From: Escherichia phage JS98 | Strand: one strand, 5' to 3' | Sequence record: NC_010105.1 | DNA: 64,000 nucleotides | Shown here: one piece after another, positions 1 through 64,000 of the stretch | Layout of the letters: the number at the start of each line of letters is the position of its first letter | Position numbering within the stretch: position 1 is the first letter of the stretch | Notes under the pieces: generated by a model | Database searches by the model: none | Seen by the model: the letters and a program-made list of their open reading frames with translations, nothing else | What the model was told of the DNA's origin: nothing | Program-made: the position numbers and the translations under genes

Positions 1-161
1 AGACGAGTTACTTCATATTTACCCAGTTCAGATTTTTTTGCTTCAATACGCGTTGCGGCTAGATTAGCAGCCTCTAGTGAAGAAAATTGGACCACTTGGG
101 AAGTATTCTGCCTTACACCACCTTGTGGGTGAGTAACAAAAACAATAAGAACATTATACAT
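1..161 (-). CDS. hypothetical protein, N-terminal part only (gene runs off left edge)
   Basis: ATG at 161-159 preceded by GAGGAAAATATT SD; frame open to position 1 (MYNVLIVFVTHPQGGVRQNTSQ...); absent from ORF track because no stop in window. Confidence 0.4.
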   Translation of the reverse strand, partial: MYNVLIVFVTHPQGGVRQNTSQVVQFSSLEAANLAATRIEAKKSELGKYEVTR

Positions 162-182
162 AATATTTTCCTCAGAGTAAAC

Positions 183-422
183 TTAAATTTCAGCAACGTA
201 ATCGTTATGCAATTCCCACATATCATCAGAATTATTCTTAATGATAGGAATTATCTCATTAGAGATTTCTTCTGCATAAGGGTCATTGATACAGTGGGCA
301 TCTTCAAAACGAACACCGTAATCAGACTTCTTATAGGCAAAGCCATAAATCTTTTTAAACTTAGCACGACTAATTCGTACCGGCTCATCAGACTTATCAG
401 ACAGCGGAGAGTAATACCACAT
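183..422 (-). CDS. hypothetical protein (79 aa)
   Basis: ORF track; ATG at 422 with GAGGAG SD 6 nt upstream. Confidence 0.55.
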   Translation of the reverse strand: MWYYSPLSDKSDEPVRISRAKFKKIYGFAYKKSDYGVRFEDAHCINDPYAEEISNEIIPIIKNNSDDMWELHNDYVAEI

Positions 423-466
423 AGTGTTCTCCTCATGTTGGTGTACGGTAATAGTATCACGGTTTT

Positions 467-796
467 CTAGAGTTGTACATCACTTCTACAATATTCTAAA
501 AATAATTTATCGTTGTCTACTGTATCCCAACGTCGCCAAGATGGATTCCAGACCAAAGCGTTGTCACCACAATCATTGAGCTTAAAATGGTCATAGTACA
601 TAGCTATGTGTCTAGTCTCGTCACCAGAGAACCCTAGTATAGGCTCGCCGTGGGTATGATACATATGATGGTGCATTGAGAGGTCGCATTTATAAAACAT
701 CTCACGTTTACCACGGACGAACAAGAAAGCTTGCCCATTCATATAGAATTCTTTATCCGTTTTCAAAAGGTATTTGAATACTGAATCTTTATGCAT
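467..796 (-). CDS. hypothetical His-rich protein (109 aa), possible metal-binding
   Basis: ORF track 467-811 trimmed to ATG 796 (GGAGGA SD); contains SMHHHMYHTHGE cluster. Confidence 0.55.
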   Translation of the reverse strand: MHKDSVFKYLLKTDKEFYMNGQAFLFVRGKREMFYKCDLSMHHHMYHTHGEPILGFSGDETRHIAMYYDHFKLNDCGDNALVWNPSWRRWDTVDNDKLFLEYCRSDVQL

Positions 797-826
797 AAGT
801 CCTCCTACCACATCCTTGTGGTTAAA

Positions 827-1054
827 TTATTTTCCTAACGAAATACGAGTAGGTTTTTTGCCAAAATATTCTTCATAAGAACCATCTAAACGACCTGCTT
901 TAGACCGACAATACGAATCGTACTTTTTGTAATAAGTCATCTCAGTATTATAACGCGGGTGTCTATCGGCCATAATAATACTTAACGGCCAACCTTTGGC
1001 ATAATCACGAAGACCGTTTATTTTACGAATGTATCTTTTCTTTAATTTTAGCAT
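827..1054 (-). CDS. hypothetical basic protein (75 aa)
   Basis: ORF track; ATG overlaps the terminal Cys codon/stop of the upstream paralog (tcATGCtaa), suggesting translational coupling. Confidence 0.45.
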   Translation of the reverse strand: MLKLKKRYIRKINGLRDYAKGWPLSIIMADRHPRYNTEMTYYKKYDSYCRSKAGRLDGSYEEYFGKKPTRISLGK

Positions 1055-1272
1055 GAGCTCGGGTACCAGATTTTACCATCGGGACGAGCAACGAAGGTGC
1101 GACCAGCTTCTTCGCCGTAACAAGAGCTATTCAGCCAATCTTCAAGACGAACTTCACCATCGTAATCGTCTAACTCAACACCAAAACTTTGAGCAGAAGC
1201 CATATCTTTTACTTTCTTATACAGGGCAGCCAGTTCAAGAGCAGCTTTTTCTAATTCATCAATATCAGTCAT
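1048..1272 (-). CDS. small acidic protein, C-terminal W-x-S-S-Cys family, paralog 5 (74 aa)
   Basis: ATG start; ends ...GKIWYPSSC-stop; stop-TAA-GGA junction forms SD of next gene. Confidence 0.7.
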   Translation of the reverse strand: MTDIDELEKAALELAALYKKVKDMASAQSFGVELDDYDGEVRLEDWLNSSCYGEEAGRTFVARPDGKIWYPSSC

Positions 1273-1282
1273 TTTTTATTCC

Positions 1283-1492
1283 TTAGCAAGACATAGAGGA
1301 GCTAAACCAGAAACCTTCACCTTCTGGGATACCGTAGTCATCACGGACCCATTCGTAATCATCATATTCCGGACTAGAAGCCGGAATATATTCTTCGCCA
1401 CCAGCGTGGAAGTGCTGACCTGTTTCGTCAGCCACGGACTGGCCTTTACGTACTAATTCACGGATTTGTTTTTCGATTTCATCAATAGTCAT
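1283..1492 (-). CDS. small acidic protein, C-terminal W-x-S-S-S-x-x-Cys family, paralog 4 (69 aa)
   Basis: ATG start; ends ...GFWFSSSMSC-stop; TAAGGA junction. Confidence 0.7.
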   Translation of the reverse strand: MTIDEIEKQIRELVRKGQSVADETGQHFHAGGEEYIPASSPEYDDYEWVRDDYGIPEGEGFWFSSSMSC

Positions 1493-1501
1493 TTTATTAC
1501 C

Positions 1502-1699
1502 TTAGCATTCGTAAGAGGATGATACCCAAGAGGTACCACTAATAGTAATACAACCGTTATAAAGCGTGATATGTCGTTCTAAGTCACGAACACCATCGAT
1601 ATAGATATCAGCTTCTTCGCGTTCTTCTTTACAAATCTGGATAACGTTTTCAATAGCTGCGGCGGCAGTACGGATTGCACAATCTAATTCACGAGACAT
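1502..1699 (-). CDS. small acidic protein, C-terminal W-x-S-S-S-x-x-Cys family, paralog 3 (65 aa)
   Basis: ATG start; ends ...TSWVSSSYEC-stop; TAAGGA junction. Confidence 0.7.
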   Translation of the reverse strand: MSRELDCAIRTAAAAIENVIQICKEEREEADIYIDGVRDLERHITLYNGCITISGTSWVSSSYEC

Positions 1700-1708
1700 A
1701 ATATTTCC

Positions 1709-1990
1709 TTAACATTCAGAAGAAGAGGACACCCAACCACCATTTTCCAGGTCAGTTGTATAGTCATGAGTATTAACAATAGCCCATTCAGGATGACCAT
1801 CTTCTTCCCAATGGGCAAGGTCAGCTTTCAAGGCACCAGGAGAATAATAGTCACCGCCCATACCGCGAGCAGGGTATATATTAAAATGAGTCTCATATTT
1901 GTCTGCAATTTCCTCGGCACGACGAATAGCTTCATGAATTTCTTTTACTGCGGCCAGAAGCTCTGGGTTGTTATGATTATCATTCATCAT
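1709..1990 (-). CDS. small acidic protein, C-terminal W-x-S-S-S-x-x-Cys family, paralog 2 (93 aa)
   Basis: ATG start; ends ...GGWVSSSSEC-stop; TAAGGA junction. Confidence 0.7.
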   Translation of the reverse strand: MMNDNHNNPELLAAVKEIHEAIRRAEEIADKYETHFNIYPARGMGGDYYSPGALKADLAHWEEDGHPEWAIVNTHDYTTDLENGGWVSSSSEC

Positions 1991-1999
1991 AGCTTTTCC

Positions 2000-2290
2000 T
2001 TAGCACATTGCTGAAGAGGAGACCCAGGCACCAACTGTAACGACACCGTTTTCAACTTCACCGCCATTGTTTTCAATTTCATCTTTAAACCACTGGGAGC
2101 ATTCATAACCAACAGGGTAGTATGTACGTCCTGAGCCATAATCACCTGTTCCGAATTGAATACCATACTTATCGGCAATAGCTTCACATTTGTGTTCGAT
2201 GATATCCACTTTATTCAGAAGAGCATAGATAGCCTTTTCTGCAGATTTCTCGTCGTTGTATTCAGGGATTTCAATTTCAATTTTATTCAT
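2000..2290 (-). CDS. small acidic protein, C-terminal W-x-S-S-S-x-x-Cys family, paralog 1 (96 aa)
   Basis: ATG start; ends ...GAWVSSSAMC-stop. Confidence 0.7.
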   Translation of the reverse strand: MNKIEIEIPEYNDEKSAEKAIYALLNKVDIIEHKCEAIADKYGIQFGTGDYGSGRTYYPVGYECSQWFKDEIENNGGEVENGVVTVGAWVSSSAMC

Positions 2291-2640
2291 GATTTACATT
2301 CCTTAATAAAGGTTTCAAGGTCATTACGGTTGGTTTGTTTTACATACTCATTATAATTAGCCATCTCTAAAGCATATCTCTTACGGATGGGAGCATTCAA
2401 AGCATTTGTATGGCAAATATCATACACGAGAGGGATAAAATAAGCCACGACGGCCGGAGCGATTATCATATAGAAACCCATCTCAATAGGCATGACTCCT
2501 TCGATTGCAGCCATAACTGTGGTCATTACCAGACCAACCAGACCGCCGAGCATACCTGTGACAATTCCCGTGAATAAGGAAATAGCAATATCATATTCAG
2601 CCAATTGATAAACATGCGATGAAAGACTAGGCCGTTCCAT
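2287..2640 (-). CDS. small integral membrane protein (about 117 aa, 3 predicted TM helices)
   Basis: ORF track start 2676 is TTG; ATG at 2640 with AGAGG SD; hydrophobic stretches ISLFTGIVTGMLGGLVGLVM, MGFYMIIAPAVVAYFIPLVY. Confidence 0.55.
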   Translation of the reverse strand: MERPSLSSHVYQLAEYDIAISLFTGIVTGMLGGLVGLVMTTVMAAIEGVMPIEMGFYMIIAPAVVAYFIPLVYDICHTNALNAPIRKRYALEMANYNEYVKQTNRNDLETFIKECKS

Positions 2641-3169
2641 TTTGAACCTCTTTAGCGTATTCACGGCATTCAGCAATAAAACGATTAAGCTTCCGTTGTT
2701 GTTTACGACTTTCTAATGTGTACTCAGCAGTTAAGATACCAAGCTCGGCTTTATCATAATTTTTAATATCGGTGTAAGATGGCCGACGGTCGACCATTCC
2801 AAATACATCACCATTTTCTAAAGCCACATAGCATACTAAATGGTAATCATCGTCTGCCATATTAAGAAGCACACAATCATTGCTCTCATTTAAAGAATAT
2901 ACTGAATAACGTAGTCCAGCGAATTCCACTCGTTGAATAGCCAGATTTACGTCAATAATTTCCAAAGCATCTTCAAAAGAAAGGTCTTCAGCTAAAGCAA
3001 AAATAAAAGGTAATTTGGTAGTATCGCCACGGCTAGATGTTCTGCTTAAGAAATCGTTTGAATAGCCTAGGTCTTGGCGAATTCTATAAAGAACTGAATT
3101 GGTTTCATGGGAAAGACCACTATTTTTAAACCAATCAATATTTGATATAAGGTTATCATATAAACTCAT
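2627..3169 (-). CDS. hypothetical protein (180 aa)
   Basis: ORF track; ATG with strong GGAGGAGAGGAG SD. Confidence 0.6.
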   Translation of the reverse strand: MSLYDNLISNIDWFKNSGLSHETNSVLYRIRQDLGYSNDFLSRTSSRGDTTKLPFIFALAEDLSFEDALEIIDVNLAIQRVEFAGLRYSVYSLNESNDCVLLNMADDDYHLVCYVALENGDVFGMVDRRPSYTDIKNYDKAELGILTAEYTLESRKQQRKLNRFIAECREYAKEVQNGTA

Positions 3170-3192
3170 AATATTCTCCTCTCCTCCAAATA

Positions 3193-3210
3193 GGGAGACC
3201 GAAGTCTCCC
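3193..3210 (-). terminator. hairpin terminator
   Basis: GGGAGAC-CGAA-GTCTCCC stem-loop after gene 3218-3811. Confidence 0.45.
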
Positions 3211-3217
3211 GGTAACA

Positions 3218-3811
3218 TTACTTAAGTGAATTAATGTAGTCTTCGATATCGGCTGAAGTCGTGTCCATTCCAACTTGTGGGCCTTTAAACGTTTCTACAC
3301 GCAGCAGAGTATCTTCAATATCAATCTTAGTCAGTGCAGCTATTTCAACCACATCATCGGCAGTAGCAATACCAAGGGCGGCCATATTACGAGTTTCACG
3401 GATGTACTCGAGCTTAACAGCCAGTTCCTGACGAGAGTCATCAAGTTCCTTGACCTTCAGTTTAATTTCATTACGCATTTCGATATAATCGTCAGCTTTC
3501 TTACGAAGTTGAGTGGCTGTACGACGATAAAGGAGGCCGAGTTTAGCATGTACCTGAACATCGGCGCCTTCGGCAATCAGTTTACGAATTTCGCGTTCTT
3601 TAGAAGCAGCCAGTTGGTCTTTTTCATTTGCCAATGCACGAATGCGTTTTTCTTCATTCACAGACTTAACATGAGCAGTCTGGAGTTCGGTAATTTTATC
3701 AATCAGGGTAGAAGCAGCTTTAGTATACTGGTCTTCGATTGACAGGTTCTGAGTCATTGCGGTACCCAGTTTAGAACGGATGAACTCAACAATTTTCTTT
3801 AAAGTATTCAT
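3218..3811 (-). CDS. coiled-coil protein, possibly PspA/IM30-like (197 aa)
   Basis: ORF track 3218-3886 trimmed to ATG 3811 (AGGAAA SD); heptad-rich sequence; own early promoter at 3855-3884. Confidence 0.55.
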
Positions 3812-3854
3812 AGTATTTCCTTCAGTCGGTTGGTATTTTGTAATCCATGAGGAC

Positions 3855-3884
3855 ATTATACCCTGTCCTCTGAGGGTTGTAAAC
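3855..3884 (-). promoter_or_regulatory. sigma70-type early promoter GTTTAC-N18-TATAAT
   Basis: Minus-strand GTTTAC (3884-3879), 18-nt spacer, TATAAT (3860-3855). Confidence 0.5.
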
Positions 3885-3887
3885 ATT

Positions 3888-4286
3888 TTATTTCATTTTA
3901 GCGAGGCAGATTTCATTGGCTTCCCATTGAGCTTGCTTAATAATAGCTTTGGATACAGGAACCTTTTGACCATAAGTTTTTGACGTTGAGAGAACAATAT
4001 ATTTGTTTGCCTCATTATGCCAACCTAGTGATTTTTCGCCATGACTACCTTTAACCACAGCTGACACCTCAACAGAGCAACCACCATCAGAAATCTTGGT
4101 TTCTACAATCCATTCATTTCTCTCGGCAGCTTCAATTTCCGATCTCCTTTTTTCTTCATACATGGTGGCCCAATCGGTTTTTGCCAAGTTGAAAGCAAGA
4201 GCTTTCTCTAATTCTTTGGCAGCTTTTTGTTGTTCAGGTGTTAATGAATTATATAACTCTTGCATTTCTTTATCTTCGATATTCAT
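3888..4286 (-). CDS. hypothetical protein (132 aa)
   Basis: ORF track; ATG with GAGGAG SD. Confidence 0.6.
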
Positions 4287-4343
4287 TATGTTCTCCTCAA
4301 ATTACGGGCTCATAATATCTCAATCATGGGCCCATGTAAACAA

Positions 4344-4607
4344 TTATTTCATATTATTGAAATAATCTTCTGCATTAAAATCGTTATCATGGTAAACTTT
4401 GGTAGACGTTTTGGCGTAGCCTTCAGCTGAGAACATATTAATCACAACTTTAATTGTATACCACTGTCCATCTTCGTTACCCATTACTGCATAGGTTTCA
4501 TACACTGGGTGTTCAGGACCGATAACCTTAATATCGTTAACAGTAGCACCAAATTCTTCAGGAACGCATTTCATAAAGAAATTAAACAATTCACCATAAT
4601 TATCCAT
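4344..4607 (-). CDS. hypothetical protein (87 aa)
   Basis: ORF track start 4622 is GTG; ATG 4607 with AAGGAG SD; early promoter immediately upstream. Confidence 0.55.
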   Translation of the reverse strand: MDNYGELFNFFMKCVPEEFGATVNDIKVIGPEHPVYETYAVMGNEDGQWYTIKVVINMFSAEGYAKTSTKVYHDNDFNAEDYFNNMK

Positions 4608-4628
4608 TTTACTCTCCTTCACACTGTT

Positions 4629-4671
4629 GTTTTGATAGGTCTATAGTATCATGTTTAAAGGAGGTGTAAAC
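4629..4671 (-). promoter_or_regulatory. early promoter with conserved downstream box
   Basis: Minus strand GTTTAC-N17-TGaTACTAT followed by conserved AGACCTATCAAAAC. Confidence 0.5.
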
Positions 4672-4706
4672 AACTTTGTGAAATTATTTTTAGTTTAAAC
4701 CCCCTA

Positions 4707-4728
4707 AAAGGAGACCAAAGTCTCCTTT
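4707..4728 (-). terminator. rho-independent terminator
   Basis: AAAGGAGAC-CAAA-GTCTCCTTT. Confidence 0.5.
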
Positions 4729-4730
4729 CA

Positions 4731-5348
4731 TTATTTACGGGTCTTTTCGAACTGTGCTGCGTCACCTGCAAGGCGGCGGGCTTGACGAAGTTTGTTATCA
4801 ATTTCTTCGTGCATAGGCTGGGTATACTTAAGGCCTTCAACCGTCAGGTAAAGACGATAGAGGTCCGGGGTATCTAGGTTGTTAATGTGCTGCCCATTAC
4901 GAAGGGCGTTGAATTCTCGAACGAGTTGTTTAGTTTCGGATTCGATTTCAGAAACCAAAGAAGCCAGCTGGTTATATTTTTTAACAATAGTGCTGGTGTC
5001 GAACTTGATTTTAGGTTTAGGAGCTTCTTTTACAGGCTCTGCTTTAGGTGTAGGTTTCGGCGCTGCAACTTTGGTCTGAGCCGCGGGTTTAGAAACAGGA
5101 GCTTTAGCTGGTTTAGCAGGCTTAGTAGAGCCACCGGCTACGATATCTTTAAAAGCTTTGGAAGCTTTGTAATATTCTTTCTGGCTACTAGTATCAAAAC
5201 CATACATATCATAAACGTTTTTAAAGAACTCGGTAGTGGTTTTAGTCCCGGAAATTTTATCATAAGCAGCTTGCCACATATCTTTAGTCATGCGCACGCC
5301 GGCTTCATTCAGAACGCTTTCGTTCAAAAATTCATTGTAAGTTTTCAT
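4731..5348 (-). CDS. internal head protein (IPIII-like) with capsid-targeting sequence
   Basis: N-terminus MKTYNEFLNE matches T4 IP capsid-targeting sequence MKTYQEFIAE; Pro/Ala/Lys-rich basic segment; late promoter TATAAATA upstream; hairpin terminator downstream. Confidence 0.65.
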   Translation of the reverse strand: MKTYNEFLNESVLNEAGVRMTKDMWQAAYDKISGTKTTTEFFKNVYDMYGFDTSSQKEYYKASKAFKDIVAGGSTKPAKPAKAPVSKPAAQTKVAAPKPTPKAEPVKEAPKPKIKFDTSTIVKKYNQLASLVSEIESETKQLVREFNALRNGQHINNLDTPDLYRLYLTVEGLKYTQPMHEEIDNKLRQARRLAGDAAQFEKTRK

Positions 5349-5376
5349 TATTGTTTCCTGTGTTAATTAACTTATC

Positions 5377-5384
5377 TATTTATA
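5377..5384 (-). promoter_or_regulatory. late promoter TATAAATA (IPIII-like gene)
   Basis: Exact motif on minus strand immediately downstream of terminator hairpin. Confidence 0.55.
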
Positions 5385-5390
5385 CAAAAA

Positions 5391-5412
5391 GGCCCAACCT
5401 TTCGGAAGGGCC
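5391..5412 (-). terminator. rho-independent terminator (repeat copy 1)
   Basis: GGCCCAACCTTTCGGAAGGGCC; U-run on minus strand. Confidence 0.55.
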
Positions 5413-5417
5413 GTAAA

Positions 5418-5972
5418 TCAGTTCTTGTAGAACCGGAACGGGTTCACGTGGAAGGCCAACATAGCTTTAGGGATTTTACGAGACAAAAGACTCTTAAGCT
5501 TCCAGCCACAGTACACGCGAAGGTAAAATGTGATTCCGCCGACCTTAAGATAAGGAACTGAAGCAAATACACCCCAGGCGTCATCATTCCACATCCACAA
5601 CCAACCATGGTGAGCTTTATCAGGAGAACCTGATTCTACGTCAGGATTACCACGATAATGGAATTCCGAGCTACAATCACGGCCTAGTTTATGATAAGCA
5701 AAGTTATAAGCTTTATTTCGCCATAGCCAAGCTACTCTCTGGAGATAAACACCACCAGGCATTTTCCTGATTTTAGCCCAACGTTTAATATGACCTTTAT
5801 CGCCGTCAATTGGATTATCGTATGTCATCATCCAATCAAAACCGTATGGCAATTTACCAGTCTTTTTATTATGAAAAGGAACCACAAAAGGCGCAAGGAT
5901 AACGGCTAGAACCATAGAGATAAAATCTAGTGGGACCAACAGAATCCAACTCAAATATTTTAAAAGTTTCAT
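5418..5972 (-). CDS. membrane-anchored protein (184 aa), late-expressed, unknown function
   Basis: N-terminal hydrophobic helix LSWILLVPLDFISMVLAVILAPFVV; Trp-rich C-terminal domain; AGGAAA SD; TATAAATA late promoter upstream and identical hairpins on both flanks. Confidence 0.6.
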   Translation of the reverse strand: MKLLKYLSWILLVPLDFISMVLAVILAPFVVPFHNKKTGKLPYGFDWMMTYDNPIDGDKGHIKRWAKIRKMPGGVYLQRVAWLWRNKAYNFAYHKLGRDCSSEFHYRGNPDVESGSPDKAHHGWLWMWNDDAWGVFASVPYLKVGGITFYLRVYCGWKLKSLLSRKIPKAMLAFHVNPFRFYKN

Positions 5973-5998
5973 ATTATTTCCTAAGTTAGTTTACTGTA

Positions 5999-6006
5999 TA
6001 TTTATA
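5999..6006 (-). promoter_or_regulatory. late promoter TATAAATA (membrane protein gene 5418-5972)
   Basis: Exact motif on minus strand immediately downstream of terminator hairpin. Confidence 0.55.
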
Positions 6007-6013
6007 CAAAAAA

Positions 6014-6035
6014 GGCCCAACCTTTCGGAAGGGCC
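6014..6035 (-). terminator. rho-independent terminator (repeat copy 2)
   Basis: Identical 22-nt hairpin; U-run on minus strand. Confidence 0.55.
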
Positions 6036-6205
6036 TTTAACCTAGGGTAACCTTGTCGGGGTTCCACCTGCTAGGCAAGTGTTCTGTGCGCCGTTTCAGC
6101 TGTGAGATAAGGGACTTTAAGAGGAACTCATGTACTCCTTAAAGTCGGGTCTTATTCAGGGAACTTCAGTCCGACGACTTACCGGTAGCGACCCGGTTTC
6201 TTGTT

Positions 6206-6281
6206 TGGTCGAGACAGTAGGGATCGAACCTACGACCTACGGTTTAGAAGACCGTTGCTCTTCCTTCTGAGCTATGCCTCG
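6206..6281 (-). tRNA. tRNA-Arg (anticodon UCU)
   Basis: Cloverleaf readable: acceptor CGAGGCA/TGTCTCG, anticodon stem ACGGT/ACCGT with loop CTTCTAA, T-arm GGTTCGATCC, 3' CCA encoded. Confidence 0.75.
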
Positions 6282-6285
6282 TATT

Positions 6286-6360
6286 TGGCGGACATGCATG
6301 GATTCGAACCATGGACCAATTGATTAACAGTCAACTGCTCTACCGCTGAGCTACACATCC
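6286..6360 (-). tRNA. tRNA-Asn (anticodon GUU)
   Basis: 5' GGATGTGTAGCTCAGCGGTAGAGC..., anticodon loop CTGTTAA, T-arm GGTTCGAATCC, 3' CCA encoded. Confidence 0.75.
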
Positions 6361-6364
6361 AAAT

Positions 6365-6438
6365 TGGTGGCCCTGGGTGGAATCGAACCACCATCCAGCG
6401 ATTATGAGTCGCTCGCTTGACCGTCCAGCTACAGGGCC
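6365..6438 (-). tRNA. tRNA with CAU anticodon (Met, or Ile if lysidine-modified)
   Basis: Acceptor GGCCCTG/CAGGGCC, anticodon stem AGCGA/TCGCT with loop CTCATAA, T-arm GGTTCGATTCC, 3' CCA encoded. Confidence 0.75.
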
Positions 6439-6443
6439 TTAAT

Positions 6444-6710
6444 TTAAATTACAAATCCAGCAGGAGCATTATCGTCTTTAGCCATGTGCTGAATTGTATG
6501 ATAAGTCATTTCTTCAGGAGCAACCAGATAAGCCGCAGCATTAACTAGTGGAATTATTTTTGGTTTAGCGAATGTGCTATCGGCAATTGCCATAAAGGGC
6601 TCGCCGTCGGTCTCAACTTCGCCAAATTGGCATTCATATGAAATAGAACAACGTTTAGTAGTTGTTGTCTTGGTTTCTGGGTCATAAAAAGCTAATTTTA
6701 ATACTAACAT
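6444..6710 (-). CDS. hypothetical protein (88 aa)
   Basis: ORF track start 6716 is GTG; ATG 6710 with GAGGTG SD. Confidence 0.55.
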   Translation of the reverse strand: MLVLKLAFYDPETKTTTTKRCSISYECQFGEVETDGEPFMAIADSTFAKPKIIPLVNAAAYLVAPEEMTYHTIQHMAKDDNAPAGFVI

Positions 6711-6839
6711 AAACACCTCAAATAAAATTAAGTAAAGTAAGTTTGATTAATAGACCTTGTCTATTATGAAAGGCTCTTTGAGGGAAGAACCTTTGGTAAT
6801 AGAGGGTATTAATGATAGAGTAATAATATCACATAATTC

Positions 6840-7316
6840 TTAAAGCATATCAAGTGCTTTCACATCAGGGATTTTAATTTCTTCTTCAATAATATACAGC
6901 TTAACGTAAGAAATTACACGGATGAAATCACCATCATATTCACAAGCCATACCAAGGAGCTCAGTAAGGGCTTCATTCAAGTAGTATTCTTCTTCGTCAT
7001 CGTTCAGCAAGGCTTCTAAGTCTTGGATACCGAGGACTTTATCTAAAAATTCAGGAGTCAATTGGCCTGATTTTACACCAGATTCAATGTGGGCAATAAC
7101 CAGATGCTTAACTACGTCCCATTCCGAATTACCACATTTATCCGGGTTGTTGCAATGAGAACCATGGAAAAGTTCTAGGATATATTTGTACTGTTGGATT
7201 TCATGTTCTTCTACGCCAAATACAGTCTGGGTTTTATAGTTATCGCCATCATTTTCCCAGGTTTCAATTTCAATTGCATAACCTTTAGGGATAATTTGTC
7301 CGAATTTAATATTCAT
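6840..7316 (-). CDS. hypothetical protein (about 158 aa)
   Basis: ORF track start 7325 is GTG; ATG 7316 overlaps upstream stop (ATGA coupling). Confidence 0.55.
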   Translation of the reverse strand: MNIKFGQIIPKGYAIEIETWENDGDNYKTQTVFGVEEHEIQQYKYILELFHGSHCNNPDKCGNSEWDVVKHLVIAHIESGVKSGQLTPEFLDKVLGIQDLEALLNDDEEEYYLNEALTELLGMACEYDGDFIRVISYVKLYIIEEEIKIPDVKALDML

Positions 7317-7603
7317 TGTGGCCACATATTAATGTAATCAAGTTTAATAGAAGCAATTTTCAAAGGATTTTTAAAGATGTCATATTCGACCAACCCATTT
7401 TCATTTGCCGTATAAAAAGTAAAGTTAACAGAATTATAGCGTTGGCTGTTAACTTTGAGTTTAACATCGCTTGAACTACGGCCAATATTAACCTGTTGAA
7501 CATCAAGCACAGCATCTTTGCCGTAATTTCGAATCAACAACTCAGCTGCAACCTGATCGGATTTATAGCCATTCTCTGGATTAGTAACCTTAACGTATAA
7601 CAT
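7313..7603 (-). CDS. hypothetical protein (96 aa)
   Basis: ORF track; ATG start directly after upstream stop. Confidence 0.55.
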   Translation of the reverse strand: MLYVKVTNPENGYKSDQVAAELLIRNYGKDAVLDVQQVNIGRSSSDVKLKVNSQRYNSVNFTFYTANENGLVEYDIFKNPLKIASIKLDYINMWPQ

Positions 7604-8005
7604 TTAACCCTCGTCTACAATAGTGTGGGTATTGGCATTAACAATCTGCCACCAGCCAAAACGATTAGAACCGTAAAGAGGCTTATTCTCGTTTTCTTTA
7701 ATGATATCGCGCAGTTCATCTTCAGAGAAGGCTTTAGCGATTAAATCAGTATACCCACCGCGTGGATAATAATTATCACCCGCAAACAAAAGGAAATTTA
7801 CCTTTCCGGAAGGAACATATGCTTCCTTAGGATACTTGTTTCCTGCGTGGTCGACAACTTCAATATAACGGTAAGGAATATCAGTACTTTCAACCCATTG
7901 CCATGCTGCTGCAGGGGATTCAAAAGCATCAACACCTAAACGATTATCTTCATCTTTAGACGGATTATTTTCGTAATCCGCATATACATAATATTCAACG
8001 TTCAT
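7604..8005 (-). CDS. hypothetical protein (133 aa)
   Basis: ORF track; TAATG overlap with upstream gene. Confidence 0.55.
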   Translation of the reverse strand: MNVEYYVYADYENNPSKDEDNRLGVDAFESPAAAWQWVESTDIPYRYIEVVDHAGNKYPKEAYVPSGKVNFLLFAGDNYYPRGGYTDLIAKAFSEDELRDIIKENENKPLYGSNRFGWWQIVNANTHTIVDEG

Positions 8006-8190
8006 TATTCACCTTTAGAGATTTTATCCATAACGAAAGAGATTGAACCAATTAAGAATGCCACTACTAAAGAGATTGTATTCTCGGAAGTTGTAAGCAA
8101 ATCCAACATGAATCCTGCAAACATACTAAAGCCAAAAGCAGTAACGGCGGTCAGTGCAGTAACATTTCTAATTAATTCACAACGTTTCAT
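8005..8190 (-). CDS. small membrane protein (61 aa, 2 predicted TM helices)
   Basis: ORF track start 8202 is TTG; ATG 8190 with GGAGAA SD; early promoter upstream. Confidence 0.5.
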   Translation of the reverse strand: MKRCELIRNVTALTAVTAFGFSMFAGFMLDLLTTSENTISLVVAFLIGSISFVMDKISKGE

Positions 8191-8212
8191 TTTATTCTCC
8201 AATCACTCATTT

Positions 8213-8257
8213 GTTTTGATAGGGCTATAGTATCATCAACTAAAGCCCGTTGTAAAC
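8213..8257 (-). promoter_or_regulatory. early promoter with conserved downstream box
   Basis: Minus strand GTTTAC-N19-TACTAT-AGCCCTATCAAAAC. Confidence 0.45.
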
Positions 8258-8259
8258 AA

Positions 8260-8553
8260 TTATTTTGTAATTTCTTTGATTTTAGAAACTACTTTATCTT
8301 TGGTAAGACCGGAAAAAGTCTTATATTTTGTAAAGTGGATATCATCACCAAGATTAATATAATATTTCTTTTTAACCGTATTGAATGCTATACTAACAGG
8401 TTTACCATTTACTGTAATAGTAATTTGCTGAGCCTTATCAACATCACCTGAGCCAAAGGCTCTTTTAATATCGCTACTAATATCGGCCATAGCCGCTTTG
8501 TTAATGGAATACAAATCTGTCGATTCTTTGATAAATTCTTGATAAGTTTTCAT
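8260..8553 (-). CDS. internal head protein (IPI/IPII-like) with capsid-targeting sequence
   Basis: N-terminus MKTYQEFIKE matches T4 IP capsid-targeting sequence; position next to 57B corresponds to the hypervariable ipI locus of T4-like phages. Confidence 0.65.
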   Translation of the reverse strand: MKTYQEFIKESTDLYSINKAAMADISSDIKRAFGSGDVDKAQQITITVNGKPVSIAFNTVKKKYYINLGDDIHFTKYKTFSGLTKDKVVSKIKEITK

Positions 8554-8578
8554 TTTTTGTTTCCGTTAGGTTGGGTTT

Positions 8579-8621
8579 GTTTTGATAGGGCTATAGTATC
8601 ATGCCTATAGACCTTGTAAAC
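8579..8621 (-). promoter_or_regulatory. early promoter with conserved downstream box
   Basis: Minus strand GTTTAC-N17-TGaTACTAT-AGCCCTATCAAAAC. Confidence 0.5.
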
Positions 8622-8632
8622 ATCTTTTTAAA

Positions 8633-9516
<884 letters not shown>

Positions 9517-9524
<8 letters not shown>

Positions 9525-10278
9525 TTTTATTTCCTAATAATTTATCAATAGTAGTGTATAGTTCAGAAAGAGTGCCGTTATTTTCAACAACAACGTCACC
9601 AGGTAAAATTGGTAGACCCGCTTCAGTGATGTGCGAGTCTTGTACTTGACCGGTTTCAGCGCGAACTACATGAATAATCGTAGCACCCATCGCTCTGAGC
9701 GAATCAATTTCATGTGTTTGACGAACATCAGGTACGACATAGTATTTCGCATCAGAGTATATTTTATCAAAATAGTCTAAAGCGAACAACTTAACCCAAT
9801 ACATCTTATCAAATTGGTTAACAATAATATCAGTCCCAAGGGTCTGCATGAGACGACGTACTGACCAATTGTTATTTTTATTTATTACTTCAAATAGCTG
9901 GTCTTTTGTTTCTTCAGACAGATACTGGACCGGGGTAAGACCATAATGATATGCGGTAAGAACATCAATTCCTGGAATAGGAAGGATATTATTCAGTTTA
10001 ACAATAGCATGTTCAAAAATATCAACCACATCATATGGTTTTAAAGGAAGGATTTCTTCACGGTCGTAACCGATACCTTCAAAACAGTTAAAATCAAGTT
10101 TAGGCATATAACTACGGTCGAATACAGGGTCATCAGATATGTATTCATAAGCTTCAGCCAGATACTTTTTAATAGGACCAGCGAGTTGGAATTTTACGGA
10201 ATCCATATTCTCAATTACATAGTTAGCAACGGTATCCTTACCGCTACGTTTGATTCCTACAATTGATATTAGTTTCAT
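9517..10278 (-). CDS. 1: gp1 deoxynucleoside monophosphate kinase
   Basis: P-loop GIKRSGKDT; size and synteny with T4 gene 1. Confidence 0.8.
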
Positions 10279-10868
10279 TATTTTCTCATAGATGGATGCA
10301 TAGACATACGAGCCACACGTTGTTCGGCATACGAATCAATTTGTGGACGACCTGTAACTATTGTACCATCTATTTCTACAGCAAACGATTTGAAGTTGAA
10401 TGTTGCTGTAGCGATTATCGCAGGGTCGGAATCTTCTTTATAAGAGTACTGAATCTCGGAAAGGTCGGATGGCCAACCGCCGTAGTAATGAATGCTCATT
10501 ACGATTTTCTGTTTGTTGTTATCAAGAATGTGGAGGGTGATAGCCTCAGGCTGGCCTTTAGGATGCCAGGCTTCTGAATCATGGGTTACATAGTTGTTTA
10601 ATGACAGCATCCACTTATAAACGTCAAGCCATGATTTCAATTCACGGTCTACAAGAAAGTTCACAATCAACGGGTCGAATTCTACTGTAGAACCTGGCAT
10701 CTTAGCACGGTGTATGCCCTGGGTCGATCCTGGGACGTCTGAGACCGGAATATGGATACCAGGTAGTGTTACATCTTGCACGTTTAATTTGAATGCCTGC
10801 GTCATTCCTGCGTCACTAACCTCTAAGATAAAGTTGGTAGTGTTAGTTTGGTTAAATAAACCGTTCAT
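10278..10868 (-). CDS. 3: gp3 tail tube terminator/sheath stabilizer (start uncertain)
   Basis: Synteny (between 1 and 2); ORF track start 11006 overlaps gp2; ATG 10868 has AGGAAT SD, ATG 10805 would give 175 aa as in T4; a 9-bp inverted repeat (tagccagtg ... cactggcta) lies in the 10869-10953 gap. Confidence 0.6.
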   Translation of the reverse strand: MNGLFNQTNTTNFILEVSDAGMTQAFKLNVQDVTLPGIHIPVSDVPGSTQGIHRAKMPGSTVEFDPLIVNFLVDRELKSWLDVYKWMLSLNNYVTHDSEAWHPKGQPEAITLHILDNNKQKIVMSIHYYGGWPSDLSEIQYSYKEDSDPAIIATATFNFKSFAVEIDGTIVTGRPQIDSYAEQRVARMSMHPSMRK

Positions 10869-10953
10869 ATGATTCCTATATTGCTTAAGTCCTAGCCAGT
10901 GTATAATGGTCCTAGGTCTGTTCCATTCAATAACTGGCTGGGATAATAGATTA

Positions 10954-11781
10954 TTATGCGTTCTTCCATACTTTCTGAGCTGAGTAACGCTTACCTTTAG
11001 ATACAAATTGCTGAAGCGGAAGCATGACTACATTAGCCCAATCAGAAGGTTTTATCTCTACTAAAGGACCCTTGATATTTCCAGGGATATAAGCCTTAAT
11101 CATCACGTCAGCGCCAGCGAATCCTTTTACCTTACTCCAATCGATTTTTAATTTAGTCGAGTTCGTAATGGTAGGCGTACTCGCGTATTGCTTCAGCAAT
11201 TCTTCTAGAAATTGCTGGCGTGCTTTAGGCGGAATATAGTGTAAGTTCAACCCGTACATCAGATTATGCTTACCAAGCCCAAGATAAATGATTAAAGGAT
11301 ATTTGTCCCAGTAGGGTAATGTGTCCTTGTGTTTAGCATCATAGATATAAGCATAAAGCTTACCAGGAGATGGTTTAGATACCTGGTGTCCACGAATTCC
11401 TTTCTTTAATGTTTCTGTAAACCATTTAGCTGATTTATTGTTTACAGCAGCGCCTTCGTTAGCAATCTTATCACGAATACTCTTTCTAAAACTATTCACC
11501 AAAATTAATTGACGCTCAGCTTTGGTTAATTTATTGCCAGGTTTCTTCTGGAGTTTTTCGACCTGTACAGCAGTTTTAATTCGACTCGAGTATCGAGACA
11601 TCGCAGATGTAAAGCTAGAATACTTAATGCCTTTATCTTCAGCGAATTTCTTAGCCGAGACGCCTTTGGCCTTAGCTTTGGCATATTCAACACCTAAAGC
11701 TATCCATTGTTGCTCTGAACGAGTAGGCTTAGAACCTTTTGTGGTTTCAGTGGCCTCATTGATGTAGGAAAATATACTCAT
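10954..11781 (-). CDS. 2: gp2 DNA end protector protein
   Basis: Synteny and size (275 aa); ATG 11781 overlaps gp4 stop (ATGA). Confidence 0.75.
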
Positions 11782-12227
11782 CCTTTCCATCCTAATTTTT
11801 TCAGTGAGTTTTCAGTTATCAATCTAAAATTGATTCCCATTTTATCTGCTGTAGCTTTAGCAGCTTTCCATTTATCTTTATTTACACTCCATGTATAATG
11901 TTCGTTGATATATCTCTTTTTAGCGGCTGTAGTCATTTTAGCAGGAGCCGCTGGAGGATGGGTTTCTTTAAAAGGTTTGACTTCAAAAAAGAATTGTTGG
12001 CCGTTATCAAACTTAACCCAGAAGTCCATAAAATATCGACGTTTCTTTCCATCAGCATTACTAAAATACGGAATAACTACCTCTTCAGAGTTCCATTGGA
12101 CTACGTTAGGATGATTGTCAAGCCAACGCATGAGCCATGCTTCCCATGAGGAACGATATTGGATTTTCTTCCAGTCACCTTTATATTTTTGTAAGTTGGT
12201 AGGTTTAAATTTCCCTGAGTAAGCCAT
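11778..12227 (-). CDS. 4: gp4 head completion protein
   Basis: 149 aa, synteny with T4 gene 4; GGAGG SD. Confidence 0.8.
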
Positions 12228-12238
12228 AGTTGCCTCCT

Positions 12239-12246
12239 TATAAATA
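12239..12246 (+). promoter_or_regulatory. late promoter TATAAATA (gene 53)
   Basis: Exact TATAAATA about 28 nt upstream of ATG. Confidence 0.6.
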
Positions 12247-12273
12247 TTAATATTATTTATACTCGGAGGCCCT

Positions 12274-12876
12274 ATGCTCTTCTCATTTTTCGATCCTATC
12301 GATTACGAATCAAAAACAGTCAAGCCAGATTCCGGCTCATTAACAAATGCCGATGTATTGAGCGTGCCGATGACTGATATATTTAGAAATTATAAAGAAT
12401 ACTTTGATAGAGTGGCTAAAAATTATACACTAAAAACTTATTATATCAATGGAGCCCCGCGTCCGGAAGAATTAGCCCATCTTCTTTATGGCAATGTCCA
12501 ATTATATTGGGTTCTACTGATGTGTAATAATATATACGACCCGTATTATGGATGGATTACCGGCCAAGAAGCCGCCTACCAAGCAGCCATCCAAAGATAT
12601 TCTACTGCTGGTGGAAACCAGGTCCTTTACCATGTAAACGAAAAAGGCGAGAAATTCTGGAATCTTGTCAACACACCGGAAAATCCGTATACTTGGTATG
12701 ATAAAGGCGATACAGAAAAACGCTATCCTCAATACGAAGGCCCATTGGCCGCAGTAGATATTTACGAGGATGCTATTCGCAAAAATGAATATAAGCGCGA
12801 AATAAAAATTATAGACCCTAATGATATTGAGTCTTTTATTTCTGCTCTTATTCGTGAAATGGAGAAAGCCCTCTAA
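12274..12876 (+). CDS. 53: gp53 baseplate wedge subunit
   Basis: Sequence closely resembles T4 gp53 as recalled (MLF.FFDP..., TDIFRNYK); late promoter TATAAATA at 12239-12246. Confidence 0.85.
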   Translation: MLFSFFDPIDYESKTVKPDSGSLTNADVLSVPMTDIFRNYKEYFDRVAKNYTLKTYYINGAPRPEELAHLLYGNVQLYWVLLMCNNIYDPYYGWITGQEAAYQAAIQRYSTAGGNQVLYHVNEKGEKFWNLVNTPENPYTWYDKGDTEKRYPQYEGPLAAVDIYEDAIRKNEYKREIKIIDPNDIESFISALIREMEKAL

Positions 12877-14618
12877 TGATTAACATGTCTGATAATTTAA
12901 GTTGGTTCGTCGGTGTAGTTGAAGACCGAATGGACCCACTCAAACAGGGCCGAGTACGCGTACGCGTCTGGGGTATGCATCCATATGAAAAAGTACAAGG
13001 TCCTGTAAAAGGCCTTCGTACAGAAGATTTACCATGGATGTCGGTATTAATGCCTACATCTTCTGCCTCTGTTTCAGGTATCCAAACCGCTATGACTGGT
13101 ATGGTCCCAGGTACACAAGTTTATGGCCATTTTCTTGATAAGTGGAAATTAAACGGGCTTGTCCTCGGCACATATGGTTCAGCTTCAAAACAAAAGGCAA
13201 ATCCAAACGAAGGTTTTAGTGACCCAACAGGACAGTATCCGCTTTATTTAGGTAATGATGCCGCTGCACTAAACCGAGGCGGTGAAGTTGGATATGATGC
13301 CACTTCTAACGTAATACAAGATGCAAACACTGATGTAGGTATTAATCCTGACGGTTTGGATTTAAGCCAAGTTAAGCCTGATGATAATCCTAATTTCACA
13401 ATAGAAAACATGCTTCATCGTGATGAGGGTCTTCGTCTGAAGGTATATTGGGATACCGAAGGATATCCTACCATAGGTATAGGTCACCTTATTACTCCAC
13501 AACCTATTAGAGATATGAATCAGATAAACAAAATATTATCTAATCAAATAGGTCGAGAAGTTAAAGGTAACCCTGGTGCAATATCAATGGACGAGGCTTC
13601 TAAGTTATTCCAAGAAGACCTTAAAAAAGTTCAAAACGATATAGGCCGGCATAGTGTTGTAGGTCCTGTTTACAATAAAGAAAACCGTTCAAGACAAATG
13701 GCTCTTGAAAACATGGCTTTCCAAATGGGTTTAGGTGGACTTGCTAAATTTAAAACGATGCTCGGTGCAATGTTAGTCGGAGATTATAAGAAAGCATTTG
13801 ATGCCGCTCGTGATTCTGTATGGTTTAACCAAACTAAAGGCCGTGCCTCAAGGGTATCAATGATTATCCTTACAGGTAATATGGAATCATACGGTATTAT
13901 GGCCCCTAAAGAAAGAGAATTTAATGGCCGTTCTTATAGGATGATTCAAACCTTTGCAGCCCCTACAAATTCTGACCCTGCCGACCCGTGGACTCCGGAA
14001 GATACAAGGATTCTTTTTAAAGAACCTGATTCTAGTTATAAAGGCGAATACCCATATGTCCAAACCATGCAAACTGAAGGCGGGCATATCCAAGAATTCG
14101 ATAACACCCCAGGGCAAGAACGTTACCGATTAATCCACCCTACAGGTAGTTATGAAGAAGTCGCTCCTGACGGACGTAAAACTTCTAAGACGGTAGCCGA
14201 CGGGTATTATATGACCCAAGGCGATTCTAATACTTATGTTGGTGGTAATAATAAAGTCAATATAGGTGGCGATGAAACCTATTATAATATGGCAAACGTT
14301 CGACGTCAAACTGACGGTTCTGAAAGCATCCATATTCGTGGTAATGAAACCAAAACGGTAGAAGGCGACGGGACCCTTATTGTTAAAGGAAATGTTACGG
14401 TTATTGTTGAAGGCAATGCTGATATAACTGTTAAAGGTGATGCAAAAACCTTAGTCGAAGGCAACCATGATTATACAGTAAATGGAAATGTTAAGTGGTC
14501 GGTAAACGGAAACGTCGATATGACTGTTGCCGGTAATTGGTCTGAAACTATGTCGACTATGAGTTCTATTGCGTCCGGTCAATATACTATTGATGGTTCG
14601 AGGATTGACATTGGCTAA
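12876..14618 (+). CDS. 5: gp5 baseplate hub subunit and tail lysozyme
   Basis: OB-fold N-terminus, lysozyme domain motif EGLRLKVYWDTEGYPTIGIGHL, C-terminal beta-helix repeats (VEGDGTLIVKGNVTVIVEGNADITVKGDAK). Confidence 0.9.
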   Translation: MINMSDNLSWFVGVVEDRMDPLKQGRVRVRVWGMHPYEKVQGPVKGLRTEDLPWMSVLMPTSSASVSGIQTAMTGMVPGTQVYGHFLDKWKLNGLVLGTYGSASKQKANPNEGFSDPTGQYPLYLGNDAAALNRGGEVGYDATSNVIQDANTDVGINPDGLDLSQVKPDDNPNFTIENMLHRDEGLRLKVYWDTEGYPTIGIGHLITPQPIRDMNQINKILSNQIGREVKGNPGAISMDEASKLFQEDLKKVQNDIGRHSVVGPVYNKENRSRQMALENMAFQMGLGGLAKFKTMLGAMLVGDYKKAFDAARDSVWFNQTKGRASRVSMIILTGNMESYGIMAPKEREFNGRSYRMIQTFAAPTNSDPADPWTPEDTRILFKEPDSSYKGEYPYVQTMQTEGGHIQEFDNTPGQERYRLIHPTGSYEEVAPDGRKTSKTVADGYYMTQGDSNTYVGGNNKVNIGGDETYYNMANVRRQTDGSESIHIRGNETKTVEGDGTLIVKGNVTVIVEGNADITVKGDAKTLVEGNHDYTVNGNVKWSVNGNVDMTVAGNWSETMSTMSSIASGQYTIDGSRIDIG

Positions 14619-14628
14619 TATTTTACCT

Positions 14629-15150
14629 ATGAGCACAGATTTAGGAGACTCCATGGAAGGAGCCTCAATCGATGTTACGTTTACCGCTCAATTAGAAACA
14701 AACGAAACATTAGTTGAAATAAATATAACAGAATATGAGCCAACAGAAGGCATTATTGTCGATGGGGCTCGTTTATACGGAACCTATGAATCGGTATTCG
14801 GATTTTCTGAAGATGCGTTAAAATATCGATTAGGCGATGAATTTAAAACAGCAGGTTCATGGAAAGATTTACCAGAGGACAAGAGCACTCAATTATACCT
14901 CTGGAAAGCCCCTGGTAATCTTCAGAAGACTTTTTCCTATACCGTCACATTAATCTATGACTTTCAGGAAGAGTCATCAGGAGGTGATACAGGGAGCTCA
15001 GGAGGAAGTAATTCTAGAGCCGGTAACGAAACAGACCCTCCTCCAGCACCAGTAAGAAAAACTCTTACTAAGGTTTATACCAAGGTTATAGTGGGTAATT
15101 GGAGCAAATGGGCTAATCAACTCAGAGAATATGTATATGCGAGGCCATAA
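14629..15150 (+). CDS. 5.1: gp5.1-like protein
   Basis: Position between 5 and 5.4; ORF track start 14569 overlaps gp5, first ATG after gp5 stop used. Confidence 0.55.
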
Positions 15151-15443
15151 TGTCGGGCTTAAGTTATAACCAATGCGTAACAGCAGGTCATGAAGCATGG
15201 CCTCCTACAGTAATAAATGCCACCCAGGGTAAAGTATTTACAGGCGGTATTCCTGTATTAGTCGATGGGGACCCAATAACTCCTCATACAGAAATTAAAA
15301 AACCATATGAAACCCACGGTGGGGTAACCCAACCTAGAACATCAAAGGTATATGTTACAGGCAAAAAGGCTGTCCAAATGGCAGACCCTATTTCGTGCGG
15401 AGATACAGTCGCACAAGCCTCATCTAAAGTATTCATAAAATAG
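15150..15443 (+). CDS. 5.4: gp5.4 PAAR-repeat spike tip protein
   Basis: 97 aa as in T4; synteny; PAAR-like. Confidence 0.8.
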
Positions 15444-15451
15444 GAATTAAA

Positions 15452-17410
15452 ATGGCTACTCCTACGAATTACCAATTAACAAGAACCGTTAACGCTATCC
15501 CAAAAGTATTTGTGGGAGCTACGTTTGAAGAAATTAAAAAGAATATTATCGATTGGCTTTCCAGCCAGGAAGAATTTAAGGATTACGATTTCGTTGGTTC
15601 TCGAATGAATATCCTTATTGATATGCTTGCTTATAATACTCTTTATATACAGCAATTTGCTAACACAGCTTTATACGAGTCTTTTATAGGAACGGCAAAC
15701 CTTCGTTCTTCGGTTGTCCAAGCTGCACAAGATAACGGATATCTTCCTAGTTCTAAATCAGCGGCAAAAACAAGTATTATGTTGACCTGTACTCAGGCCC
15801 TGAATGAAAAGAATATTCGTATCCCACGTGGTACTAAATTCTTGGCCTATGCTCGTGATACTTCAGCAGACCCGTATGCTTTTGTTACCACGGAAAACGT
15901 TATTGCCGTACGTGATGTTAATAACCAATATCTCCCTATTGTATCTTTAGCACAAGGTCGTATTATTCGTACCGAACTTAAGTATGACCCTAAAACTCCT
16001 ATTCTTATTCGTGACCCGGATATTGATAGACAAGAAGTTAAACTTTATGTCGATGGTGCAGAATGGACTAACTGGACTAATAAATCCATGGTTCATGCTG
16101 GTAGTACATCAACCATTTACTATATGCGTGAAACCGTAGATGGTAATACTGAATTCTTCTTTGGTGAAGGCGTTGCCGAAAAATCAGTTGCGGGTGGTGT
16201 ATTAGAAGCTAACTATATTGGTGGTTTAAAACCTGTTAAAGATGCTACCATTGTTATAGAATATCTTCGTACCGACGGTGAAGTTGCTAACGGAGCAGTG
16301 GACTTTAGTTATGCGGATTCTTTGGCATATATTACGGTTGAAAAAATTACAGAAAACTATGATGGGAACCCGGATTATGTAGGTGCTGATGGTGGTGGTG
16401 ACCCTGAAGATATCGAACGTATTCGTGAACTGGCTGTAGTTAAACGCGAAGCCCAGATGCGTGCCGTAACTGGTACGGATTATGATACATTCGTTTCAGA
16501 ACGATTTGGTTCTATTGTACAAGCAGTACAAACATTTACAGACCCAAATAAACCAGGTTACGCCTTTGTTACTATTAAACCTAAATCAGGATTGTATTTG
16601 ACTGCGGTTCAACGTGAAGATATCCAAAATTATCTTTCAGAATTTAACTTGGCGCCTATTACTCCTTCGGTTATTTCTCCAGACTACTTGTTCTTAAAGC
16701 ATAAAATTAAGGTTTCATATGCACTGAACAAATTACAGGAATCCGAACAATGGCTAACGGCTCAAATCCTTTCCCAAATAGACCGTTATTATATTAACGA
16801 AGTTGAAATATTCAACCATGGATTTGCCAAGTCTAAAATGCTGACTTATATTGATAATGCAGACCACAGTATCCTTGGCTCTTCGGCTACGGTAACAATG
16901 GTTCGCGAGGTATTAAACTTCTTCAAAACACCTGAAGCGGGTATTAAATACTATAATCAATACACCAACCGTTCTGTAACTTCTAGTGAATTTGAGTTCG
17001 TCCCAACAAACGTATCGGATGATATTAAATCTTATAACGTACGTATTGTTGCCACAGATAAAGACGAACGAGGCGATGGTAAAATGGTTATAGGTCCTTT
17101 CCGTCCAGGTGATGTAATTGAAAACCAATACATCCAACCTTATACCGGAGATGACTTCGATAAAATGGCAGCTCCTGCAGACCAATCGGTCTACTATGTT
17201 ATTGGCGAAATTGATTATTACTCAGACTTTATTTTCTGGGATATCGCCGCAATAGGCCTTACTTCCGACCGTTTTGAAGTCCAGTCTATTGAACTTTATG
17301 CAGGACCAGACCAAGACAACATCTTTACCAAAGACGGTTCTTTAATCGTATTTGAAGATGACCTTCGTCCTCAGTACACAACTATAGAGTTGGAACCAAT
17401 TACAATATAA
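15452..17410 (+). CDS. 6: gp6 baseplate wedge subunit
   Basis: 652 aa, synteny. Confidence 0.85.
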   Translation: MATPTNYQLTRTVNAIPKVFVGATFEEIKKNIIDWLSSQEEFKDYDFVGSRMNILIDMLAYNTLYIQQFANTALYESFIGTANLRSSVVQAAQDNGYLPSSKSAAKTSIMLTCTQALNEKNIRIPRGTKFLAYARDTSADPYAFVTTENVIAVRDVNNQYLPIVSLAQGRIIRTELKYDPKTPILIRDPDIDRQEVKLYVDGAEWTNWTNKSMVHAGSTSTIYYMRETVDGNTEFFFGEGVAEKSVAGGVLEANYIGGLKPVKDATIVIEYLRTDGEVANGAVDFSYADSLAYITVEKITENYDGNPDYVGADGGGDPEDIERIRELAVVKREAQMRAVTGTDYDTFVSERFGSIVQAVQTFTDPNKPGYAFVTIKPKSGLYLTAVQREDIQNYLSEFNLAPITPSVISPDYLFLKHKIKVSYALNKLQESEQWLTAQILSQIDRYYINEVEIFNHGFAKSKMLTYIDNADHSILGSSATVTMVREVLNFFKTPEAGIKYYNQYTNRSVTSSEFEFVPTNVSDDIKSYNVRIVATDKDERGDGKMVIGPFRPGDVIENQYIQPYTGDDFDKMAAPADQSVYYVIGEIDYYSDFIFWDIAAIGLTSDRFEVQSIELYAGPDQDNIFTKDGSLIVFEDDLRPQYTTIELEPITI

Positions 17411-17437
17411 GCCTCTTCGGAGGTTTAAGGAGATTTA

Positions 17438-20400
17438 ATGTCTGTACAAGCGCCTTATGTTACTAGTCTGAGAATTGATAAGCTCTCGGCTAACCATGTG
17501 AGCATTCTTTGGGATGACGTAGGCGCCAACTTCTATTATTTCGTAGAACTGGCCCAAACGAAGGATGCGGGTGTAGAAATTCCCGACGATAGATTATTTT
17601 GGAGAAATTTAGGTTACACCCCTAATAACGAATGGTTTGAAGAGGCATTCATTTCTCCTAATTCATTTTATAAAATGCGAGTTGCGGTAGCTGCTCAGGG
17701 GTTTGAGCAGTCTGAGTGGGTTTACACTGAAGAATTTGAAACTTTCTCTACCAACGCATATACATTTGAGCATATGCGCGAATTCACGTTGTCTAATAAA
17801 TTTATTGAAGAAAAATTCACAAAAAATAATCAGAATTATGTGAACTTTAATACTGATGCCATTATGGCTTCCTTAATGACGGAAGATTTTAACTTTACGC
17901 CGGCGTATTCGCATTTGTCATCTATATCAAATTATGTTTTAAAAGCCGACCGATTCCATGAAATCCAAGGAAGCATTCAAGCAGTTTGTAAAGACCCTAG
18001 ACGTTCTATTTTAATGGAACTTGGTGGAGTTCTGTATCTTTTAGAAAGATTCCAAAGCACAGCTAAAGTTTCTAATGATAAAGGACAAAACTGGCACTAT
18101 ATTAGATTGTTTAACGATAGAGTGGGTAATCCAGTATCTAGAACGGCTCATTACCAAACAGAAACTACTACATACGTACTAGGTTATGACCAAATATTTT
18201 ACGGGCGTAAATCAAGTGATATTAGATGGTCTGCTGATGACGTTCGCTTTAGTTCTCAGGACGTAACATTTGCTAAAATCGGTAGTGATATAGACCTTCC
18301 GTTTGAAATAGAAATATTTGGGTCATACGCAAAACTCCCATTGCCTATTTCCACTATTGCCGAAGCTATGTGTGCTTCTGACGATTTCATTTATGTTGCG
18401 GGTAGAGACAGAGTTTATAAAGCAAAAACATCAGAGGCCCCTATAGACACTGACCCTAGCTCACCAACTTACGGCGAGAAGATATTTGAAAGCGGATATT
18501 CAACTATAACAGGGAACCCTAAAGCTGTTTGCTATAAATTAGATTCTATCCAAGGGCATACGTTTGCTTTAATTACAGGTGAAGTTAAAGAAGAAAAAAT
18601 GGACCCTACAGTAGAGGCTAATGTAATTGATTCTGAATCTAAAGGTGTCTATTGGTTGGATGTAGAAACAGATACTTGGACTCGCGTATTCGGAAATACT
18701 GAAGAAGAACGTCGTCGTATAGAGCATGGTTATACTAGCATGTCTACAGATGGCGAAGAGTTATTTTTCAGTTCAAGCAACTTTAGATATGAAGTAGAGG
18801 TTGATTCTGAACTTCCTTGGAAATATCCTGAAATTGTTACTTCGGCTGTTAAATACGTTAAAGACGAACAGTGGATTCATAATAAGCATTATTTGATGAT
18901 GAGCTTTAGGTCTAACTCTAAATCAGATTTTAAAGAATTTAAACCAGGTCGTATGGCTTATTATGCTGAACCATTCTTCAGTTGGTCACGTCGTGATGGA
19001 ACCCGTTCTTGGATTACTACAGGTGACCATGCGATGGTTGTTTATAACGATGCTTTGTATCAGAAAATAATCGACCTTAATAGTGGTTCATCGCCGGAAC
19101 GTATTGTTCACGAGATTTGGAATAAAGGATTTTGCAAAGTTACATCCCCTAATATCGAATTTAATGGCTTTAAAAAATATTCCTCTGGTATGATGATTCA
19201 CAAATCTACAGGTGAATTAGTTGGTTATTTTGAATTCGACTATCGTGTGCGTGATGAAGTCCGTGTTATTTGGAAGCCTAAAGAAATTATGTTTACGGCA
19301 GAGCTCCAAAACCAAGAGCATGAAATTCCATGGGCCCCTAAAGAAGAGACCGGCGAACAAGACCCTGATTTGAAACCGTTATTGGTCAAAATGGTTCCGG
19401 ATAGTTATTTACTCCAAGATTCCAATTTTGAAAAATTCTGCGAATATTATCTACAGTTTATTAGTGATGGTTCTGGCACTCATTATAATAATTTGTTAAA
19501 CCTTATTCGTAATCAGTATCCTCGTGAAGAAGACTCATGGGAATACCTATGGTCTGAAATTTATAAACGTAATATCTATTTGTCAAAAGAAAAACGCGAC
19601 GAAGTTGTTAGATTTTTCCAAGCTCGTCAGTCTGATTTTTGGTCAACTAAAGGTACTGAGGCTTCATATAAATTCCTGTTTAAATTGCTTTATAATGAAG
19701 ATGTCGAAATTGATATCGAGTCCAAGAACTCTATCGAATATGATATCATCGTAGAATCCGACAATATCAGTGAAGATATCGTAGGCCAAACAATTTATAC
19801 TCCTACAGGAAGAAGTAATGTTACTTATATAGAACGAAATTACAAAGATGGTAAATTGCAATGGCGTTTAACCATTCATAATCTTTTAGGTCGTTTTATA
19901 GTCGGTCAGGAAATCAAATCTGAACGTACTTCATTTAAGGGTATGATTGTTCAAGGCGTTCGTGGTAAAGAGCTTTTGAGTAACAATATCGATTATATCA
20001 ACCGTAACCGTTCTTACTATGTGATGACTATCAAGTCTAATCTCCCGACCTCTCGTTATCGCAATGACGTTTTGAGATTTGTTCATCCGGTAGGTTTCGG
20101 CTTTATAGGTATAACTTTGCTTTCTATGTTTGTTAACGTTGGTTTAACACTAAAACATACAGAAACCATTATTAATATCCTTAAGAACTATAAATGGGAC
20201 TCAGGTTTGCCATCTGAATGGTACGATAGAGTTGCTGTAATAGGTTTTGATGGTAATATAGAACGAGACCCTCGTACAGGTGCTCCGATGTACAACGTTG
20301 GACCTAAAGCAGGTGAACCGTTTGATATTCCTGCCGATTATGATGCAGAAAATGATTTCTCTGTATTCCAAGGTCAATTACCACACGAACGTATTAAAAA

Positions 20401-20533
20401 GCATAGTCCATTGTTTGACCAAAGTGCTGTGACTTTTGCCAATTGGCGTGCACTGGTTGATAAGCGTCTTAAAGACGATATTGGAAATCCTAGAGACCCT
20501 AAAGTTCCAACTCAGGTAAAAATTAATGATTAA
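17438..20533 (+). CDS. 7: gp7 baseplate wedge initiator
   Basis: 1031 aa (T4 1032), synteny. Confidence 0.85.
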   Translation: MSVQAPYVTSLRIDKLSANHVSILWDDVGANFYYFVELAQTKDAGVEIPDDRLFWRNLGYTPNNEWFEEAFISPNSFYKMRVAVAAQGFEQSEWVYTEEFETFSTNAYTFEHMREFTLSNKFIEEKFTKNNQNYVNFNTDAIMASLMTEDFNFTPAYSHLSSISNYVLKADRFHEIQGSIQAVCKDPRRSILMELGGVLYLLERFQSTAKVSNDKGQNWHYIRLFNDRVGNPVSRTAHYQTETTTYVLGYDQIFYGRKSSDIRWSADDVRFSSQDVTFAKIGSDIDLPFEIEIFGSYAKLPLPISTIAEAMCASDDFIYVAGRDRVYKAKTSEAPIDTDPSSPTYGEKIFESGYSTITGNPKAVCYKLDSIQGHTFALITGEVKEEKMDPTVEANVIDSESKGVYWLDVETDTWTRVFGNTEEERRRIEHGYTSMSTDGEELFFSSSNFRYEVEVDSELPWKYPEIVTSAVKYVKDEQWIHNKHYLMMSFRSNSKSDFKEFKPGRMAYYAEPFFSWSRRDGTRSWITTGDHAMVVYNDALYQKIIDLNSGSSPERIVHEIWNKGFCKVTSPNIEFNGFKKYSSGMMIHKSTGELVGYFEFDYRVRDEVRVIWKPKEIMFTAELQNQEHEIPWAPKEETGEQDPDLKPLLVKMVPDSYLLQDSNFEKFCEYYLQFISDGSGTHYNNLLNLIRNQYPREEDSWEYLWSEIYKRNIYLSKEKRDEVVRFFQARQSDFWSTKGTEASYKFLFKLLYNEDVEIDIESKNSIEYDIIVESDNISEDIVGQTIYTPTGRSNVTYIERNYKDGKLQWRLTIHNLLGRFIVGQEIKSERTSFKGMIVQGVRGKELLSNNIDYINRNRSYYVMTIKSNLPTSRYRNDVLRFVHPVGFGFIGITLLSMFVNVGLTLKHTETIINILKNYKWDSGLPSEWYDRVAVIGFDGNIERDPRTGAPMYNVGPKAGEPFDIPADYDAENDFSVFQGQLPHERIKKHSPLFDQSAVTFANWRALVDKRLKDDIGNPRDPKVPTQVKIND

Positions 20534-21530
20534 TTCTACAGTAGTTTATCGTTCTATTGTTACTTCAAAATTTAGAACGGAAAAAATGTACAACTTTTAC
20601 AGAACAATAGGTGATGGCGAAGACCAGAACACTATGTATGTATCTTTCGGAAGGGCCCGACCATGGGCCGATAACGAAAATGACCCTGGTTTTGCACCAC
20701 CCTATCCTGTAGATGATTCTGAAGGCGTAGAAGACGTCTGGACCAACATGATGGGTTGTGTTAAGGTTTATAAGAGTATGCTGGATTGTGTTGTCCCACG
20801 CAAAGACTGGGGTGACACAACTTATCCTAACCCATTTACTTTCCAGATCGGCGAAATTGTGGTAGCGAATAGCCAGCCACAAAACCGTACTGATGTAGGT
20901 GCCGGGTGGATGGTTTATCGTTGTGTAGATATTCCTGAATCAGGTACATGTTCTATTTTGTCCCTTGATAATAAAACCGAGTGTATTAAACTTGGTGGCA
21001 AATGGACTTCAAATGTGCAATCAGTTAAAGCCCCAGCAGGACAGGGTGATACGGAAGGTATGGTGGATACTGGTGATGGATATCTCTGGGAATATTTGTA
21101 TGAGATTCCACCTGATGTAAGTATTAACCGATGCACTAATGAATATATTGTAGTTCCATGGCCAGAAGAAATTGCTGAGGACCCAGAACGTTGGGGATAT
21201 GAGAATAACCTCACTTGGCAACAAGACGATTATGGATTAATTTACCGTATTAAAGCCAATACTATTCGCTTTAAAGCATTCTTAGATTCGGTTTATTTCC
21301 CTGAATTTAGTTTGCCAGGCAACAAAGGTTTTAGACAGCTTTCGATAATTTCTAACCCGTTAGAAGCTAAAGCTCACCCATCCGATCCGATCATTAAAGC
21401 CGAAAAAGAGTATTATGATGTTATAGACCTCTCCCGCCACTCCGGTGAAATGATTTATATGGAAAACCGTCCTCCGGTTATTCGTTCCATGGACCAAACA
21501 GAAGAAATTAACATTGTCTTCGAATTCTAA
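20526..21530 (+). CDS. 8: gp8 baseplate wedge subunit
   Basis: 334 aa as in T4, synteny. Confidence 0.85.
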   Translation: MINSTVVYRSIVTSKFRTEKMYNFYRTIGDGEDQNTMYVSFGRARPWADNENDPGFAPPYPVDDSEGVEDVWTNMMGCVKVYKSMLDCVVPRKDWGDTTYPNPFTFQIGEIVVANSQPQNRTDVGAGWMVYRCVDIPESGTCSILSLDNKTECIKLGGKWTSNVQSVKAPAGQGDTEGMVDTGDGYLWEYLYEIPPDVSINRCTNEYIVVPWPEEIAEDPERWGYENNLTWQQDDYGLIYRIKANTIRFKAFLDSVYFPEFSLPGNKGFRQLSIISNPLEAKAHPSDPIIKAEKEYYDVIDLSRHSGEMIYMENRPPVIRSMDQTEEINIVFEF

Positions 21531-21531
21531 T

Positions 21532-21557
21532 AAGGGCCGCAAGGCCCTTTCGGGTTT
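21532..21557 (+). terminator. rho-independent terminator after gene 8
   Basis: GGGCC-GCAA-GGCCC followed by TTTCGGGTTT. Confidence 0.55.
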
Positions 21558-21591
21558 AATAAATACAGTATATCAATAATGAGGCATACCT

Positions 21592-22452
21592 ATGATTAAG
21601 CAAACTGGTAAAGAACTAATTGACGTCGGTGAAATTGGTAATGCCAGCACCGGCGACATTCTTTATGACGGCGGTGTTAAACTGAACACTGACTTAAACA
21701 ACATCTATAATACTTTCGGCGACCAACGTAAAACAGCTTTAACCGGCGAATTGACCGGCCAGAAATTACACGCTACAGGGTATTATCAAAAATTTGGTGA
21801 TATGGACCAAGCAAGCTCGGTTGATTTAGGCTCTTTGGTGGATATCGATGCTTCTAGCGGTTCTATCGTATTAACCACTGTAAAGGGTGCAGTTGGTGAA
21901 GGAATTGAGATTATCAACTCTAACGGAAGTATTTCATCTACTAACTATCTTGAAATCCGTATATTAGATACTTTTGCAAGTCATCCTACTTCAACCCTGC
22001 GTATTGTAACCCCTTATACCCGAGTTCTTTTATGGTGCGTATCGGATACAAACGGTGTTGCGGTATGGGATTATTCAATTGAAAGCATGTTTGGTGATAA
22101 ACGAGTTCCATTAAATAAGACATATAATATATCTTCTGTCGCTCGTGATATCCCGGTGGTTTATTCAGGTCAGTATTCATTGGTCAAACTTTTAGTTACT
22201 GCAGTGAATGCCAACGAAACCATTTACAAAGCTTCAGAATATCTTGTGTTTATCGACAACCAAGCTAAAAAGATTTATTCCACTGAATACGCAGTTATTA
22301 AACGTGGACAAACTTCAGATGATGACGAAATTTATTCTCTAGATTTTAAATTCGATACATCAAACTATATTATCGCGACCGCTTCTTCTGTCAATCCTAT
22401 GAGGCTTGCAATTAAGGTCGTAGAAACCCAAACTATTGGAGTTCCAGTATAA
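21592..22452 (+). CDS. 9: gp9 baseplate wedge tail fiber connector
   Basis: 286 aa, synteny. Confidence 0.85.
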   Translation: MIKQTGKELIDVGEIGNASTGDILYDGGVKLNTDLNNIYNTFGDQRKTALTGELTGQKLHATGYYQKFGDMDQASSVDLGSLVDIDASSGSIVLTTVKGAVGEGIEIINSNGSISSTNYLEIRILDTFASHPTSTLRIVTPYTRVLLWCVSDTNGVAVWDYSIESMFGDKRVPLNKTYNISSVARDIPVVYSGQYSLVKLLVTAVNANETIYKASEYLVFIDNQAKKIYSTEYAVIKRGQTSDDDEIYSLDFKFDTSNYIIATASSVNPMRLAIKVVETQTIGVPV

Positions 22453-24263
22453 TGAAACAAGACTTAAAAGTAGGTTCCGCTGTTGATGACGGGTCCGGTG
22501 ATTACCTGCGTGCAGGTGGTCTTAAAATTAATAACAACTTCAATGAGCTTTATTACCAATTAGGCGACGGCAATAACCCACATGCCGCAGGCGCTTGGAA
22601 ACAACATTCTACTGAAGACGGTGCTTTGTTGAATGCCGTAATGGGCCATAGCTATACCCTTAATACCCAGGGTGGGCGTATTAACGTCCAGCTTCCTAAA
22701 GGCTCTCCTGAAGAATATAACTTTGTTATCCGTGTACGTGACGTGTATTCTTCATGGCAAGCTAACCCAGTAACCTTAATCCCTGCCACAGGTGATACCA
22801 TTAAGGGTTCAGCTACTCAAGTTGAAATTGCTCGCAACTTCTCTGACCTTGAATTGGTTTATTGTGCGCCTGGTCGTTGGGAATATGTTGAAAATAAGCA
22901 AGTAAACCGTATTCCAAATAACGACCTTGCTACCGTAGCAACTAAACAGTTTATTGCAACTGAAGGTCAAACAGATTTTCTAGATGTTTTCCCTGGCCTT
23001 TCTTACAACGTAGCAAGTTTAAGCGTTTCACAACGTGGTAACAATTTGTTCTATGGTGTTGATGATATTTTTGATGCTGCTACCGCAGAGTTTGGTTCTC
23101 CAGGTGCTCAACCAGGCGAATTGGTTGCCTTGAATGGTAAGGACATTCGTTTAAAATATCCATGCGAAGCAGGTGATACTGTTATTATCAAATCGTATAA
23201 TGACGGACTTGCCCAATGGCGCAGTTCTTATAACCGCCGTGATATAACAATCAAAAGTTCAGAATTGACTAAAGACGTTTCTGTTCCTGGCTCTTCTTTC
23301 GTGGGTGATTTGAGTACTTCACATGTTATATCAGCAGCTGATTTGAATATTTCCGTTAACAGTCCTATCAACCCAAATGCTTGCCAAGTCATGCTTAATA
23401 GCACATTACTTCATCAAGCTGGTACTGCTGGCCTTCCTTCGTTTTATTGTGAAGGTGCCGACGGACGTACTGCTACCGAGTGTTTTAATGCAGGTGGGCA
23501 ATGGACCCAATCTAAATCAGACTATATTTTTAATTTGACCCCTGAAGATAAGATTGAATCCATCGAATTTGGACGTGACTTTGAACATGGTGATATTCTT
23601 ACGGTAATTTGGTATAATAACGATATCGGCACCACCATGGAAATTGATGAGATTTTGGATTATACCAATAACATCTATATTTCTAAAGGCCCTTCTATTG
23701 ATATATCAGGCCAGGTTCGTATCACTGATGTAGATAATCCTTTTGCACCTAACGTTGAACCTGTCGCCCCATCTAATATTACAATAGATACAGCATCGAC
23801 ATTTTTTGATTTAATTTACCCTGTAGGAACCATCTATGAGAACACGGTGAACCCTAATAACCCTAAAACTTATATGGGCTTTGGTTCATGGAAGCGTTTA
23901 TCTGATGTGTTCTTGGTAGGTTGGTCTCCTGACGCTGGTTCTTTGTTTAATGCAAATAATAACGACCTGGATTCAGCGGGTGTTCCACAATCAACTGCAG
24001 GCGGGACTGGTGGTGCTCATGTGGCTAATTTGAAATATGAGAATATCCCAGAACTTAATACAGATGATAAAGTCCTTATTGCTGATAACGATGGCCCTAT
24101 TTTTGTAGGTGGATGTTTAGTTGACCCTGATTCACAAGGACCGGCTTATACAAAATATCGTGAAGATAAAGCCAGTATTAATAAGGCTCAAGGGACCACT
24201 CCTATCCCGGTTAATACTCTACCACCATACTTAACTGTTCATCGCTGGATGAGGATTGCATAA
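22452..24263 (+). CDS. 10: gp10 baseplate wedge subunit and tail pin
   Basis: 603 aa, synteny. Confidence 0.85.
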   Translation: MKQDLKVGSAVDDGSGDYLRAGGLKINNNFNELYYQLGDGNNPHAAGAWKQHSTEDGALLNAVMGHSYTLNTQGGRINVQLPKGSPEEYNFVIRVRDVYSSWQANPVTLIPATGDTIKGSATQVEIARNFSDLELVYCAPGRWEYVENKQVNRIPNNDLATVATKQFIATEGQTDFLDVFPGLSYNVASLSVSQRGNNLFYGVDDIFDAATAEFGSPGAQPGELVALNGKDIRLKYPCEAGDTVIIKSYNDGLAQWRSSYNRRDITIKSSELTKDVSVPGSSFVGDLSTSHVISAADLNISVNSPINPNACQVMLNSTLLHQAGTAGLPSFYCEGADGRTATECFNAGGQWTQSKSDYIFNLTPEDKIESIEFGRDFEHGDILTVIWYNNDIGTTMEIDEILDYTNNIYISKGPSIDISGQVRITDVDNPFAPNVEPVAPSNITIDTASTFFDLIYPVGTIYENTVNPNNPKTYMGFGSWKRLSDVFLVGWSPDAGSLFNANNNDLDSAGVPQSTAGGTGGAHVANLKYENIPELNTDDKVLIADNDGPIFVGGCLVDPDSQGPAYTKYREDKASINKAQGTTPIPVNTLPPYLTVHRWMRIA

Positions 24264-24928
24264 TGACTTTAACTGAAATGAAAAGCGGGTTAAAATCCCG
24301 CTTAGCTGACTATTTGGAATTATCTTACACCAGTGACAAGCCTACTGCTGTTGCTGACCAACGACCTATCGGTGGGCCTTCTGCAAACCAAACCCAGAAG
24401 GGTGTTTATTTTCCTACAGTCCAAAGTGCAATAGATGATATTGCATTTAGAACAGAGCTTCCTGTGAACTCTGTTATTATTACCACAGAAAACAGAGCAC
24501 CTGGATTTATCCAACAATCTGATAAAATTACATTCACCGGTTCTATTTCTTCAGGCGGCGAACTTGGAGACCCGGTTATTATTAAAGTGTTTGGACTTCC
24601 TGTAGAGGTCTTAGTTGGTGATTCATCTGTATTGGTTGCATCTAAAGTAAATGATGTATTTTTAGACGCCATTGCTAATAGCTATATTTTAGCCGAAACA
24701 GCTATTGACGCCTTAGACCAATCTACCTTGAATATTAAATACAATGACTATCAGAATCATATTTTTTCACCATATAAACAATCGGGTTGTACAATTTCCC
24801 ATACTATAGTCCAGCAGCCAAGGGCCGGATATGGTAAGTGGGAATACTTAGGTAACTCTACCCAATCGTTAGCAGGTGGTACAGTTAACGGCACGATTCC
24901 TTTATATTACTATAAGAGATTATATTAA
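24263..24928 (+). CDS. 11: gp11 baseplate wedge subunit and tail pin
   Basis: 221 aa, synteny. Confidence 0.85.
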   Translation: MTLTEMKSGLKSRLADYLELSYTSDKPTAVADQRPIGGPSANQTQKGVYFPTVQSAIDDIAFRTELPVNSVIITTENRAPGFIQQSDKITFTGSISSGGELGDPVIIKVFGLPVEVLVGDSSVLVASKVNDVFLDAIANSYILAETAIDALDQSTLNIKYNDYQNHIFSPYKQSGCTISHTIVQQPRAGYGKWEYLGNSTQSLAGGTVNGTIPLYYYKRLY

Positions 24929-26454
24929 TGTCAACAAACACACTAAAACACATTAGTGATAAATCGGAATTCAAATCATTCGACCCTACTGGGTCGAATT
25001 TCCCGCCTGATATTACTAATGTTCAAGAAGCATTGGCGGCTATTTCATTAATCGGTGTCACGGGTAATGTTCCTTCAGCCACAGAAACATCCCAAGGTAT
25101 TATTCGTCTTGCCACAACACAAGAAGTAATGGATGGGTTGGATGCTTATAGTGCAGTGACTCCAGCAACTTTAAAAGCACGTTTAGATATTCCTACTCAG
25201 GCAACAGAAACTTATGTAGGTATTACCCGTTATGCTACTAATGCTGAAGCTATAGCAGGCACAGAGCCCCAGGCTGCAATCGTAGCAACCTCTTTGAAAG
25301 CGGTAATGGATTATACATTTGAGAACCGTTTATCAACAGAGAACACTACAGGCGTTATCAAGATTTCAACTACACCTGCTGCATTAGCTGGTACCGATGA
25401 TACCACAGCAATGACCCCGCTTAAAGTATCTCAAGCAATTGGTGCGGCCACAGCAGCGTTACCGGTTTATTCTACGGCAACGACCACAAATGAAGGTTTG
25501 GTTCGTTTAGCTACTAATGCTGAAGTTGGCAATGGAAGTCTTTCGGTAGGTATTGCTATTTCTCCAGCCGGATTAGCCACATTAACTTCCACCGAAGCCA
25601 GAAGTGGTATTATTAAACTCGCAGGTTGGGATATGGTATCTAATGGTACTGACCATACTGCCGCTGTTACTCCGGCATCTTTGCTAGCTCGTACAGGTAA
25701 TACAGGACGAATTGGCTTGGTGCGTTTAACTACTACAGTAGGACAAGGCGATGGTAATACGGCCCTGGCTTATAATGCTAACGTTATTTCTACTTCAGGT
25801 GGTGAAATATGGGGTACTTTAAACGTTAATGGCGCATTACGTCGTAATGGTGTTGATGTTGTTACCCATGACCAATTATCAGATAGCGTTCCAGTAGGTA
25901 CTATTTGTATGTGGGGTGGACATGAAGGTAATATCCCAGGCAAATGGCGAGCTTGTGTAGGTGGGACTTATACTGGTGGTGCATATTTAAATGCTGTTGG
26001 TGGACGTTGGGGATGGTGGGGTGCTATTCCAGATTTCCGTGGATTGTATCCTCGCGGCGCTAACATGGTTGGTGGATATTCTGAAGGTGAAGTTAACCCA
26101 CATATTGCCGGTAACCGAGGAGAAGACGGTAAAGGTAAAGCCCGTTTAGGTAACGGTGTAGGTTCGTTCCCACAATCTTCTGTTCAAGCCCAAGCATTAC
26201 GTTATCATAAACACGCCGGTGGTTTTGGTGAACATGATAACTATGGTGCTTTTGGTAACACCGCTAACTCTGGGTATGTTGGTACTCGTAAAGGACTTGA
26301 CTGGGATAACCGTAGTTATTATACTAACGAAGGGTTTGAGACCACTGAACCTTGGAACCGTGATGGCCATACCACACTGAATAGTGAAGGACTTATTGCA
26401 AATGAAACACGTCCTTGGACAATGTCCGTTCTTTTTATTATTAAAGTAGAATAA
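24928..26454 (+). CDS. 12: gp12 short tail fiber
   Basis: 508 aa, synteny; internal repeats of about 40 aa (ATNAEAIAG..., ATNAEVGNG...). Confidence 0.85.
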   Translation: MSTNTLKHISDKSEFKSFDPTGSNFPPDITNVQEALAAISLIGVTGNVPSATETSQGIIRLATTQEVMDGLDAYSAVTPATLKARLDIPTQATETYVGITRYATNAEAIAGTEPQAAIVATSLKAVMDYTFENRLSTENTTGVIKISTTPAALAGTDDTTAMTPLKVSQAIGAATAALPVYSTATTTNEGLVRLATNAEVGNGSLSVGIAISPAGLATLTSTEARSGIIKLAGWDMVSNGTDHTAAVTPASLLARTGNTGRIGLVRLTTTVGQGDGNTALAYNANVISTSGGEIWGTLNVNGALRRNGVDVVTHDQLSDSVPVGTICMWGGHEGNIPGKWRACVGGTYTGGAYLNAVGGRWGWWGAIPDFRGLYPRGANMVGGYSEGEVNPHIAGNRGEDGKGKARLGNGVGSFPQSSVQAQALRYHKHAGGFGEHDNYGAFGNTANSGYVGTRKGLDWDNRSYYTNEGFETTEPWNRDGHTTLNSEGLIANETRPWTMSVLFIIKVE

Positions 26455-26463
26455 GGGTAAAAA

Positions 26464-28719
26464 ATGATTAACAAATTGGAACTTAGTGAGTTACCATTTG
26501 TTGACGGCGTACCTGATGCTCCTCAAAAGCGTATCCAATGGATACGCGAGGGTGATTGTATGTCTGCAGCAAAAACAAAATACGGCAATGAAGGTAATTT
26601 GAACGCTGCTGCTTTAGGAGTTCAGAAAAACGTAGAAGCTCTTGATGCCAACGATTTAAAAACTGCTGATAAAGTTAATGAGCTTATAGAAAACGTTAAT
26701 AATATCAATGACGCTTTAGAAATGTCAACAGATATTTCTATCATTCAACAAATAGAGAAAAACCGTGTTGATATTGTAGACCTTAAAAAAGTCACCGAAG
26801 ATACAACAGAAAAATTAGACACCTTAACAACCAATTTTGATTTCTTGCGTGAAGATGTTGGATACCATGACCCTTTACAAGACGGCCCATATTTAACTGT
26901 ACGTGAAAATATTGTTCTTCTTAAAAATGAAATTGGTCACTATGAGGACCAGGATATAAACGGTAATCCTTTACCTCCGGGTGAAACTAGTGAAGCCACT
27001 GGTATAAAACGCCGCATCATGGATAATACCACTGAATTGGTGGACCACCGTCTTCGTATTGATACCCTTGAAAGAAACTATGAAGATTCTGATGTTGGGC
27101 AATTAGGTATTAAACTAAATGAAATTCGTGCCGAATTAGGACCACATTCTGATACGGTAGGTAAACAACCCGCTTACACCCGAATTTCAGTATTAGAAAC
27201 GGCTGCAGTTAATTTTAATACGGCTATTGACGAAATTAAGGATAATATTGATTTCTCTGGTATGCCTATAAAGGACCGAGTAACTACTTTAGAAAGCAAA
27301 ACCTTTACCTTAGAAAATTCAGTTAACGTTGATTTAAAACCTAGAGTAACTTCTATAGAAACTCAAATCGGTTCTGAGTCTGCACCAGCATCTATTAATG
27401 GACGTTTAAGTGGGCTTCGTACTGATGTAAATGATTTAAAAACCGTTGTTGGTAATAGTTCTAGTGAAGGGCTTCGTTTCCAGGTTTCCGATATTAATCG
27501 ACGCCTTGGTAGTGAAGTGTCTCCTGCAGCTGGCACTATTAATAAGCGTTTGAATGATGTTATTATTCAAGCAAACCAATCTACCTCATCCATCCAGGAT
27601 ATTCAGGTAGAAATTGGTAACAACCAATCCGGTATAAAAGGTACTTTGCTTAAGCTCACAAATAAGGTTGACGGAACGAACCCTAACGGAGCTACCGTAG
27701 AAGAACGTGGTCTTATTAATGCGGTTACTTCTTTAGAAACCCAGATGCAAGGTAAATTAGGTGACGCGCCTTCTGATGGTAAACTCTATGCACGTCGAAA
27801 TGCGGCATGGGCTGAAGTTGTTAATAATTCCACAGAAATAGAAACTGTTAAAGCCGATTTGGTTGTTACTAATGGTAAAGTGACCGCTTTAACTTCTAGA
27901 GTAGATGATAACGATACTTCTATTTCATCTCTTAATACTCGCACCACTGCTCTAAATACTTCGGTTGGTGAGATTAAAGCCGATATAGTTACTATAAAGG
28001 CCAAAGATGTTGAACAGGACGGTCGTTTAACTTCTTTGGAAGAGGCTGATGTTACTATTAACGGTAAAATTGCTGCTCTTGAAACTAAGACAGATACCAC
28101 TGATGATGATGTCACAGCACTGGCTTTAGACGTTTCTTCTTTAGAGAACCAATTGACTCCTATAAAAGCCGATATTACCAAAAACAAAGGTGATATTGTT
28201 GCCTTAACTGGTCGAGTGGCTTCTACTGAAGGTGAAATTACCGCAATTAAAGTTGATACAGCCAAAATTGCTCCTTTAACAACTAGAGTTACTACGGCAG
28301 AAGGTAAAATCACTACTTTAGAAACAGGGCTTGCCGCTGTTAAAGTCGAATCCGATAAAGTAGCAGGAATCAATACCCGCCTTGGCACTGCAGAAGGTGA
28401 CATCGGAACACTTAAAACAGGGTTGGCTGAAGTTAAGGGTGAATCCGATAAAGTAGCAGCTATAGATACCCGTTTGGGTGTTGTTGAAGGCGAAGTTGGT
28501 ACTCTTGAAACAGGTTTGGCTGCTGTTAAAGTTGAATCTGATAAAGTTGCTGACTTAGGAACCCGTTTAACCGCTGCCGAAGGTAAAATTACAGCCTTAG
28601 AAACAGAATTATCTAAACGTCCACCGGTGGCTCCTGCCGCAGACGGACTTCCGTATGTTCTGGTTGATAACGCATGGGTATTATTGTCTGATTTTGTGAC
28701 TTTAAACTCAGCACCATAA
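26464..28719 (+). CDS. wac: fibritin (whisker/neck protein Wac), extended
   Basis: Long coiled coil; C-terminal foldon-like DGLPYVLVDNAWVLLSDF; 93-bp tandem repeats near 3' end. Confidence 0.85.
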   Translation: MINKLELSELPFVDGVPDAPQKRIQWIREGDCMSAAKTKYGNEGNLNAAALGVQKNVEALDANDLKTADKVNELIENVNNINDALEMSTDISIIQQIEKNRVDIVDLKKVTEDTTEKLDTLTTNFDFLREDVGYHDPLQDGPYLTVRENIVLLKNEIGHYEDQDINGNPLPPGETSEATGIKRRIMDNTTELVDHRLRIDTLERNYEDSDVGQLGIKLNEIRAELGPHSDTVGKQPAYTRISVLETAAVNFNTAIDEIKDNIDFSGMPIKDRVTTLESKTFTLENSVNVDLKPRVTSIETQIGSESAPASINGRLSGLRTDVNDLKTVVGNSSSEGLRFQVSDINRRLGSEVSPAAGTINKRLNDVIIQANQSTSSIQDIQVEIGNNQSGIKGTLLKLTNKVDGTNPNGATVEERGLINAVTSLETQMQGKLGDAPSDGKLYARRNAAWAEVVNNSTEIETVKADLVVTNGKVTALTSRVDDNDTSISSLNTRTTALNTSVGEIKADIVTIKAKDVEQDGRLTSLEEADVTINGKIAALETKTDTTDDDVTALALDVSSLENQLTPIKADITKNKGDIVALTGRVASTEGEITAIKVDTAKIAPLTTRVTTAEGKITTLETGLAAVKVESDKVAGINTRLGTAEGDIGTLKTGLAEVKGESDKVAAIDTRLGVVEGEVGTLETGLAAVKVESDKVADLGTRLTAAEGKITALETELSKRPPVAPAADGLPYVLVDNAWVLLSDFVTLNSAP
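28276..28608 (+). repeat. 93-bp tandem repeat (about 3.6 copies) inside wac
   Basis: Units start at 28321, 28414, 28507; encode 31-aa repeats GLA(A/E)VK(V/G)ESDKVA..TRLG..EG..GTL.T. Confidence 0.7.
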
Positions 28720-28720
28720 T

Positions 28721-28742
28721 AAAAGGGCTTCGGCCCTTTTTT
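28721..28742 (+). terminator. rho-independent terminator after wac
   Basis: AAAAGGGC-TTCG-GCCCTTTTTT. Confidence 0.6.
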
Positions 28743-28744
28743 GC

Positions 28745-28752
28745 TATAAATA
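28745..28752 (+). promoter_or_regulatory. late promoter TATAAATA (gene 13)
   Basis: Exact TATAAATA right after the wac terminator. Confidence 0.6.
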
Positions 28753-28773
28753 CGGTTATTAGAGGAATAAAAC

Positions 28774-29709
28774 ATGGCAAGTGAATCATATAACCCTAAG
28801 CAACTCAAGGACGCTATTCTGCGCCGCCTGGGTGCACCGATTACAAATATTGAAGTAACTACTGACCAAGTATATGATTGCATCCAGAGGGCTCTAGAGC
28901 TCTACGGCGAATACCATTATAACGGGTATAACAAAGGTTATCAGGCTTTTTATATCGGCCATGACGATGAAGAAAAATTCCGTAATGGCGTATTCGACCT
29001 TAAAGGACGTAATATATTTGCAGTAACACAAATTTTGAGAACTAATGTAGGTTCTTTAACATCTATGGACGGGCAAGCAACTTATCCATGGTTTACAGAT
29101 TTTGTACTAGGTTTGGCAGGTATTAATGGTGGTCTTGGGTCTTCATGTAACAGCTTTGGACCTAATGCCTTCGGCGCTGACCTTGGTTATTTTACACAAT
29201 TAATGCAATATCGTTCTATGATGCAGGACCTTTTGGTTCCACTGCCTGATTATTGGTATAATGATGCCACTGAACAATTGAAGGTAATGGGCAACTTTGT
29301 TAAAGGCGACTTTATTGTAATTGAAGTTTATACCCGTTCATTTAATGGCGTTGATTCCATGGTCGGGAATACAGCAGGATATGGATACGCTTCCGGTGGC
29401 TGTGACGAAAATGAATGGAGTCCTGGGGCTATTTGGGACAATCCTGCACGTCGAATTTCAGGAATGAGAGCTGGTGAGGACCTTGGACTACAAGATGGTG
29501 CGTATAATAACCGTTGGGTCAAAGATTACGCTACGGCATTAGTTAAAGAGGTCAATGGTAATATTTTAGCCAAACACCAAGGTATGCAATTAGCTGGCGG
29601 AACCACTGTAGATGGCATTCGATTGATTGAAGAAGCTCGTTTAGAAAAAGAACGTCTTCGCGAAGAATTAGATTTGCTCGACCCACCAACACCTATTTTA
29701 ATTGGATAA
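28774..29709 (+). CDS. 13: gp13 neck protein
   Basis: 311 aa, synteny; late promoter 28745-28752. Confidence 0.85.
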
Positions 29710-29711
29710 TT

Positions 29712-30485
29712 ATGGCTACTTTCGATTCGAGTTTATTTGCTAAGCTGGAAAATAACACCGGCTATGCTAACACGAACGAAACTGAAATAATGAACCCTTT
29801 CGTCAACTTTTATCGCCATGAGAACACTCAAACATTGGCTGATGCTTTAGTTGCTGAGTCTATTCAAATGCGTGGTATCGAGCTTTATTATATACCACGC
29901 GAATACGTTAATCCTGACCAGCTATTTGGCGAAGACCTTCAGAACAAATTTACTAAAGCCTGGAAGTTTGCGGGTTATTTGGATTCCTTTGAAGGTTATT
30001 CCGGTGACAATACTTATTTCAGTAAGTTCGGTATGATGGTTAATGATGAAGTAACAATCACAATTAACCCTAACCTTTTTAAACATCAATGCAACGGTAC
30101 TGAACCTGTTTCAGGTGATTTGATTTATTTCCCAATGGATAACAGCCTATTTGAAATTAACTGGGTTCAGCCTTATGACCCATTCTATCAAGTCGGTACA
30201 AACGTCCAGCGTCGCATTACTGCTACCAAGTTCATTTATAATGGTGAAGAACTTCGTCCTGAATTACAGAGAAATGAAGGCATTAATATTCCTGAATTCA
30301 GTGAGCTTGATTTAATGCCTGTTAAGAATATTGATGGGTTGGCTGATATCTCTGATATCCAATATGAAGAGGTTAATGAGATTAATGCTGAAGCGGCGGA
30401 ATTCGTACACCCTTATGTAGTGATTAACGGTAGAGGAGAAGATGCTCCTCCTACAGCATTTGATGATGCTTTTTTAGATGATTAA
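29712..30485 (+). CDS. 14: gp14 neck protein
   Basis: 257 aa, synteny. Confidence 0.85.
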
Positions 30486-30492
30486 ATAATAC

Positions 30493-30514
30493 ATGGCGCA
30501 TCCCGCGCCATTTT
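30493..30514 (+). terminator. hairpin terminator after gene 14
   Basis: ATGGCGC-ATCCC-GCGCCAT-TTT. Confidence 0.45.
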
Positions 30515-30524
30515 AGGAGGTTTG

Positions 30525-31387
30525 ATGTTTGGACATTGGTATAATAGTTCGCTACGTCGCTATATTGTTTTGATGGGTGATTTATTTTCCCATGTTCAAG
30601 TAGCACGTCAAAGAGAAGATACAGGGCTTAAATTTATTAAGGTTCCTATTACGTATGCTTCTAAAGAAAGATTTATGGCTAACTTAGGTAAATGGACGGC
30701 AGTACAGAATATCCCAAATCCTAATATGACGCCAAAAGAAAGGGCTGAACAAAAAGCTAAGGTGGAAACTGTTCTTCCACGTATGAACCTCCAAATGGTT
30801 GACATGCTTTATAACTCACAATACAAAACAGCTCTTCAAAATAGAACACAAATTCAATTTGAGAATGGGGACCCTCGTAAACGAGTCAGCCAATATTCTC
30901 CTACTCCAGTAAAAATGATTTTTGAACTGGGTATTTACACTAGAACTCAAGATGATATGTTCCAGATTGTGGAACAAATTATGCCGTATTTCCAACCTCA
31001 CTTTAATACAACAATTACCGAACTCTATACAAACGAAATTAAATTTGACCGTGATATTCGTATTGTGTTCCAATCTATAGCAATGGACGAACAATTAGAA
31101 GGCGATACCACTTCACGTCGTCGCTTAGAATGGTCTATGATGTTTGAGGTTAACGGATGGCTATATCCTCCTGTTAAAGAAATGGAAGGCGAAATCAAAA
31201 CCATTTATCTTGATTTCTTTGCCAACTCTAAAGAACTCGCTCCTGAAGGTAATTTTGAATCGGTTGATAGCGAAGTAGTTCCTAGAGGTGTAGAAGAAAA
31301 AGAATGGGACGGTAAGTCCATTCAAACGTATTCACAAGATATTCCGGTGCCTGTTGAACCAGAACCTCCAGCACCAAGGAGAAACCC

Positions 31388-31391
<4 letters not shown>
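30525..31391 (+). CDS. 15: gp15 tail sheath stabilizer and completion protein
   Basis: Close match to T4 gp15 as recalled (MFG..YNSS.RRY..LMGDLFS); ORF track start 30522 is TTG, ATG at 30525 with AGGAGG SD. Confidence 0.85.
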
Positions 31392-33698
<2,307 letters not shown>

Positions 33699-33730
33699 AT
33701 AACAATAAAGCATAACCAAGAGGATTCAAA

Positions 33731-35713
33731 ATGGCTTTATTATCACCGGGCATTGAGCTCAAAGAAACGTCCGTACAGAGTACTGTCGTTCGTAACGCAA
33801 CGGGTCGTGCAGCGCTGGTTGGTAAATTCCAGTGGGGCCCTGCTTTCCAGGTAACTCAGATTACCAATGAAGTTGAACTGGTTGATTTGTTTGGAGGTCC
33901 TAATAACGAAGTAGCAGATTACTTTATGTCTGGTATGAACTTCCTCCAGTATGGTAACGACCTTCGTACAGTTCGTGTCGTTAGTCGCGAATTTGCTAAA
34001 AACGCATCTCCTATCGCTGGTAATATTGAAACCACTATTACTACGGCTGGTTCCAACTATGCTGTAGGCGATAAAATTAATATTAAATATAACCAAACTG
34101 TAGTCGAATCTGAAGGTCGTGTGACTTCTGTAGATACAGACGGTAAAATTCTTTCTGTGTTTATTCCGTCAGCAAAAATTATTGCTTACGCACGTTCTTT
34201 AAACCAGTATCCTACCCTAGGCCCGGCTTGGACTGCTGAAGTTACTTCCGCCTCTTCGGGTGTTTCTGGTACTATTACCGTAGGTAAAATTGTTACGGAT
34301 TCCGGTATTCTTTTGACTGAAGCCGAGAATAGTGAAGAAGCTATTACTTCTCTTGAATTCCAAGCGGCCCTTAAGAAATTTGCTATGCCAGGCGTAGTGG
34401 CCCTTTATCCTGGTGAAATTGGTTCTACTCTGGAAGTAGAAATCGTTTCTAAAGCAGCTTATGAAGCTGGTTCTTCTAAAATGTTGGATGTTTATCCTGG
34501 TGGCGGTACCCGTGCTTCTATTGCCAAGGCAGTATTTAATTACGGACCTCAAACAGATGACCAATACGCAATTATCGTTCGTCGTGATGGCGCTATCGTA
34601 GAATCCGTCGTACTTTCTACCAAAGAAGGTGAAAAAGACGTTTACGGTAATAACATTTATCTTGACGACTATTTCGCTAAAGGTACTTCTAATTACATCT
34701 ATGCGACCTCGTTAAACTGGCCGAAAGGATTTAGTGGTATCATTAATCTGTCTGGTGGTATTTCCGCCAACGATAAAGTTACTGCAGGCGATTTGATGCA
34801 GGGTTGGGATTTGTTTGCCGACCGTGAAGCACTCCATATTAACCTGCTTATTGCTGGTGCTGTTGCTGGTGAAGGCGATGAAGTGGCTTCTACTGTTCAG
34901 AAACACGTTGTGAGTATTGCTGATGAACGTCAGGATTGCTTAGCATTTATTTCTCCTCCTAAAGGTCTGTTGGTTAACGTTCCACTGACTCGTGCAGTAG
35001 ATAACCTTATCGACTGGCGTACCGGTGCCGGTACTTTCGATGCCAACAACATGAACATCAGTACCACTTATGCCGCTATTGATGGTAATTATAAATATCA
35101 ATACGACAAATATAACGACGTAAACCGTTGGGTACCACTGGCTGCCGATTTGGCTGGTTTGTGTGCACGTACTGATGATGTGTCTCAACCTTGGATGTCT
35201 CCTGCCGGTTATAACCGTGGTCAGATTCTTAACGTTCTGAAATTGGCAATTGAACCACGTCAAGCACAACGTGACCGCATGTACCAGGAAGCTATTAACC
35301 CGGTTGTTGGTTTTGCTGGTGGTGATGGTTTCGTATTGTTTGGTGATAAGACTGCAACTAAAGTTCCATCTCCGATGGACCACATTAACGTTCGCCGTCT
35401 GTTCAACATGCTTAAGAAAAATATCGGTGATGCCTCTAAATATAAACTGTTTGAATTGAACGATAACTTCACTCGTTCAAGCTTCCGTATGGAAGTTTCT
35501 CAGTACTTAGATGGTATTAAGGCACTTGGTGGGATTTATGAAGGACGTGTGGTTTGTGATACTACAGTGAACACCCCTGCGGTTATCGACCGTAATGAGT
35601 TTATTGCTAATATCTATGTTAAACCTGCTCGTTCTATTAACTACATCACGTTGAACTTCGTTGCAACGAGCACTGGTGCTGATTTTGATGAATTGATTGG
35701 ACCTTTAGTATAA
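33731..35713 (+). CDS. 18: gp18 tail sheath protein
   Basis: 660 aa, synteny. Confidence 0.9.
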   Translation: MALLSPGIELKETSVQSTVVRNATGRAALVGKFQWGPAFQVTQITNEVELVDLFGGPNNEVADYFMSGMNFLQYGNDLRTVRVVSREFAKNASPIAGNIETTITTAGSNYAVGDKINIKYNQTVVESEGRVTSVDTDGKILSVFIPSAKIIAYARSLNQYPTLGPAWTAEVTSASSGVSGTITVGKIVTDSGILLTEAENSEEAITSLEFQAALKKFAMPGVVALYPGEIGSTLEVEIVSKAAYEAGSSKMLDVYPGGGTRASIAKAVFNYGPQTDDQYAIIVRRDGAIVESVVLSTKEGEKDVYGNNIYLDDYFAKGTSNYIYATSLNWPKGFSGIINLSGGISANDKVTAGDLMQGWDLFADREALHINLLIAGAVAGEGDEVASTVQKHVVSIADERQDCLAFISPPKGLLVNVPLTRAVDNLIDWRTGAGTFDANNMNISTTYAAIDGNYKYQYDKYNDVNRWVPLAADLAGLCARTDDVSQPWMSPAGYNRGQILNVLKLAIEPRQAQRDRMYQEAINPVVGFAGGDGFVLFGDKTATKVPSPMDHINVRRLFNMLKKNIGDASKYKLFELNDNFTRSSFRMEVSQYLDGIKALGGIYEGRVVCDTTVNTPAVIDRNEFIANIYVKPARSINYITLNFVATSTGADFDELIGPLV

Positions 35714-35838
35714 TCTATTATCCCAGGCTGTAATATAAAGAACCTAAAACCATTATACCATGTGTTTGGTTACAGCGTACATCACGTAGAATTGCGCCTG
35801 GGAGTGATTAACTATCAGGAATATGATTTATCAACTGT

Positions 35839-35846
35839 TATAAATA
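35839..35846 (+). promoter_or_regulatory. late promoter TATAAATA (gene 19)
   Basis: Exact motif in the 18-19 intergenic region. Confidence 0.55.
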
Positions 35847-35898
35847 AATTAATCAGAACGTTCCTGGTGTGGCCAGGAACTGACTTATGAGGCATCCC

Positions 35899-36390
35899 AT
35901 GGAGTTGACAGATATCACTCGTGCGTTTGAGTCAGGTGACTTTGCACGCCCTAACCTTTTCGAAGTGGAAATTCCATTTCTTGGTAAAAACTTTAGCTTT
36001 AAATGTAAAGCAGCACCTATGCCGGCAGGCATTGTAGAAAAAGTACCGGTTGGCTACATGAACCGTAAAATTAACGTAGCTGGCGACCGTACGTTTGATG
36101 ATTGGACCATTACCATTTATAACGATGATGCCCATGACACCCGTCAGGCAATTGTTGATTGGCAAAACCTCTGCCATGGTATGACCAATGAAATTACAGG
36201 TGCAGCACCTGCAGAATATAAGAAACAAGCAGTTGTTCGTCAGTTCCATCGTGACGGTAAGACTGTGACTAAAGAAGTTACAATTTATGGCTTATGGCCT
36301 ACTAACGTTGGTGAAGTCCAGATGGATTGGGATTCAAACAACGAGGTAGAAACTTTCGAATCTACGTTCGCTATCGATTGGTGGGAATGA
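35899..36390 (+). CDS. 19: gp19 tail tube protein
   Basis: Matches T4 gp19 as recalled (TRAFESGDFARPNLF...); second ATG chosen (GAGG SD); ORF track starts at 35887. Confidence 0.85.
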   Translation: MELTDITRAFESGDFARPNLFEVEIPFLGKNFSFKCKAAPMPAGIVEKVPVGYMNRKINVAGDRTFDDWTITIYNDDAHDTRQAIVDWQNLCHGMTNEITGAAPAEYKKQAVVRQFHRDGKTVTKEVTIYGLWPTNVGEVQMDWDSNNEVETFESTFAIDWWE

Positions 36391-36391
36391 G

Positions 36392-36399
36392 TATAAATA
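36392..36399 (+). promoter_or_regulatory. late promoter TATAAATA (gene 20)
   Basis: Exact motif. Confidence 0.6.
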
Positions 36400-36447
36400 G
36401 AATTATAAAGGAGCTTCGGCTCCTTATCCCATTCATCGGAGACTCTA

Positions 36448-38022
36448 ATGGCAAACTTTAATACAATATTAAGTTTTCTTAAGCCATGGGCTAATGAAGA
36501 CGAAAAAGAATATAAACAACAAATTAATAACAATTTAGAGTCTGTCACTGCACCTAAGCTTGATGATGGCGCTCGCGAAATTGAAACCCAAGAGCAAAAT
36601 ATTCCTTATAACGCTCTTATGCAACAAATGTTTGGTAGTAATGAGCCTGAAGTTAAAAACACCAGGGAACTCATTGATACCTACCGTAATTTGATGAACA
36701 ACTATGAAGTCGATAACGCAGTTCAAGAAATTGTGTCTGACGCTATTGTCTACGAGGATGATAAAGAAGTAGTTGCATTAAATTTAGACGGGACAGATTT
36801 CAGTCAATCAATTAAAGATAAAATTTTGGCTGAATTTAGTGAAGTTTTGAATCTTTTAAATTTCCAACGTAAAGGCACTGACCATTTCCAACGTTGGTAT
36901 GTAGACTCGAGAATATTCTTTCATAAAATTATAAACCCTAAAAAAATGAAAGATGGCGTACAAGAGCTTCGACGCTTAGACCCGCGCCAAGTCCAATATA
37001 TTCGTGAAATTGTTACACGTATGGAAGATGGTGTTAAAATTGTAGATGGGTACCGCGAGTTTTTCGTTTACGATACTGGTCATGAAAGTTATTGTGCTGA
37101 TGGACGCATTTATTCAGCCGGGACTAAAGTTAAAATTCCTCGTGCTGCTGTAGTTTATGCACATTCTGGATTATTAGATTGTTGTGGTAAAAACATCATT
37201 GGCTATTTGCAACGTGCTATTAAGCCTGCAAACCAGCTTAAATTGATGGAAGACGCAATGGTCATCTACCGTATTACACGTGCTCCTGACCGTCGTGTGT
37301 TTTATATCGATACAGGTAATATGCCTTCACGTAAGGCTGCAGCACAAATGCAACATATCATGAACACGATGAAAAACCGTGTGGTATATGATGCTTCGAC
37401 CGGTAAAATTAAAAACCAGCAACATAATATGTCAATGACTGAAGACTATTGGTTGCAACGTCGAGACGGTAAAGCGGTAACAGAAGTTGATACCATGCCT
37501 GGCGCCACAGGTATGAGTGATATGGATGACGTTCTTTATTTCCGCACAGCACTTTATCGTGCACTGCGTATTCCAGAGTCACGTATCCCTAGTGAATCTA
37601 ATTCAGGCGTTATGTTTGATGCCGGTACAGCAATCACTCGTGATGAGTTGAAATTTGCTAAATGGATTCGACAGCTCCAAAATAAATTTGAAGAAATTTT
37701 CTTAGACCCATTAAAAACAAACCTCATTCTTAAAAAGATTATTACAGAAGATGAGTGGGAAAGAGAAATAAATAATATTAAAGTTACGTTCAACCGTGAT
37801 AGCTATTTCAGTGAAATGAAAGATGCGGAAATCATGGAACGCAGAATCAATATGCTAACGATGGCTGAACCATTTATTGGTAAGTATATTTCACATCAAA
37901 CGGCTATGAAAGATTTCCTTCAGATGACTGACGAAGAAATTAATCAAGAAGCTAAGCAAATTGAAGAAGAGTCTAAAGAGGCTCGTTTCCAAAACCCAGA
38001 TGAAGAAGAAGAGGATTTCTAA
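36448..38022 (+). CDS. 20: gp20 portal vertex protein
   Basis: 524 aa as in T4; late promoter 36392-36399. Confidence 0.9.
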
Positions 38023-38297
38023 TGGAAGATTTAATCGAAGCTATTAAATCAAACGACCTCGTAGCAGTTCGTAAAGCAGCAGGCCCGCTTATCGAATCTC
38101 GAGTAGCCGCTTTGATTGAAGCCCGTAAAGCAGAAATTGCTCGCTCCGTTATGATTGAAGGCGAAGAAGCCGATAAAGATGACGAAGACGAAGATAAAGA
38201 CGAAAAATCCGATAAAGCAGATAAGAAAGACAAAAAAGAATCTGACGATGCGGATGAAGGTGATGACGACGATGAAGACGACGAGGACGACGAATAA
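38022..38297 (+). CDS. 67: gp67 prohead core protein (acidic)
   Basis: Small protein with poly-Asp/Glu C-terminus; synteny. Confidence 0.75.
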
Positions 38298-38725
38298 TGT
38301 TCCTTATCCCTGATGATTACGAATTAACTCTAGAAAGCGTAGAGGCCAAAATTCCAGAAGCACAGGGACGTTTTGCTACTCTTTCTGAAGCCCTCGAGAA
38401 AAGCGATATAAATAATCTTGTAGAGAACATGATTGCTGATGGTGATATCGATACAGCTATCGCCATTGCCTCTTTAAATGAAAATATGGCTCTTAACGAA
38501 TTTATCGTTAAGCATGTCTCTTCTAAAGGTGAGCTTACTCGTACTAAAGATATTAAAACCCGTCAACGCAACGCTTATCAAACGACTGGGTTGTCTAAAG
38601 CAAAACGCCGTCAGATTGCTCGCAAAGCGTCTAAAACCAAACGTGCTAACCCGTCTACTCAAGTACGTGCTGAACGTAAGCGTAAGAAAGCTCGTTCTAA
38701 ACGTAAAGCCTTTGGACTTAACTAA
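38297..38725 (+). CDS. 68: gp68 prohead core protein
   Basis: 142 aa, basic C-terminus, synteny. Confidence 0.75.
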
Positions 38726-39360
38726 TGAAACCTGAATTGCTCATCGAACATTGGGGACAACCAGGTGAAATTATCGATGGGGTTCCGATGTTGGAATCTC
38801 ATGATGGAAAAGATTCTGGACTTGCCCCGGGCCTTTATATAGAAGGCATATTCATGCAAGCCGAAGTGGTTAACCGTAATAAACGCCTTTATCCAAAACC
38901 TATTTTGGAAAAAGCTGTTGCTGATTATATGGCAGAACAGGTTGCTACTAAACAAGCTTTAGGAGAATTAAATCATCCGCCTCGTGCTAACGTCGACCCT
39001 ATGCAAGCCGCTATTATTATTGAAGATATGTGGTGGAAAGGTAATGACGTTTATGGACGTGCTCGTATTATTGAAGGCGACCATGGTCCTGGTGATAAAC
39101 TAGCTGCTAATATTAGAGCCGGTTGGGTGCCTGGTGTTAGTTCTCGTGGTCTAGGTTCTTTAACCGAAACCAATAAAGGATATAAGCGTGTAAACGAAGG
39201 TTATAAATTAACCGTCGGTGTTGATGCAGTATGGGGTCCATCTGCTCCTGATGCTTATGTAACTCCTAAACAAATTACAGAATCACAAACGGTAGATACC
39301 GATACCAGTGCCGATGACGCCTTTATGGCTCTCGCAGAGGCCATGAAAAAAGCGTTATAA
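38725..39360 (+). CDS. 21: gp21 prohead core scaffold protein and protease
   Basis: 211 aa, synteny. Confidence 0.85.
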   Translation: MKPELLIEHWGQPGEIIDGVPMLESHDGKDSGLAPGLYIEGIFMQAEVVNRNKRLYPKPILEKAVADYMAEQVATKQALGELNHPPRANVDPMQAAIIIEDMWWKGNDVYGRARIIEGDHGPGDKLAANIRAGWVPGVSSRGLGSLTETNKGYKRVNEGYKLTVGVDAVWGPSAPDAYVTPKQITESQTVDTDTSADDAFMALAEAMKKAL

Positions 39361-39363
39361 ATA
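39356..39363 (+). promoter_or_regulatory. late promoter TATAAATA (gene 22)
   Basis: Exact motif overlapping gp21 stop. Confidence 0.6.
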
Positions 39364-39390
39364 TTATTATCTAAACAACAGGACTACAAA

Positions 39391-40206
39391 ATGCTTAAAG
39401 AACAACTGATCGCCGAAGCACAGAATATTGATGCTTCCGTTGCTCTTGACAGTATTTTCGAATCAGTTAATATTTCTCCGGAAGCAAAAGAAACTTTCGG
39501 CACTGTATTCGAAGCTACCGTCAAGCAACACGCCGTTAAACTGGCTGAATCTCACATCGCTAAAATCGCTGAAAAAGCGGAAGAAGAAGTTGAGAAAAAT
39601 AAAGAAGAAGCTGAAGAAAAAGCTGATAAGAAAATCCAAGAAGCTGCCGGTCGTTTCCTTGACCACGTCGCTAAAGAATGGATGGCTGAAAACCAGCTGG
39701 CTGTTGATAAAGGTATTAAAGCCGAACTGTTCGAATCCATGTTGATGGGTATGAAAGAACTGTTTGTTGAACACAATGTGGTTGTTCCAGAAGAAGCAGT
39801 GGATGTTGTTGCTGAAATGGAAGAAGAACTCCAAGAGCAGAAAGATGAAACCGCTCGTCTGTTCGAAGAAGTTGGTAAGCGTGATGCATATATTAATTAC
39901 GTACAGCGTGAAGTTGCGTTGACTGAAGCAACTAAAGACCTGACTGAATCTCAGAAAGAAAAAGTTAGTTCTCTGGTAGAAGGCATGGATTATTCCGATG
40001 CATTTGGTAAAAAAATTGGCGCTATCGTTGAAATGGTTAAAGGCCAGACTGACGTTGAAAAACCAATCACCGAAGCCGCTATAAATAAAACTGAAGACGA
40101 TGCTGCAGCACTGAATTATATTTCGGAAGCAGTTGAAGAAAAAGGCACTAAGCCTACCCTGTCCTTCGCGGACCTGTCTGCAATCGCAGCATCTCGAATT
40201 TCTTAA
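39391..40206 (+). CDS. 22: gp22 prohead core scaffold protein
   Basis: 271 aa, Glu/Lys-rich coiled coil; late promoter 39356-39363. Confidence 0.85.
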   Translation: MLKEQLIAEAQNIDASVALDSIFESVNISPEAKETFGTVFEATVKQHAVKLAESHIAKIAEKAEEEVEKNKEEAEEKADKKIQEAAGRFLDHVAKEWMAENQLAVDKGIKAELFESMLMGMKELFVEHNVVVPEEAVDVVAEMEEELQEQKDETARLFEEVGKRDAYINYVQREVALTEATKDLTESQKEKVSSLVEGMDYSDAFGKKIGAIVEMVKGQTDVEKPITEAAINKTEDDAAALNYISEAVEEKGTKPTLSFADLSAIAASRIS

Positions 40207-40227
40207 TTTAATAAGGTTATACAACAC

Positions 40228-41787
40228 ATGAAAAAGAATGCATTAGTTCAAAAATGGTCCGCTCTGCTGGAAAACGAAGCTCTTCCTGAAATCGTTGGTG
40301 CTTCTAAACAAGCTATCATCGCTAAAATTTTCGAAAACCAGGAACAAGACATCCTGACTGCTCCAGAATATCGTGACGAAAAAATCTCCGAAGCATTTGG
40401 TTCTTTCCTGACTGAAGCTGAAATCGGTGGTGACCACGGTTATGATGCTACCAATATCGCAGCTGGCCAGACTTCTGGTGCTGTAACTCAGATTGGGCCG
40501 GCAGTAATGGGTATGGTTCGTCGTGCTATTCCTCATCTGATTGCTTTTGATATTTGTGGTGTTCAGCCTCTGAATAACCCTACCGGTCAGGTATTTGCAC
40601 TGCGTGCAGTATATGGTAAAGACCCTATCGCTGCAGGCGCTAAAGAAGCTTTCCATCCGATGTATGCTCCGAACGCTATGTTCTCTGGTCAGGGTGCTGC
40701 TGAAACTTTCGAAGCACTGGCTGCAAGCAAAGTTCTGGAAGTTGGTAAAATTTATTCTCACTTCTTCGAAGCTACCGGTTCTGCACACTTCCAGGCTGTT
40801 GAAGCTGTAACCGTTGATGCAGGCGCTACTGATGCCGCTAAACTGGATGCTGCTGTTACCGCTCTGGTTGAAGCTGGTCAGCTGGCTGAAATCGCTGAAG
40901 GTATGGCTACTTCTATCGCAGAACTTCAGGAAGGTTTCAACGGTTCTACCGATAACCCGTGGAACGAAATGGGCTTCCGCATCGACAAACAAGTTATCGA
41001 AGCTAAATCTCGTCAGCTGAAAGCAAGCTACTCTATCGAACTGGCACAGGACCTTCGTGCAGTACACGGTATGGATGCAGATGCTGAACTGTCCGGTATC
41101 CTTGCTACCGAAATTATGCTCGAAATCAACCGTGAAGTTATCGATTGGATTAACTACTCTGCACAGGTTGGTAAATCTGGTATGACCAACACCGTTGGCG
41201 CTAAAGCTGGTGTGTTTGACTTCCAGGACCCGATTGATATCCGTGGTGCTCGTTGGGCCGGTGAGAGCTTTAAAGCCCTTCTGTTCCAGATTGATAAAGA
41301 AGCAGCCGAAATCGCTCGTCAGACCGGTCGTGGTGCTGGTAACTTCATCATCGCTTCCCGTAACGTAGTTAACGTACTGGCTGCAGTTGATACTTCTGTA
41401 AGTTATGCAGCTCAAGGTCTGGGTCAGGGTTTCAACGTTGACACAACCAAAGCAGTATTTGCCGGTGTTCTTGGTGGTAAATATCGTGTTTACATCGACC
41501 AGTATGCTCGTTCCGATTACTTCACCATCGGTTATAAAGGTTCCAACGAAATGGACGCAGGTATCTACTATGCTCCGTACGTTGCGCTGACTCCGCTGCG
41601 TGGTTCCGATCCGAAGAACTTCCAACCGGTAATGGGCTTCAAAACTCGTTACGGTATCGGTATTAACCCGTTCGCTGACCCAGCTGCTCAGGCGCCTACC
41701 AAACGTATTCAGAATGGTATGCCTGACATCGTTAACAGCCTCGGTCTGAATGGTTACTTCCGTCGCGTATATGTTAAAGGTATCTAA
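40228..41787 (+). CDS. 23: gp23 major capsid protein
   Basis: 519 aa (T4 521); synteny; codon usage of a highly expressed gene. Confidence 0.9.
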   Translation: MKKNALVQKWSALLENEALPEIVGASKQAIIAKIFENQEQDILTAPEYRDEKISEAFGSFLTEAEIGGDHGYDATNIAAGQTSGAVTQIGPAVMGMVRRAIPHLIAFDICGVQPLNNPTGQVFALRAVYGKDPIAAGAKEAFHPMYAPNAMFSGQGAAETFEALAASKVLEVGKIYSHFFEATGSAHFQAVEAVTVDAGATDAAKLDAAVTALVEAGQLAEIAEGMATSIAELQEGFNGSTDNPWNEMGFRIDKQVIEAKSRQLKASYSIELAQDLRAVHGMDADAELSGILATEIMLEINREVIDWINYSAQVGKSGMTNTVGAKAGVFDFQDPIDIRGARWAGESFKALLFQIDKEAAEIARQTGRGAGNFIIASRNVVNVLAAVDTSVSYAAQGLGQGFNVDTTKAVFAGVLGGKYRVYIDQYARSDYFTIGYKGSNEMDAGIYYAPYVALTPLRGSDPKNFQPVMGFKTRYGIGINPFADPAAQAPTKRIQNGMPDIVNSLGLNGYFRRVYVKGI

Positions 41788-41802
41788 TATACACCTTATT
41801 AT

Positions 41803-41825
41803 GGGAGACTTCGGTCTCCCATTCT
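41803..41825 (+). terminator. terminator after gene 23
   Basis: GGGAGAC-TTCG-GTCTCCC followed by T-rich run. Confidence 0.55.
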
Positions 41826-41835
41826 TGTTTCTATA

Positions 41836-42102
41836 CTATGCAATCTTAACACGACGGTTGATGATATCACGGAAGTCAATACGATTTTCTTGGATTTTCA
41901 GCCAGTTACCAGATTTGTCTTTGGTATGGGTAGAGTATTCACCGTTCCACCAGAAGTCGGTAGCATAAGCCATGGCTTCGTATTTCTTAACTAGTGCATT
42001 CACTGCATTACCGTTAGGATTGGAACCATATTTTTCTACCAGGGCTTTGATGTCTTTATCAAGAGCGGAAAGAGTAGTACGAATAAAGTTTAACTTGTTC
42101 AT
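41836..42102 (-). CDS. hypothetical protein (88 aa) between genes 23 and 24
   Basis: ATG 42102 with GAGGAG SD (ORF track start 42117 is an upstream in-frame ATG); early promoter upstream; occupies the position of segD in T4. Confidence 0.55.
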   Translation of the reverse strand: MNKLNFIRTTLSALDKDIKALVEKYGSNPNGNAVNALVKKYEAMAYATDFWWNGEYSTHTKDKSGNWLKIQENRIDFRDIINRRVKIA

Positions 42103-42117
42103 TTTTAATCTCCTCAT

Positions 42118-42161
42118 GTTTTGATAGGTCTATAGTAACATGTGATAACCTTGCTGTAAAC
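42118..42161 (-). promoter_or_regulatory. early promoter with conserved downstream box
   Basis: Minus strand GTTTAC-N18-TACTAT-AGACCTATCAAAAC. Confidence 0.45.
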
Positions 42162-42167
42162 AACTTT

Positions 42168-42175
42168 TATAAATA
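42168..42175 (+). promoter_or_regulatory. late promoter TATAAATA (gene 24)
   Basis: Exact motif. Confidence 0.6.
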
Positions 42176-42203
42176 AACATATACCCTCAATAAGGAAAGC
42201 GCA

Positions 42204-43484
42204 ATGGCAAAGATTAACGAATTACTGCGCGAGTCAACAACTACTTCTAGCAACTCATTGGGTCGCCCTAATCTTGTTGCTTTGACCCGTGCTACAACCA
42301 AATTGATTTACCGTGATATTATTGCTGAACAACGTACTAGCCAGCCTATTGCTGCATTGTATGGTGTCAAATATCTTACTCCTGATAATGAATTTAGCTT
42401 CCAAACTGGTGCCGTTTATGGCGGTGAAGTTGGTTCTAAAGACCGTGAAACTATCCCAGAACTCACAGATAAGGCCCAGGCTATTGCCAAGGGTGAATAT
42501 TTCAAGTATCAGAACATAGTTTATAAGGCTCTTCAAGCAAGCCCACTCGCATCCACTAGCGCTACAGAATTGGCTGAGGCCCTTCAAGAAGGTTTGGTGT
42601 CATTAACATGTCGTCTGGTTCCTGATGCGGCTCACACAGAGAAATTCGAAGCAGGTGATGTTGAAATTAGTAATGCAGTATTCCAGGTTAATAAATGGAA
42701 CGCACCTGTTAAGTCTCGTAAACTTAAAACCGCTTTGACTGTAGAACTAGCCCAAGACATGGAATCCAATGGCTTTGACGCCCCTGCGTTCTTAGAAGAC
42801 CTTTTAGCCACTGTAATGGCTGATGAAATCAATAAAGACGTACTACAATCCTTGATTACCGTATCTAAACGTTACAAAGTAACTGGTGTATCTGATAATG
42901 GTATTATTGATTTGTCCTATAATTCCGCCCCAGAAAGTGCACGTAAATTATATGAAATGGTTTGTGAGATGAATTCTGAAATTCAGAAAACCACTTCTTA
43001 TTCAGGTACGTTTGTTGTCGCATCTAGTCGTGCTGCTGCTATGCTCGCTGGTTCAGGTTGGTTGAAACATAAACCAGAAGATGAAGCTTGGCTCCCAGAA
43101 ACTGCTTACGGTTATTTGATTAATGGATTGCCTGTATTCTGTGATGTTAATAGTCCTTTAGATTATGTTATCGTAGGCGTTAAAGAAGATTACGGCGGTA
43201 ATGAAGTAGTTGGTTCTATTTTCTATGCTCCATATACCGAAGGTCTGGATTTAGACGACCAAGAACATGTTGGTGCGTATAAAGTTATTGTAGACCCTGA
43301 TAGTTTACAACCGGCTATTTCTCTGATGGTTCGTTATGCACTTTCAGCAAACCCATATACCGTTGCTAAAGATGATAAAGAAGCTCGTGTTATAGACGCA
43401 ACTAATATGGATTTAATGGCAGGTCAGAGTAACATGTCTTATCTGCTTGGTGTTAAACTTCCTCCGATTATTTACGAGGCATAA
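42204..43484 (+). CDS. 24: gp24 head vertex protein
   Basis: N-terminus MAKINELLRESTTT.SNS.GRPNLVALTRATTKLIY matches T4 gp24 as recalled; late promoter 42168-42175. Confidence 0.9.
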   Translation: MAKINELLRESTTTSSNSLGRPNLVALTRATTKLIYRDIIAEQRTSQPIAALYGVKYLTPDNEFSFQTGAVYGGEVGSKDRETIPELTDKAQAIAKGEYFKYQNIVYKALQASPLASTSATELAEALQEGLVSLTCRLVPDAAHTEKFEAGDVEISNAVFQVNKWNAPVKSRKLKTALTVELAQDMESNGFDAPAFLEDLLATVMADEINKDVLQSLITVSKRYKVTGVSDNGIIDLSYNSAPESARKLYEMVCEMNSEIQKTTSYSGTFVVASSRAAAMLAGSGWLKHKPEDEAWLPETAYGYLINGLPVFCDVNSPLDYVIVGVKEDYGGNEVVGSIFYAPYTEGLDLDDQEHVGAYKVIVDPDSLQPAISLMVRYALSANPYTVAKDDKEARVIDATNMDLMAGQSNMSYLLGVKLPPIIYEA

Positions 43485-44768
43485 ATGAAAAAGATTAATG
43501 CATTAATACAAGAATCAACTTTGACGGCGGCCAACCAGGTCGCCCGTCCTAATCTTCTTTCATATACCCAGGCAACTAATAAAAGAATTTTTAAAGCCCT
43601 TGTTGCTGAACAAAAAACTACTCAACCTGTTGCAGCATTATATGGTGTCCGTGTTTTAAACCCAGACGATAAAATGACTTATCTCGGCGGAGCCACTTTT
43701 GCAGGCGAAATTGGTATGTTCGAACGTAAAAACATTCCTGAGTTCACCGATAAAGACGAAGCATATGCTGTTGGCGATATGTTCCAATTCGAAAGTGTGG
43801 TTTTCAAGGTATTAGAAGCTTCTCCGTTTGCAGGAACAACTGAAACCGATTTGAGTGAAGTTATTTCAGAAGCTATTGCCGCGGGCCATATTCGTATGAT
43901 GTCTGATGCAGCCTTTACCAATAAATTTGAAAAAGGTCATCCTGAGATTGCTGAAGCAGGGTTCCGTATTGATAAGTGGCAGACTGAAGTTAAATCGCGT
44001 AAACTTAAAACTTCTTTGACTGTGGAACTGGCCCAGGATTTAGAATCCAACGGGTTTAATGCACCGGACTTTATAGACAATATTTTGGCTATTCAAATGG
44101 CTGAAGAAATTAATAAAGACGTATTACAGTCCTTAATTACAGTAAGTTCTCGTTTTAAAGTCCAAGGAGTTTCTGAGAAAGGTGTCTTGAACTTAACAGA
44201 CCCACAATACGATAACGCCCAAGACCGAGCACGTACCTTGTATTACTATATGTGTGAAATGAATTCTGCTGTTCAACGCCAGACTTCGTTTGCAGGTACT
44301 TATGCAGTAGCTTCTTCTCGCTGCGCTGCTATTTTAGCTGCATCCGGTTGGGTTGAGAAAAAAGAAGACCAAGACGAATTAGCTTATGGCGTATTAAAGA
44401 ACGGTCTACCACTTTATGCTGATATGAACAGCCCGTGTGATTATGTTATTGTCGGTGTAAATGCTCAGATGGGTGAAGGGCAGACGGTCGCATCTTTGTA
44501 TTATGCGCCTTATACGGAAGGGCTCGAAGAGGTTGATGATGAAGGTGATACTTCAGTAGGTGAATTCAAGGTTATTGTAGACCCGGATTCATTGCAACCT
44601 ACCATATCTTTATTGGCTCGGTATGCATTGACTGCGAATCCTTATACCGTCGCTAAAGACGACAAAGAAGCTCGTATTATTGATGGTGCGGATATGGACA
44701 AAATGGCTAATCAAAGTCAATTGAGTTCTTATCTTGGTGTAAAACTTCCTCCATTGGATAAAAACTAA
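43485..44768 (+). CDS. gp24 paralog (second head vertex protein-like gene)
   Basis: 427 aa, alignable along full length with the upstream gp24 but diverged (MKKINALIQESTLTAANQVARPNLL...). Confidence 0.8.
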   Translation: MKKINALIQESTLTAANQVARPNLLSYTQATNKRIFKALVAEQKTTQPVAALYGVRVLNPDDKMTYLGGATFAGEIGMFERKNIPEFTDKDEAYAVGDMFQFESVVFKVLEASPFAGTTETDLSEVISEAIAAGHIRMMSDAAFTNKFEKGHPEIAEAGFRIDKWQTEVKSRKLKTSLTVELAQDLESNGFNAPDFIDNILAIQMAEEINKDVLQSLITVSSRFKVQGVSEKGVLNLTDPQYDNAQDRARTLYYYMCEMNSAVQRQTSFAGTYAVASSRCAAILAASGWVEKKEDQDELAYGVLKNGLPLYADMNSPCDYVIVGVNAQMGEGQTVASLYYAPYTEGLEEVDDEGDTSVGEFKVIVDPDSLQPTISLLARYALTANPYTVAKDDKEARIIDGADMDKMANQSQLSSYLGVKLPPLDKN

Positions 44769-44789
44769 AAAGGGACCTTACGGTCCCTT
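44768..44789. terminator. bidirectional terminator between gp24 paralog and rnlB
   Basis: AAAGGGACC-TTAC-GGTCCCTTT with A-run and T-run flanks. Confidence 0.55.
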
Positions 44790-44796
44790 TGTCGTC

Positions 44797-45801
44797 TTAT
44801 GACACTAATTCAATCCATACGGCTCGTAAGGTATCTTTTACGCACTCAACGAGCTGCTTTTTAACTTCAACAGGATTTTCGGCATCAGTTAATTCTAATT
44901 CTTCACGGGCAGCTTCTTCAAGGATATCTTGAACTGTCAAGCCCATTACCTTTCCAAAATCCTTTTTAGATACTTCACCAATCTTACTGATGACATTATT
45001 AATGCGGTTAACAGTCACATAATCAGTGAATTGCCACATCAAATCCATATCATCTTGGGATAAAACCACTGCAGCTTTAATAGGCTTATCAGACTTTTTC
45101 TTCTCGCTGAATTTAGAGTTCTTACATTTAATCGCTACACGATTTCCATTAGGAAGCCAGGTAGGAATATCAGGTTTAAGTACAAAGCCTTCAGCCGTGA
45201 ATACTTTACCTTCTACCTTAGGAATAAAGTCTGTCGAGTTTGCAATAGTTAAGCCAGCGTTATCCACCGCAAAATTGTAATCTGGGATAACAGAATCAAA
45301 ATCATTAGGAAGTTTAATAAGGTCTTCAAAGCTACCAGTAGCCAAACATGGAGCTACCTTAAACTTATGGATAATACAGAAGGCTTCCATCAATGTATCG
45401 GTTAGAACAGATTCAGTGCCATCTTCCTTAGTAACTCGGATATCGAACACATAAAAGTCTTTATCACCGTAGTCCACATTCTTCTGGATACCTGGCCCAG
45501 CTAATTCGCCATAAATCTGGTATGACTGGTAATTAATCGATTCAATTAGATGTTGAACAGATTTAATAGAATCAGCGTAGTTCTTGAGTACAATTTCATA
45601 ACCATAGAAATCTTCAGCAGGGAGGATAGGGCCAGTGCGCTTGGCGCATGTGACTGCGTCACGTTCTATGATTAAACTAAAGTTGGTTCCATGAATCTTC
45701 TCACGTGCTACCCATTCACCACCAGTCAAACCGTTAGTACGGAGTTTTTCGATAAACTTACTGTTGTAGTGGTTTTCGAGACTGCTATATTTCTTGAACA
45801 T
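44797..45801 (-). CDS. rnlB: RNA ligase 2 (RnlB)
   Basis: 334 aa; near-identical N-terminus to T4 Rnl2 as recalled ([20 protein letters not shown]...); adenylation motif KIHGTN. Confidence 0.9.
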
Positions 45802-45915
45802 AAATCACCATAATAAATATAATTAAATAGAAGAGCTAGTAGTCTTCTGTCACCAAGCCAAATGGTTTAACGGAAGGACCTAGACCCATTATAACACACC
45901 TAAATTTAAAGCATA

Positions 45916-46125
45916 TTAATTTGAACTAGAACGCGCTTTGCGCCGAACCTTGTTGTTCAATCTTTTACGATAAACAATCTTTTCTTTCGCTTTAAATTTG
46001 GCCTTGGCTTGTTCTACATCAACCCATGCTTTGGCCATGTCCTTAGCGGTCCCGCCCATTTTTTTAGCAATTTCTATAAAATTCAACCCAGATTCGTGTA
46101 AAAAATGTACTTTAACCTTATCCAT
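45916..46125 (-). CDS. small basic protein (69 aa), possible DNA-binding
   Basis: ORF track; ATG; Lys/Arg-rich C-terminus; position of T4 24.2/24.3. Confidence 0.5.
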   Translation of the reverse strand: MDKVKVHFLHESGLNFIEIAKKMGGTAKDMAKAWVDVEQAKAKFKAKEKIVYRKRLNNKVRRKARSSSN

Positions 46126-46229
46126 AACAATTCTCTCGTTGAGTCGGTAAAACTCATCTTAACATAGAATTTTTAACTTGTAAACAGGAATTTTGTACTT
46201 TAATGCAAAATGGGCCTTGCGGCCCTTAA

Positions 46230-47078
46230 TTAATAAACGTAATCGTATATAATACCAGCTTCTAAAGCGGTGCGATGAATAATTCGTCCATTACGAGATT
46301 CTTGTACATCAACCTCCGGATAATCGGTAATCATTTTTTGAAGTGTATATCGGTGCAAATAATACGGGCTATCTGGGTCATCAGTTTTCCAGTCTTGTCC
46401 GGCAAGAGTCATTTTCTGAATTTCATCCATAACCCACCAACCACACCAGATATAAGCTGAATTACGTACTGGCAATGGATGAACGTAAGGTAATTCGCCA
46501 TCTGGAACAGGTGCGACTTTAGCTGTGACTGTTACATTACCAGTTTTTGTGACAGTTGCCTGGTTATAATCTGTAGCAGATACAACAACAGAAACTTCAA
46601 TTAACTGGGAACCTTCGGCGCTTGTGTCGATTGCTAAAGTATCCGTGGTGCCAACTACAGGAGAACCGTCTTTCTTCCAAGAATAGGCAAAAGTAGCACC
46701 AGCAGGCGCACCGGCTACAGTAGCTTTAAAAGAAGCCGGAGTTCCTTCAGGAACATTAATTGATTCTGGGGTTAATGTAACAGAAACACCTGACATTGTT
46801 TTATTCTGGATAGTTAAAGTTGTCTCAGCCTCAGCAGTTTCCGGTTCACCGTCTGCCGGAGTGGTAGTTGCAACAACTTTAATAGTCTTACTGCCTGCTG
46901 GACCAACAGCGACATAAGCCATTGCTGCAGTTACAGAAGATTGAGGAACGCCATCAACGGTCCAGACAAATGATTCGGTACCTTCAGCTGCAGCACCGGA
47001 ACCAGTCGCAGTGAAATTGGTTGTTGCTCCAATAACGGCCGTAGCCGCCAAAGGAGCAATATCTACGGTATAAGCCAT
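46230..47078 (-). CDS. hoc: Hoc head outer capsid protein
   Basis: Thr/Val-rich beta-rich N-terminal part followed by Trp-rich C-terminal module (AYIWCGWWVMDEIQKM); synteny next to inh. Confidence 0.75.
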   Translation of the reverse strand: MAYTVDIAPLAATAVIGATTNFTATGSGAAAEGTESFVWTVDGVPQSSVTAAMAYVAVGPAGSKTIKVVATTTPADGEPETAEAETTLTIQNKTMSGVSVTLTPESINVPEGTPASFKATVAGAPAGATFAYSWKKDGSPVVGTTDTLAIDTSAEGSQLIEVSVVVSATDYNQATVTKTGNVTVTAKVAPVPDGELPYVHPLPVRNSAYIWCGWWVMDEIQKMTLAGQDWKTDDPDSPYYLHRYTLQKMITDYPEVDVQESRNGRIIHRTALEAGIIYDYVY

Positions 47079-47087
47079 AATAAACCC

Positions 47088-47759
47088 TTATTTTAAAGTG
47101 ATAAAAGATGAGTTACGAGTTTCTCGTACTAGAACAGACCCATTACGATTGATGTAATAAATCAAGCTGAATAGCGTTTGGTGTGCGGTAGGATGTTGGA
47201 AACTGGTTGGACGTTCTTTCCAGTCCGGAGTCTCAGAAATCCACTGATAAATCCACCATGGAACAGTACAGAATCCAGGGTTCTTACCGATAAGCAAAAG
47301 ATTAGGACTGAAGTTTTCGGGTAAAGAGAACACAGGTTTTTCCGATTCAATAACCTTGGTTACAGCCTCTTTGAATTTCTCTTCGACAAACGGGACATCC
47401 TCTTCAATAATCTCTACCTTAGGAAGTTCGGCTACCTCTATTACTTCAACAACCGCCTCAGGAGCATCGAACAGCACGGTTGCTTCTTCTTTAGCTGGTT
47501 CTGCACCTTCGATAAAATCGTTATCACCGGTGAGTTCGTCAGCAGCATCAATCAAATCAGAAATAGACAAACCTTCGGTTTCTGGGAGTGGTTCGTCAGC
47601 CAAGGCTTTAAGCCCTTCAGAGATATCGATAATCAAATTATCAAACGAACGGGTTTTCTTAAGTTTTAAACCGAACTGTTCGCCGTATTCGATTAACTTA
47701 GCTTTAGCTTCTTTTTTATCTTCGAGTGCACGAAGCTCTTCAATATATTGAGTATCCAT
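47088..47759 (-). CDS. inh: Inh, inhibitor of prohead protease gp21
   Basis: 223 aa acidic protein; synteny between hoc and uvsW; late promoter on minus strand at 47793-47800. Confidence 0.7.
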   Translation of the reverse strand: MDTQYIEELRALEDKKEAKAKLIEYGEQFGLKLKKTRSFDNLIIDISEGLKALADEPLPETEGLSISDLIDAADELTGDNDFIEGAEPAKEEATVLFDAPEAVVEVIEVAELPKVEIIEEDVPFVEEKFKEAVTKVIESEKPVFSLPENFSPNLLLIGKNPGFCTVPWWIYQWISETPDWKERPTSFQHPTAHQTLFSLIYYINRNGSVLVRETRNSSFITLK

Positions 47760-47778
47760 AATTAGTCTCTTGTTGGTG

Positions 47779-47800
47779 TATAAATATAGTTATATTTATA
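47779..47800. promoter_or_regulatory. divergent late promoters (plus for uvsW, minus for inh/hoc)
   Basis: TATAAATA on plus at 47779-47786 and on minus at 47793-47800. Confidence 0.55.
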
Positions 47801-47814
47801 ACTGAGAATTACTT

Positions 47815-49311
47815 ATGCAAATTCAAGTACATTTTGATAATTTTAGTCATGTCCGTATCGAGTGTGATGAATCTACATTCTACGAACTCAGAGACTATTT
47901 TAGCTTTGAAGCTGATGGGTATAAATTCAACCCTAAATTTCGTTATGGGCAATGGGATGGACGTATTCGTCTTCTGGATTATAACCGTAAACTGCCTTAT
48001 GGACTTGTTCCTCAAATTAAAAAGTTCGCTGAACAATTTGAATATTCTCTGTGGATTGACCCACGTATTCTTGAACAGGAAGATATTTCTCGTGAAGATT
48101 TTGACTCATGGGTAGCTTCTCAAGAAATTTATTCAGGGTCTACCAAGATTGAGCCTCATTGGTATCAGAATGAAGCCGTATACAACGGCCTGACAAAACG
48201 TCGCGCAATTCTGAATTTACCTACATCCGCAGGTAAATCATTAATCCAGGCACTCCTGAGTCGATATTACGTTGAGAACTATGAAGGTAAAATCCTTATC
48301 TTAGTTCCTACTACTGCACTTGTCGACCAGATGATTAATGACTTCATTGATTATCGTTTGTTCCCTAAAGATGCTATGCTTGGTATTCGTTCAGGTACTG
48401 CTCGTGATTCCGATGCAATGATTTATGTTTCAACTTATCAAACGGCTATTAAACAACCTAAAGAATGGTTTGCTCAGTTTGGTATGTTTATGAACGACGA
48501 ATGCCATTTGGCAACAGGTAAATCAATTTCTACTATCATCGAAGGCCTAACCAATTGTATGTTTAAATTCGGTTTGTCTGGTTCTTTAAAAGATGGTAAA
48601 GCCAATTTAATGCAATATATGGGTTTATTTGGTGATGTGTTTAAGCCAGTATCCACTTCGCAGTTAATGGAAGAAGGACAGGTTACAGACCTTAAAATCA
48701 ACAGTATTTTCCTTCGGTACCCAGACGAATTCACTGTTAAGATGAAAGGTAAAGATTACCAATCAGAAATAAAGGTCATTACTAAGGCTACTCGTCGTAA
48801 TAAATGGGTTGCTAATTTAGCTGTTAAACTCGCTAAGAAAGAAGAGAACGTATTCCTGATGTTTAAAAACATCGAGCACGGTAAAACTCTTTTTGAAATG
48901 GTTAAAGAGCAACATAAAGAAGTTTATTACGTATCAGGTGAAGTTAATACCGAAACGCGTAATGCTCTGAAAGTAATGGCGGAAAATGGTAAGGGTATTA
49001 TTGTTGTGGCAAGTTATGGTGTGTTCTCTACTGGTATTTCCGTTAAGAACCTTCACCATGTTGTATTTGCTCATCCGGTAAAATCCAAAATCATTGTACT
49101 CCAGACAATCGGTCGTGTACTCCGTAAACATGCTTCTAAATCAACAGCACAAGTTTGGGACATTATAGACGACATGGGCGTTAAGCCTAAATCAGCAAAT
49201 GCTAAAAAGAAATATGTTCATTTGAATTATGCATTAAAACATGCCTTAGAACGTATTCAACGTTATGCTGACGAGAAATTTAATTACGTAATGAAACAGG
49301 TGGATTTATGA
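47815..49311 (+). CDS. uvsW: UvsW DNA/RNA helicase
   Basis: Near-identical to T4 UvsW as recalled (HWYQ, LNLPTSAGKS, DECH box); late promoter 47779-47786. Confidence 0.9.
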   Translation: MQIQVHFDNFSHVRIECDESTFYELRDYFSFEADGYKFNPKFRYGQWDGRIRLLDYNRKLPYGLVPQIKKFAEQFEYSLWIDPRILEQEDISREDFDSWVASQEIYSGSTKIEPHWYQNEAVYNGLTKRRAILNLPTSAGKSLIQALLSRYYVENYEGKILILVPTTALVDQMINDFIDYRLFPKDAMLGIRSGTARDSDAMIYVSTYQTAIKQPKEWFAQFGMFMNDECHLATGKSISTIIEGLTNCMFKFGLSGSLKDGKANLMQYMGLFGDVFKPVSTSQLMEEGQVTDLKINSIFLRYPDEFTVKMKGKDYQSEIKVITKATRRNKWVANLAVKLAKKEENVFLMFKNIEHGKTLFEMVKEQHKEVYYVSGEVNTETRNALKVMAENGKGIIVVASYGVFSTGISVKNLHHVVFAHPVKSKIIVLQTIGRVLRKHASKSTAQVWDIIDDMGVKPKSANAKKKYVHLNYALKHALERIQRYADEKFNYVMKQVDL

Positions 49312-49535
49312 AGTCCTTTAAAGAAGTTATCTATGAAGCCTCTATCGAGAGCTTCATGTCTAAAATTAGTTCCTGTCAGACCATGGAAGGTCTGGAGGAA
49401 TTAGAGAAGTATTACAAAACTCGTAGTAAGGAAGCCGAACTTCGTGATTCGGATGATATCAGCGTACGCGATGCATTGGCTGGTAAGAGAGCCGAATTGG
49501 AGTCGATGGACGACGAGGAAGAGGAAGATTTCTAA
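49308..49535 (+). CDS. uvsW.1: UvsW.1
   Basis: 75 aa with acidic C-terminus; ATGA overlap with uvsW. Confidence 0.75.
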   Translation: MKSFKEVIYEASIESFMSKISSCQTMEGLEELEKYYKTRSKEAELRDSDDISVRDALAGKRAELESMDDEEEEDF

Positions 49536-49543
49536 ACAAAAAG

Positions 49544-49565
49544 GGCCCAACCTTTCGGAAGGGCC
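49544..49565 (-). terminator. rho-independent terminator (repeat copy 3)
   Basis: Identical 22-nt hairpin after the uvsY operon; U-run on minus strand. Confidence 0.55.
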
Positions 49566-49595
49566 AATAACCATAAAATGGCTATACACACTAGA

Positions 49596-49763
49596 CTAAA
49601 GTAATAATTGTGTTTCGTTCAGCTGTTCTTCAGTGTTTTCCGTAACAGGCATGCTTTGAACGTAATTATAACATGAACCCGGATGAACCGGACCTTTTTC
49701 TGTTTCAACAACCAATGCAGCATCGATTGGAGTTTTACAGACAACGCAAATCTTATCTGACAT
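49596..49763 (-). CDS. small Cys-rich protein (55 aa), uvsY.-2 position
   Basis: Hand-translated: MSDKICVVCKTPIDAALVVETEKGPVHPGSCYNYVQSMPVTENTEEQLNETQLLL; AGGAGA SD; below ORF-track size cutoff. Confidence 0.5.
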   Translation of the reverse strand: MSDKICVVCKTPIDAALVVETEKGPVHPGSCYNYVQSMPVTENTEEQLNETQLLL

Positions 49764-49791
49764 GATTGTCTCCTTAGTTTAACTTACATAT

Positions 49792-49890
49792 CTATTTATT
49801 ACTTGCTAAAGCGGCATTAATGAATTCTTGGAGAAGTTTCATCTTATTGGCATCTACTTTAATGGGTTTGGTATTTTTAGTACGTCTCAT
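49792..49890 (-). CDS. small basic protein (32 aa), uvsY.-1 position
   Basis: Hand-translated MRRTKNTKPIKVDANKMKLLQEFINAALASNK; TAATG overlap with uvsY stop. Confidence 0.35.
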   Translation of the reverse strand: MRRTKNTKPIKVDANKMKLLQEFINAALASNK

Positions 49891-50324
49891 TATTTGCCAG
49901 CCTCAAATTGTCTCATTTCATGCATGGTCTTAAGGTTAAAACCTCGCGCCTTAATAGCATCCAGTGCCGAACTACAAAAGTCCTGTAATAAAGCCCAATA
50001 CTGGATTGATGTATCTATTTTAATCACGCTAGAATCTGCGGCCATTACAGTCTTTAATTCTGACTTCTCGTATTGGTCCATACAAACCTCATCACCAGGC
50101 TCTCCACGTCCCGTGTAGAAATCTAATCGCTTCTTAAGAGAGGTCTTTTTCTGGATTTCTAATCGCATTATCTCTTTCTTACAATTCGTATACAGCCTTA
50201 GCCATTTGCTGTGCAGCAAAACGTTATTCTGTACTTCATACTGTAAACGAGTCCCATCAATCTTTAAATCTTCATCCAAAGCATCTTGGAATGATTCCAA
50301 TTTATATTCAATCTCTTTACTCAT
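49890..50324 (-). CDS. uvsY: UvsY recombination mediator protein
   Basis: Matches T4 UvsY as recalled (TRLQYE..NNV.L.SKWL, RGFNLKTMHEMRQFEAGK); ATG 50324 with AGGAAA SD (ORF track start 50357 is further upstream). Confidence 0.9.
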   Translation of the reverse strand: MSKEIEYKLESFQDALDEDLKIDGTRLQYEVQNNVLLHSKWLRLYTNCKKEIMRLEIQKKTSLKKRLDFYTGRGEPGDEVCMDQYEKSELKTVMAADSSVIKIDTSIQYWALLQDFCSSALDAIKARGFNLKTMHEMRQFEAGK

Positions 50325-50355
50325 CGCATGTTTCCTGTGTAATAACCATAGGACC

Positions 50356-50382
50356 ATTATACACTATTCATTTGAACAGCAA
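50356..50382 (-). promoter_or_regulatory. candidate MotA-dependent middle promoter for uvsY
   Basis: Minus strand TTGCTGTTCA about 14 nt upstream of TATAAT in the 25-uvsY intergenic region. Confidence 0.3.
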
Positions 50383-50772
50383 TTAACCACTCTGTGAGAG
50401 CTGGATTCTAATTTGCTCTAATGTATCCGGGTCATCAACAATACTAAACTGGACGGTTACTATAATAGAGTTGTCATCATAAACAGGGGTAACGCCTACG
50501 GCAAGGGCAGAAATTCTAGGTTCGAAGTTCCGCACAGCGGAAACTATATTACGCTTAATGGTATCCGTAATTAATGGGGTGATATTCTCAAATAGTTGAT
50601 TACTGATATCACAACCAAATTCAGGCATAAAAGGGCGAGAACCTTTACGAGTAGTAATAATGCCTAACAAACTATTTTTTACTGCACGGGCCCCTGTAGC
50701 TTTAGCGACGTCTCTATTCCAAGACGTCCTCATTTCAGGGTCTAAATCTGAATACATTTTATCGATATTCAT
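50383..50772 (-). CDS. 25: gp25 baseplate wedge subunit
   Basis: Matches T4 gp25 as recalled (LLGIITTRKGSRPF.PEFGCD). Confidence 0.9.
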   Translation of the reverse strand: MNIDKMYSDLDPEMRTSWNRDVAKATGARAVKNSLLGIITTRKGSRPFMPEFGCDISNQLFENITPLITDTIKRNIVSAVRNFEPRISALAVGVTPVYDDNSIIVTVQFSIVDDPDTLEQIRIQLSQSG

Positions 50773-51395
50773 TACATCACCTTAAAGAACTCTTTAAGTC
50801 CCTCAATAACGTGGACGGTATGCTCACCACATTCACAAGAAATAGGTATGGCCAAAATAGGCTTAGGGGCGACTAGAGCATCATAAATTTCTTTTACATC
50901 TTTTTCTGTTATCACAGAATAAAGGTCGTCTAGTTCCGCATCACTTAAATCAGAAAGAAGAAGCTTTTCGCCTGCAGAAGTTAAAATATAATCGATACAT
51001 CCTGCAACCATCATAGCCCTATTTTTGTCTTCAAAGAGCTTAGGATATCTGAACACTATTTTAAAGTTGCCGAAGTCCTTAATAATATCAGGCTCTTTAC
51101 CTAATGTAGCGCGAGTTAACGTCATAGGGACAATCTGTGAGCGACCACAACTACAAACCCACTCACGTTCTATATTCACTTCAGCTAGTGAATGGGCCCA
51201 CAGGTTTATCACCAGGAGCTCAGATTCTTGCTTGTTTAAACCACGAGCATCTGTGCAATTCAAAATGAGTTCATTGATAAAGGGCTCTATTCTGTCTTCT
51301 AATTTAGCTTGGAGCAAGTCCTTATACTCTCTGAGGGTAAATGCTCTGCATTTTATGGTCTTGTTTTTAATTTTTACGTCAAAAGTATAATTCAT
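50772..51395 (-). CDS. 26: gp26 baseplate hub subunit
   Basis: 207 aa, synteny; minus-strand late promoter 51414-51421. Confidence 0.8.
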   Translation of the reverse strand: MNYTFDVKIKNKTIKCRAFTLREYKDLLQAKLEDRIEPFINELILNCTDARGLNKQESELLVINLWAHSLAEVNIEREWVCSCGRSQIVPMTLTRATLGKEPDIIKDFGNFKIVFRYPKLFEDKNRAMMVAGCIDYILTSAGEKLLLSDLSDAELDDLYSVITEKDVKEIYDALVAPKPILAIPISCECGEHTVHVIEGLKEFFKVM

Positions 51396-51413
51396 TGTCT
51401 TCTCCTTTAAGCT

Positions 51414-51425
51414 TATTTATAAATA
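51414..51425. promoter_or_regulatory. overlapping divergent late promoters (minus for 26/25, plus for 51-27-28-29)
   Basis: Sequence TATTTATAAATA contains TATAAATA on both strands. Confidence 0.55.
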
Positions 51426-51445
51426 CATCAATAAGAGGATACCCT

Positions 51446-52198
51446 ATGGCTAATATAGTACGTTGCGAAATGCCTGATGGAGTCCACCGATTTAAACCTT
51501 TTACAGTAGCTGATTATCGTGATTTTATTTTGATTCGAAATGATATGAATAATAAATCACCTGAAGAGCAAAAACAAATTTTAGATGAGTTACTGGAAGA
51601 ATACTTTGGTGAGTACCCTGTGTCATGGCGCCCATACATGTTTATTGAATTGTATACGTCATCTCTCGGCAAGACCAAAATTCCTATCCGATACACTTGC
51701 AGTAAGTGTGAAAAGGATAAACAAGTCTTATTCAATTTGAAGCAGGCCAAGTTAGATAACCCTACAATTGAAGTGGCTGGCTTGAAACTAACATTCAAAT
51801 TTCCGGAAATAGAATATCACGACAAATCTGAATTGATTTTGAACACCCTCCAAACAGTAGAAGATGAAAATGGGACCTATAATTGGACTGACCTTTCTGA
51901 AGAAGACCAGTTAGCCGTAATAGATGCTATAGACTTATCTACTTTAGAGGATATAGTCAAACAAACAAGCCCTATTCATTTCGAGCTCAAATACGGGTGC
52001 TGTAATCGTAGAACAATTACATACACTGACATTTTAGAAGTGTTTAAACTTATAGTCAATCCGGATGAGATATTTTTATTTTACCAAATAAACCATTTAC
52101 TGGTAAAGAACAATTATTCATTAGAAAGCATTATGCAGATGATTCCAATTGAACGCGGCATTGCTTTGTCTTTGGTTGAAAAGGACCTTAAGAAATGA
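51446..52198 (+). CDS. 51: gp51 baseplate hub assembly catalyst
   Basis: ORF track 51395 start trimmed to ATG 51446 (AAGAGGA SD), giving 250 aa; plus-strand late promoter 51418-51425. Confidence 0.75.
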
Positions 52199-53364
52199 GT
52201 TCAAAAACTATGCAGCGTGAAGGCTTTCCTAATATTAGTATACGCCTTTACGAAGATTATGACGCCTGGTTAGAGCATCGTTTTGTTGAACTAGGCGCGA
52301 CATTTACTACCCTAACAATGCGAGATGGTCTTTATGGTAATAATGAAGGATTGCTCCAGTTTTATGATGCAAAAAACCTTCATACTAAAATGGATGGTGA
52401 ACAAATTATCCAAGTTTCTGTTAAGAATGCCAACTCGGAACGTACCCAATCAAGAATTTACGGAAGTAAACACTTTGCAGTAGGGGTGGATTCTAAGGGC
52501 GACAATATCATAACAATACAACTCGCCCCTATCCACTTTTTAGAAAATCTTAAATTCGGACGTATGTTCTTCCCTAGTGTTCAAGAAACATTAACCGAAA
52601 TGATTGGGGTTATTTATCAAGACCGACCACTCCTTGCACCTCCATTGAACGGGATAAACGTTTATGTTCCTAATGTTCCTTGGTGTGATTCTATGGACAG
52701 ATATATGGAATTTGTGCGAGAAGTAGGTATGGCTGTTGAATCCGATAAATTTGTATTTGTCTGGGAAGATATAGATGGTATTTCTATCATGGACTACGAA
52801 TTTATGGTTAATCAAGAGCCTATCAATTTTGTGGTTGGCGAGCCTCGTTTAATAGGCCAATACGTTCAAGATATGGATACTCCTATTGCATTTGATTTTG
52901 AGTGGTTAACTAAAGCCAACCAACATACCCGAAAACCGTACGAAAATGCTACAGTATATGCCCATTCGTTCCTAGATAAAAACGCCACACGAATTACTTT
53001 TGGTGATGGGCAAAACAGTATATTGGTTTCTCGTTCAGGTGGATATTCTGATTATACCTACCGAAACGGGTTTGAAGAAGCTGATAGATTGGTTACTATG
53101 GCCCAGTATGATGGGTACGCTCATTGCAAGGTATATGGGAACTTTGAATTAACTCCGGGTGATAAGATTAATTTCTACGACCCTAAAAACCAGTTCCAAT
53201 ACGATTTTTATGTAGACGAAGTTATTCATGAAGTGAGTAACAATACATCAATTACAAACCTTTATATGTTTACTAATGGTAAGCCTATTAAGATTGAAGA
53301 GCCACCGAAGGTTAAAAATGAACTTAAAACTGATACTCCCGATCAAGAAAATAACGCTGGGTGA
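52195..53364 (+). CDS. 27: gp27 baseplate hub subunit
   Basis: 389 aa, synteny, ATGA overlap with gp51. Confidence 0.85.
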
Positions 53365-53839
53365 TAAAGAGATTTCCATTCCTAAATTGGGTCTTAAACA
53401 CCAAAAATTGGTTAAAGATGAAAAAGACCCTTATAAAGCTCTTCATATATTAATGAGTTCCATTTATAAGGGTTTAACTGCAGCCGAAACCGATTTCGCT
53501 GCTCTTCATCTTTTAGAATTCAACGGACGGCTAAAAGAAAAGGTAACTAAGGATGGGTTTACGTATAACCTAAATGACCTTTATATCTGCCAACGTCTTG
53601 AATTCCAATTCCAAGGTAAAACATTTAAATTTAAATCACATGAACCGTTCCAAACATTTGGTCCTGTTGATAGTGTATTACAATCCCTTTACCTTGGGGA
53701 CGATGTACCAGATTTTCTGGATATGCCTGCCTTTGTTGCTACATGGGCCGACGATATAACTTCTACTGTAGCTATCCCTGGTCCTAATGGTCCTATTAAA
53801 GGATTGCTTAAAATCATGGATATCTTAAATGAAGAATGA
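53318..53839 (+). CDS. 28: gp28 baseplate hub distal subunit
   Basis: ATG 53318 overlapping the gp27 3' end; synteny. Confidence 0.7.
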
Positions 53840-55565
53840 ATCTAATCAGAATAGTTTTCGTCGCAATAAACTGATTGAAGAAATGGCTCCTCAGCGTCGT
53901 GCTGAGGCGCTAGCCCAAACCCAGAACGACGAATTAGGAAATATAACAGAAGCTTTATCAGAAACCCAGGCGGCGTCTGAATTGCTCTCTGAAGTTGTTG
54001 AAACAAAGTCTAATCAGATTATTAATTCTATAGACCGAGTAGATAAAAGTGTTCAAGATGTTGTCGCCGGAACAGAATTAACGGCTGAAGCTATATCAGA
54101 GCAAACCCAACAATCTAAAGCTCTTTCGGATGCATTAAACGAAAAGATTAATAAGCTTTCTAATATGTTGGAGGCTAAATTCTCTGGTATTTCTATTCCG
54201 CCGGAAGGGAGCTCGTTAAAGGTTATTGAAGACTCTATTCCTGAAGAACCTAAGGCTGAAACTCCTAAAGTTCCTGCTGTTATTGAAGATATTCTTCCGC
54301 CTGAAGATAATAAACCTGACGCTGAATTTGTACCAGAGCCTCCTAAAAATTCGGATGAAGGTAAAGAAGGTGATAAGTCTTCTCTTTCCGATAAAATCGA
54401 AGCCCTTACAAAAATAACCGAAAAAGGATTTAAAGCTTCTATAGGCGTCGCTGATAGAATTTCAGGTATGCTTTTTAAGTATACTATTACTGCCGCCGCT
54501 GAAGCTGCTAAACTCGCCGCAGGCCTAGCCCTTTTAATATTTGGTATAGATGCTATTCGTGTATACTTCCAATATTTCATGGACCAATTTAATGAAGGAT
54601 GGAAAAAATTTAACGATAAGTTTAAAGAGTGGGGACCCGTACTTGAAGGCTTAATGACCTGGGCCAAGAATGCTGAAGCTATGTTTAGCGAAAGAAATTG
54701 GCTAGGTCTGGCTGAAGCTATTATTCGCGGTATGGTTAATCTTACCAAAAATATGGCACAACTGTTAATGCTCGGTATTTCTAAATTGATTTCTGCTATT
54801 TTAAGTAAAATACCGGGTATGGGTGATTTGGCTGAAAACGTAGAGGCATCCGCTTTAATGTCGTATCAACAAAATACCGGAGCCACTTTAGATGACGAAG
54901 ACCAAACTAAAGTAGCCAAGTACCATGATAGACGTTCAGCTGAGGCTTTAGAAACAGCCGAGAAAATGAATAAGAAGTATAAGGGTAAACCTGAGCTTAT
55001 AAACCAGGCAGAGAAATACGGTAACCTTACTAAAGAACAAGCCGACCAATTACGCGCTGGTGGAATTGACACAAGCTTCCGTGACCTCCCTGAAGAAGAA
55101 CGTTTAGAGTATTTTAAGAAACGTGATAAAGCCCAGGCTGATATTATTCGTTTAACTCAAACCGCCGATAATATAATGAAGCCTGATTCTAAAGATATCG
55201 AAAATGCCAAGGCATTTAAAGCGGATATCGAGAAACAATTGGCTGACCCTATTATGGCTAAAGGTGGAGCACCTAAGGACCTTAATATCCAGCAATTACT
55301 TGATAAGATGAATAAATCTTTAGAGAAATTTAATGAAGCTGAAAAGCCTAAACCTGCTTCTGTAGCGGAATCTCCTGAAAATACTCAGGTTAAAAAGGTT
55401 GACGAGCAAATGAGAGCAAAGGAAAATGCTAAATATAGTCAGCAAGCTCCAACTCAAATAAATCAGCAAACGAATATCAAGAAAACGAGTAAGACTAGTT
55501 ATAATTTACCACCACAGTCTTCCACTCCTGCTCCTGGTATGCGTCAAGCTACTAAAGTTAATTAG
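53829..55565 (+). CDS. 29: gp29 baseplate hub subunit / tail length determinator
   Basis: 578 aa, synteny. Confidence 0.85.
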   Translation: MKNESNQNSFRRNKLIEEMAPQRRAEALAQTQNDELGNITEALSETQAASELLSEVVETKSNQIINSIDRVDKSVQDVVAGTELTAEAISEQTQQSKALSDALNEKINKLSNMLEAKFSGISIPPEGSSLKVIEDSIPEEPKAETPKVPAVIEDILPPEDNKPDAEFVPEPPKNSDEGKEGDKSSLSDKIEALTKITEKGFKASIGVADRISGMLFKYTITAAAEAAKLAAGLALLIFGIDAIRVYFQYFMDQFNEGWKKFNDKFKEWGPVLEGLMTWAKNAEAMFSERNWLGLAEAIIRGMVNLTKNMAQLLMLGISKLISAILSKIPGMGDLAENVEASALMSYQQNTGATLDDEDQTKVAKYHDRRSAEALETAEKMNKKYKGKPELINQAEKYGNLTKEQADQLRAGGIDTSFRDLPEEERLEYFKKRDKAQADIIRLTQTADNIMKPDSKDIENAKAFKADIEKQLADPIMAKGGAPKDLNIQQLLDKMNKSLEKFNEAEKPKPASVAESPENTQVKKVDEQMRAKENAKYSQQAPTQINQQTNIKKTSKTSYNLPPQSSTPAPGMRQATKVN

Positions 55566-55567
55566 GA

Positions 55568-56662
55568 ATGATAATGAAAGTAAAAGAAATTGACATTGAC
55601 GTAGCCTCCTTATTTAAAGGAGGTTCAAAAACCTCCGCGGGCCAATCTAAAGCTAAACCGGCCCAAACTACGGTAACTGCCCAGTATCCGGCCGAAAGGG
55701 CCTCCGGCAATGATACCTCTACAGATATGGTGTTAAACGATTTATATAAAAATGGATTACTTTTTACGGCATATAATTTTAGCTCTCGCGTATCACCTGA
55801 TTTACGTAACGACCGCTCAAGCCAAATGACCAAAAAGTTTTCAAAAGCTGCAGGTAAACTTACCAGTAATACTGGAGGGTTCAGTGCTGTTAAAAACCTG
55901 TTTAGTAACAACTCTAAAGGAGTTAAATTTGATAGCCAGGCTTTAGCCAATATTTTGCTCCCTCGTTCTAAATCTGATGTTGATTCGGTTACGCATAAAT
56001 TTAATGATGTAGGCGAATCATTAATTACTAAAGGTGGTGGTACTGCTACGGGTATTTTGAGTAACGTTGCCAGTACTGCTGTATTTGGTGCATTGGAATC
56101 TGTAACTAACGGTGTAATGGCCGATTCCGGTGAGCAAATATACACAACCGCACGTAGTATGTATGCAGGACCAGATAACCGTACTAAGGTATTCACTTGG
56201 GAAATGACCCCTAGAAACGCCCAAGACCTTATTCAGATTATTAAAATATACGAAATCTTTAATTACTATTCTTATGGTGAAACAGGCAACTCTGCCTTTG
56301 CCGGTGAATTAAAAGAGAAGATTGATACTTGGTACCGTTCCACATTTAAAAAAGAAGCTATTGATAACTTTGACGGCAAGCTATTAGGAGAAGGTATCAC
56401 AAGTTTCCTTTCTAATGTTATTGTGGTAAGTAACCCAACTATTTGGTATATTCGAAACTTTGGTAATACAAGTTCATATGACGGACGTGAAGATATTTTC
56501 GGACCGTGCCAAATCCAAAGTATACGATTTGATAAAACTCCCGACGGACATTTTAATGGTTTGGCTATTGCTCCTAACTTACCATCCACGTTTAGTTTAG
56601 AAGTTACTTTCCGTGAAATCATTACTTTGAACCGTGGCTCACTTTATACGGAAGGATTCTAA
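55568..56662 (+). CDS. 48: gp48 baseplate tail tube cap
   Basis: 364 aa as in T4, synteny. Confidence 0.85.
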   Translation: MIMKVKEIDIDVASLFKGGSKTSAGQSKAKPAQTTVTAQYPAERASGNDTSTDMVLNDLYKNGLLFTAYNFSSRVSPDLRNDRSSQMTKKFSKAAGKLTSNTGGFSAVKNLFSNNSKGVKFDSQALANILLPRSKSDVDSVTHKFNDVGESLITKGGGTATGILSNVASTAVFGALESVTNGVMADSGEQIYTTARSMYAGPDNRTKVFTWEMTPRNAQDLIQIIKIYEIFNYYSYGETGNSAFAGELKEKIDTWYRSTFKKEAIDNFDGKLLGEGITSFLSNVIVVSNPTIWYIRNFGNTSSYDGREDIFGPCQIQSIRFDKTPDGHFNGLAIAPNLPSTFSLEVTFREIITLNRGSLYTEGF

Positions 56663-57615
56663 TGTATACTTTACAAGAATTTCAAAACCAGGCAATTAAT
56701 ATTGACCTACAAAGGAATAACCTGTTTAGTGTAGTATTTGCTACAGTTCCTTCTTCTAAATCCCAAGCGCTCCTCGACCAGTTCGGTGGAGCTTTATTTA
56801 ACAATATCCCGTTGAATACCGATTTGTTTGGAATTACCCAAGGAGATTTAACCCAAGGTGTTACGACATTAGTGACAGCGGGCACTCAGAAGTTGATTCG
56901 TAAGTCAGGCATAAGTAAATATCTGATTGGAGCTATGTCATCCAGGGTTGTGCAGAGCTTACTAGGTGAGTTTGAAGTCGGAACTTATCTTATGGATTTT
57001 TTCAATATGGCTTATCCTACGGCGGGTCTTTTAGTCCATGCCGTTAAAATTCCGGATAATACTTTGAACTATGAAATGGATTTGAACCACAACTCGCCTA
57101 ATATCAAAATTACCGGAAGAGAATATTCCCCATTGGTATTAAGCTTCCGTATGGATTCTGAAGCTGCTAACTACCGTGCTTTTAATGATTGGGTCAATAG
57201 TGTCCAAGACCCTATTACACAATTAAGAGCATTGCCTGAAGATGTTGAAGCTGACATCCAAGTCAACCTTCATTCTCGTAATGGATTGCCACATACGGTG
57301 GTAATGCTTAATGGATGTGTTCCTGTTAGTGTTTCATCGCCGGAATTATCCTATGATGGTGATAACCAAATTGCTTCGTTTGATGTTACATTTGCTTATA
57401 GAAGTGTGCAGACAGGTGCAGTTGGTAAACAAGCTGCTTATGAATGGCTGGAAGATAAAGTCCTTAAAGGCGTAGCAGGTATAAGTGAGAGTAACTCATT
57501 AAGTGCTTCTGTAGCTAAATTAAGCCGACTTTCAGGAGCTTCTAGTGGATTGACCGGATTGGTTAATACATTTGGTGGGCGTGCTATTAATAATGGAATA
57601 TCCAGGTTGCTATAA
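56662..57615 (+). CDS. 54: gp54 baseplate tail tube initiator
   Basis: 317 aa, synteny. Confidence 0.85.
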   Translation: MYTLQEFQNQAINIDLQRNNLFSVVFATVPSSKSQALLDQFGGALFNNIPLNTDLFGITQGDLTQGVTTLVTAGTQKLIRKSGISKYLIGAMSSRVVQSLLGEFEVGTYLMDFFNMAYPTAGLLVHAVKIPDNTLNYEMDLNHNSPNIKITGREYSPLVLSFRMDSEAANYRAFNDWVNSVQDPITQLRALPEDVEADIQVNLHSRNGLPHTVVMLNGCVPVSVSSPELSYDGDNQIASFDVTFAYRSVQTGAVGKQAAYEWLEDKVLKGVAGISESNSLSASVAKLSRLSGASSGLTGLVNTFGGRAINNGISRLL

Positions 57616-57616
57616 C

Positions 57617-57643
57617 AAAAAAGGAGAGCGTAAGCTCTCCTTT
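57617..57643. terminator. bidirectional terminator between gene 54 and minus-strand genes
   Basis: AAAAAGGAGAGC-GTAA-GCTCTCCTTT. Confidence 0.55.
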
Positions 57644-57649
57644 AGGGGT

Positions 57650-57940
57650 TTATTTACGGAACGAAATGAAACCTGCTGCTGTCATTAATGGCTGCTTTTT
57701 AACAAAGACCGTAATAGAAATAGGAGCTTCAGATTCAAGCTGGCCGGTTACTACACCATTAAAGATATTTTCAGTTTGTTCGGGTTGTGAAAAATTTTCA
57801 ATTGGACGTAAGTCGAACTGCTTGTCTTCGCCGAAAACTCGACGTAATTCATTACCGACTGCACTGTCGAACTCTTCAGAAGCAGGGATAACGTTTTCAA
57901 CTACCAGTTCTTGACCGTTAAAGCGGAATGCAGATTTCAT
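57650..57940 (-). CDS. hypothetical protein (96 aa), alt.-1 position
   Basis: ATG with GAGGAG SD; early promoter upstream at 57969-57998. Confidence 0.55.
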   Translation of the reverse strand: MKSAFRFNGQELVVENVIPASEEFDSAVGNELRRVFGEDKQFDLRPIENFSQPEQTENIFNGVVTGQLESEAPISITVFVKKQPLMTAAGFISFRK

Positions 57941-57954
57941 AATGTTCTCCTCAT

Positions 57955-57998
57955 GTTTGTGTAAGGTAATAGTACCACATCCTTGTGGTGTTGTAAAC
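57955..57998 (-). promoter_or_regulatory. early promoter (diverged copy of the conserved box)
   Basis: Minus strand GTTTAC-N18-TACTAT-TACCTTACACAAAC. Confidence 0.4.
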
Positions 57999-60124
57999 TA
58001 CATTTTGAATTTATTTGGTAAAGAAGAGATGTCCAAAGATGCAGCAAGGATTTCCATAGCCTCATTACTTTCTGAAACAGATTCTGAAACTAGGAATTCT
58101 TTAAACCCGTTCATCAATTTAACTTCACCGGTTTCCATCAGATGGTCACCATCGTAAACGGACTCACTGAGTTCTGAAGGAGATGTCACTGTAGCTTCCA
58201 TAAGGTATTTGTGAGATACTCTATCATTCATAGCAAAAGCCGCTACTTTATCAACCTTCAACAATAATCCTCGCGGAAGGATAATTTCTGCTTCTTCGGA
58301 ATATTCTGTAAGGTCACCAGGAGCGATAACTTTAACTGCTTCAGCACCTCGAATAACCATACCGATTTCAGCAATCCTGTCTGCAGGGCCTTCAGGTGCA
58401 ATTGGATTACCGAACTCGTCTTCTTCCCATTCTACCTCTTCATCATCAACTTCGCCTACATCAGATGAACTACCACTGGCTAATTTAAACAACTCATCAG
58501 CGGAGGATAAAGAACCTTCATCACCAACAAAAACTGCTTGGTTGTCGAGGGCCATATAATTTTTACCAAATTCGCCAAAGATATTAGGCTTTAATGAAGC
58601 AGACACAAAGTTCTTAAAGTAAAATGTTTTGTTATCAATATTATGGCGCAGAATTTTGTATGGTAAATCCTGACCACGATACAAAATAGTACCCTTAGGA
58701 AGTTTAATACCCTTGGTAAATGCTGAGTCTAAATCCTTAATCAATTTAATAGCTGTTGTATTGTTTTCGGATTCAGGTTTACCTAAAAGGAATAAGTTCA
58801 TAGGAGCATATTCAGCCGCACAATATTCAATAATGGCATTGCTTTCGTCTTTGGTCAAGCCCTTAGGTTTAATGAGCTCGCCTGAATAAGCATATGCATC
58901 GCTAATAGAATCGTTAATCAGTTTATAAACGGCTTCCATAGCGAAAGCAATTCGGGATGCTTTCTCTGAAGGAGACCCCTGAAAACGGGCACTCAGGTTA
59001 TTAACAATTCTCTTAATAATATCCAGACTATTGGTAGTATTGATTTGAGAAAGGCCACTTAAAAGTCTATCGACTTCCGTATTAAAAAATGCCATATTAT
59101 TAGAGTAAATTTCAAACCCTTGTTTATCTCTATTAGCATAATTTAGTTTAAATTTACTATCAGTCATTAAAGCGTGCGTGAGAGCAATGGTGTATCTAAA
59201 GTTGGCAAGGTCCTCACTCTTAGATTTAAACTGAGAGGCCTGACGCATTTTAGTAATAGCACCTTTTTTAAAGTTCTGACTAATCTGCTCAATACCTTCG
59301 TTCTCAGGGCCTTCGGCCGAGTGAACAGGGACAGAAGCTTCAAACTCGTTATAAACCTGCAATTCTTTAGGTGATAAAGTTTCAGGTTCGGCAGTAGAAT
59401 ACTGCGCTGCTGCAGCCATACGACGGGAAATCTTAGTACGAGAAATAACAGCCTTATCGGTACGTTTCTCTTCAACCTGTGCAATAGATGCTGCTACGGC
59501 TTCGACCTTACTTACAGCCTGGCCGGTTTTCTTAGAAACATAAACTTCACCGACTTTAGACTCAACCTTGGTATAAAGGTCCGCATCAATTTCAGGCATA
59601 CCCTTGATATCTTCGATATTAGTGCCACGACGTGCTAAAAGAACGTATGTATGTTTACCACTAAACTGGAACATATCATCGACAACTTTAAACTTACCAC
59701 CGGTACGGGCCATCGCCAAACGAGCTAATACACGCTGAACAGTAGGGCCTTTACCTTTCATTTTCTTGGTAGGGAAACGGAATAAAACCGCATCCATTTT
59801 AAGTTTATTTACTTGTTCGTATATCGTATCGAAAATAGTATTCAATGTACCAAGTGGGTCGGAACCAAGGCCACCTTTGAGTTCAGCCGGGGCACCCTTG
59901 CTCGACAAACTCATTAAAATAACATGGACATATTTGTCGCCTGGCTTAACCATTTTAATAGCGTCTCCTTGAGACGCATAAGATACCATACGAGCAACCA
60001 GGTTATCGTTACCCGGTGCATGGATAGAGAAAATCTGTGGAATACCGGAACCCGGTTTAAGATTTGTTACTGGATAGTTTTTAGCGGAATCACTATCAAA
60101 AACCTCGTTTAAATTTTCCATCAT
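57998..60124 (-). CDS. Alt-like ADP-ribosyltransferase, paralog 1 (708 aa)
   Basis: N-terminal half alignable with downstream paralog; C-terminal ART-like elements YRG, SAS, E-A-E before IILPRGLL; position of alt in T4. Confidence 0.75.
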   Translation of the reverse strand: MMENLNEVFDSDSAKNYPVTNLKPGSGIPQIFSIHAPGNDNLVARMVSYASQGDAIKMVKPGDKYVHVILMSLSSKGAPAELKGGLGSDPLGTLNTIFDTIYEQVNKLKMDAVLFRFPTKKMKGKGPTVQRVLARLAMARTGGKFKVVDDMFQFSGKHTYVLLARRGTNIEDIKGMPEIDADLYTKVESKVGEVYVSKKTGQAVSKVEAVAASIAQVEEKRTDKAVISRTKISRRMAAAAQYSTAEPETLSPKELQVYNEFEASVPVHSAEGPENEGIEQISQNFKKGAITKMRQASQFKSKSEDLANFRYTIALTHALMTDSKFKLNYANRDKQGFEIYSNNMAFFNTEVDRLLSGLSQINTTNSLDIIKRIVNNLSARFQGSPSEKASRIAFAMEAVYKLINDSISDAYAYSGELIKPKGLTKDESNAIIEYCAAEYAPMNLFLLGKPESENNTTAIKLIKDLDSAFTKGIKLPKGTILYRGQDLPYKILRHNIDNKTFYFKNFVSASLKPNIFGEFGKNYMALDNQAVFVGDEGSLSSADELFKLASGSSSDVGEVDDEEVEWEEDEFGNPIAPEGPADRIAEIGMVIRGAEAVKVIAPGDLTEYSEEAEIILPRGLLLKVDKVAAFAMNDRVSHKYLMEATVTSPSELSESVYDGDHLMETGEVKLMNGFKEFLVSESVSESNEAMEILAASLDISSLPNKFKM

Positions 60125-62212
60125 TTACCCTTGGATGAATTTTTCTGGTATGCCATAGAGGTCTATGCATGAAGCCAAAAGAGGCAGTACGTCAAACCGT
60201 GTAGATTTAACAAATGAATCAAAAGATACAGGGCTTTCGGAAGTATCGAAGTCATCTTGGTATACGACCAACTCACCAGTTTCCATTAGTACGTCACCAT
60301 CATACACTACAGATTCTTGAAGCTCATCTGATGTCATAACTTCAGCTTGAATAAATTTATTGTTAGACACCGCCCCAGAACCAGTATTGGCTGATGCATC
60401 CACGATTTTATCTATTTTTACAAGTAGCCCGCGTGGTAAAATTATTTCCTTTTCGTTGGCATGCATGCTTAATTGGCCAGGATAAATCACGTTAACCTTA
60501 TGAGCGCCACTAATAGCCCAGCCAACATCAACACGGATTTGATCCGGTGCATACATATGTGTACGCACTTGACTAGCCGAGATGGTAACGCCTTCGTCAT
60601 TATTATCAATGTTTAATTCTTTTCGAACATCATCGGAAGCAAGACCAATAGCCGCATTCTCTTTAAAGCCACCAAAAATGATTGGAGCCAATGAGGTTGA
60701 AACATAGTTTCTAAAATAGAATACCTTATTTTTAACTAATGCTTCGTAGATAGGCGCGCGCAAAGATTGTGCTCTATAAACCATTATTCCTTCAGGTAAA
60801 CGGTCACCATTTTTAAAGGCAGAATCCATTCCATCAATAGCACGTTTAACTTCGCTTTCGTCCAAAACTTCATAAAAGCCCGGTTTATAACGGCCAAGAA
60901 GGACATTGTTAATATCAATATAAGCTGAAGAGGCGTATTCTCTGATAGCTCGTTTTTCTGCAAGTGTATATTGTTTAGGGTCTCGAGATGTTGTTATATT
61001 AAGAATTTCTCTAGTTGATTCTATAGCGTATGTATACATTATCTTAGACAAGAATGAAGACTTACGTTGTTTCCATACTCTTTCACTGTTTTCATTCAAT
61101 ATCTCTTTTTCCAAATGGAAATTGTCTTTTCTATAATCTTCAAACCAATCACTTTTAATAGATTCTGCGATTTCATTAGCAGCTTCAACAAAGGCGGCTA
61201 AAGCTTTAACTGACGTGGTTTTTTCATTTTTAATTTTTTTGACAAATTTTTCTAAAGAAGAGTTAATTTTATCACCGTAAGAAACTTCATCCGCAAATTT
61301 AAATGAATCATCCATAGTATTATAAATTTTAAAATCAATAGCCGTAGCCAGCTTATCCTTAGCTGTTTCGGATGATAATGATAATTCAACTTCGGCTGCT
61401 TGTGGAATTAATTCCGCCGTAGCAGGCGCACTGAACTCATTGGCAGTTTGTTCATATTTCTGAAATAATTCACCTTCATTACGGTCTGCTTCTAATGACT
61501 GGCTTGCCGCAATCGCACGACGAGAAATCTTAGTCTTGGTTATAACCATTTTATCAGTGCGACGTTCTTCAACTTTAGCAATACTGCCGGCAATAGCGGT
61601 TTCTTTAGTAACCTGAGCGCCTTCTTTTTTAGAAATATAAACTTCACCAACATCAGAATCTACCTTAGTATATAATTCGGCATTAATTCCAGGCATACCT
61701 TTGATATCTTCGATATCAGCTTGTTTACGAACTACTAGGATATAAGTATGTTTACCGGTAAATTGGTACATGGCTGGAACTACTTTAAAACGTCCACCGG
61801 TTTTCTGTGCTACCAAACGTTGGATAATCCGTTGGACAATAGGTCCTTGTCCTTTCATTTTCTTGGTTGGAAAACGGAACATCACAGCATCCATACGAAG
61901 CTTTTTAACTTGTTCGAATACTACGTCGAAAATGGTATTAATAGCATCAATAGGAGTAGGGCCTAATCCACCTTTAAGTTCGGCTGGAGTACCTTTAGCT
62001 GATAAACTCATCAAAATAACGTGGGCATATTTATCACCTAATTTAACCTGTTTAATAGCATCGCCTTCAGAGGCATAAGATACCATACGAGCAACTAATT
62101 GGGATTCGGCGTCGCCAATCTTCCAAATCTGGGGTACTTTAAGTTTTGGGTTTAAGTTTACAGTAGGCAGGGTGCCTTCGGACTCAAACACCTCATTCAA
62201 TTGTTCGGTCAT
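60125..62212 (-). CDS. Alt-like ADP-ribosyltransferase, paralog 2 (695 aa)
   Basis: Paralogous to 57998-60124; C-terminal YRA, STS, E-K-E before IILPRGLL; GAGGA SD. Confidence 0.75.
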   Translation of the reverse strand: MTEQLNEVFESEGTLPTVNLNPKLKVPQIWKIGDAESQLVARMVSYASEGDAIKQVKLGDKYAHVILMSLSAKGTPAELKGGLGPTPIDAINTIFDVVFEQVKKLRMDAVMFRFPTKKMKGQGPIVQRIIQRLVAQKTGGRFKVVPAMYQFTGKHTYILVVRKQADIEDIKGMPGINAELYTKVDSDVGEVYISKKEGAQVTKETAIAGSIAKVEERRTDKMVITKTKISRRAIAASQSLEADRNEGELFQKYEQTANEFSAPATAELIPQAAEVELSLSSETAKDKLATAIDFKIYNTMDDSFKFADEVSYGDKINSSLEKFVKKIKNEKTTSVKALAAFVEAANEIAESIKSDWFEDYRKDNFHLEKEILNENSERVWKQRKSSFLSKIMYTYAIESTREILNITTSRDPKQYTLAEKRAIREYASSAYIDINNVLLGRYKPGFYEVLDESEVKRAIDGMDSAFKNGDRLPEGIMVYRAQSLRAPIYEALVKNKVFYFRNYVSTSLAPIIFGGFKENAAIGLASDDVRKELNIDNNDEGVTISASQVRTHMYAPDQIRVDVGWAISGAHKVNVIYPGQLSMHANEKEIILPRGLLVKIDKIVDASANTGSGAVSNNKFIQAEVMTSDELQESVVYDGDVLMETGELVVYQDDFDTSESPVSFDSFVKSTRFDVLPLLASCIDLYGIPEKFIQG

Positions 62213-62262
62213 AATAATTCCTCTTTAATAACCGTATTTATGCCATAAAAGGCCCGAAGGCC

Positions 62263-62433
62263 TTAAAGTGGTAGCAACGTACGATATACTTCGAATGTCG
62301 GGCCTTTTTCATAGCCGTCAAACACGTCTTTAAAATCGGCAAAAGCTATTTCATCCTCAAACTCTAGGATGATTTGAGAGGCCGCAGTGTTATTTGTGTT
62401 TGTTACAACAATTGTTTCTAAATAAGCTTTCAT
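62263..62433 (-). CDS. hypothetical small protein (about 56 aa)
   Basis: ORF track start 62475 is TTG and overlaps the ligase gene; ATG 62433 lies just after the ligase stop. Confidence 0.4.
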   Translation of the reverse strand: MKAYLETIVVTNTNNTAASQIILEFEDEIAFADFKDVFDGYEKGPTFEVYRTLLPL

Positions 62434-62434
62434 A

Positions 62435-63958
62435 TTATAGTCCAGTTTGAGACCAATCACCAAATACATCTTCAAATGTATCAGCTTCAGTTTTATCGAA
62501 ACGCCAACCTTTAATAATTGGAAGGAAAATACCTACAGTATCAGTACGTCCTTTAGAATGAACCCAACCATTACATTCACAGTCAGCAATACGTCCAATC
62601 AACTTACCTTCACGAGCTTGTTTCATAAGAAGTTCACGGTCTAAATCAGGGCGGTCTTCTAATGGAATCAACACCTTTTTACCTGATTTATCTTTCTTAT
62701 GGGTAGTATCTTTAAAGCCTGAGCCGCAGTCACTTGTAATTCGACGACAACGTGATACCAACTCGACACCGCCAAGTTTGTTAGGGTCCTTCGAGTGTTC
62801 ATAATAACCTACCACTTCTAAAGCGATATCGATTACTTCTTTGAACTTGATAAGATTCTTAGAACGGCGGTTTTCCCAGTAGGAGTCCATGTTCTTAAGG
62901 ATAATACCTTCCAGGCCTTGGTCGACATATTTCTTATAAACGACTTTAGCTTCGTCAAGATTATTGACCCATTGGTTTTCGATAGCTTCAACACGCGTTG
63001 TACCATGCAATACGACATTATGAGCAACCATAAGTTCTAAGGCAGTAAAGCGTACATCGTACTTATCGCCTTTAATTTTACCTTCGGAATATACGACATC
63101 CAATGGGACATAATCCCACGCCTGTAACACCATACCTGCTGCTTCGGTTGGGGTAATAGTTCCTTGAAGAGCCTTGTTAGCCAACCCGTTTGAAGTAGAA
63201 CGATCGGCTACGGTTTGGAATTCCTTGGCTTTACTTAATTCAGGAAGTTCCTCATCAAACATACTAAACAAATCATTAGATGCTTTAGGTTCTACTTTAG
63301 GAGTGTGGTAAACTAATTCGCCATCAATCATAACACCATTAGGATGGCGCTGTCGAGCTTCTTCGGTCATGGCCATTAATTCGGCCGCCAAAAGATTAAG
63401 CCCTTGGTATTCATTACCACCACGAGTAAGGAATGTTACGCCATCGTTACGAACTTCAGCAAAACAACGAGCACCGTCAGCTTTTAATTGGGCGAACGCG
63501 GGCCATTTAATATTTTTCTTAATCAAATCTTCATCATAAGAACTAGCCAACATTTGAGGTTGTTCAGGGATTAAACCTTTCCAAACCTTGTTAGCAATAG
63601 AAATCGATGCACCACATTCAAGGTCACGCATCATTACGCGACGTAATACCTCAGCGTCAGGACCCTTGGCATCAGCAATAATTTGGGCAAGCTCTTCAAT
63701 AGCAGCATTACCCGTAATCTTACGGGTGGCTAATGTGAACTCAGCGAAATCAAGAAGGTCTTCAAGTGTAATCATACCAAAGGATTGAGACGTAAATCCA
63801 GGTTCAGGCCACTTTTTAATACCGTAGTTCAGACGACGGGTATAAGCCATACGATATACACGTTTCAGAAGCTCGTTATCCTTTTCACGAGCAATAATAG
63901 CTTCTTTAGCTTTAGTAGAATCAATAGAAGCAATTTCGTTTAAAATATCTAAAATCAT
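62435..63958 (-). CDS. 30: ATP-dependent DNA ligase (gp30)
   Basis: 507 aa; adenylation motif KADGARC; synteny next to alt. Confidence 0.9.
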   Translation of the reverse strand: MILDILNEIASIDSTKAKEAIIAREKDNELLKRVYRMAYTRRLNYGIKKWPEPGFTSQSFGMITLEDLLDFAEFTLATRKITGNAAIEELAQIIADAKGPDAEVLRRVMMRDLECGASISIANKVWKGLIPEQPQMLASSYDEDLIKKNIKWPAFAQLKADGARCFAEVRNDGVTFLTRGGNEYQGLNLLAAELMAMTEEARQRHPNGVMIDGELVYHTPKVEPKASNDLFSMFDEELPELSKAKEFQTVADRSTSNGLANKALQGTITPTEAAGMVLQAWDYVPLDVVYSEGKIKGDKYDVRFTALELMVAHNVVLHGTTRVEAIENQWVNNLDEAKVVYKKYVDQGLEGIILKNMDSYWENRRSKNLIKFKEVIDIALEVVGYYEHSKDPNKLGGVELVSRCRRITSDCGSGFKDTTHKKDKSGKKVLIPLEDRPDLDRELLMKQAREGKLIGRIADCECNGWVHSKGRTDTVGIFLPIIKGWRFDKTEADTFEDVFGDWSQTGL

Positions 63959-64000
63959 TTTACCGTCCTTACAGTTTGTGTACTTCTATTATAAGCTACT

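What the first reader, a model, noticed from the sequence alone, without database searches (positions are those of the whole stretch)
1048..2290. Array of five tandem paralogous genes for small acidic proteins that all terminate in ...W-x-S-S-S-x-x-Cys
Five consecutive minus-strand genes (65-96 aa) share one architecture: a helical N-terminus (e.g. ELLAAVKEIHEAIRRAEEIADKY), an acidic Tyr/Trp-rich middle, and a conserved C-terminus G-x-W-(V/F/Y)-(S/P)-S-S-(0-2 residues)-C with Cys as the last residue (GAWVSSSAMC, GGWVSSSSEC, TSWVSSSYEC, GFWFSSSMSC, KIWYPSSC). Each gene ends TGC-TAA-GGA so that the stop codon is part of the next gene's Shine-Dalgarno, indicating a translationally coupled, duplicated cassette. 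I do not recognise this family among T4 gene products. A five-fold diversified array of acidic proteins in an early region of a T4-like phage is the pattern expected for host-takeover or anti-defense factors (DNA-mimic-like), or for precursors whose conserved C-terminal Cys is modified or recognised. The flanking genes (membrane protein 2287-2640; His-rich protein 467-796) may be functionally linked.
Basis: seen in the sequence. Interest (0 to 1): 0.85.

Follow-up and report, generated by a model that had tools for sequence, protein, structure and literature searches.

The report
Tagged small-protein array with partner enzyme
Five real, ancient paralogous phage genes encode small acidic proteins that all end in a Trp-x-x-Ser-(1 or 3 residues)-Cys tail. 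In hundreds of phages such genes sit next to one conserved, uncharacterised nucleotidyltransferase-like enzyme, which suggests an undescribed enzyme-plus-tagged-proteins module.

Summary
Window 2290-1048 (minus strand) holds five tightly packed genes (96, 93, 65, 69 and 74 aa; pI 4.2-4.6; dN/dS 0.04-0.38). Each ends in ...W-x-x-S-x(1 or 3)-Cys-stop.

- **Origin.** The window is a Dhakavirus (JS10/JS98-like T4 relative). The genes lie in the e.3-nudE region, and T4's matching region lacks them.
- **Family.** They belong to a phage-only family (PHROG 899/4882) with no annotation. A confident AlphaFold model (pLDDT 90) has no fold relative in PDB.
- **Age.** The paralogs are old; each type has orthologues in other phage genera.
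- **Key new result.** Genes with this tail almost always lie just upstream, on the same strand, of one highly conserved ~300-aa gene (Pfam DUF7277+DUF7275). This held in 75 of 80 diverse viral loci (210 of 222 tail ORFs), in several unrelated genomic contexts. The enzyme carries the GS...DxD...E signature of Pol-beta-type nucleotidyltransferases.
- **Here.** That gene starts about 25 nt beyond the window's left edge.
- **Distant enzyme homologues** are instead flanked by arrays of a different small-protein family.

Best reading: one enzyme serves many tagged small proteins, and probably modifies the tail. The chemistry and the biological role are unknown. I found no literature on it.

The parts
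2000..2290 (-). Paralog 1 (type A, 96 aa), ends GAWVSSSAMC. It is the most widely conserved type. It has a long helix, the GDYGSGRTYYP loop and a small beta-sheet.
   Evidence: ORF. PHROG 899, E=3e-23. AlphaFold pLDDT 90.1. dN/dS 0.06-0.20. Orthologues in Mosigvirus, Karamvirus, Aeromonas phages and Phapecoctavirus.
1709..1990 (-). Paralog 2 (type B, 93 aa), ends GGWVSSSSEC. It contains the FNIYPARGMGGDYYSPG loop.
   Evidence: ORF. PHROG 899, E=3.4e-19. dN/dS 0.19-0.38. Orthologues in JS09, Klebsiella phage EI and Citrobacter phage NM4.3.
1502..1699 (-). Paralog 3 (type C, 65 aa), ends TSWVSSSYEC. It lacks the YGxG loop.
   Evidence: ORF. PHROG 4882, E=2.4e-36. Found by the family HMM at E=3.8e-9. 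dN/dS 0.04-0.11. Absent from relative L010.
1283..1492 (-). Paralog 4 (type D, 69 aa), ends GFWFSSSMSC.
   Evidence: ORF. PHROG 899, E=2.2e-13. dN/dS 0.15. Not annotated in the JS10 RefSeq record although it is present there.
1048..1272 (-). Paralog 5 (type E, 74 aa). It carries the motif twice: an internal DWLNSSCYGE and the terminal KIWYPSSC, both of the form W-x-x-S-x-C.
   Evidence: ORF. PHROG 899, E=2.6e-9. dN/dS 0.07-0.17. Type E orthologues, with both motif copies, occur in PG7, phiAS4, CC2, tuntematon, EI, NM4.3 and Vettismorki. The structure model is poor (pLDDT 61).
1273..1999 (-). Four 9-10 nt junctions (1991-1999, 1700-1708, 1493-1501, 1273-1282). In each, the stop codon TAA forms part of the next gene's Shine-Dalgarno sequence (TAAGGA three times, TAAGGT once).
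   Evidence: Read directly from the sequence.
1..182 (-). Last stretch before the partner enzyme gene. It holds the start of a 55-aa ORF (ATG near position 160) that runs off the window. In JS10 the DUF7277+DUF7275 gene (MMLVIGSRAL...) begins about 25 nt beyond window position 1.
   Evidence: Window start compared with JS10 locus L001. Sequence read. JS10 EpJS10_0120 and dhabil_184 annotations. Pfam DUF7277, E=2e-26, and DUF7275, E=3e-78. No copy of the enzyme lies inside the window (tblastn).
3855..3883 (-). Best sigma-70-like promoter match upstream of the gene string e.6 -> 180-aa gene -> e.3-like gene -> array. It is a possible early promoter for the unit.
   Evidence: TTTACA-17-TATAAT, 11 of 12. 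The nearest T4-type late promoter TATAAATA on this strand is at 5377-5384, upstream of another gene. This is a consensus match only.

Best explanation
The five genes are the variable half of a two-part phage module. The other half is a single, highly conserved ~300-aa enzyme (Pfam DUF7277+DUF7275). Its gene lies on the same strand, a few small genes downstream of the array and just outside the window.

Each small protein is a cytoplasmic, acidic alpha/beta protein. Its last strand carries the invariant Trp, and its exposed C-terminal tail presents an invariant Ser and a terminal Cys (W-x-x-S-x1/3-C-COOH).

I propose that the enzyme recognises this shared tail and covalently modifies it. The enzyme has the GS...DxD...E signature of Pol-beta-fold nucleotidyltransferases. 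The most likely reaction is therefore transfer of a nucleotidyl or other phosphodiester-linked group to the Ser hydroxyl. The neighbouring Cys thiol or carboxylate would act as the recognition element or as a second reactive group. On this view one enzyme matures or regulates a set of ancient, functionally distinct small effector or carrier proteins that are made with the early genes.

**Shown:**
- the genes are real and under purifying selection;
- the tail is conserved;
- the tail genes are tightly linked to the enzyme gene.

**Inferred:**
- the nucleotidyltransferase fold;
- that the tail is the substrate;
- the chemistry;
- early expression;
- any role in host take-over or counter-defence.
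For: **Linkage.**
- In 75 of 80 diverse viral loci chosen only for encoding the enzyme (38-94% identity), 1-5 ORFs ending in the tail lie on the same strand within 4 kb upstream. In the distant subset this is 47 of 51.
- 210 of 222 tail ORFs sit in that position.
- The tail family and the enzyme are the only two real gene families shared by most of the loci; the one other cluster of similar breadth is opposite-strand ORFs overlapping the enzyme gene, which I take to be spurious.
- The pairing holds in different genomic contexts: the e-region of Tevenvirinae, the nrdD region of phiAS4, near rnlA in CC2, between helicase and primase in Acinetobacter KARL-1, after the ribonucleotide reductase gene (RNR) in Pseudomonas phiPsa397, and in Phapecoctavirus.
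- Reciprocal samples that started from weak hits of paralog 1 found the enzyme within 2 kb in 3 of 3 cases.
- Genus counts fit tail genomes being a subset of enzyme genomes.

**One enzyme, many small proteins is a general rule.** Distant enzyme homologues in Gordonia, Streptomyces, Vibrio and Limnohabitans phages are flanked by 1-4 copies of another small-protein family. Stenotrophomonas phage Mendera has both kinds.

**The enzyme.**
- G5, S6, D24, D26 and E68 are invariant in 30 homologues, plus many invariant polar residues. GS, DxD, K125, H128, H194-D195, H198, E240-E241 and E248-R249 are kept even in 27%-identical homologues.
- Four separate sub-threshold Pfam hits from different members go to nucleotidyltransferase families: Polbeta, DUF4269, DUF6036 and DUF2204.
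- One GenBank record calls it 'putative nucleotidyltransferase'.

**The tail.** Confidence in the paralog 1 model drops from about 95 to 69 in the last six residues, while the Trp lies in the last strand. This fits an exposed tail on a folded body.

**The paralogs.** Each type is conserved across genera and under purifying selection. That fits several distinct substrates better than one regulator.
Against: - **No direct evidence of any modification.**
- **No significant match to known nucleotidyltransferases.** No Pfam hit passes threshold. There is no PDB sequence hit. hhalign against kanamycin nucleotidyltransferase was negative. The NM4.3 record notes 'No HHsearch hits'.
- **Some enzyme genes lack tail genes nearby.** In the CC31-type locus L030, tRNA genes occupy the array's place. 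In the L069 clade the only tail ORF is 5 kb away on the other strand. Actinophage enzymes have no Cys-tail partners. So the enzyme does not strictly need these proteins.
- **Paralog 5 keeps a conserved internal copy of the motif.** A free C-terminus is therefore not always part of it.
- **Most tail proteins are one divergent family** (186 of 214 cluster by body sequence). The shared tail could simply be inherited structure.
Confidence: 0.45

Rival explanations
1. The small proteins are partners of the enzyme and not its substrates. They would be inhibitors, antitoxin-like regulators or specificity adaptors that dock their tail into the enzyme. The enzyme's real target would be something else, such as tRNA, another RNA, a nucleotide or a host protein.
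For: The gene linkage is the same as for the best explanation. The enzyme persists without Cys-tail genes in CC31-like and actinophage loci, so it has a function of its own. Small acidic proteins encoded upstream of a nucleotidyltransferase-like protein recall AbiE/MenAT-type pairs (from my own knowledge). Distant enzymes use a different small-protein family, as exchangeable adaptors would.
Against: There are one to five or more conserved, anciently diverged paralogs per enzyme, each under purifying selection. That is unusual for an antitoxin or regulator. There is no similarity to AbiEii, MenT or MNT models in PADLOC or Pfam. Proximity to tRNA genes is confined to T4-like synteny and a few other loci (26 of 91).
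Confidence: 0.25
2. The small proteins act on their own, as host take-over or anti-defence factors or as acidic mimics. The tail would be a structural, metal-binding or dimerisation element. Adjacency to the enzyme would be inherited synteny with no shared function.
For: They are acidic and lie in an accessory region with an early-gene layout, where T4-like phages keep many counter-defence genes (the point about counter-defence genes is from my own knowledge). Most members are one divergent family, so the tail may be inherited. Paralog 5 has two motif copies that could pair within one chain.
Against: The linkage survives relocation to at least six different genomic contexts and across families of phages that share no other accessory genes. 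That is hard to explain without a shared function. The model has no fold similarity to any solved structure, including known mimics.
Confidence: 0.2
3. The five ORFs are an artefact: fragments of a larger frameshifted gene, or chance ORFs.
For: None found.
Against: Each ORF has its own ATG and Shine-Dalgarno sequence. dN/dS is 0.04-0.38. Orthologues are conserved in hundreds of genomes (373 phage records for paralog 1). Copy number varies. The structure prediction is confident.
Confidence: 0.01

Closest known systems
Protein nucleotidylylation by Pol-beta-fold enzymes: GlnD/PII, GlnE/glutamine synthetase, MntA-HepT (recalled from my own knowledge)
   Same: A GS...DxD nucleotidyltransferase-type signature in an enzyme that is genetically tied to specific protein partners. 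A hydroxyl residue on an exposed segment is the likely acceptor.
   Different: There is no detectable homology to these families. The candidate acceptor is a Ser in a C-terminal tag, not a Tyr in a loop. There are many paralogous partners per enzyme. The system is phage-encoded. The reaction is unproven.
CitX/MdcG with the acyl carrier proteins CitD/MdcC (recalled from my own knowledge)
   Same: Small acidic proteins of about 100 aa receive a phosphodiester-linked group on a Ser from a dedicated transferase encoded nearby.
   Different: No sequence relation was tested or found. Those systems have one carrier per enzyme and belong to a metabolic operon. Here there are no metabolic neighbours.
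LysW-type amino-group carrier proteins (recalled from my own knowledge)
   Same: A tiny acidic protein with a conserved Trp-containing flexible C-terminal tail. The last residue of that tail is the reactive attachment point.
   Different: LysW ends in EDWGE and works with ATP-grasp enzymes of lysine or arginine synthesis. No such enzymes lie near this array.
RiPP clusters with many precursors per enzyme, such as prochlorosins and lanthipeptides (recalled from my own knowledge)
   Same: One modifying enzyme serves several diverged substrates that share a short conserved segment. Ser and Cys lie close together, as in thioether-forming cores. The S-x-x-x-C and S-x-C spacings put both side chains on one face.
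   Different: These are folded 65-100 aa proteins with no leader/core layout. No LanB, LanM, LanKC, radical-SAM, YcaO, protease or transporter genes are present. The conserved part is the tail and the variable part is the body.
Acidic phage anti-restriction or DNA-mimic proteins: Ocr, Arn
   Same: Small, acidic, and encoded in a region with an early-gene layout.

Membership tests
PHROG 899 / PHROG 4882 (phage proteins of unknown function) | Significant match to the family profile | tested here: met
   Paralogs 1, 2, 4 and 5 match PHROG 899 (E=3e-23 to 2.6e-9). Paralog 3 matches PHROG 4882 (E=2.4e-36).
Pfam DUF7277 + DUF7275 (the partner enzyme, encoded just outside the window) | Match above Pfam's gathering score | tested here: met
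   JS10 EpJS10_0120: DUF7275 at 262 bits and DUF7277 at 93 bits, cut-off 27. The same holds for 30 of 30 homologues. The gene itself is not in the window.
Pol-beta-type nucleotidyltransferase superfamily (partner enzyme) | The hG[GS] ... [DE]h[DE]h motif and a third carboxylate | tested here: met
   G5-S6, D24-x-D26 and E68 are invariant in 30 homologues. GS and DxD are invariant in 10 sequences down to 27% identity. The third carboxylate cannot be aligned in the short distant forms.
Pol-beta-type nucleotidyltransferase superfamily (partner enzyme) | Significant profile or structural similarity to a known member | tested here: inconclusive
   Only sub-threshold Pfam hits: Polbeta 0.098, DUF4269 0.082, DUF6036 0.015, DUF2204 0.15. 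No PDB sequence hit. hhalign against the kanamycin nucleotidyltransferase (KNTase) was negative.
DNA-mimic / anti-restriction proteins (Ocr, Arn and similar) | Structural resemblance to a known mimic, or a DNA-like array of surface charge | tested here: not met
   The confident model has no PDB match. BFVD returns only uncharacterised family members. Charge pattern and binding were not testable.
RiPP precursors (lanthipeptide-like) | Neighbouring known RiPP maturation enzymes, protease or transporter | tested here: not met
   No Pfam domain of these kinds in the neighbours. The enzyme is the only other real gene family conserved across the loci.
RiPP precursors (lanthipeptide-like) | Ser/Thr and Cys in a conserved core segment | tested here: met
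   W-x-x-S-x(1 or 3)-C in every member, which is partly true by definition of the search pattern. Ser at -3 occurs in 91 of 99 unique long tails, and the pattern did not force that.
Nucleotidyltransferase toxin-antitoxin or defence modules (AbiE, MenAT, HepT-MntA) | Profile match to AbiEii, MenT or MNT, or to their partners | tested here: not met
   PADLOC found no relevant family in 30 enzyme homologues. Pfam found none.
T4 internal head proteins | An N-terminal capsid-targeting sequence (MKTYQEF...-type) and a late promoter | tested here: not met
   The N-termini are MNKIEIE, MMNDNHN, MSRELDC, MTIDEIE and MTDIDEL. No TATAAATA lies upstream of the array.

The most novel reading that the evidence does not exclude
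Lytic phages of many lineages carry a previously unrecognised protein-tagging or maturation system. A dedicated nucleotidyltransferase-like enzyme installs a covalent modification on the W-x-x-S-x-C tail of a whole set of small effector proteins. The modification could be a Ser-linked nucleotide or other prosthetic group, or a Ser-to-Cys thioether ring formed after activation of the Ser. This would be a 'one enzyme, many substrates' logic like that of RiPP clusters, but applied to folded proteins during infection.
Probability: 0.3. Interest if true: 0.9.

Novelty: categorically new. Interest (0 to 1): 0.8.

Why it matters
The enzyme family is large: 2223 protein clusters and 732 sequenced phages. 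These include RB69-, JS98-, Aeromonas-, Acinetobacter-, Phapecoctavirus-, Otagovirus- and jumbo-type phages. The tail family is found in at least 373 phages. Neither has a name, a known fold relative or, as far as I could find, any paper.

A conserved enzyme tied to arrays of small proteins with an invariant reactive-looking tail gives a concrete, testable hypothesis for a large block of phage genes of unknown function. If the tail is modified, that would be a new kind of post-translational chemistry in viruses and a new handle on what these early proteins do to the host. The system is directly testable in well-established E. coli phages such as RB69 and JS98/JS10.

Tried and rejected
- **AlphaFold database fold search.** The library was unavailable.
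- **PDB sequence searches with the enzyme and its profiles.** Only noise, such as PsaB and an antibody chain.
Negative.
- **PADLOC on the enzyme.** Nothing relevant.
- **Paralog 5 structure.** Only close homologues were available, and the model is unreliable (pLDDT 61).
- **Idea that unrelated proteins share a modular tag.** Rejected: with tails removed, 186 of 214 still cluster as one family.
- **Idea that the enzyme is tied to tRNA genes.** Rejected as a general rule: only 26 of 91 loci, mostly through T4-like synteny.
- **Idea that the second small-protein family (A7) is a distant relative of this one.** hhalign found no relation.
- **Correlation of enzyme Cys271 with Cys-tail partners.** It is 6 of 6 against 1 of 4, but the sample is tiny and confounded by phylogeny.
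- **Literature searches.** Six searches found nothing on these families.
Full report
**1. What is in the window**

The minus strand of window 2290-1048 carries five consecutive ORFs of 96, 93, 65, 69 and 74 aa.

- All five start with ATG. They are separated by 9-10 nt spacers in which the stop codon TAA is part of a TAAGGA or TAAGGT ribosome-binding site.
One gene uses TGT and one junction is TAAGGT. The fifth gene is followed by TAAAAT, with the next gene's ATG overlapping its end.
- The proteins are acidic (pI 4.2-4.6).
- A MAFFT alignment of the five leaves only M1, the Trp, two Ser and the terminal Cys invariant.
- The Ser codons differ between paralogs, so selection acts on the protein.
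- Against Dhakavirus relatives, dN/dS is 0.04-0.38 for every gene.
- No other ORF in the 64-kb window ends in W..S(x or xxx)C.
- The genes are therefore real and are not pieces of one frameshifted gene.

**2. Where it comes from**

The region is 95-96% identical to Dhakavirus genomes such as UP19, CLB_P2, dhabil and JS10. These are T4 relatives of the JS98 group.

The gene string on this strand runs in the following order:
- e.6;
- a 180-aa gene;
- the T4 e.3 homologue (2287-2640, BLASTP E=3e-10 to T4 e.3);
- the five paralogs;
- a basic 75-aa gene;
- a His-rich 109-aa gene;
- a 79-aa gene;
- a 55-aa ORF that runs off the window.

In T4 itself e.2 and e.3 are adjacent, with no array. The best sigma-70-like promoter match lies upstream of e.6 (3883-3855). 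No T4-type late promoter precedes the array. Early or middle expression is likely but remains an inference.

**3. The family**

- Four paralogs match PHROG 899 and one matches PHROG 4882, both of unknown function. Pfam has nothing.
- tblastn finds paralog 1 relatives in 373 phage records, from Escherichia, Aeromonas, Enterobacter, Klebsiella, Serratia, Citrobacter and Erwinia phages.
- AlphaFold with an 18-sequence alignment gives a confident model of paralog 1 (pLDDT 90.1, pTM 0.76). It has a long helix (14-42), a small sheet, and the Trp in the last strand. Confidence falls to about 69 over the last six residues.
- The family-wide consensus from 155 unique members is: helix...A-D-E...F.....Y-G-x-G-x-x-Y-Y-P...G-x-W-x-S-S-x-x-C.

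The paralogs are old. Type A (paralog 1) and type E (paralog 5, which carries the motif twice) occur together in Karamvirus, Winklervirus, Aeromonas phages and Phapecoctavirus. Types B, C and D have orthologues in Mosigvirus, Marfavirus and Moonvirus.

**4. The decisive context: a conserved partner gene**

Wherever I looked at a family member, a gene of 900-960 nt followed on the same strand. This held in JS10, JS09, PG7, Aeromonas phiAS4 (inside the nrdD region) and CC2 (near rnlA). Its product matches Pfam DUF7277 plus DUF7275 (E=2e-26 and 3e-78) and PHROG 2141.

In JS10 this gene's start codon lies about 25 nt to the left of window position 1. The window does not contain it anywhere.

I then searched the other way round, starting from the enzyme.
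- An alignment of 30 enzyme homologues retrieved 80 viral loci of 38-94% identity. They include environmental contigs and 350-kb jumbo contigs.
- In 75 of the 80, one to five ORFs ending in W-x-x-S-x(1 or 3)-C lie on the same strand within 4 kb upstream. Among the 51 distant loci this is 47.
- Of 222 such ORFs among 8174 ORFs, 210 sit in that position.
- All-against-all clustering shows that the enzyme and this small-protein family are the only real gene families shared by most loci. The one other cluster of similar breadth consists of opposite-strand ORFs overlapping the enzyme gene, which I take to be spurious.
- The pairing was confirmed gene by gene in Phapecoctavirus tuntematon, Pseudomonas phiPsa397, Acinetobacter KARL-1 and Stenotrophomonas Mendera. 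In Mendera the tail gene lies downstream.
- It was also confirmed in three genomes chosen from the weakest paralog 1 hits.

There are exceptions.
- In a CC31-type locus, seven tRNA genes occupy the array's place.
- In one environmental clade, the only tail ORF lies 5 kb away on the other strand.

**5. A more general rule**

The enzyme occurs in 732 phage records and 2223 protein clusters. Distant forms in Gordonia, Streptomyces, Limnohabitans and KVP40-like Vibrio phages have no Cys-tail neighbours. Instead they are flanked by one to four copies of a different small-protein family, which ends ...GWYxSYxG...EVxPxEKTITVY. Mendera has one gene of each kind. hhalign finds no relation between the two small-protein families. 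'One enzyme plus an array of small paralogous proteins' therefore seems to be the ancestral theme. The Cys-tail family is its version in large phages of Gram-negative hosts.

**6. What the enzyme looks like**

- Thirty homologues keep G5-S6, D24-x-D26 and E68 invariant. This is the hG[GS]...DxD...E pattern of Pol-beta-type nucleotidyltransferases. Many further residues are also invariant.
- Ten sequences down to 27% identity still share GS, DxD, K125, H128, K139, H194-D195, H198, E240-E241 and E248-R249.
- Different members give sub-threshold Pfam hits to four nucleotidyltransferase families: Polbeta, DUF4269, DUF6036 and DUF2204.
- One GenBank record calls the protein a putative nucleotidyltransferase.
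- Against this, nothing reaches significance. There is no PDB sequence hit. A test against kanamycin nucleotidyltransferase failed. One record notes 'No HHsearch hits'.
- I could not model the enzyme.
- The fold assignment is therefore an inference. The H...HD...H/EE pattern in DUF7275 as a second, hydrolase-like site is speculation.

**7. How it most likely works**

The most economical reading is that the enzyme recognises the shared, exposed tail and modifies it. Enzymes of the proposed fold usually transfer a nucleotidyl or phosphodiester-linked group to a hydroxyl. This is established for GlnD, GlnE, MntA and CitX, which I cite from my own knowledge. The invariant Ser is therefore the obvious acceptor.

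The model predicts a short helix for residues 92-95. The two residues may therefore act together, in recognition, in metal binding or in a follow-up reaction such as ring closure.

Several anciently diverged substrates per enzyme fits the gene counts better than a regulator or antitoxin role. I put this explanation at 0.45. The chemistry within it is much less certain.

The main rival, at 0.25, is that the small proteins are regulators or adaptors of an enzyme with another target. Enzyme genes that lack tail neighbours favour this view. Independent function with merely inherited adjacency (0.2) is hard to square with linkage that survives at least six different genomic contexts. What the proteins do to the host is not addressed by any result here.

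**8. Comparison with what is known, and novelty**

The small proteins and the enzyme are members of catalogued but uncharacterised families (PHROG 899/4882/2141, DUF7277/DUF7275). I found no membership in DNA mimics, RiPP systems, nucleotidyltransferase toxin-antitoxin modules or T4 internal proteins (see the membership tests). Six full-text searches found no paper on these families or on the motif.

The tail motif, its link to the enzyme, and the 'one enzyme plus small-protein array' rule appear to be undescribed. I rate the system as lying outside known kinds. One caveat applies: if the enzyme proves to be an ordinary protein nucleotidyltransferase, it would be a new variant of that kind.

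**9. Verdict**

Interest is high (0.8).

Noticed in passing
window 2627-3169(-), 2287-2640(-), 467-796(-): Three genes flanking the array end in F-[IL]-x-x-C-[RK] near the C-terminus (RFIAECRE, TFIKECKS, LFLEYCRS). Only 5 such motifs occur in 32,880 aa of window ORFs, and 4 of them lie at a C-terminus. T4 e.3, JS09 e.3 and several paralogous membrane proteins of PG7 and CC31 end the same way. This may be a second shared C-terminal element in this region.
   Followed up: partly
window 1-160(-): A 55-aa ORF (MYNVLIVFVTHPQGG...) starts near position 160 and runs off the left end of the window. It sits between the 79-aa gene and the enzyme gene. It is annotated in dhabil (dhabil_185) but not in JS10.
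   Followed up: partly
L030 4612-5560 (CC31-type Karamvirus contig): The position of the small-protein array just upstream of the enzyme gene is taken by seven tRNA genes (Ile, Lys, Glu, Asn, Asp, Met, Gln). No Cys-tail ORF lies within 6 kb.
   Followed up: partly
L091 4618-5818, L095 4594-7115, L092 3705-4001, L093 4725-5072, L094 4950-5195: A second small-protein family (ending ...GWYxSYxG...EVxPxEKTITVY) occurs in 1-4 copies next to distant homologues of the enzyme in Gordonia, Streptomyces, Vibrio, Limnohabitans and Stenotrophomonas phages. It is unrelated to the Cys-tail family by hhalign.
   Followed up: partly
L001 8874-9104 (JS10 RefSeq NC_012741): The JS10 record leaves paralog 4 unannotated, although the intact 69-aa ORF is present there.
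   Followed up: yes
window 4731-5348(-) and 5377-5384(-): A 205-aa gene begins MKTYNEFLNE, like the T4 capsid-targeting sequence of internal head proteins. It is preceded by a T4-type late promoter TATAAATA. The motif is enriched in the window (18 found against 7.7 expected).
   Followed up: no
alignment A8 (enzyme position 271, KVCTSITSGW): An enzyme cysteine is present in 6 of 6 enzymes that have Cys-tail partners but in only 1 of 4 that have only the other small-protein family. The sample is too small and too confounded by phylogeny to interpret.
   Followed up: partly
L010, L011-L013 (Dhakavirus relatives): Array composition varies within the genus. L010 lacks paralog 3, and several relatives carry 73-75 aa variants of paralog 4 with an NSS or TSS tail in place of SSS.
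   Followed up: no

Follow-up and report, generated by a model that had tools for sequence, protein, structure and literature searches.

In this study we show, on the evidence of aligned promoters, that a 20-nt box recurring in Escherichia phage JS98 is a genome-wide and family-wide early-promoter consensus and not peculiar to the four sites at which it was noticed. The DNA analysed was a stretch of 64,000 nucleotides from sequence record NC_010105.1 (the window). The box would best be read as the -10 hexamer TACTAT (after TGn), the discriminator AG(A/C)CCT, the start A and the first 8 transcribed bases, AUCAAAAC, and its part beyond the -10 as an early-class-specific start-site module that distant T4-like phages have as well. 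Alignments of candidate promoters establish early-promoter identity, a fixed register to the -10, family-wide spread and near-absence from middle and late candidates; as judged from these comparisons, the start-site block is genuinely conserved, ancient and specific to early promoters. Taken together, we think it probable that the box belongs to the core of a Dhakavirus early promoter served by host sigma70, that it holds a start-site module acting on the polymerase, and that the promoter forms a cassette of the PeSL (promoter-early stem-loop) type.

A search of the window for GTTTTGATAGGKCTATAGTA gave four exact matches (4629-4648, 8213-8232, 8579-8598 and 42118-42137, plus-strand coordinates), just where the first-pass annotation had reported four near-identical copies. 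There were no further matches in the window at up to three mismatches, and the number expected by chance is 0, with no match across 100 dinucleotide-preserving shuffles. The stretch at 57955-57974, which had been called a diverged copy, matches at only 13 of 20 bases by our own count and is a related promoter instead. Read on the minus strand, all four copies follow the pattern GTTTAC-N17-19-TGnTACTAT-AG(A/C)CCTATCAAAAC, also written GTTTAC-N17-19-TACTATAG, and the proposed distance of 17-19 nt between GTTTAC and TACTAT is thus confirmed at each of them (17, 19, 17 and 18 nt; 18 nt at the alt.-3 site). In a repeat search the four copies formed a single 63-nt family with 62-78% identity, which means that the similarity covers the entire promoter, though the spacer varies; it is concentrated in the -35 hexamer and from -16 to +10. 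Conservation beyond the -10, as had been claimed, is indeed present, and crosses the start site to about +8. The first-pass annotation had missed a sixth TACTAT promoter at about 444-480 and four boxless early-type promoters with the first base of the -10 at 158, 3860, 4317 and 46161. The main features, as read from the sequence, are as follows:

4605-4695, minus strand: early promoter cassette 1, with -35 GTTTAC at 4671-4666, TG, -10 TACTAT at 4648-4643 and an A-rich upstream region; predicted +1 A at 4636, box at 4629-4648, SD AAGGAG, ATG at 4607-4605.
8188-8280, minus strand: early promoter cassette 2, trna.4 orthologue, with -35 at 8257-8252, a 19-nt spacer and -10 at 8232-8227; predicted +1 at 8220, box at 8213-8232, ATG at 8190-8188.
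8551-8645, minus strand: early promoter cassette 3, of an internal-head-protein gene (MKTYQEF... start), with -35 at 8621-8616 and -10 at 8598-8593; predicted +1 at 8586, box at 8579-8598, ATG at 8553-8551.
42100-42185, minus strand: early promoter cassette 4, between genes 23 and 24, with -35 at 42161-42156 and -10 at 42137-42132; predicted +1 at 42125, box at 42118-42137, SD GAGGAG, ATG at 42102-42100.
57938-58020, minus strand: early promoter of the same class, alt.-3, with -35 at 57998-57993, -10 TACTAT at 57974-57969, then TACCTTACACAAAC, and ATG at 57940-57938.
420-490, minus strand: sixth TACTAT-type early promoter, with a -35-like ATGTAC at 480-475, -10 TACTAT at 456-451, then TACCGTACACCAAC, SD GAGGAG, ATG at 422-420.
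4286-4350, minus strand: neighbouring boxless early promoter, with GTTTAC at 4341-4336 and -10 TATTAT at 4317-4312.
4707-4728, minus strand: GC-rich hairpin GGAGAC-TTTG-GTCTCC followed by TTTT (the same hairpin was flagged on the plus strand), a likely terminator, between an IP-like ORF (4731-5348) and promoter cassette 1.

The reading as early promoters, put forward in the first-pass annotation, is supported by GTTTAC, the TGn extended -10, the A-rich upstream region, the correct orientation and the T4-orthologous positions. GTTTAC is present at all five sites (the four copies and alt.-3), and TTTACA in the sigma70 register shares five of the six bases of TTGACA. All four box promoters carry TG at -15/-14, and a generic promoter scan likewise saw the box sites as sigma70-like (TTTACA, 16-18 nt spacer, TACTAT, TG). 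An A/T-rich, UP-like region lies at -40 to -45 in the flanks of the copies, and the family profile has A at 0.59-0.74 from -43 to -39. MotA-dependent middle promoters are marked by (a/t)(a/t)TGCTT(t/c)A centred at -30; the box promoters have GTTTAC and lack TGCTT. T4 late promoters have TATAAATA at -13 to -6 and no -35, and the box promoters have TACTAT as -10 together with a -35. With the covariance models of Rfam 15 at gathering score, no family matched the box, and the only hits in the window were three tRNAs at 6209-6438.

The box promoters lie directly upstream of, and co-oriented with, small early-region ORFs, the gene order being taken from the annotation of JS10 and T4. All ORFs downstream of them fall in PHROG families of unknown function, such as the 87-aa ORF behind cassette 1 (4344-4607, phrog_2678) and the 88-aa ORF behind cassette 4 (phrog_6003). 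Cassette 2 is orthologous to the T4 promoter with its -10 at 73548 and cassette 3 to the T4 ipI promoter (-10 at 73915), and cassette 4 is also found in JS10 (-10 at 105217). The alt.-3 promoter reads GTTTAC-N18-TGgTACTAT, is orthologous to the T4 alt.-3 promoter (-10 at 123069) and precedes an ORF matching phrog_1739. The sixth TACTAT promoter shows 75% identity over 73 nt to the alt.-3 promoter region in the repeat search.

The part of the window from 4000 to 9000 is 97.9% identical to Escherichia phage MN04 and 97-98% identical to IME281 and JS10, the latter two being Dhakavirus members of the T4-like Tevenvirinae. The window corresponds to about 63-130 kb of JS10. We assembled the JS10 genome, listed its early-strand GTTTAC-type promoters and curated 41 of them, by pattern and not by experiment. 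Most read TGnTACTAT-AGACCTATCAAC, and TACTAT is the majority -10 hexamer. Aligned on the -10, these 41 promoters have G-5 at a frequency of 0.68, C-3 at 0.80, C-2 at 0.73 and T-1 at 0.88, followed by A+1 at 0.85, T+2 at 0.71, C+3 at 0.71 and A+5 at 0.88. The conserved block thus comprises G-5, C-3, C-2, T-1, A+1, T+2, C+3, A+4 and A+5, fades after about +8 and holds about as much information as the -35 hexamer. A motif scan of the complete JS10 genome found CCTATCAA 27 times on the early strand, 24 of them at 3-4 nt after a -10, and only twice on the other strand, so that the element is strand-specific, promoter-locked and in fixed register. Roughly one early promoter in four, some strong-looking TATAAT promoters among them, lacks the block, which is therefore not essential. 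Among MotA-box promoter candidates of JS10 the block is present in 2 of 19.

The four window copies are of the CAAAAC sub-variant; the majority variant is CAACTA. In JS10 this variant occurs at the promoters with -10 at 62219, 67572, 70466, 70832 and 105217, and the AAAAC sub-variant clusters in one hyperplastic region at 62-71 kb, with a further site at 105 kb; this looks like local spread.

T4 early promoters (for the consensus see Liebig and Rueger 1989 and the review PMC2988021) have the same GTTTAC -35, 17-18 nt spacer, TGn, TA(C/T)(T/A)AT, A-rich -40 region and A at +1 and, in a weaker form, the start block CCTATCAAC; the trna.4, ipI and alt.-3 sites are orthologous. They differ from the Dhakavirus genome, in which the start block and G-5 vary much less and TACTAT is the majority hexamer; the window copies carry CAAAAC. 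The T4 records AF158101 and NC_000866 hold no annotated promoter features and our literature search yielded no usable genome-wide T4 transcription start-site dataset; our T4 set is made up of 37 early promoters curated by pattern, not by experiment. Their consensus, CCTATCAACTA, is weaker than that of JS10. A typical T4 site reads TACTAT-ACAACTATCAACTAC, and CTATCAA stands in register in 10 of 37 T4 promoters, compared with 22 of 41 in JS10. C-3 reaches 0.80 in JS10 and 0.46 in T4, and position -5, G at 0.68 in JS10, is not G-conserved in T4 (A, 0.32). None of 25 T4 MotA-box promoter candidates has the block, and no conserved block follows the TATAAATA motif in late-promoter candidates. Parts of this pattern have been noted before: 'additional regions of consensus' were described for T4 early promoters (PMC2988021) and a C preference at -3 to -1 for RB69, RB49 and 44RR (PMC1524935), in both cases with no function given.

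Beyond T4, a short-query search matched 27 nt exactly in T4-like phages of Klebsiella and Enterobacter and gave matches of about 93% in RB69-like phages. An exact-pattern scan of IMG/VR viral contigs returned at least 117 stretches with the block; the pattern specified 17 bases, for which tens of chance matches can be estimated across the collection, and we therefore place weight only on T4-size genomes with several hits and on Acinetobacter phage Acj61, which among the matches listed has three full ones, against an expectation of about 1e-4 for 164 kb. Of the matches listed, 65 have TACTAT ahead of the block and 34 have TATAAT, so that the block is separable from the TACTAT hexamer. One contig that is not T4-sized, 2974667502_000001 (63.5 kb), carries two GC-rich GTTTAC-N18-TATCCT-NNN-CCTATCAACAGCGACAAGGACCA sites with similar flanks, either an unrelated repeated promoter sharing the start block or a coincidence.

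The promoters also sit at places where close relatives differ in gene content. The window has 1088 bp (4298-5385) where JS10 has 77 bp with a single box promoter. The 1088-bp segment contains the IP-like ORF, the terminator hairpin, box promoter 1, the 87-aa ORF and the TATTAT promoter, and its junction falls in the SD region. Four relatives, IME281, CLB_P2, AnYang and IME08, lose their homology to the window at 8256-8266, at the UP/-35 edge of the trna.4 promoter, and regain it at 8524-8532, within the conserved leader and first codons of the internal-protein gene behind box promoter 3. Over the intervening stretch (window 8267-8523) they carry unrelated IP genes in place of the body of this internal-head-protein gene. 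Breakpoints at cassettes match the model of modular shuffling by PeSLs (PMC2839356, PMC4122927), a literature in which JS98 is mentioned only in passing. Other differences between relatives were seen as well. The ORF at 5418-5972 (stretch 5413-5963) is missing in CLB_P2 and IME08, the deletion being flanked by repeats of about 75 bp at 5339-5412 and 5964-6035. Opposite window positions 15147-15149 and 46189-46273, JS10 carries an inserted mobE homing endonuclease and, on the plus strand, two additional genes, one tail-fibre-like and one Hoc-like, none of which the window has; the second of these boundaries directly adjoins the upstream side of the -35 in the early promoter whose -10 is at 46161.

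A sequence that lies at recombination boundaries could have no function of its own: the likeness of the blocks would then come from duplication of cassettes and recombination or gene conversion among them, as in PeSL-type mobile cassettes. The boundaries just described fit this reading, as do the published PeSL model (PMC2839356, PMC4122927), the regional clustering of the AAAAC variant in JS10 and the near-identical promoter sets of T4, which are alike from the upstream region through the leader (for example, -10 at 27056, 55360, 70672, 163649 and 167062). However, conversion of whole cassettes would homogenise spacer and block alike, and what is seen is a block retained beside a -35/-10 spacer that has diverged strongly, both between copies and between orthologues: in 26 orthologous pairs of T4 and JS10 promoters, spacer identity is 0.15-0.5 (near random), compared with 0.54-0.77 from -2 to +5. 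The -10 hexamers and discriminators that precede the block moreover differ across distant genera, an Acinetobacter phage included, and the register of the block to the -10 is fixed at 3-4 nt. We consider descent without function fairly unlikely as the whole explanation; some of the similarity could stem from common ancestry of the cassettes. The stronger suggestion, that the box is a recombination sequence (a homing-endonuclease site, for instance) unrelated to transcription, does not hold: the cassettes are recombination boundaries, yet they are promoter-linked, and the strict strand-specificity and promoter-locked register argue against it.

Where transcription would start is suggested by the T4 record, in which the coordinate in the name of early promoter 'Pe133295' falls on the A 7 nt after the TATTAT that we located at 133307-133302; this supports a +1 at the A of CCT-A-TC. 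By homology we infer starts for the four box copies at 4636, 8220, 8586 and 42125, and likewise their early timing. The first-pass annotation had left a choice between a start-site or initial-transcribed-sequence element and a regulator site. The former is favoured by the fixed register to the -10 and by the most conserved bases, -3 to -1, which are untranscribed, so that at least this half of the block acts as promoter DNA.

The precision of start-site selection, the contact of sigma region 1.2 with promoter DNA and promoter escape are familiar properties of E. coli RNA polymerase. Against this background the block would work through RNA polymerase: a lone purine flanked by pyrimidines, 7 nt past the -10, might give one precise ATP-initiated start, the G at -5 would suit a contact with sigma region 1.2, and a G-free, A/U-rich initial transcript could permit fast escape from a very tightly binding promoter, one that unites UP, -35, TGn and -10 contacts. 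The probable roles of the block are thus to hold initiation to a single A and to facilitate promoter escape, with a uniform 5' leader as a possible by-product. The closest functional precedent known to us is in coliphage T5, where work of the Bujard laboratory in the 1980s reportedly found that the downstream region of early promoters, over the first ~20 transcribed bases, acts on promoter clearance. Those promoters are likewise very strong phage early promoters with conservation into the transcribed bases; they differ in sequence, function is reported to be demonstrated for T5 only, and the block described here starts upstream of +1 and ends at about +8.

Instead of the promoter, the RNA might be the selected entity, with the transcribed half (AUCAAAAC / AUCAACUA) serving as a 5' leader that affects mRNA stability (5'-end-dependent decay), access of RegB/S1 or ribosome loading. 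The 5' end of the transcript would be identical from all box promoters, the short leaders lead straight to a GAGGAG-type SD, and RegB targets GGAG in early SDs, where RNA structure protects (PMC3014915). Yet the best-conserved bases are not transcribed, and conservation declines beyond about +8. The SD of early promoters follows +1 at anything from about 10 to 30 nt, which points to an element anchored to the -10 and not to the ribosome site; there is no Rfam match either. A role as RNA leader seems very unlikely to us.

Equally little likelihood is given to the block being the binding site of a phage or host protein specific for early promoters, for example a factor shutting them off 2-5 min after infection. 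The position across +1 is typical of repressor sites, the block is early-class specific and almost absent from MotA-box middle candidates, and it is conserved across phages of different hosts. The idea is attractive only because reviews state that the shut-off of early promoters is unexplained (PMC2988021 section 8; PMC3014915 section 5). Against it stand the lack of a candidate protein and of dyad symmetry, the weakness of the block in T4, where shut-off was studied (CTATCAA in register as given above), and the boxless early promoters, which would escape control.

Four further candidates were tried and rejected. The NAD-capping promoter consensus does not fit at -2, -1 and +2, and AUCAAC shows no complementarity to the 3' end of 16S rRNA. 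A sigma-dependent pause element could be seen in the T4 block aACTAT, but JS10 has ACCTAT without the key A. Hairpins as the cause of box conservation fail since the right arm covaries freely with the spacer and CCTATCAA is kept in hairpin-less promoters.

Hairpins are nevertheless frequent in these promoters. In T4 and JS10 the spacer is complementary to its own -10/discriminator (type A) or its own SD (type B) in about 56-57% of early promoters: at a stem score of at least 6 the values are 56-57% for own pairs and 16-22% for mismatched pairs, and at a score of at least 8 they are 24% in T4 and 29% in JS10 for own pairs, compared with 0.9% and 6.6% for mismatched ones. Between orthologous sites of T4 and JS10, compensatory changes preserve the stem, as in these arms:

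cd.2: T4 GGTAGAG / CTCTACC; JS10 GGTAGGACT / AGTCCTACC.
ipI: T4 GATGAGGTA / TACCTCATC; JS10 AGGTCTATAG / CTATAGACCT.
regB: T4 CCTCTT / AAGAGG; JS10 ATCTCCTGTAG / CTACAGGAGAT.

Stem positions that are not Watson-Crick pairs are of the G.U type in eight cases and of the A.C type in one, a bias that hints at pairing in sense-strand RNA, i.e. in read-through transcripts. Significant folds in the window span 8227-8257 (promoter 8232, z -2.29), where the spacer GGGCT of cassette 2 pairs with the discriminator AGCCC; 8593-8621 (promoter 8598, z -2.98), where GGTCTATAG in the spacer of cassette 3 faces CTATAGCCC; and 4312-4341 (boxless promoter 4317, z -2.73), where GGGCCCAUGAU is predicted to pair with AUUAUGAGCCC in a spacer/-10 hairpin. 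The folds at 4648 (z -1.05) and 42137 (z -0.35) are not significant. In addition, the box tail CAAAACAA is complementary to TTGTTT overlapping the -35 (7 bp in copy 1; 4661-4673/4624-4632 and 8247-8259/8208-8216). By this complementarity of TTGTTT to AAACAA of the box the whole promoter could lie inside an outer stem of read-through RNA, of which at least 4 bp follow automatically from GTTT and AAAC.

The combination of early promoter, hairpin and replacement boundary is of a known kind: the element is a T4-type early promoter organised as a PeSL-like cassette. The PeSLs of RB49/phi1, PST/T4 and nt-1/KVP40 (PMC2839356, PMC4122927) share with it an AT-rich upstream region, a strong early promoter, an SD with start codon and a location in hyperplastic regions, beside small genes of unknown function, where close relatives have replacement boundaries. 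Their stem-loop, between -35 and -10 or over the -10, has a counterpart in about half of the promoters here. They differ in their stems, which here are short (5-12 bp), not G-run/C-run and without a U-tract; two of the four box copies have no significant hairpin. The promoter-leader unit behaves like a PeSL-type cassette, whose variable spacer often pairs with its own -10/discriminator or SD and whose conserved arms bound gene replacements between close relatives.

Type B stems also recall the hairpins that sequester ribosome binding sites in T4 and contain a promoter (e, soc, 49 and I-TevI), all of which involve late promoters (PMC3014915 section 29). In both, the SD forms the 3' arm and the 5' arm is located ahead of the start site, so that only read-through transcripts would be masked. 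The documented cases have late promoters, whereas here an early-promoter spacer provides the 5' arm; a putative early promoter inside an RBS-masking hairpin is not among the T4 cases documented there. It might be possible to go further and see the -5 to +8 block as a separate cis-element, read by something beyond the bare sigma70 holoenzyme and a target of shut-off (or of stimulation by ADP-ribosylated polymerase), with the spacers as anti-SD or hairpin arms by which each early gene would be translatable only from transcripts of its own promoter. We regard this combined scheme as distinctly unlikely. If it were true, the start block would be the route by which early promoters abruptly shut off minutes after infection, and the spacer arms would be a general system restricting the translation of early genes to own-promoter transcripts.

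The block is as conserved as the -35, early-specific and spread across host genera, and is hence a cheaply testable candidate for the source of promoter strength or for the means of switch-off. The cassettes, covarying hairpins and replacement boundaries extend the PeSL picture to the internal-protein and tRNA region of Dhakavirus, where anti-defence cargo genes are swapped. At the level of annotation, which is routine in itself, six unannotated early promoters were identified in a T4-like phage used in therapy-type collections.

Several other repeated features were noted in the window. A terminator-like hairpin, AAAAAGGCCCAACCTTTCGGAAGGGCC, a repeated regulatory module distinct from the promoters, is present in three copies (5375-5419, 5998-6042 and 49528-49572) with 73-100% identity. 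Tandem paralogues, annotated likewise in JS10, were found for the capsid vertex gene 24 (42204-43484 / 43485-44768) and for the alt ADP-ribosyltransferase gene (57998-60124 / 60125-62212), both pairs with about 70-83% identity over the repeat stretches. Within the fibritin (wac) gene there are three tandem 93-nt repeats of 65-72% identity, at 28294-28572, which probably encode coiled-coil segments.

What the first reader, a model, noticed from the sequence alone, without database searches (positions are those of the whole stretch)
5366..6040. Repeated 22-nt terminator hairpin plus late-promoter cassette flanking a late membrane-protein gene
The exact sequence GGCCCAACCTTTCGGAAGGGCC occurs three times (5391-5412, 6014-6035, 49544-49565), each functioning on the minus strand as a hairpin followed by a U-run. 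Two copies are immediately followed by minus-strand TATAAATA. Between the first two copies lies gene 5418-5972, encoding a 184-aa protein with one N-terminal transmembrane helix and a Trp-rich domain that I cannot match to a T4 protein (it does not resemble holin T as I recall it). Identical flanking repeats are a signature of cassette insertion or exchange by recombination between terminator-promoter modules.
Basis: seen in the sequence. Interest (0 to 1): 0.5.

Follow-up and report, generated by a model that had tools for sequence, protein, structure and literature searches.

The report
Hairpin-flanked mobile late-gene cassette
In this T4-like (Dhakavirus) phage, a gene for an uncharacterised membrane protein lies between two identical terminator-hairpin-plus-late-promoter modules, and relatives show these hairpins are where the gene has been inserted, lost and reshuffled; this style of phage genome shuffling is already known, here with a late promoter.

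Summary
GGCCCAACCTTTCGGAAGGGCC occurs exactly three times (5391, 6014, 49544), against none expected by chance. On the minus strand each copy folds into a GAAA-loop hairpin followed by a U-run. Two copies abut TATAAATA.

The window is a Dhakavirus, 99% identical to phage UP19. The hairpin at 6014 ends the tRNA/rnaD operon, and the one at 49544 ends uvsY.-2.

The 184-aa gene belongs to Pfam DUF7338. It has one N-terminal membrane helix, a confidently predicted structure with no match among solved structures, and no known function.

- IME08-type relatives have one hairpin-promoter module and no gene.
- JS10/MX01-type and window-type relatives combine the gene with different downstream genes, and the sequences diverge right after the repeat.
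- In Mosigvirus the same unit (late promoter, leader, gene, hairpin; 623 bp) sits at another locus, after rI, between two hairpins. RB69 has a single hairpin there.

This is a late-promoter counterpart of the published PeSL/PmSL regulatory cassettes, a modest variant of a known mechanism. What DUF7338 does remains open. It often sits next to tail-fibre and lysis genes in other phages, which hints at a role at the cell envelope.

The parts
6206..6438 (-). tRNA-Met, tRNA-Asn and tRNA-Arg cluster upstream of the cassette
   Evidence: ARAGORN; Rfam tRNA matches
6036..6205 (-). Non-coding stable-RNA region. It is a homologue of T4 rnaD (species 2 RNA) plus the conserved 3' trailer. The rnaC segment present in T4 is absent.
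   Evidence: Alignment with T4-type fPS-90 and IME08; T4 annotation of rnaC and rnaD; no Rfam family
6014..6035 (-). Hairpin copy 2. An intrinsic-terminator-like stem-loop (GAAA loop) followed by U6 (6008-6013), at the end of the tRNA/rnaD operon. The position is conserved in all Dhakavirus and T4-type relatives examined.
5999..6006 (-). T4-type late promoter TATAAATA for the DUF7338 gene, followed by the leader and Shine-Dalgarno sequence AGGAAA
   Evidence: The leader is conserved in the Mosigvirus cassette.
5418..5972 (-). 184-aa DUF7338 protein: one N-terminal transmembrane helix plus a Trp-rich alpha/beta domain of unknown function
5391..5412 (-). Hairpin copy 1, followed by U5 (5386-5390). 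It terminates the DUF7338 gene and is the downstream boundary of the cassette.
5377..5384 (-). Second late promoter TATAAATA, serving the 205-aa gene
4731..5348 (-). 205-aa internal-head-protein-like late gene. Its N-terminus MKTYNEFLNESVLNE resembles the capsid-targeting sequence of T4 internal proteins. It is present or absent independently of the DUF7338 gene.
   Evidence: phrog_2280; N-terminal DNA repeat shared with the window's internal-protein genes (family D10); weak homology to fPS-90 g136c and g135c
4627..4689 (-). Repeated early-promoter module upstream of the e.8 homologue. It is a PeSL-like element and the next possible shuffling joint.
   Evidence: family D6 (4 copies); JS10 and MX01 carry the same promoter directly after the DUF7338 hairpin
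49544..49565 (-). Hairpin copy 3. It terminates uvsY.-2 (49596-49763, minus strand) at the convergent junction with uvsW.1 (49308-49535, plus strand). No late promoter follows it.
   Evidence: The T4 orthologous site has the same stem with a TTTTT loop.

Best explanation
What is read from the sequence. The 22-nt element is a Rho-independent terminator hairpin: GC stem, UU/UU internal loop, GAAA tetraloop and U-run. At two sites it is fused to a T4-type late promoter (TATAAATA), forming a 36-37-nt composite module that ends one transcript and starts a late one. The copy at 6014 is the resident terminator of the tRNA/rnaD operon. The copy at 5391 closes a 623-bp single-gene unit made of late promoter, leader, DUF7338 ORF and hairpin.

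What comparison with relatives shows. The repeated module is the joint at which this unit is present, absent or combined with different neighbours.

The inferred mechanism. Homologous recombination between hairpin/promoter copies is the likely cause. Two routes fit: unequal or looping-out exchange during co-infection, or excision and re-integration of a small circle carrying one hairpin. This is a late-promoter counterpart of the PeSL/PmSL cassettes of T4-type phages.

The cargo. The protein is predicted to be made late and anchored in the inner membrane by its N-terminal helix. Its function is unknown. My best guess, at low confidence (about 0.3), is an enzyme or binding protein acting at the cell envelope, for example in receptor modification or superinfection exclusion.
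For: The repeat and its structure.
- Exact triple repeat, with zero copies expected by chance.
- Stable hairpin followed by a U-run.
- TATAAATA directly after two of the copies.
- The homologous site in T4-type phage fPS-90 is annotated as terminator plus late promoter.

Dhakavirus locus.
- IME08 type: one module and no DUF7338, with a hybrid junction. Eight records match an artificial empty-site query full-length in a single piece.
- Window type: 10 records.
- JS10/MX01 type: DUF7338, hairpin, then an early promoter and different genes. There are 20-24 such records, and they diverge from the window right after the hairpin and T-run.
- vB_EcoM_005: the gene lies downstream of an internal-protein-like gene rather than upstream.

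Second locus, second genus.
- RB69: rI, hairpin, early promoter, mobD.2a.
- LF82-5: rI, hairpin, late promoter, DUF7338, hairpin, early promoter, mobD.2a. Its flanks closely match RB69's, and the insert is 623 bp.
- In the two-genus alignment, the hairpin core, T-run, TATAAATA and much of the leader are nearly invariant while the ORF differs at many positions (75% amino-acid identity).

Same theme in T4 types.
- fPS-90 has an internal-protein-like gene between two identical AGCCCCGACCGAAAGGTTGGGGCT hairpins.
- T4 itself has one hairpin and neither gene. Its junction lies in the shared GGGCTTTTTGGTAT.

Precedent. PeSL and PmSL cassettes, with mini-circles shown experimentally (PMC2839356, PMC4122927).

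The cargo protein.
- Pfam DUF7338.
- Invariant polar and aromatic motifs.
- Mean pLDDT 94.
- No fold match in the PDB.
- In distant members, the gene lies directly after tail-fibre genes in four contexts, and before lysis genes in two of them.
Against: - There are no transcript or recombination data. Terminator and promoter activity are read from sequence only.
- The shared homology is short (22-37 bp). Terminators are also under functional constraint, so some of the identity could be maintained by selection rather than by exchange.
- The direction of each event (insertion or deletion) cannot be decided from the comparisons.
- STP4-a, RB43 and Felixounavirus carry DUF7338 without this hairpin. 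In vB_EcoM_005 the gene is preceded by a different short hairpin and no late promoter. The hairpin is therefore not an obligatory part of the gene's mobility.
- Whole genomes hold only 2-3 copies of the module, so this is not a dispersed high-copy element.
- The functional guess for DUF7338 rests only on gene neighbourhood and residue composition.
Confidence: 0.8

Rival explanations
1. The three hairpins are independent, functionally selected terminators that happen to be identical. The gene is an ordinary resident, and its patchy distribution reflects unrelated deletions.
For: Terminators are constrained. The hairpin at 6014 and the one at 49544 occupy positions that are also terminators in T4. 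There are only 2-3 copies per genome.
Against: Empty sites at two different loci in two genera retain exactly one hairpin with both flanks intact. Different architectures diverge immediately after the repeat. The two copies flanking the gene share the lineage-specific stem variant: GGCCC in most Dhakavirus genomes examined and GCCCC in Mosigvirus, with IME341 (L012) carrying one of each. A 22-nt exact triple match is not expected by chance.
Confidence: 0.05
2. Exchange is driven by homing-endonuclease double-strand breaks in the neighbouring tRNA region (SegB type). Flanking markers are co-converted, and the hairpins are simply the nearest patches of homology where repair tracts end.
For: T4 has segB inside the tRNA cluster. 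Dhakavirus AnYang has a 221-aa homing endonuclease about 380 bp upstream of the cassette, and IME540 also has one under the match.
Against: The window, UP19, JS10 and IME08 have no endonuclease gene at this locus. The Mosigvirus rI-locus stretch shown has no annotated homing endonuclease. This rival concerns the trigger and is compatible with the main explanation, in which the hairpins remain the crossover points.
Confidence: 0.2
3. The hairpin is a structure-specific recombination site, as attC sites are in integrons, or a cruciform cut by endonuclease VII. It is not merely a short homology.
For: Joints fall at or immediately after the hairpin-T-run-promoter module wherever they can be placed. 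The conserved UU/UU internal loop is preserved across genera while the outer stem co-varies. The PeSL authors left site-specific recombination open as a possibility.
Against: No integrase or recombinase is associated with the cassette. The T4 deletion junction lies in the T-run and adjacent bases between two different hairpins, which suits plain microhomology. The conserved internal loop may reflect terminator function.
Confidence: 0.08
4. On the protein's function: DUF7338 is a holin or another lysis-timing protein.
For: It has a late promoter and a single N-terminal membrane helix with a large C-terminal domain, which is the architecture of T4 holin T. Some Felixounavirus records call it 'holin'. 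It follows rI in Mosigvirus and precedes a holin and lysozyme in one contig.
Confidence: 0.12

Closest known systems
PeSL and PmSL regulatory cassettes of T4-type phages (Arbiol, Comeau & Krisch 2010, PMC2839356; Comeau, Arbiol & Krisch 2014, PMC4122927)
   Same: A stem-loop terminator is fused to a promoter in the intergenic spaces of hyperplastic regions. Near-identical copies flank single accessory ORFs. Close relatives differ by insertion, deletion or replacement with joints in the element. The empty-site and filled-site logic matches their ORF192 example.
   Different: The promoter here is the gp55-type late promoter TATAAATA, not a sigma-70-like early promoter or a MotA middle promoter. 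The homology is shorter (36-37 nt). Only 2-3 copies occur per genome. The same cassette is seen at two different loci in two genera. Mini-circles were not tested.
Polymorphism of the internal-protein locus in T-even phages (Repoila et al. 1994, as cited in PMC4122927; details from my own knowledge)
   Same: Variable late genes next to the tRNA/ipI/57 region are swapped between relatives at conserved regulatory and N-terminal sequences. The 205-aa neighbour is an internal-protein-like gene with a capsid-targeting N-terminus.
   Different: The cargo in question is a membrane protein without a capsid-targeting sequence. The joint is a terminator hairpin, not the sequence encoding the capsid-targeting peptide.
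Integron gene cassettes (ORF plus a hairpin-forming attC site)
   Same: A single ORF travels with one imperfect hairpin, and insertion at a resident hairpin leaves the ORF flanked by two copies.
   Different: There is no integrase. This cassette carries its own promoter. The hairpin doubles as a terminator. The mechanism is probably general homologous recombination.
Morons of lambdoid and P2-like phages (autonomous promoter-gene-terminator units)
   Same: A self-contained transcription unit with an accessory, often envelope-related, gene and a patchy distribution. Distant DUF7338 genes sit at typical moron positions after tail-fibre genes or at a prophage end.
   Different: Classical morons are expressed from the prophage. 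This one is in a virulent phage and uses a late promoter.

Membership tests
PeSL-type regulatory cassette | Stem-loop terminator immediately upstream of a promoter in one compact intergenic module | tested here: met
   Hairpin, U5-6, G and TATAAATA within 37 nt
PeSL-type regulatory cassette | The promoter is a strong sigma-70-like early promoter (-35 and -10 boxes) | tested here: not met
   The promoter is the T4 late consensus TATAAATA with no -35 box. The scan lists only a 9-of-12 chance-level sigma-70-like match overlapping the module at 5973-6000. This makes it a variant, as PmSL is for middle promoters.
PeSL-type regulatory cassette | Several near-identical copies flank variable ORFs in hyperplastic regions | tested here: met
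   Two copies flank DUF7338 in the tRNA-e region, and relatives differ at this spot
PeSL-type regulatory cassette | Indels or replacements between close relatives have their joints in the element | tested here: met
PeSL-type regulatory cassette | Excision as mini-circles during infection | not testable with these tools
   Needs inverse PCR on infected cells or phage stocks
Rho-independent terminator | GC-rich stem-loop followed by a U-tract on the transcribed strand | tested here: met
   -14.7 to -17.9 kcal/mol hairpin followed by U5-U6. The simple scanner missed it because of the internal loop. Activity in vivo was not tested.
T4 late promoter | TATAAATA about 25-40 nt upstream of a late gene's start codon | tested here: met
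   Sites at 5999-6006 and 5377-5384, with the ATGs 26 and 28 nt downstream. Dependence on gp55/gp33/gp45 was not tested.
Pfam DUF7338 (PF24027) | Full-length HMM match above the gathering score | tested here: met
   212.6 bits against a cut-off of 27, covering residues 1-183
T4 holin T and other holin families | Sequence or fold similarity to a holin family | tested here: not met
T4 internal head proteins (the 205-aa neighbour) | N-terminal capsid-targeting sequence MKTYxEF(I/L)xE with a (L/I)xE protease site | tested here: met
   MKTYNEFLNESVLNE, compared with the window's internal proteins MKTYQEFIKE and [10 protein letters not shown]. Packaging and cleavage were not tested.
Integron cassette | An associated tyrosine-recombinase integrase and an attC site with extrahelical bases | not tested
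   None of the record annotations I read for this locus names an integrase. The rest of the window was not screened.

The most novel reading that the evidence does not exclude
The unit made of late promoter, leader, DUF7338 and hairpin is a self-contained mobile cassette. It integrates at any resident terminator of the GGCCC/GCCCC-TTCCGAAAGGTT family through a circular intermediate, as a phage counterpart of integron cassettes. Its cargo is a new-fold periplasmic enzyme made late in infection that alters a cell-envelope receptor, giving superinfection exclusion or protecting progeny from adsorbing to debris.
Probability: 0.15. Interest if true: 0.6.

Novelty: new variant of a known kind. Interest (0 to 1): 0.3.

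Why it matters
This locus gives a clean natural example of how virulent T4-type phages gain and lose accessory genes, with empty and filled sites at two loci in two genera. It extends the PeSL/PmSL idea to late promoters.

It also singles out DUF7338 for experiment. The family is large: 850 clusters at 50% identity and 591 phage records. It has a confident predicted structure, no solved relative and no known function. Its recurrent position next to tail-fibre and lysis genes suggests a role at the cell envelope.

None of this overturns current understanding.

Tried and rejected
- **Function by sequence libraries.** PADLOC and NCBIfam gave nothing. A PDB sequence profile search gave only noise.
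- **Domain fusions.** Among 850 representative clusters, the five longest listed members (219-288 aa) carry only DUF7338.
- **Literature.** Nothing was found for DUF7338, PF24027, phrog_2143 or the locus tags.
- **Exact 22-mer in IMG/VR.** This mostly recovered the same isolate genomes, plus two unrelated contigs where the hairpin occurs in a different sequence context.
- **Neighbourhoods of three further homologues.** Uninformative.
- **Holin-T identity.** Rejected, as explained under the rival explanations.
- **Tandem duplication.** Rejected as the origin of the repeat, because the sequence between the copies is not duplicated.
- **Rfam.** No family matches the rnaD-like RNA.

Full report
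**1. The observation**

The 22-mer GGCCCAACCTTTCGGAAGGGCC occurs exactly three times in the 64-kb window, at 5391, 6014 and 49544. No further copies appear even with three mismatches allowed, and none appear in 100 shuffles.

- Read on the minus strand, each copy is GGCCC-UU-CC-GAAA-GG-UU-GGGCC. It folds at -14.7 to -17.9 kcal/mol and is followed by U5-U6.
- At 5391 and 6014 the U-run is followed by G and then TATAAATA, so the real direct repeat is 36-37 nt. The two hairpins start 623 nt apart.
- The simple terminator scanner missed the element because of its internal loop.
- The ORF at 5418-5972 (-) encodes 184 aa with one hydrophobic N-terminal segment and 10 Trp.

**2. Where the window comes from**

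The window is a Dhakavirus, a T4-like member of the Straboviridae. It is 99% identical to phage UP19 over the 1.8 kb around the finding.

On the minus strand the order is:
- tRNA-Met, tRNA-Asn and tRNA-Arg;
- about 170 nt of non-coding RNA;
- hairpin at 6014 plus late promoter;
- the 184-aa gene;
- hairpin at 5391 plus late promoter;
- a 205-aa gene;
- an early promoter, the e.8 homologue, a 132-aa gene and then the rest of the e region (e.6 follows in the annotated relatives JS10, IME08 and MX01).

Details on the neighbours:
- The non-coding RNA aligns with T4 rnaD and the trailer that follows rnaC in T4. The rnaC segment itself is missing.
- The 205-aa protein begins MKTYNEFLNESVLNE. This is the capsid-targeting motif of T4 internal proteins, shared with the window's own internal-protein genes. 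A late promoter in front of it is therefore expected.
- The hairpin at 49544 lies between the convergent genes uvsW.1 and uvsY.-2. T4 has an orthologous hairpin there with the same stem and a TTTTT loop.

**3. Comparative genomics of the Dhakavirus locus**

Four architectures occur downstream of the same tRNA/rnaD trailer.

| Type | Order downstream of the rnaD trailer | Example phages | Records |
|---|---|---|---|
| a, window type | hairpin + late promoter / DUF7338 / hairpin + late promoter / 205-aa gene | UP19, IME281, MN04, EcWhh-1, KIT01, AnYang, NC-G, Esco_phi_B-01 | 10 |
| b, IME08 type | one hairpin + late promoter, then the 205-aa gene directly; no DUF7338 | IME08, dhaeg, dhabil, CLB_P2, SHP1, C6 | 8 |
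| c, JS10/MX01 type | hairpin + late promoter / DUF7338 / hairpin / early promoter / 132-aa gene (JS10) or e.8 (MX01) | JS10, MX01, QL01, WG01 and others | 20-24 |
| d, vB_EcoM_005 | hairpin + late promoter / 157-aa internal-protein-like gene / short different hairpin / DUF7338 / hairpin / early promoter | vB_EcoM_005 | 2 (one phage) |

- In type b, the left flank of the single module is that of the copy at 6014 and the right flank is that of the copy at 5391.
- In every pairwise comparison the sequences are collinear up to the hairpin, T-run and promoter, and unrelated beyond it.
- Type a is what a crossover inside the hairpin between a type-c and a type-b genome would produce.
- Type b is what a crossover between the two copies of type a would leave behind.

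**4. A second locus in a second genus**

In Mosigvirus LF82-5 the DUF7338 gene (75% amino-acid identity) is not near the tRNAs. It lies after rI, flanked on both sides by AGCCCCTTCCGAAAGGTTGGGGCT. This is the same inner hairpin with a co-varying outer stem.

- The upstream copy is followed by TTTTTGTATAAATA and a leader that resembles the Dhakavirus one. The downstream copy is followed by the early promoter of mobD.2a.
- RB69 and most of about 155 Mosigvirus records have rI, one hairpin, the early promoter and mobD.2a, with closely matching flanks. In the sampled rows, 26 of 28 Mosigvirus records were of this single-piece empty type. The filled genomes are 623 bp longer at this point.
- The unit made of late promoter, leader, ORF and hairpin is therefore found at two different resident terminators. 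Each time the hairpin is duplicated.

T4-type phages show the same theme with other cargo.
- fPS-90 has an internal-protein-like gene between two identical AGCCCCGACCGAAAGGTTGGGGCT hairpins.
- T4 itself has one hairpin and neither gene, with the junction in the shared GGGCTTTTTGGTAT.

**5. Mechanism**

What the sequence shows: the repeats, their fold and U-runs, the late-promoter consensus, and the empty, filled and recombinant architectures.

What I infer:
- The hairpin terminates transcription and TATAAATA starts late transcription.
- The joints arise by homologous recombination between copies, either directly or through a small circle carrying one hairpin. Such circles were demonstrated for PeSLs in RB49 and phi1 (PMC2839356).

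What remains open:
- The direction of individual events cannot be read from the data. The rarity of the filled state in Mosigvirus favours gain there.
- A SegB-like homing endonuclease lies next to the cassette in AnYang and in T4. It could supply the initiating breaks in some lineages.
- A structure-specific role for the hairpin cannot be excluded, but it is not needed to explain the data.

**6. The cargo protein**

- It matches Pfam DUF7338 over its full length and phrog_2143.
- The family is large: 591 phage records and 850 representative clusters at 50% identity.
- It spans T4-like genera, Felixounavirus, jumbo phages, Pseudomonas and Aeromonas phages, and proteobacterial prophages.
- Thirty homologues share invariant residues within the motifs TYDNPIDGDxGH, WLWRNKAYNF and GWKLK, and a conserved C-terminal HINPF motif in which only the proline is invariant.
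- AlphaFold2 gives a mean pLDDT of 94. The model has a long N-terminal helix, short helices and an antiparallel sheet.
- No defence, NCBIfam or holin family matches, and I found no paper on the family.

Gene neighbourhood is the only functional lead.
- In four unrelated contexts the gene lies directly after tail-fibre or tail-fibre-assembly genes.
- In one of these it lies just before a holin, lysozyme and spanin cassette, and in another one gene before an endolysin.
- In Mosigvirus it follows rI.
- In Felixounavirus Alf5 it sits inside the tRNA array.

Taken with the late promoter, the membrane anchor and the aromatic and acidic invariant residues, I favour a role at the cell envelope, such as receptor modification or exclusion, at about 0.3. 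A lysis-related role comes second.

**7. Comparison with what is known, and verdict**

The closest known system is the PeSL/PmSL family of composite terminator-promoter cassettes.
- This element meets the criteria of architecture, location, repetition and breakpoints.
- It fails the early-promoter criterion, because it carries the late promoter.
- The 2010 paper does not contain the phrase "late promoter". The parts of the 2014 paper I read describe only early and middle versions.

I therefore rate it a new variant of a known kind.

The most useful outputs are the well-documented empty and filled sites at two loci, and the flagging of DUF7338 as a widespread family with no solved structural relative and no known function. 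Interest is 0.3.

Noticed in passing
window 6036-6205 (-): The non-coding stretch after tRNA-Arg is a homologue of the T4 stable RNA rnaD (species 2) plus the conserved trailer. The roughly 147-nt rnaC (species 1) segment of T4-type phages is absent in the window and in IME08. No Rfam family covers it. The fold z-score is only -2.05.
   Followed up: partly
window 4731-5348 (-): The 205-aa late gene is internal-head-protein-like. It has the capsid-targeting N-terminus MKTYNEFLNESVLNE and a Pro/Ala/Lys-rich middle. It is weakly related to two paralogous genes at the same place in T4-type phage fPS-90 (g136c and g135c) that T4 itself lacks.
   Followed up: partly
window 4627-4689, 8211-8273, 8577-8639, 42116-42178: A family of four repeated roughly 63-nt early-promoter modules (minus-strand GTTTAC ... 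TATAGACCTATCAAAACAA). These resemble classical PeSL promoters. One lies directly downstream of the 205-aa gene.
   Followed up: no
window 28720-28752 (+): A second kind of terminator-plus-late-promoter composite: a GGGCUUCGGCCC hairpin (UUCG loop), a U-run and then TATAAATA, inside the late structural region.
   Followed up: no
window 49544-49565 compared with T4 (L032 1950-1975): The uvsY.-2 terminator of T4 has the same stem (GGCCCTTCC...GGTTGGGCC) but a TTTTT loop. The T4 tRNA-locus hairpin has the GAAA loop with a different stem. In Dhakavirus both loci carry one identical 22-mer, which suggests homogenisation (gene conversion) between terminators 43 kb apart.
   Followed up: partly
L021 (Felixounavirus Alf5) 2501-3058; L020 (RB43); L019 (STP4-a): DUF7338 genes repeatedly sit in or beside tRNA gene arrays in unrelated phages. 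In Alf5 the gene lies between tRNA-Leu and tRNA-Gln with 21-nt and 8-nt spacers. This may simply reflect tRNA arrays being recombination hot spots.
   Followed up: no
L024, L027, L034, L035: In distant prophage or metagenomic members, DUF7338 lies immediately after tail-fibre or tail-fibre-assembly genes. In L035 it is immediately followed by a holin, lysozyme and spanin cassette. In L034 an endolysin (Peptidase_M15_4) lies one gene downstream.
   Followed up: partly
L033 (AnYang) 2443-3108: A 221-aa homing endonuclease, the same size as T4 SegB, is inserted in the tRNA region about 380 bp upstream of the cassette in some Dhakaviruses. It is absent from the window.
   Followed up: no
window 12239/12261, 47779/47800, 51418/51421: Back-to-back divergent late promoters (TATAAATA on both strands within about 20 nt) at the junctions of oppositely oriented late gene blocks.
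   Followed up: no
L012 (IME341) 479-1150: This Dhakavirus has the Mosigvirus/T4-type stem variant (AGCCCC...GGGGCT) upstream of DUF7338 and the GGCCC variant downstream. Its leader looks like a hybrid of the 205-aa and 184-aa leaders, and the promoter box is degenerate (TAATAAATA). It looks like a footprint of recombination inside the module.
   Followed up: no

Follow-up and report, generated by a model that had tools for sequence, protein, structure and literature searches.

The 165 bp between tRNA-Arg and the terminator hairpin in the tRNA cluster of Escherichia phage JS98 (NC_010105.1) very probably hold two minus-strand elements: an orthologue of T4 rnaD at positions 6084-6205 and, at 6039-6083, a 45-nt trailer that leads directly into an intrinsic terminator (6008-6038). 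All positions refer to the window, the whole stretch of 64,000 nucleotides that was analysed. Since rnaD is a small structured RNA of phage T4 that has been known for fifty years, it is here an expected gene rather than a new discovery, an unannotated copy in a known family. The initial annotation, which did not state the strand, had proposed a structured RNA comparable to T4 rnaC or rnaD for this interval. The rnaD part of the proposal stands on homology, on the site directly after tRNA-Arg and on a covariation-supported fold, while rnaC is absent. The annotation gap is thus closed: the 165 bp are the rnaD gene and a conserved trailer, not junk, a tRNA or an ORF.

On the relevant strand, the minus strand, the interval 6040-6205 is a transcript segment bounded by tRNA-Arg and the intrinsic terminator. 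Three minus-strand tRNA genes, tRNA-Met (6365-6438), tRNA-Asn (6286-6360) and tRNA-Arg(TCT) (6206-6281), were identified by both ARAGORN and the Rfam tRNA model (62-71 bits), in agreement with the tRNA-Arg reported at 6206 in the initial annotation. tRNA-Arg ends at 6206 with an encoded CCA, and rnaD begins at the very next base, 6205. A consensus scan picks out a sigma-70-like promoter match at 6825..6853 (-), with TTGATA, a 17-nt spacer and TG-GATATT, in the gap upstream of a 90-aa ORF and the tRNA cluster, where the transcript might have its start.

In a pairwise alignment, window positions 6209-6086 and T4 rnaD share 78% identity over 125 nt (E 2e-22). Over the matching DNA, the RB7 record annotates tRNA-Arg, rnaD ('species II RNA', 121 nt) and rnaC (139 nt), and the position of the window rnaD is that of the annotated rnaD in RB7. 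The RB3 record labels the same element 'rnaD: species II RNA', and the T4 GT7 annotation of the same stretch gives tRNA-Arg and rnaC. A blastn search with positions 6000-6210 (-) against 50,697 phage records matched 745 of them, essentially all from enterobacterial T4-like phages; phage Esco_phi_B-01 is identical to the query, and Dhakavirus VR5 is 88.7% identical. The covariance model R1, which was built in this analysis from the MAFFT alignment A1, gives the window rnaD 128 bits (E 3e-30) and has no other match in the 64 kb; a second model, R2, gives it 123.5 bits. Altogether, homology, position and covariance models identify 6084-6205 (-), an RNA of ~120 nt, as the Dhakavirus (JS10-like) orthologue of T4 rnaD, the species 2 stable RNA, and we consider this identity well supported and hold it with high confidence.

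A search of Rfam 15 returned no match of note in 6040-6205, either at the gathering threshold or at E<=10; the sole overlap at E<=10 is a 10-bit tmRNA_permuted match that reaches in from tRNA-Arg. T4's own rnaD and rnaC likewise match no Rfam family. The RNA is unannotated in the two close-relative records examined, and an rnaD feature is present in just a few of the records listed.

That the interval is instead a tRNA gene in decay or of unusual type, or that annotation has overlooked a small ORF encoding a protein, seems to us exceedingly improbable. Such a gene would suit the location in a tRNA cluster and the acceptor-like end (..GCGCACCA) of rnaD in T4 and RB7, and in some GenBank records 'hypothetical protein' ORFs are placed across the homologous DNA, calls that we regard as spurious. 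However, the fold consists of a hairpin and one long stem with no cloverleaf, substitutions in the stems are compensatory, and the lengths of the homologues (117-124 nt) differ by non-multiples of three. The initial annotation had reported neither a canonical tRNA T-arm nor an ORF here, and both observations hold: ARAGORN made no call in 6040-6205, the Rfam tRNA model and the tRNA clan gave no match at E<=10, and the interval is touched only by mechanical ORFs of 21-46 aa, which run into the tRNA or the terminator, one of them antisense into tRNA-Arg. Its further suggestion of a degenerate or atypical tRNA finds no support from ARAGORN or Rfam.

The rnaD RNA begins with an 8-nt A-rich leader, which is followed by a hairpin (P1) and by a long irregular stem (P2-P5) that is closed by the 3' end of the RNA and carries a variable apical hairpin. 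The leader (6198..6205, AACAAGAA; here and below on the minus strand) is single-stranded and conserved in alignments A1 and A3 with the family consensus AAnAAGAA, and could conceivably act as an RNase E or Hfq site. P1 (6181..6197) has the stem ACCGG / CCGGU around the 7-nt loop GUCGCUA and is present in the MFE fold. The long stem is closed by P2, in which GUCGUCG (6172..6178) pairs with 6086-6093 (CGGCG-C-AC); the latter strand (6086..6093, ..CGGCGCAC) also contains the probable mature 3' end. P3 joins 6162-6165 to 6098-6101, and P4-P5 joins 6151-6158 to 6103-6111, with an internal-loop region within 6098..6165 in which GUUCCCUG and UCACAGC face each other and are invariant. The stem is capped by an apical hairpin, termed type B, in which 6137-6146 pairs with 6113-6122 (inverted repeat I1). 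Two pairing registers are possible around P3, and the variant in phage TH41 favours the other one.

This architecture is shared by the 24 unique homologues that we gathered from GenBank phages, IMG/VR and metagenomes, all of which fold into it, and it is recovered as the RNAalifold consensus. Their 5' 49 nt and 3' 22 nt are almost invariant, and the centre occurs in three unrelated versions. In the MAFFT alignment A1, 98.3% of the cells at paired positions are paired, compared with 28-50% when the partners are slid, and five pairs show compensatory changes; when the sequences with a type A apical hairpin are taken alone, four further apical pairs covary. In the cross-genus alignment A3 (36 sequences), whose pair counts are biased towards the covariance model to which it was aligned, 97.3% of the cells are paired and compensatory changes occur in 10 of the 22 pairs. 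These ten comprise four of the five P1 pairs, all four P5 pairs and a single pair each in P2 and P3. None of 500 shuffles reached the observed covariation score of A3. P1 is paired in 100% of its A3 cells, its compensatory changes lying across genera, and P2 is invariant among close relatives, its one G-C to C-G exchange being found in three divergent homologues. The window sequence fits every helix of the A3 fold. Because A3 was fitted to the model, the results of the independent MAFFT alignments A1 and A2, in which the covariation seen in A3 is also present, are the safer evidence. The covariation analysis across related phages that the initial annotation had suggested therefore does find a conserved structure.

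The stems named in the initial annotation are not those of the conserved fold. The pair GAGGAACT...AGTTCCTC is no inverted repeat: AGTTCCTC occurs only at 6121-6128 (-), where it is made of the GAGGAACT bases of the plus strand. The second stem, AAGTCG / CGACTT (6142-6147 / 6175-6180), does exist but is not conserved, because in it an invariant core strand pairs with a version of the hairpin that only some relatives have. At the site of GAGGAACT, the real inverted repeat is GACTTTAAG / CTTAAAGTC at 6113-6121 / 6138-6146, within the apical hairpin. Folding energy gives weak z-scores: on the minus strand the value is -0.65 for the whole interval and -1.38 for the exact RNA, and the plus strand of the interval gives +0.26. 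Thermodynamic stability was therefore left out of the evidence. Folding energy alone is not beyond chance, whereas the homology across 745 phage records and the covariation are far beyond it.

Two other readings of the conserved loop were considered. A kink-turn formed by the GACUGA/GAAA internal loop was rejected, as its tandem G-A is lost in the homologues of phages Moon and Merlin. A likeness of GUUCCCUG...CAGCUGAAA to type I-F or I-E CRISPR repeats raises the idea of an RNA anti-CRISPR, but a 55-nt hairpin separates the two halves and there is no Cas6 hairpin.

At least three unrelated versions of the apical hairpin exist across the relatives. Among the phage records, type A was counted 425 times, type C ~148 times and type B, the version of the window, 30 times; further versions are found in Moon, Marfa and CIP9. 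The Dhakavirus JS10 has the apical hairpin exactly as in the window. At 6128-6142 (-) the type B hairpin contains AAGGAG followed after 3 nt by AUG and a 4-codon mini-ORF (M-S-S-S-stop), which is probably a coincidence, since the spacing between AAGGAG and AUG is too short for a normal start.

Outside this hairpin, T4-like phages of enterobacteria from at least seven genera share a nearly invariant core of the RNA, comprising AAGUCGUCG, GUUCCCUG, UCACAGC and GGCGCA. Pattern scans of IMG/VR and of metagenomes gave close relatives only (13 and 12 loci, respectively), and the distant homologues were obtained only by covariance-model scans of tRNA regions fetched from other genera. These divergent homologues are found in the Gaprivervirus TH41, the Citrobacter Moonvirus phages Moon and Merlin, three Klebsiella Marfavirus phages (where P1 is enlarged by 48 nt), Enterobacter and Kosakonia phages of the genus Kanagawavirus, and one unclassified Klebsiella phage. 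The same scan found no match in the tRNA regions of Aeromonas phage 65.2 or Acinetobacter phage Acj9. Each divergent homologue begins 1-4 nt past the 3' end of a tRNA; the tRNA in question varies among the phages and is tRNA-Arg, -His, -Trp or -Asn.

Several side observations concern these loci. In several phages a small ORF lies between tRNA-Arg and rnaD (L034:150-401, L040:2600-2944, and loci L004 and L026). The TGA stop of this inserted ORF falls inside the rnaD leader (AATGAGAA), and T4 has the AATGAGAA leader without the ORF. Some phages have an additional 'mini-rnaD' of ~66 nt between the tRNA and rnaD (L035:339-404; also L010, L011 and L012), in which a short hairpin is followed by GCCGTCG ... 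CGGCGCACCA, so that its ends are rnaD-like and the long stem is lacking. In Klebsiella Marfavirus, a 'hypothetical protein' CDS (L043:366-593, L045:360-593) overlaps the rnaD-like element (335-478) and is either a spurious call or a real small gene that is overlapped. In the record of Citrobacter phage Moon (L038:2501-4123), the tRNA features and the ARAGORN calls lie on opposite strands, and no annotation is given for the tRNA-His (2765-2840) directly adjacent to the rnaD-like element.

An alternative is that the element acts in cis within the tRNA operon, the rnaD fold and trailer providing an RNase E entry site or a block to 3' exonucleases during tRNA maturation and the stable fragment being a by-product. 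We consider this rather unlikely. It would account for the finding that rnaD abuts a tRNA 3' end in every phage without an ORF inserted at that junction, for the A-rich, single-stranded nature of the leader and for the constant presence of the trailer between the last RNA and the terminator, and no trans target of rnaD is known (PMC3014915). However, the internal-loop sequences are invariant across genera, beyond the needs of a simple structural block, and an ORF does part the tRNA from rnaD in several phages. Merlin, Marfa and K65_evo4 have further tRNA genes after rnaD, so the element there lies within the cluster and not at its end. In addition, the Gelderlandvirus Salmonella phage CGG4-1 has a tRNA-Arg that is 92% identical but no credible rnaD match in the 5-kb stretch fetched around it.

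No homologue of rnaC exists anywhere in the window: blastn gave only chance matches of <=19 nt, and in the pairwise alignment the T4 segment with rnaC is passed over. Relatives with and without rnaC differ by a clean indel of ~147 nt. Between the rnaD 3' end and the trailer there are 18 nt in phages without rnaC (the window and VR5), ~165 nt in those with rnaC and ~520 nt where an ORF is found instead. This last arrangement, with rnaC replaced by ~500 nt, was seen in L004:8118-8630 (minus-strand view), in L030 and in L033/L041 (phage TH41); the replacing segment encodes an ORF of ~125 aa with the end ..AFARG and a stop, directly after which the usual trailer follows.

The trailer itself (6039..6083, -; AACACTTGCCTAGCAGGTGGAACCCCGACAAGGTTACCCTAGGTT) is conserved, occurs once in the window, and reads AACACTTGCC...GGTT, its first 36 nt forming a block, AACACTTGCC(T)TAGCAGGTGGAACCCCGACAAGGT, that is nearly invariant in all relatives. 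Window positions 6083-6004 are 84% identical to the T4 segment that follows rnaC, and the trailer precedes the terminator whatever lies upstream, be it rnaC, rnaD or a protein ORF. Its predicted hairpins were considered as a structured element and rejected: they are invariant among the relatives, no covariation was seen there, and the two single changes observed both disrupt the predicted pairing. For these reasons we conclude that the trailer is conserved as sequence.

The terminator (6008..6038, -) folds into a GC-rich stem with a GAAA loop followed by a U run. Its hairpin at 6014-6035 (-), which the initial annotation had located correctly, is GGCCCTTCCGAAAGGTTGGGCC followed by a T run, and one C-G to G-C exchange is seen in it among relatives. 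This 22-mer occurs three times in the window, at 5391-5412, 6014-6035 and 49544-49565, always on the minus strand. Directly past the terminator, at 5999..6006 (-), is a TATAAATA box that corresponds to the T4 late-promoter consensus and that we take, from established T4 knowledge, to be a late promoter; it would serve the next gene (5418-5972), outside the RNA. The window contains 18 TATAAATA boxes compared with 7.7 expected. Those at 5377-5384 and 5999-6006 each lie within ~10 nt of a terminator copy and are followed by the next gene, and the first two terminator copies with their boxes therefore look like a repeated cassette of terminator plus late promoter.

A further reading is suggested by the E. 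coli 3'ETS-leuZ, an sRNA sponge that the glyW-cysT-leuZ tRNA operon yields when its 3' external spacer is cut. By analogy, the whole 3' external spacer of the phage cluster (rnaD, trailer and terminator), or the trailer and terminator alone, would be an Hfq-binding sponge or sRNA, which we regard as quite improbable. The site matches, in that the segment follows the last tRNA and leads to an intrinsic terminator with a U tail; near-invariance without covariation is what a sequence that pairs or binds protein is expected to show; and the leader consensus AAnAAGAA can be read as three A-R-N triplets, a putative Hfq motif. On the other hand, the stable species of T4 are RNAs of 120 and 139 nt, according to general knowledge and the GT7 and RB7 annotations, and in TH41-like phages the trailer also follows a protein-coding ORF, so it may just belong to the terminator and late-promoter module.

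For the rnaD orthologue we propose, on the basis of its position, its A-rich leader and knowledge of T4, that the RNA would be co-transcribed with tRNA-Met, tRNA-Asn and tRNA-Arg and freed by the host nucleases of tRNA maturation. Its 5' end would arise from 3' processing of tRNA-Arg within the A-rich leader, and its 3' end from cleavage within the trailer or ahead of it, with subsequent trimming back to helix P2. The product would then accumulate as a discrete, stable species of ~120 nt of the kind known only from T4. As to function, the combination of an invariant loop and a hairpin exchanged across genera could fit an RNA with a conserved partner and a host-tuned module, a suggestion that we make tentatively. 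One possible, though doubtful, form of it is that rnaD acts in trans, the invariant loop binding a conserved host or phage factor and the swappable hairpin tuning the RNA to the host as a decoy or sponge, in an accessory rather than essential role. More specifically, and unlikely as it stands, rnaD might be a modular accessory of host range or counter-defence, with a scaffold that docks the conserved factor and a hairpin under diversifying selection that, as a decoy or sponge, would capture nucleases or RNA-binding proteins specific to the host. If true, the rnaC-less, type B copy of the Dhakaviruses would be a clean minimal system in which to study the 'species 2 RNA'.

The roles of T4 RNAC and RNAD, which originate from the tRNA region, have been stated as unknown (PMC3014915), and both have been detected as late RNAs, with a Northern blot using an RNAC probe (PMC9697503). 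A study of 2025 found one SNP inside rnaD that was common to all lines of a T4-like phage evolved on semi-permissive E. coli (PMC12685909). By position arithmetic this SNP probably falls in the apical domain; as a lead, it hints at a host-related role, and it may have pre-existed in the stock. The family model presented here reveals an invariant internal-loop core, a strict post-tRNA position wherever no ORF is inserted and a cassette-like exchange of the apical hairpin; hairpin swaps, core-loop mutants and the natural rnaC-less phages offer handles on the role of the T4 stable RNAs.

Among known systems, 3'ETS-leuZ resembles the phage element in position alone, as a non-tRNA RNA that follows the last tRNA of its operon and precedes an intrinsic terminator. 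It has no sequence relationship to the window, rnaD is a far larger structured RNA, and the Hfq binding, RNase E release and sRNA pairing of 3'ETS-leuZ are hypothetical for rnaD and the trailer. T4 rnaC is another stable RNA of the same transcription unit, located in T4 between rnaD and the trailer, but it is set apart by a tRNA-like T-arm (GGTTCGAATCC) and by its weak match to the tRNA clan, both of which the window RNA lacks. Compared with rnaD of T4 and the RB phages, the window copy differs in its type B apical hairpin, which is unrelated to their type A, and in its encoded 3' end, ..GCGCACAG instead of the ..GCGCACCA of T4 and RB7, since after GGCGCA the window encodes CAG where T4 and RB7 encode CCA. 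It also runs straight into the trailer because rnaC is missing, whereas in T4 rnaC intervenes. In other respects it is like the rnaD of T4, RB7 and RB3: the sequence is homologous, the strand, the site right after tRNA-Arg and the fold are the same, the trailer and terminator follow downstream, and at 122 nt compared with 120-121 nt the RNAs belong to one length class.

Follow-up and report, generated by a model that had tools for sequence, protein, structure and literature searches.

A second, diverged copy of the vertex protein gene 24 in Escherichia phage JS98

The gene pair and its expression signals

In the stretch of 64,000 nucleotides of Escherichia phage JS98 analysed here (NC_010105.1; the window, whose numbering is used throughout), the genes run in the order 20-67-68-21-22-23-24a-24b, with rnlB convergent, and the TAA stop codon of 24a directly abuts the ATG of 24b (43482-43487). 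A sequence-only reading of this DNA had described two adjacent open reading frames of 426-427 aa whose products align end to end, and this was borne out with exact coordinates (Table 1): in a BLASTP comparison the proteins share 56% identity and 76% positives over their full length with 10 gap positions (E 5e-180), indicating a similarity far above chance. The blocks it had listed, RKLKTxLTVELAQDxESNGFxAPxF....LAxxMAxEINKDVLQSLITVS and YAPYTEGL, are found in both proteins. Both match PF07068, the Gp23 family (E 3e-97 for 24a and 4e-98 for 24b, covering residues 19-417/419), and both match PHROG 138. Against PDB sequences the T4 gp24 chains 1YUE, 5VF3 and 7VS5 were matched with E 2.5e-198 by 24a and 4e-150 by 24b, versus E only about 1e-11 for T4 gp23, and by this measure both proteins are much nearer to gp24 than to gp23. 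The identity to T4 gp24 is 70% for 24a; 24b is 56-57% identical both to T4 gp24 and to 24a.

Table 1. Features of the 24a-24b region, in window coordinates
Feature	Position	Strand	Description
Intrinsic-terminator-like hairpin and T-run after gene 23	41801..41830	+	stem ATGGGAGAC-TTCG-GTCTCCCAT, then TCTTGTTTCT
T4-type late promoter box TATAAATA	42168..42175	+	29 nt upstream of 24a start
Shine-Dalgarno-like AAGGAAAG	42192..42199	+	before 24a; kept in orthologous loci
24a	42204..43484	+	426 aa, capsid vertex protein; T4 gp24 ortholog as judged by phylogeny
GAGG Shine-Dalgarno of 24b	43476..43479	+	within final 24a codons, 5 nt before ATG
24b	43485..44768	+	427 aa; second vertex-protein paralog, placed in an old, distinct gp24b clade
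GC-rich hairpin AAAGGGACC-TTAC-GGTCCCTTT, T/A runs on either side	44769..44795		putative bidirectional terminator

The signals around the two genes point to a single late operon. The hairpin after gene 23 would end the transcript of that gene ahead of the 24a-24b unit, and the TATAAATA box ahead of 24a is the sole one in 41780-44770 with one mismatch allowed, a box that precedes the first gp24 gene in 11 of 11 related loci inspected, T4 and RB69 among them. An internal late promoter for 24b was not found, as neither 24a nor 24b contains TATAAATA even with one mismatch, and a promoter scan returned fewer sigma-70-like matches than in shuffled sequence; expression of 24b would depend on read-through from 24a. 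The abutting TAA-ATG, together with the GAGG inside the end of 24a, suggests translational coupling of the two genes. This GAGG and an abutting or overlapping stop/start were seen in seven loci (the window and six relatives), and the FBB1-like loci have a weaker 24b Shine-Dalgarno sequence. Downstream, the predicted terminator would be common to the operon and to convergent rnlB, and an equivalent hairpin follows 24b in 10 of 10 loci examined. The layout as a whole, with one TATAAATA box, abutting stop/start, GAGG and one terminator, is kept in 10 loci. The codon adaptation index, with gp23 as reference, does not separate the two genes (0.46 for 24a and 0.39 for 24b; background range 0.39-0.46).

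At the N-terminus, 24a reads MAKINELLRE/STTT, identical to T4, with the propeptide of 10 residues and the cleavage site for the gp21 protease present; in T4, gp21 removes the first 10 residues of gp24 (PMC9546572). The corresponding sequence of 24b is MKKINALIQE/STLT, which retains the I-x-E-S site. The (L/I)-x-E/S-T N-terminus is kept in all b-type sequences, and E10 and S11 are invariant across 45 aligned gp24s. As predicted by an AF2 model (mean pLDDT 73, pTM 0.70), 24b has the HK97-like fold with insertion domain of gp24: a fold search matched the model best to T4 gp24 at TM 0.79-0.87, versus 0.53-0.62 for gp23, and it aligns with capsid-state T4 gp24 over 413 columns (5VF3_a) and at rmsd 3.2 A (7VRT). 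For 24a the same fold and insertion domain are indicated by its identity to 1YUE. The A-domain and P-domain cores are most conserved between a and b, with identities of 65-85% in windows starting at residues 164-214 and of 80-85% in those starting at 363-373.

The neighbouring capsid gene was inspected as well. In T4, single gp23 substitutions can bypass gp24 (PMC9546572). The gp23 of the window carries the wild-type residues N381, A387 and K420 at three known gp24-bypass positions and, being wild type at 3 of 3 sites, was rejected as a gp23 of the bypass type.

Descent of the second copy and selection on the pair

In GenBank, 116 phage records contain the tandem 24a/24b junction; they cover Dhakavirus, Gelderlandvirus, Kanagawavirus, Marfavirus and the Erwinia FBB1-like phages. 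A single gp24 is found in T4, RB69, Karamvirus, Moonvirus and Kanagawavirus PEi20. In neighbour-joining trees 24a falls into a well supported clade with the gp24s of T4, RB69, Karamvirus and Moonvirus, and the b-type proteins form a monophyletic clade (100% bootstrap) on a long stem branch (0.17-0.21). As judged from these trees, 24a is the ortholog of T4 gp24 and 24b represents a separate clade of old origin. The sequence-only reading was thus right to call the second copy a diverged paralog; its match of the first copy to T4 gp24 stands, both by identity and by clade, but "closely" is generous for 70%. The reverse assignment, with the second copy as the true gp24 ortholog and the first as an intruder, is rejected by the trees, in which 24a sits with T4 gp24.

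How the pair arose is a separate matter. It is possible, if doubtful, that 24b came from a deeply diverged T4-like phage, that unequal recombination placed it beside the resident gp24, and that lateral spread of the 24a-24b cassette followed; such a capture is compatible with any function. The near-basal and weakly placed b branch agrees with such a capture: 24b branches near the Tevenvirinae base with 33-35% support versus the gp24s of Acinetobacter, Jiaodavirus and Tegunavirus phages, a position towards which long-branch attraction could have drawn it in neighbour-joining trees. Furthermore, 24b is no further from outgroups than 24a (49 vs 50% identity to a Proteus phage, 44 vs 43% to Krischvirus), unlike a recent duplicate with acceleration in b only. 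When the DNA behind the lone gp24 gene of 15 loci was searched by tblastn with four a/b queries, only chance matches appeared (E > 0.3), and there is thus no direct trace of a loss of 24b; such single-copy loci free of a remnant would also fit a capture. So would the shallow mosaicism of the window, where 24a is nearest to VR5/JS10 but 24b is nearest to YenP8, implying recombination among relatives. Against a capture, no lineage was found with a b-type as its sole gp24, and in 27 of 27 loci examined 24b lies directly downstream of an a-type gene, whose stop codon abuts or overlaps the start codon of 24b. In addition, the split between FBB1-like and crown phages appears in the a and the b subtree alike, and the distances among a-copies and among b-copies correlate at r = 0.94 in 15 genomes (Mantel test, reached in 0 of 5000 permutations), both of which fit a single ancient event, after which the two genes were inherited together, with losses. 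In all 15 of these genomes the a-b identity within the genome is 53-58%.

Compared with their orthologs, 24a evolves at dN/dS 0.04-0.09, 24b at 0.02-0.09 and gp23 at 0.04-0.15. These ratios indicate strong purifying selection on both copies, as strong on 24b as on 24a and gp23. Gene conversion between 24a and 24b was ruled out: every 40-codon window shows nearly saturated synonymous differences between the two genes, with pS 0.5-0.97 throughout, conserved amino-acid blocks included.

Substitutions specific to 24b and the role of the pair

The b clade carries 14 fixed substitutions at positions where 27 other gp24s show at least 85% conservation. The same count yields 1 in comparable clades of 4-11 sequences and 5 in a two-sequence Acinetobacter clade. 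Three of the b changes, L34R, Y57V and E335Q (T4 numbering), occur where all other gp24s are invariant, and 24b of the window bears the signature residues of its clade at all 14 sites, e.g. R34, V57 and Q335. Eight of the 14 sites lie within residues 25-72 (Fisher p = 2.5e-4, with cluster bounds picked after the data were seen). Within a pentamer of the T4 head, residues 26-29 of one subunit are paired with the I-domain linker of the next (PMC9546572), and by correspondence with T4 the cluster maps to the N-arm/I-linker region predicted to touch the neighbouring pentamer subunit.

The observed gene structure, conservation, selection and operon signals lead us to consider it on balance probable that 24a and 24b are both functional vertex (penton) proteins, co-made late from a bicistronic message, both gp21-trimmed and present in head vertices, possibly as separate, non-interchangeable homopentamers between which the 11 non-portal vertices would be divided. 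One late message would run from the late promoter through 24a and the translationally coupled 24b to the terminator. The gp21 prohead protease probably trims the first 10 residues of either product, and the trimmed proteins would then take up five-fold vertex positions in the prolate head. In this assembly 24a would be the direct counterpart of T4 gp24, and 24b an old paralog that has presumably been co-inherited with it since before Dhakavirus, Gelderlandvirus, Kanagawavirus, Marfavirus and the FBB1-like phages split. We infer the segregation into separate homopentamers because the N-arm/I-linker contact of 24b is conserved in a form of its own. The prolate T4 head contains 55 gp24 subunits, all of like structure (PMC9546572), from which it follows that geometry alone needs no second vertex protein. 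Many close relatives manage with one gp24, an observation that counts against the shared-vertex arrangement.

Somewhat unlikely, in our estimate, is a redundant or conditional back-up, in which either paralog alone would fill all 11 vertices and the second copy would help under some conditions, for example of temperature, osmotic or chemical capsid stress, the host folding environment, or a host defence recognising one vertex protein. The pair is patchily present and absent among close relatives, even within Kanagawavirus, where two copies in Q7622 and one in PEi20 imply that one gp24 is enough for a capsid of very similar kind. The bypass of T4 gp24 by single gp23 substitutions (PMC9546572) points in the same direction, as does a T4 GenBank note that ties gene 24 to an 'os' phenotype. 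Simple redundancy, however, rarely holds both copies at dN/dS 0.02-0.09 over such deep divergence, and it leaves the 14 b-specific fixed changes at otherwise conserved sites unexplained. Nor is there a separate promoter for conditional expression, the two genes being translationally coupled by all appearance.

A stricter version of the shared-vertex reading places the distinct homopentamers at geometrically different vertex classes (e.g. apical vs two rings of five), which would make these the first tailed phages known with two dedicated penton proteins, and the single gp24 of T4 a secondary simplification by loss of an ancestral 24b; we regard this as improbable. Still less is to be expected of a 24b that has left the vertex role to become an assembly or nucleation factor, an occupant of special non-vertex sites by pentons or portal, or a non-virion decoy. 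The long b stem branch and the changes L34R, Y57V and E335Q do look as one would expect had the function changed, but 24b keeps all domains, its overall length and the protease site, its predicted fold superposes best on capsid-bound gp24 (7VRT), the A-domain and P-domain cores are the parts most conserved between a and b, and its sequence shows no sign of a new activity. The reading of 24b as a duplicate in decay or without function, for which only the bare fact of duplication speaks, has hardly any probability left and is effectively refuted by the selection analysis, as the 24b reading frame is unbroken in all of about 27 loci, its dN/dS is that of a constrained gene, and b-type proteins are 66-95% identical across the compared b-carrying lineages in spite of saturated synonymous sites.

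Comparison with known vertex genes

The pair as such is already known: it is annotated as 24a/24b in the GenBank entries of the Dhakavirus phages JS10 and IME08 and as "capsid vertex protein I/II" in VR5, besides the wider set of 116 records, and the finding, while correct, re-discovers what had been annotated before. The JS98 genome paper of Zuber et al. 2007 reportedly mentions a duplication of gene 24. A full-text literature search, which included a review of T4 genomes and the IME08 and LHE83 papers, found neither a discussion nor proteomics of 24a/24b. Which copy fills the vertices, as the sequence-only reading had asked, is a legitimate question, and the searchable literature yielded no paper on it and no proteomic or structural work on a 24a/24b phage. 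The head of T4, the reference model for the assembly of large prolate capsids, has exactly one vertex protein, and a sizeable T-even branch, including therapy candidates of the JS98/JS10 group, keeps a strongly conserved second one. Its role, be it sharing, segregating or conditional, bears on the model of head assembly and stability as well as on whether T4 lost a component.

The window itself belongs to Dhakavirus, with Escherichia phage MN04 99.8% identical over the region. T4 gp24 (1YUE, 5VF3, 7VRT/7VS5) is a full-length homolog of about 427 aa that shares with both copies the 10-residue propeptide and gp21 site, the HK97-like fold with insertion domain predicted for 24a and 24b, the place just after gene 23 and the late promoter. 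T4 has one gene 24 followed directly by rnlB, however, whereas the window has two, and T4 gp24 differs from 24b at 14 sites that T4 has in common with 26 other gp24s. Doubled vertex genes also occur in Gelderlandvirus STML-198, Kanagawavirus Q7622 and Marfavirus PhiKpNIH-6. In these three as in JS10, IME08 and VR5 the order is 23, a small minus-strand ORF or seg gene, 24a, 24b and convergent rnlB, with the same junction and terminator; the window is 73-96% identical to the six in 24a and 79-95% in 24b, and nothing essential differs. A parallel is the older duplication from gp23 to gp24, likewise a tandem capsid-gene copy in which the downstream one specialises, in the T4-like phages as the vertex protein according to the literature (PMC10580926). 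There the products share only about 21-22% identity, and their roles differ clearly (hexamer vs pentamer), whereas 24a and 24b are 56% identical.

The 24a-24b pair and its surroundings

Two open reading frames occupy exactly the interval, 42204-44768, that the sequence-only reading had assigned to a duplicated head vertex gene, the TAA stop codon of 24a directly abutting the ATG of 24b. As evidenced by an end-to-end alignment (56% identity, 76% similarity, E 5e-180), the claimed paralogy is borne out, and the shared sequence blocks that had been quoted are found in both proteins. Both match Pfam PF07068, and T4 gp24 chains (1YUE, 5VF3, 7VS5) match 24a with E 2.5e-198 and 24b with 4e-150, the value for T4 gp23, the major capsid protein, being only about 1e-11. 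The pair ends a T-even head cluster with the gene order 20, 67, 68, 21, 22, 23, 24a, 24b, and is followed by a convergent rnlB, a 24.3-like ORF, hoc, inh and then uvsW.

A T4-type late promoter box precedes 24a, and up to the end of 24b no further box was detected, even allowing one mismatch. The ATG of 24b is preceded by GAGG at a distance of 5 nt. Downstream, 24b and the convergent rnlB share a GC-rich hairpin flanked by T/A runs, and gene 23 is followed by a separate terminator. Promoter, abutting or overlapping junction and terminator recur at the other tandem loci examined. Because of this layout, 24a and 24b look like a single late, translationally coupled operon.

The 93-aa ORF upstream of 24a sits in the slot of the segD homing endonuclease in T4 and PhiKpNIH-6, where IME08 and IME341 also carry endonuclease insertions. 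The ORF hits PHROG 6003, of unknown function, with E 5e-50; its counterparts in JS10, VR5, YenP8 and MN04 are annotated as hypothetical, and it is better adapted to gp23 codon usage (0.575) than neighbouring genes are. The hoc locus differs between close relatives of the window, whose own short Hoc-like protein matches PHROG 1149 in its C-terminal part only.

Features of the window and of compared loci (L numbers)
Feature	Location	Strand	Remark
Gene 23 (gp23)	window 40228-41787		
93-aa ORF	window 41836-42117	-	between gene 23 and 24a
Late promoter box TATAAATA	window 42168-42175	+	29 nt before 24a
24a	window 42204-43484	+	ORF, 426 aa
24b	window 43485-44768	+	ORF, 427 aa
Hoc-like gene	window 46230-47078	-	282 aa
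JS10 gene at hoc place	L002 7373-8306	+	'tail fiber-like' or hypothetical
VR5 gene at hoc place	L003 7079-8297	+	'tail fiber-like' or hypothetical
Q7622 24a	L004 2219-3499		labelled 'major capsid protein'
Q7622 gene in hoc position	L004 6788-8251	-	487 aa, labelled 'capsid vertex protein'
Karamvirus gap, gp24 to rnlB	L010 3750-4326; L015 3785-4361		~578 bp, no annotated gene
Extra FBB1-like genes	L017 4890-6427; L018 6345-7900; L020 2634-4140	+	no Pfam hit

Distribution and origin of 24b

The comparison with other T4-like genomes that the sequence-only reading had proposed found the tandem junction in 116 GenBank phage records (500-bp query across 24a/24b, a record being counted if at least 80% was covered in a single place). 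The tandem loci inspected comprise Dhakavirus (JS10, VR5, MN04), Yersinia phage P8, Kanagawavirus Q7622, Gelderlandvirus STML-198 and Marfavirus PhiKpNIH-6; Erwinia phage FBB1 and metagenome contigs carry a more divergent b-type gene (65-70% identity), likewise in tandem with the a-type gene first. The a-type gene is immediately upstream at 16/16 IMG/VR loci with a b-type gene, and among all 27 b-type genes examined, each of which directly follows an a-type gene, none is solitary. A single gp24 is found in T4, RB69, Karamvirus, Jiaodavirus, Tegunavirus, Moonvirus Merlin, Kanagawavirus PEi20, Serratia 4S, Pectobacterium PM2 and EcS1, as well as in Acinetobacter, Proteus, Krischvirus and Aeromonas relatives. 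No 24b remnant is detectable in the gap downstream of gp24 in two Karamvirus loci. FBB1-like contigs have two extra genes (334-352 aa and ~165 aa) directly after 24b, before the convergent rnlB block, that are missing in the window and in Dhakavirus loci.

In neighbour-joining trees (200 bootstraps; distance trees only) 24a of the window falls among the upstream copies, nested with gp24 of T4, RB69, Karamvirus and Moonvirus (inclusive group, 100% support). By this placement and its gene position, 24a is the T4 gp24 ortholog, and the earlier description of the second copy as its diverged paralog was essentially right. The downstream copies all group in a single clade (100% support) on a long stem (0.17-0.21). 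This clade attaches near the Tevenvirinae base, its placement relative to the proteins of Acinetobacter, Jiaodavirus and Tegunavirus having no more than 33-35% support. FBB1-like and crown sequences separate in the a subtree and in the b subtree alike, identity between the two copies inside each genome is 53-58% (15/15 genomes compared), and pairwise distances of the a-copies and b-copies correlate with r = 0.94 (Mantel test, 0/5000 permutations). Taken at face value, the pair would predate the divergence of its carrier genera, and nested single-copy lineages would therefore have lost 24b several times, raising the possibility that phages such as T4 once had it.

A tentative alternative, less probable than duplication in place, is that 24b was a diverged gp24 captured by unequal recombination, followed by transfer of the 24a-24b cassette. 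In its favor, both copies are equidistant from outgroups, no 24b remnant is detectable downstream of gp24 in the 15 single-copy loci searched, the trees are distance-based only, and the two genes have separate histories at shallow depth. When 42204-44768 was compared with L002 (JS10), L003 (VR5), L008 and L029, 24a was closest to VR5/JS10 (94-96%; YenP8/L029, 89-90%), but 24b to YenP8/L029 (94-95%; VR5/JS10, 90-91%). These opposite nearest relatives imply that Dhakavirus relatives recombined with a breakpoint in the pair or close to it.

Constraint, predicted subunit interfaces and the probable role of the two copies

Nei-Gojobori dN/dS values of the window against orthologs, in unsaturated comparisons, are 0.02-0.09 for 24b and 0.04-0.09 for 24a; gp23 ranges over 0.04-0.20 across all six comparisons. 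By this measure both 24a and 24b are functional genes. Synonymous sites differ between them almost to saturation in all 40-codon windows (pS 0.5-0.97), even in blocks with 75-85% protein identity, so that the shared blocks reflect constraint; recent gene conversion is thereby ruled out.

The N-terminal (L/I)-x-E↓S-T site is kept (MAKINELLRE↓S in 24a, MKKINALIQE↓S in 24b), with E10 and S11 invariant across 45 aligned gp24s; in T4 the prohead protease gp21 removes the first 10 residues of gp24 (PMC9546572). An AlphaFold2 model of 24b (pLDDT 73) superimposes best on T4 gp24 in capsids (TM 0.81/0.84 with 5VF3_a; 0.79/0.87, rmsd 3.2 Å, with 7VRT), scores for gp23 chains being about 0.55-0.61. Among 38 gp24 sequences, 14 sites are b-specific, that is, at least 85% conserved in 27 non-b sequences and different in at least 90% of 11 b-type ones (T4 numbering: V25L, A26S, T32N, L34R, Y36F, K56R, Y57V, Y72F, Y108F, P244Q, I261V, Y267F, K328N, E335Q). 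Comparable clades of 4-11 sequences gave one such site each and a two-sequence Acinetobacter control five; L34, Y57 and E335 are invariant in 27/27 non-b sequences. Residues 25-72, boundaries set post hoc, hold 8/14 of these sites versus 29/182 eligible sites (Fisher p = 2.5e-4). In the T4 head structure, the I-domain linker of one subunit is paired through a beta interaction with residues 26-29 of its neighbour within the pentamer, linker 1 covering about residues 60-81 (PMC9546572). The b-specific changes are thus predicted to concentrate in elements that hold adjacent pentamer subunits together.

On the reading with most support, the two proteins would be made late in infection, processed and built into the head as vertex subunits, with 24b as a long-maintained, subfunctionalised paralog. 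Given the changes in its N-arm and linker, each paralog may associate preferentially with its own kind and form separate homopentamers. That 24b is instead a conditional back-up would fit its patchy presence, but is less likely, as the two copies are strongly constrained in parallel and lack separate regulation. A move to a non-vertex role, for which the long stem branch is the only support, is more doubtful still, and a decaying duplicate is excluded with near certainty by the dN/dS of 24b.

Annotated relatives and the T4 head

The region is 99.8% identical to that of Escherichia phage MN04 (Dhakavirus JS98 species), ~96% to IME08, IME281 and IME341, and ~86% to JS10 and Bp7. The JS10 and IME08 records label the genes "24a" and "24b gp24 head vertex protein", VR5 has "capsid vertex protein" "I" and "II", and many others "capsid vertex protein (x2)"; the Q7622 record (OL989991.1) is inconsistent in its labels. 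The duplication is already annotated in >100 public phage genomes, and the genomic finding is not new. What is added here is evidence for 24b as an old subfamily with a conservation of its own, coupled to 24a without exception among the loci examined and bearing a distinctive signature predicted at the subunit interface. No paper on 24b function was found in the full-text literature searched; the biological question is easily testable.

The gp23 of the window has the wild-type residue at 3/3 known gp24-bypass positions (N381, A387, K420). K420R belongs to the three gp23 substitutions that let T4 do without gp24, and R420 occurs naturally in gp23 of Jiaodavirus, Karamvirus myPSH1140, Acinetobacter Minot, Aeromonas Asfd_1 and the FBB1-like contigs L017 and L019, every one of which still encodes gp24. 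In the prolate T4 head all 55 gp24 subunits are alike (PMC9546572), and a single gp24 is enough for similar heads in close relatives, which argues against a geometric need for two.
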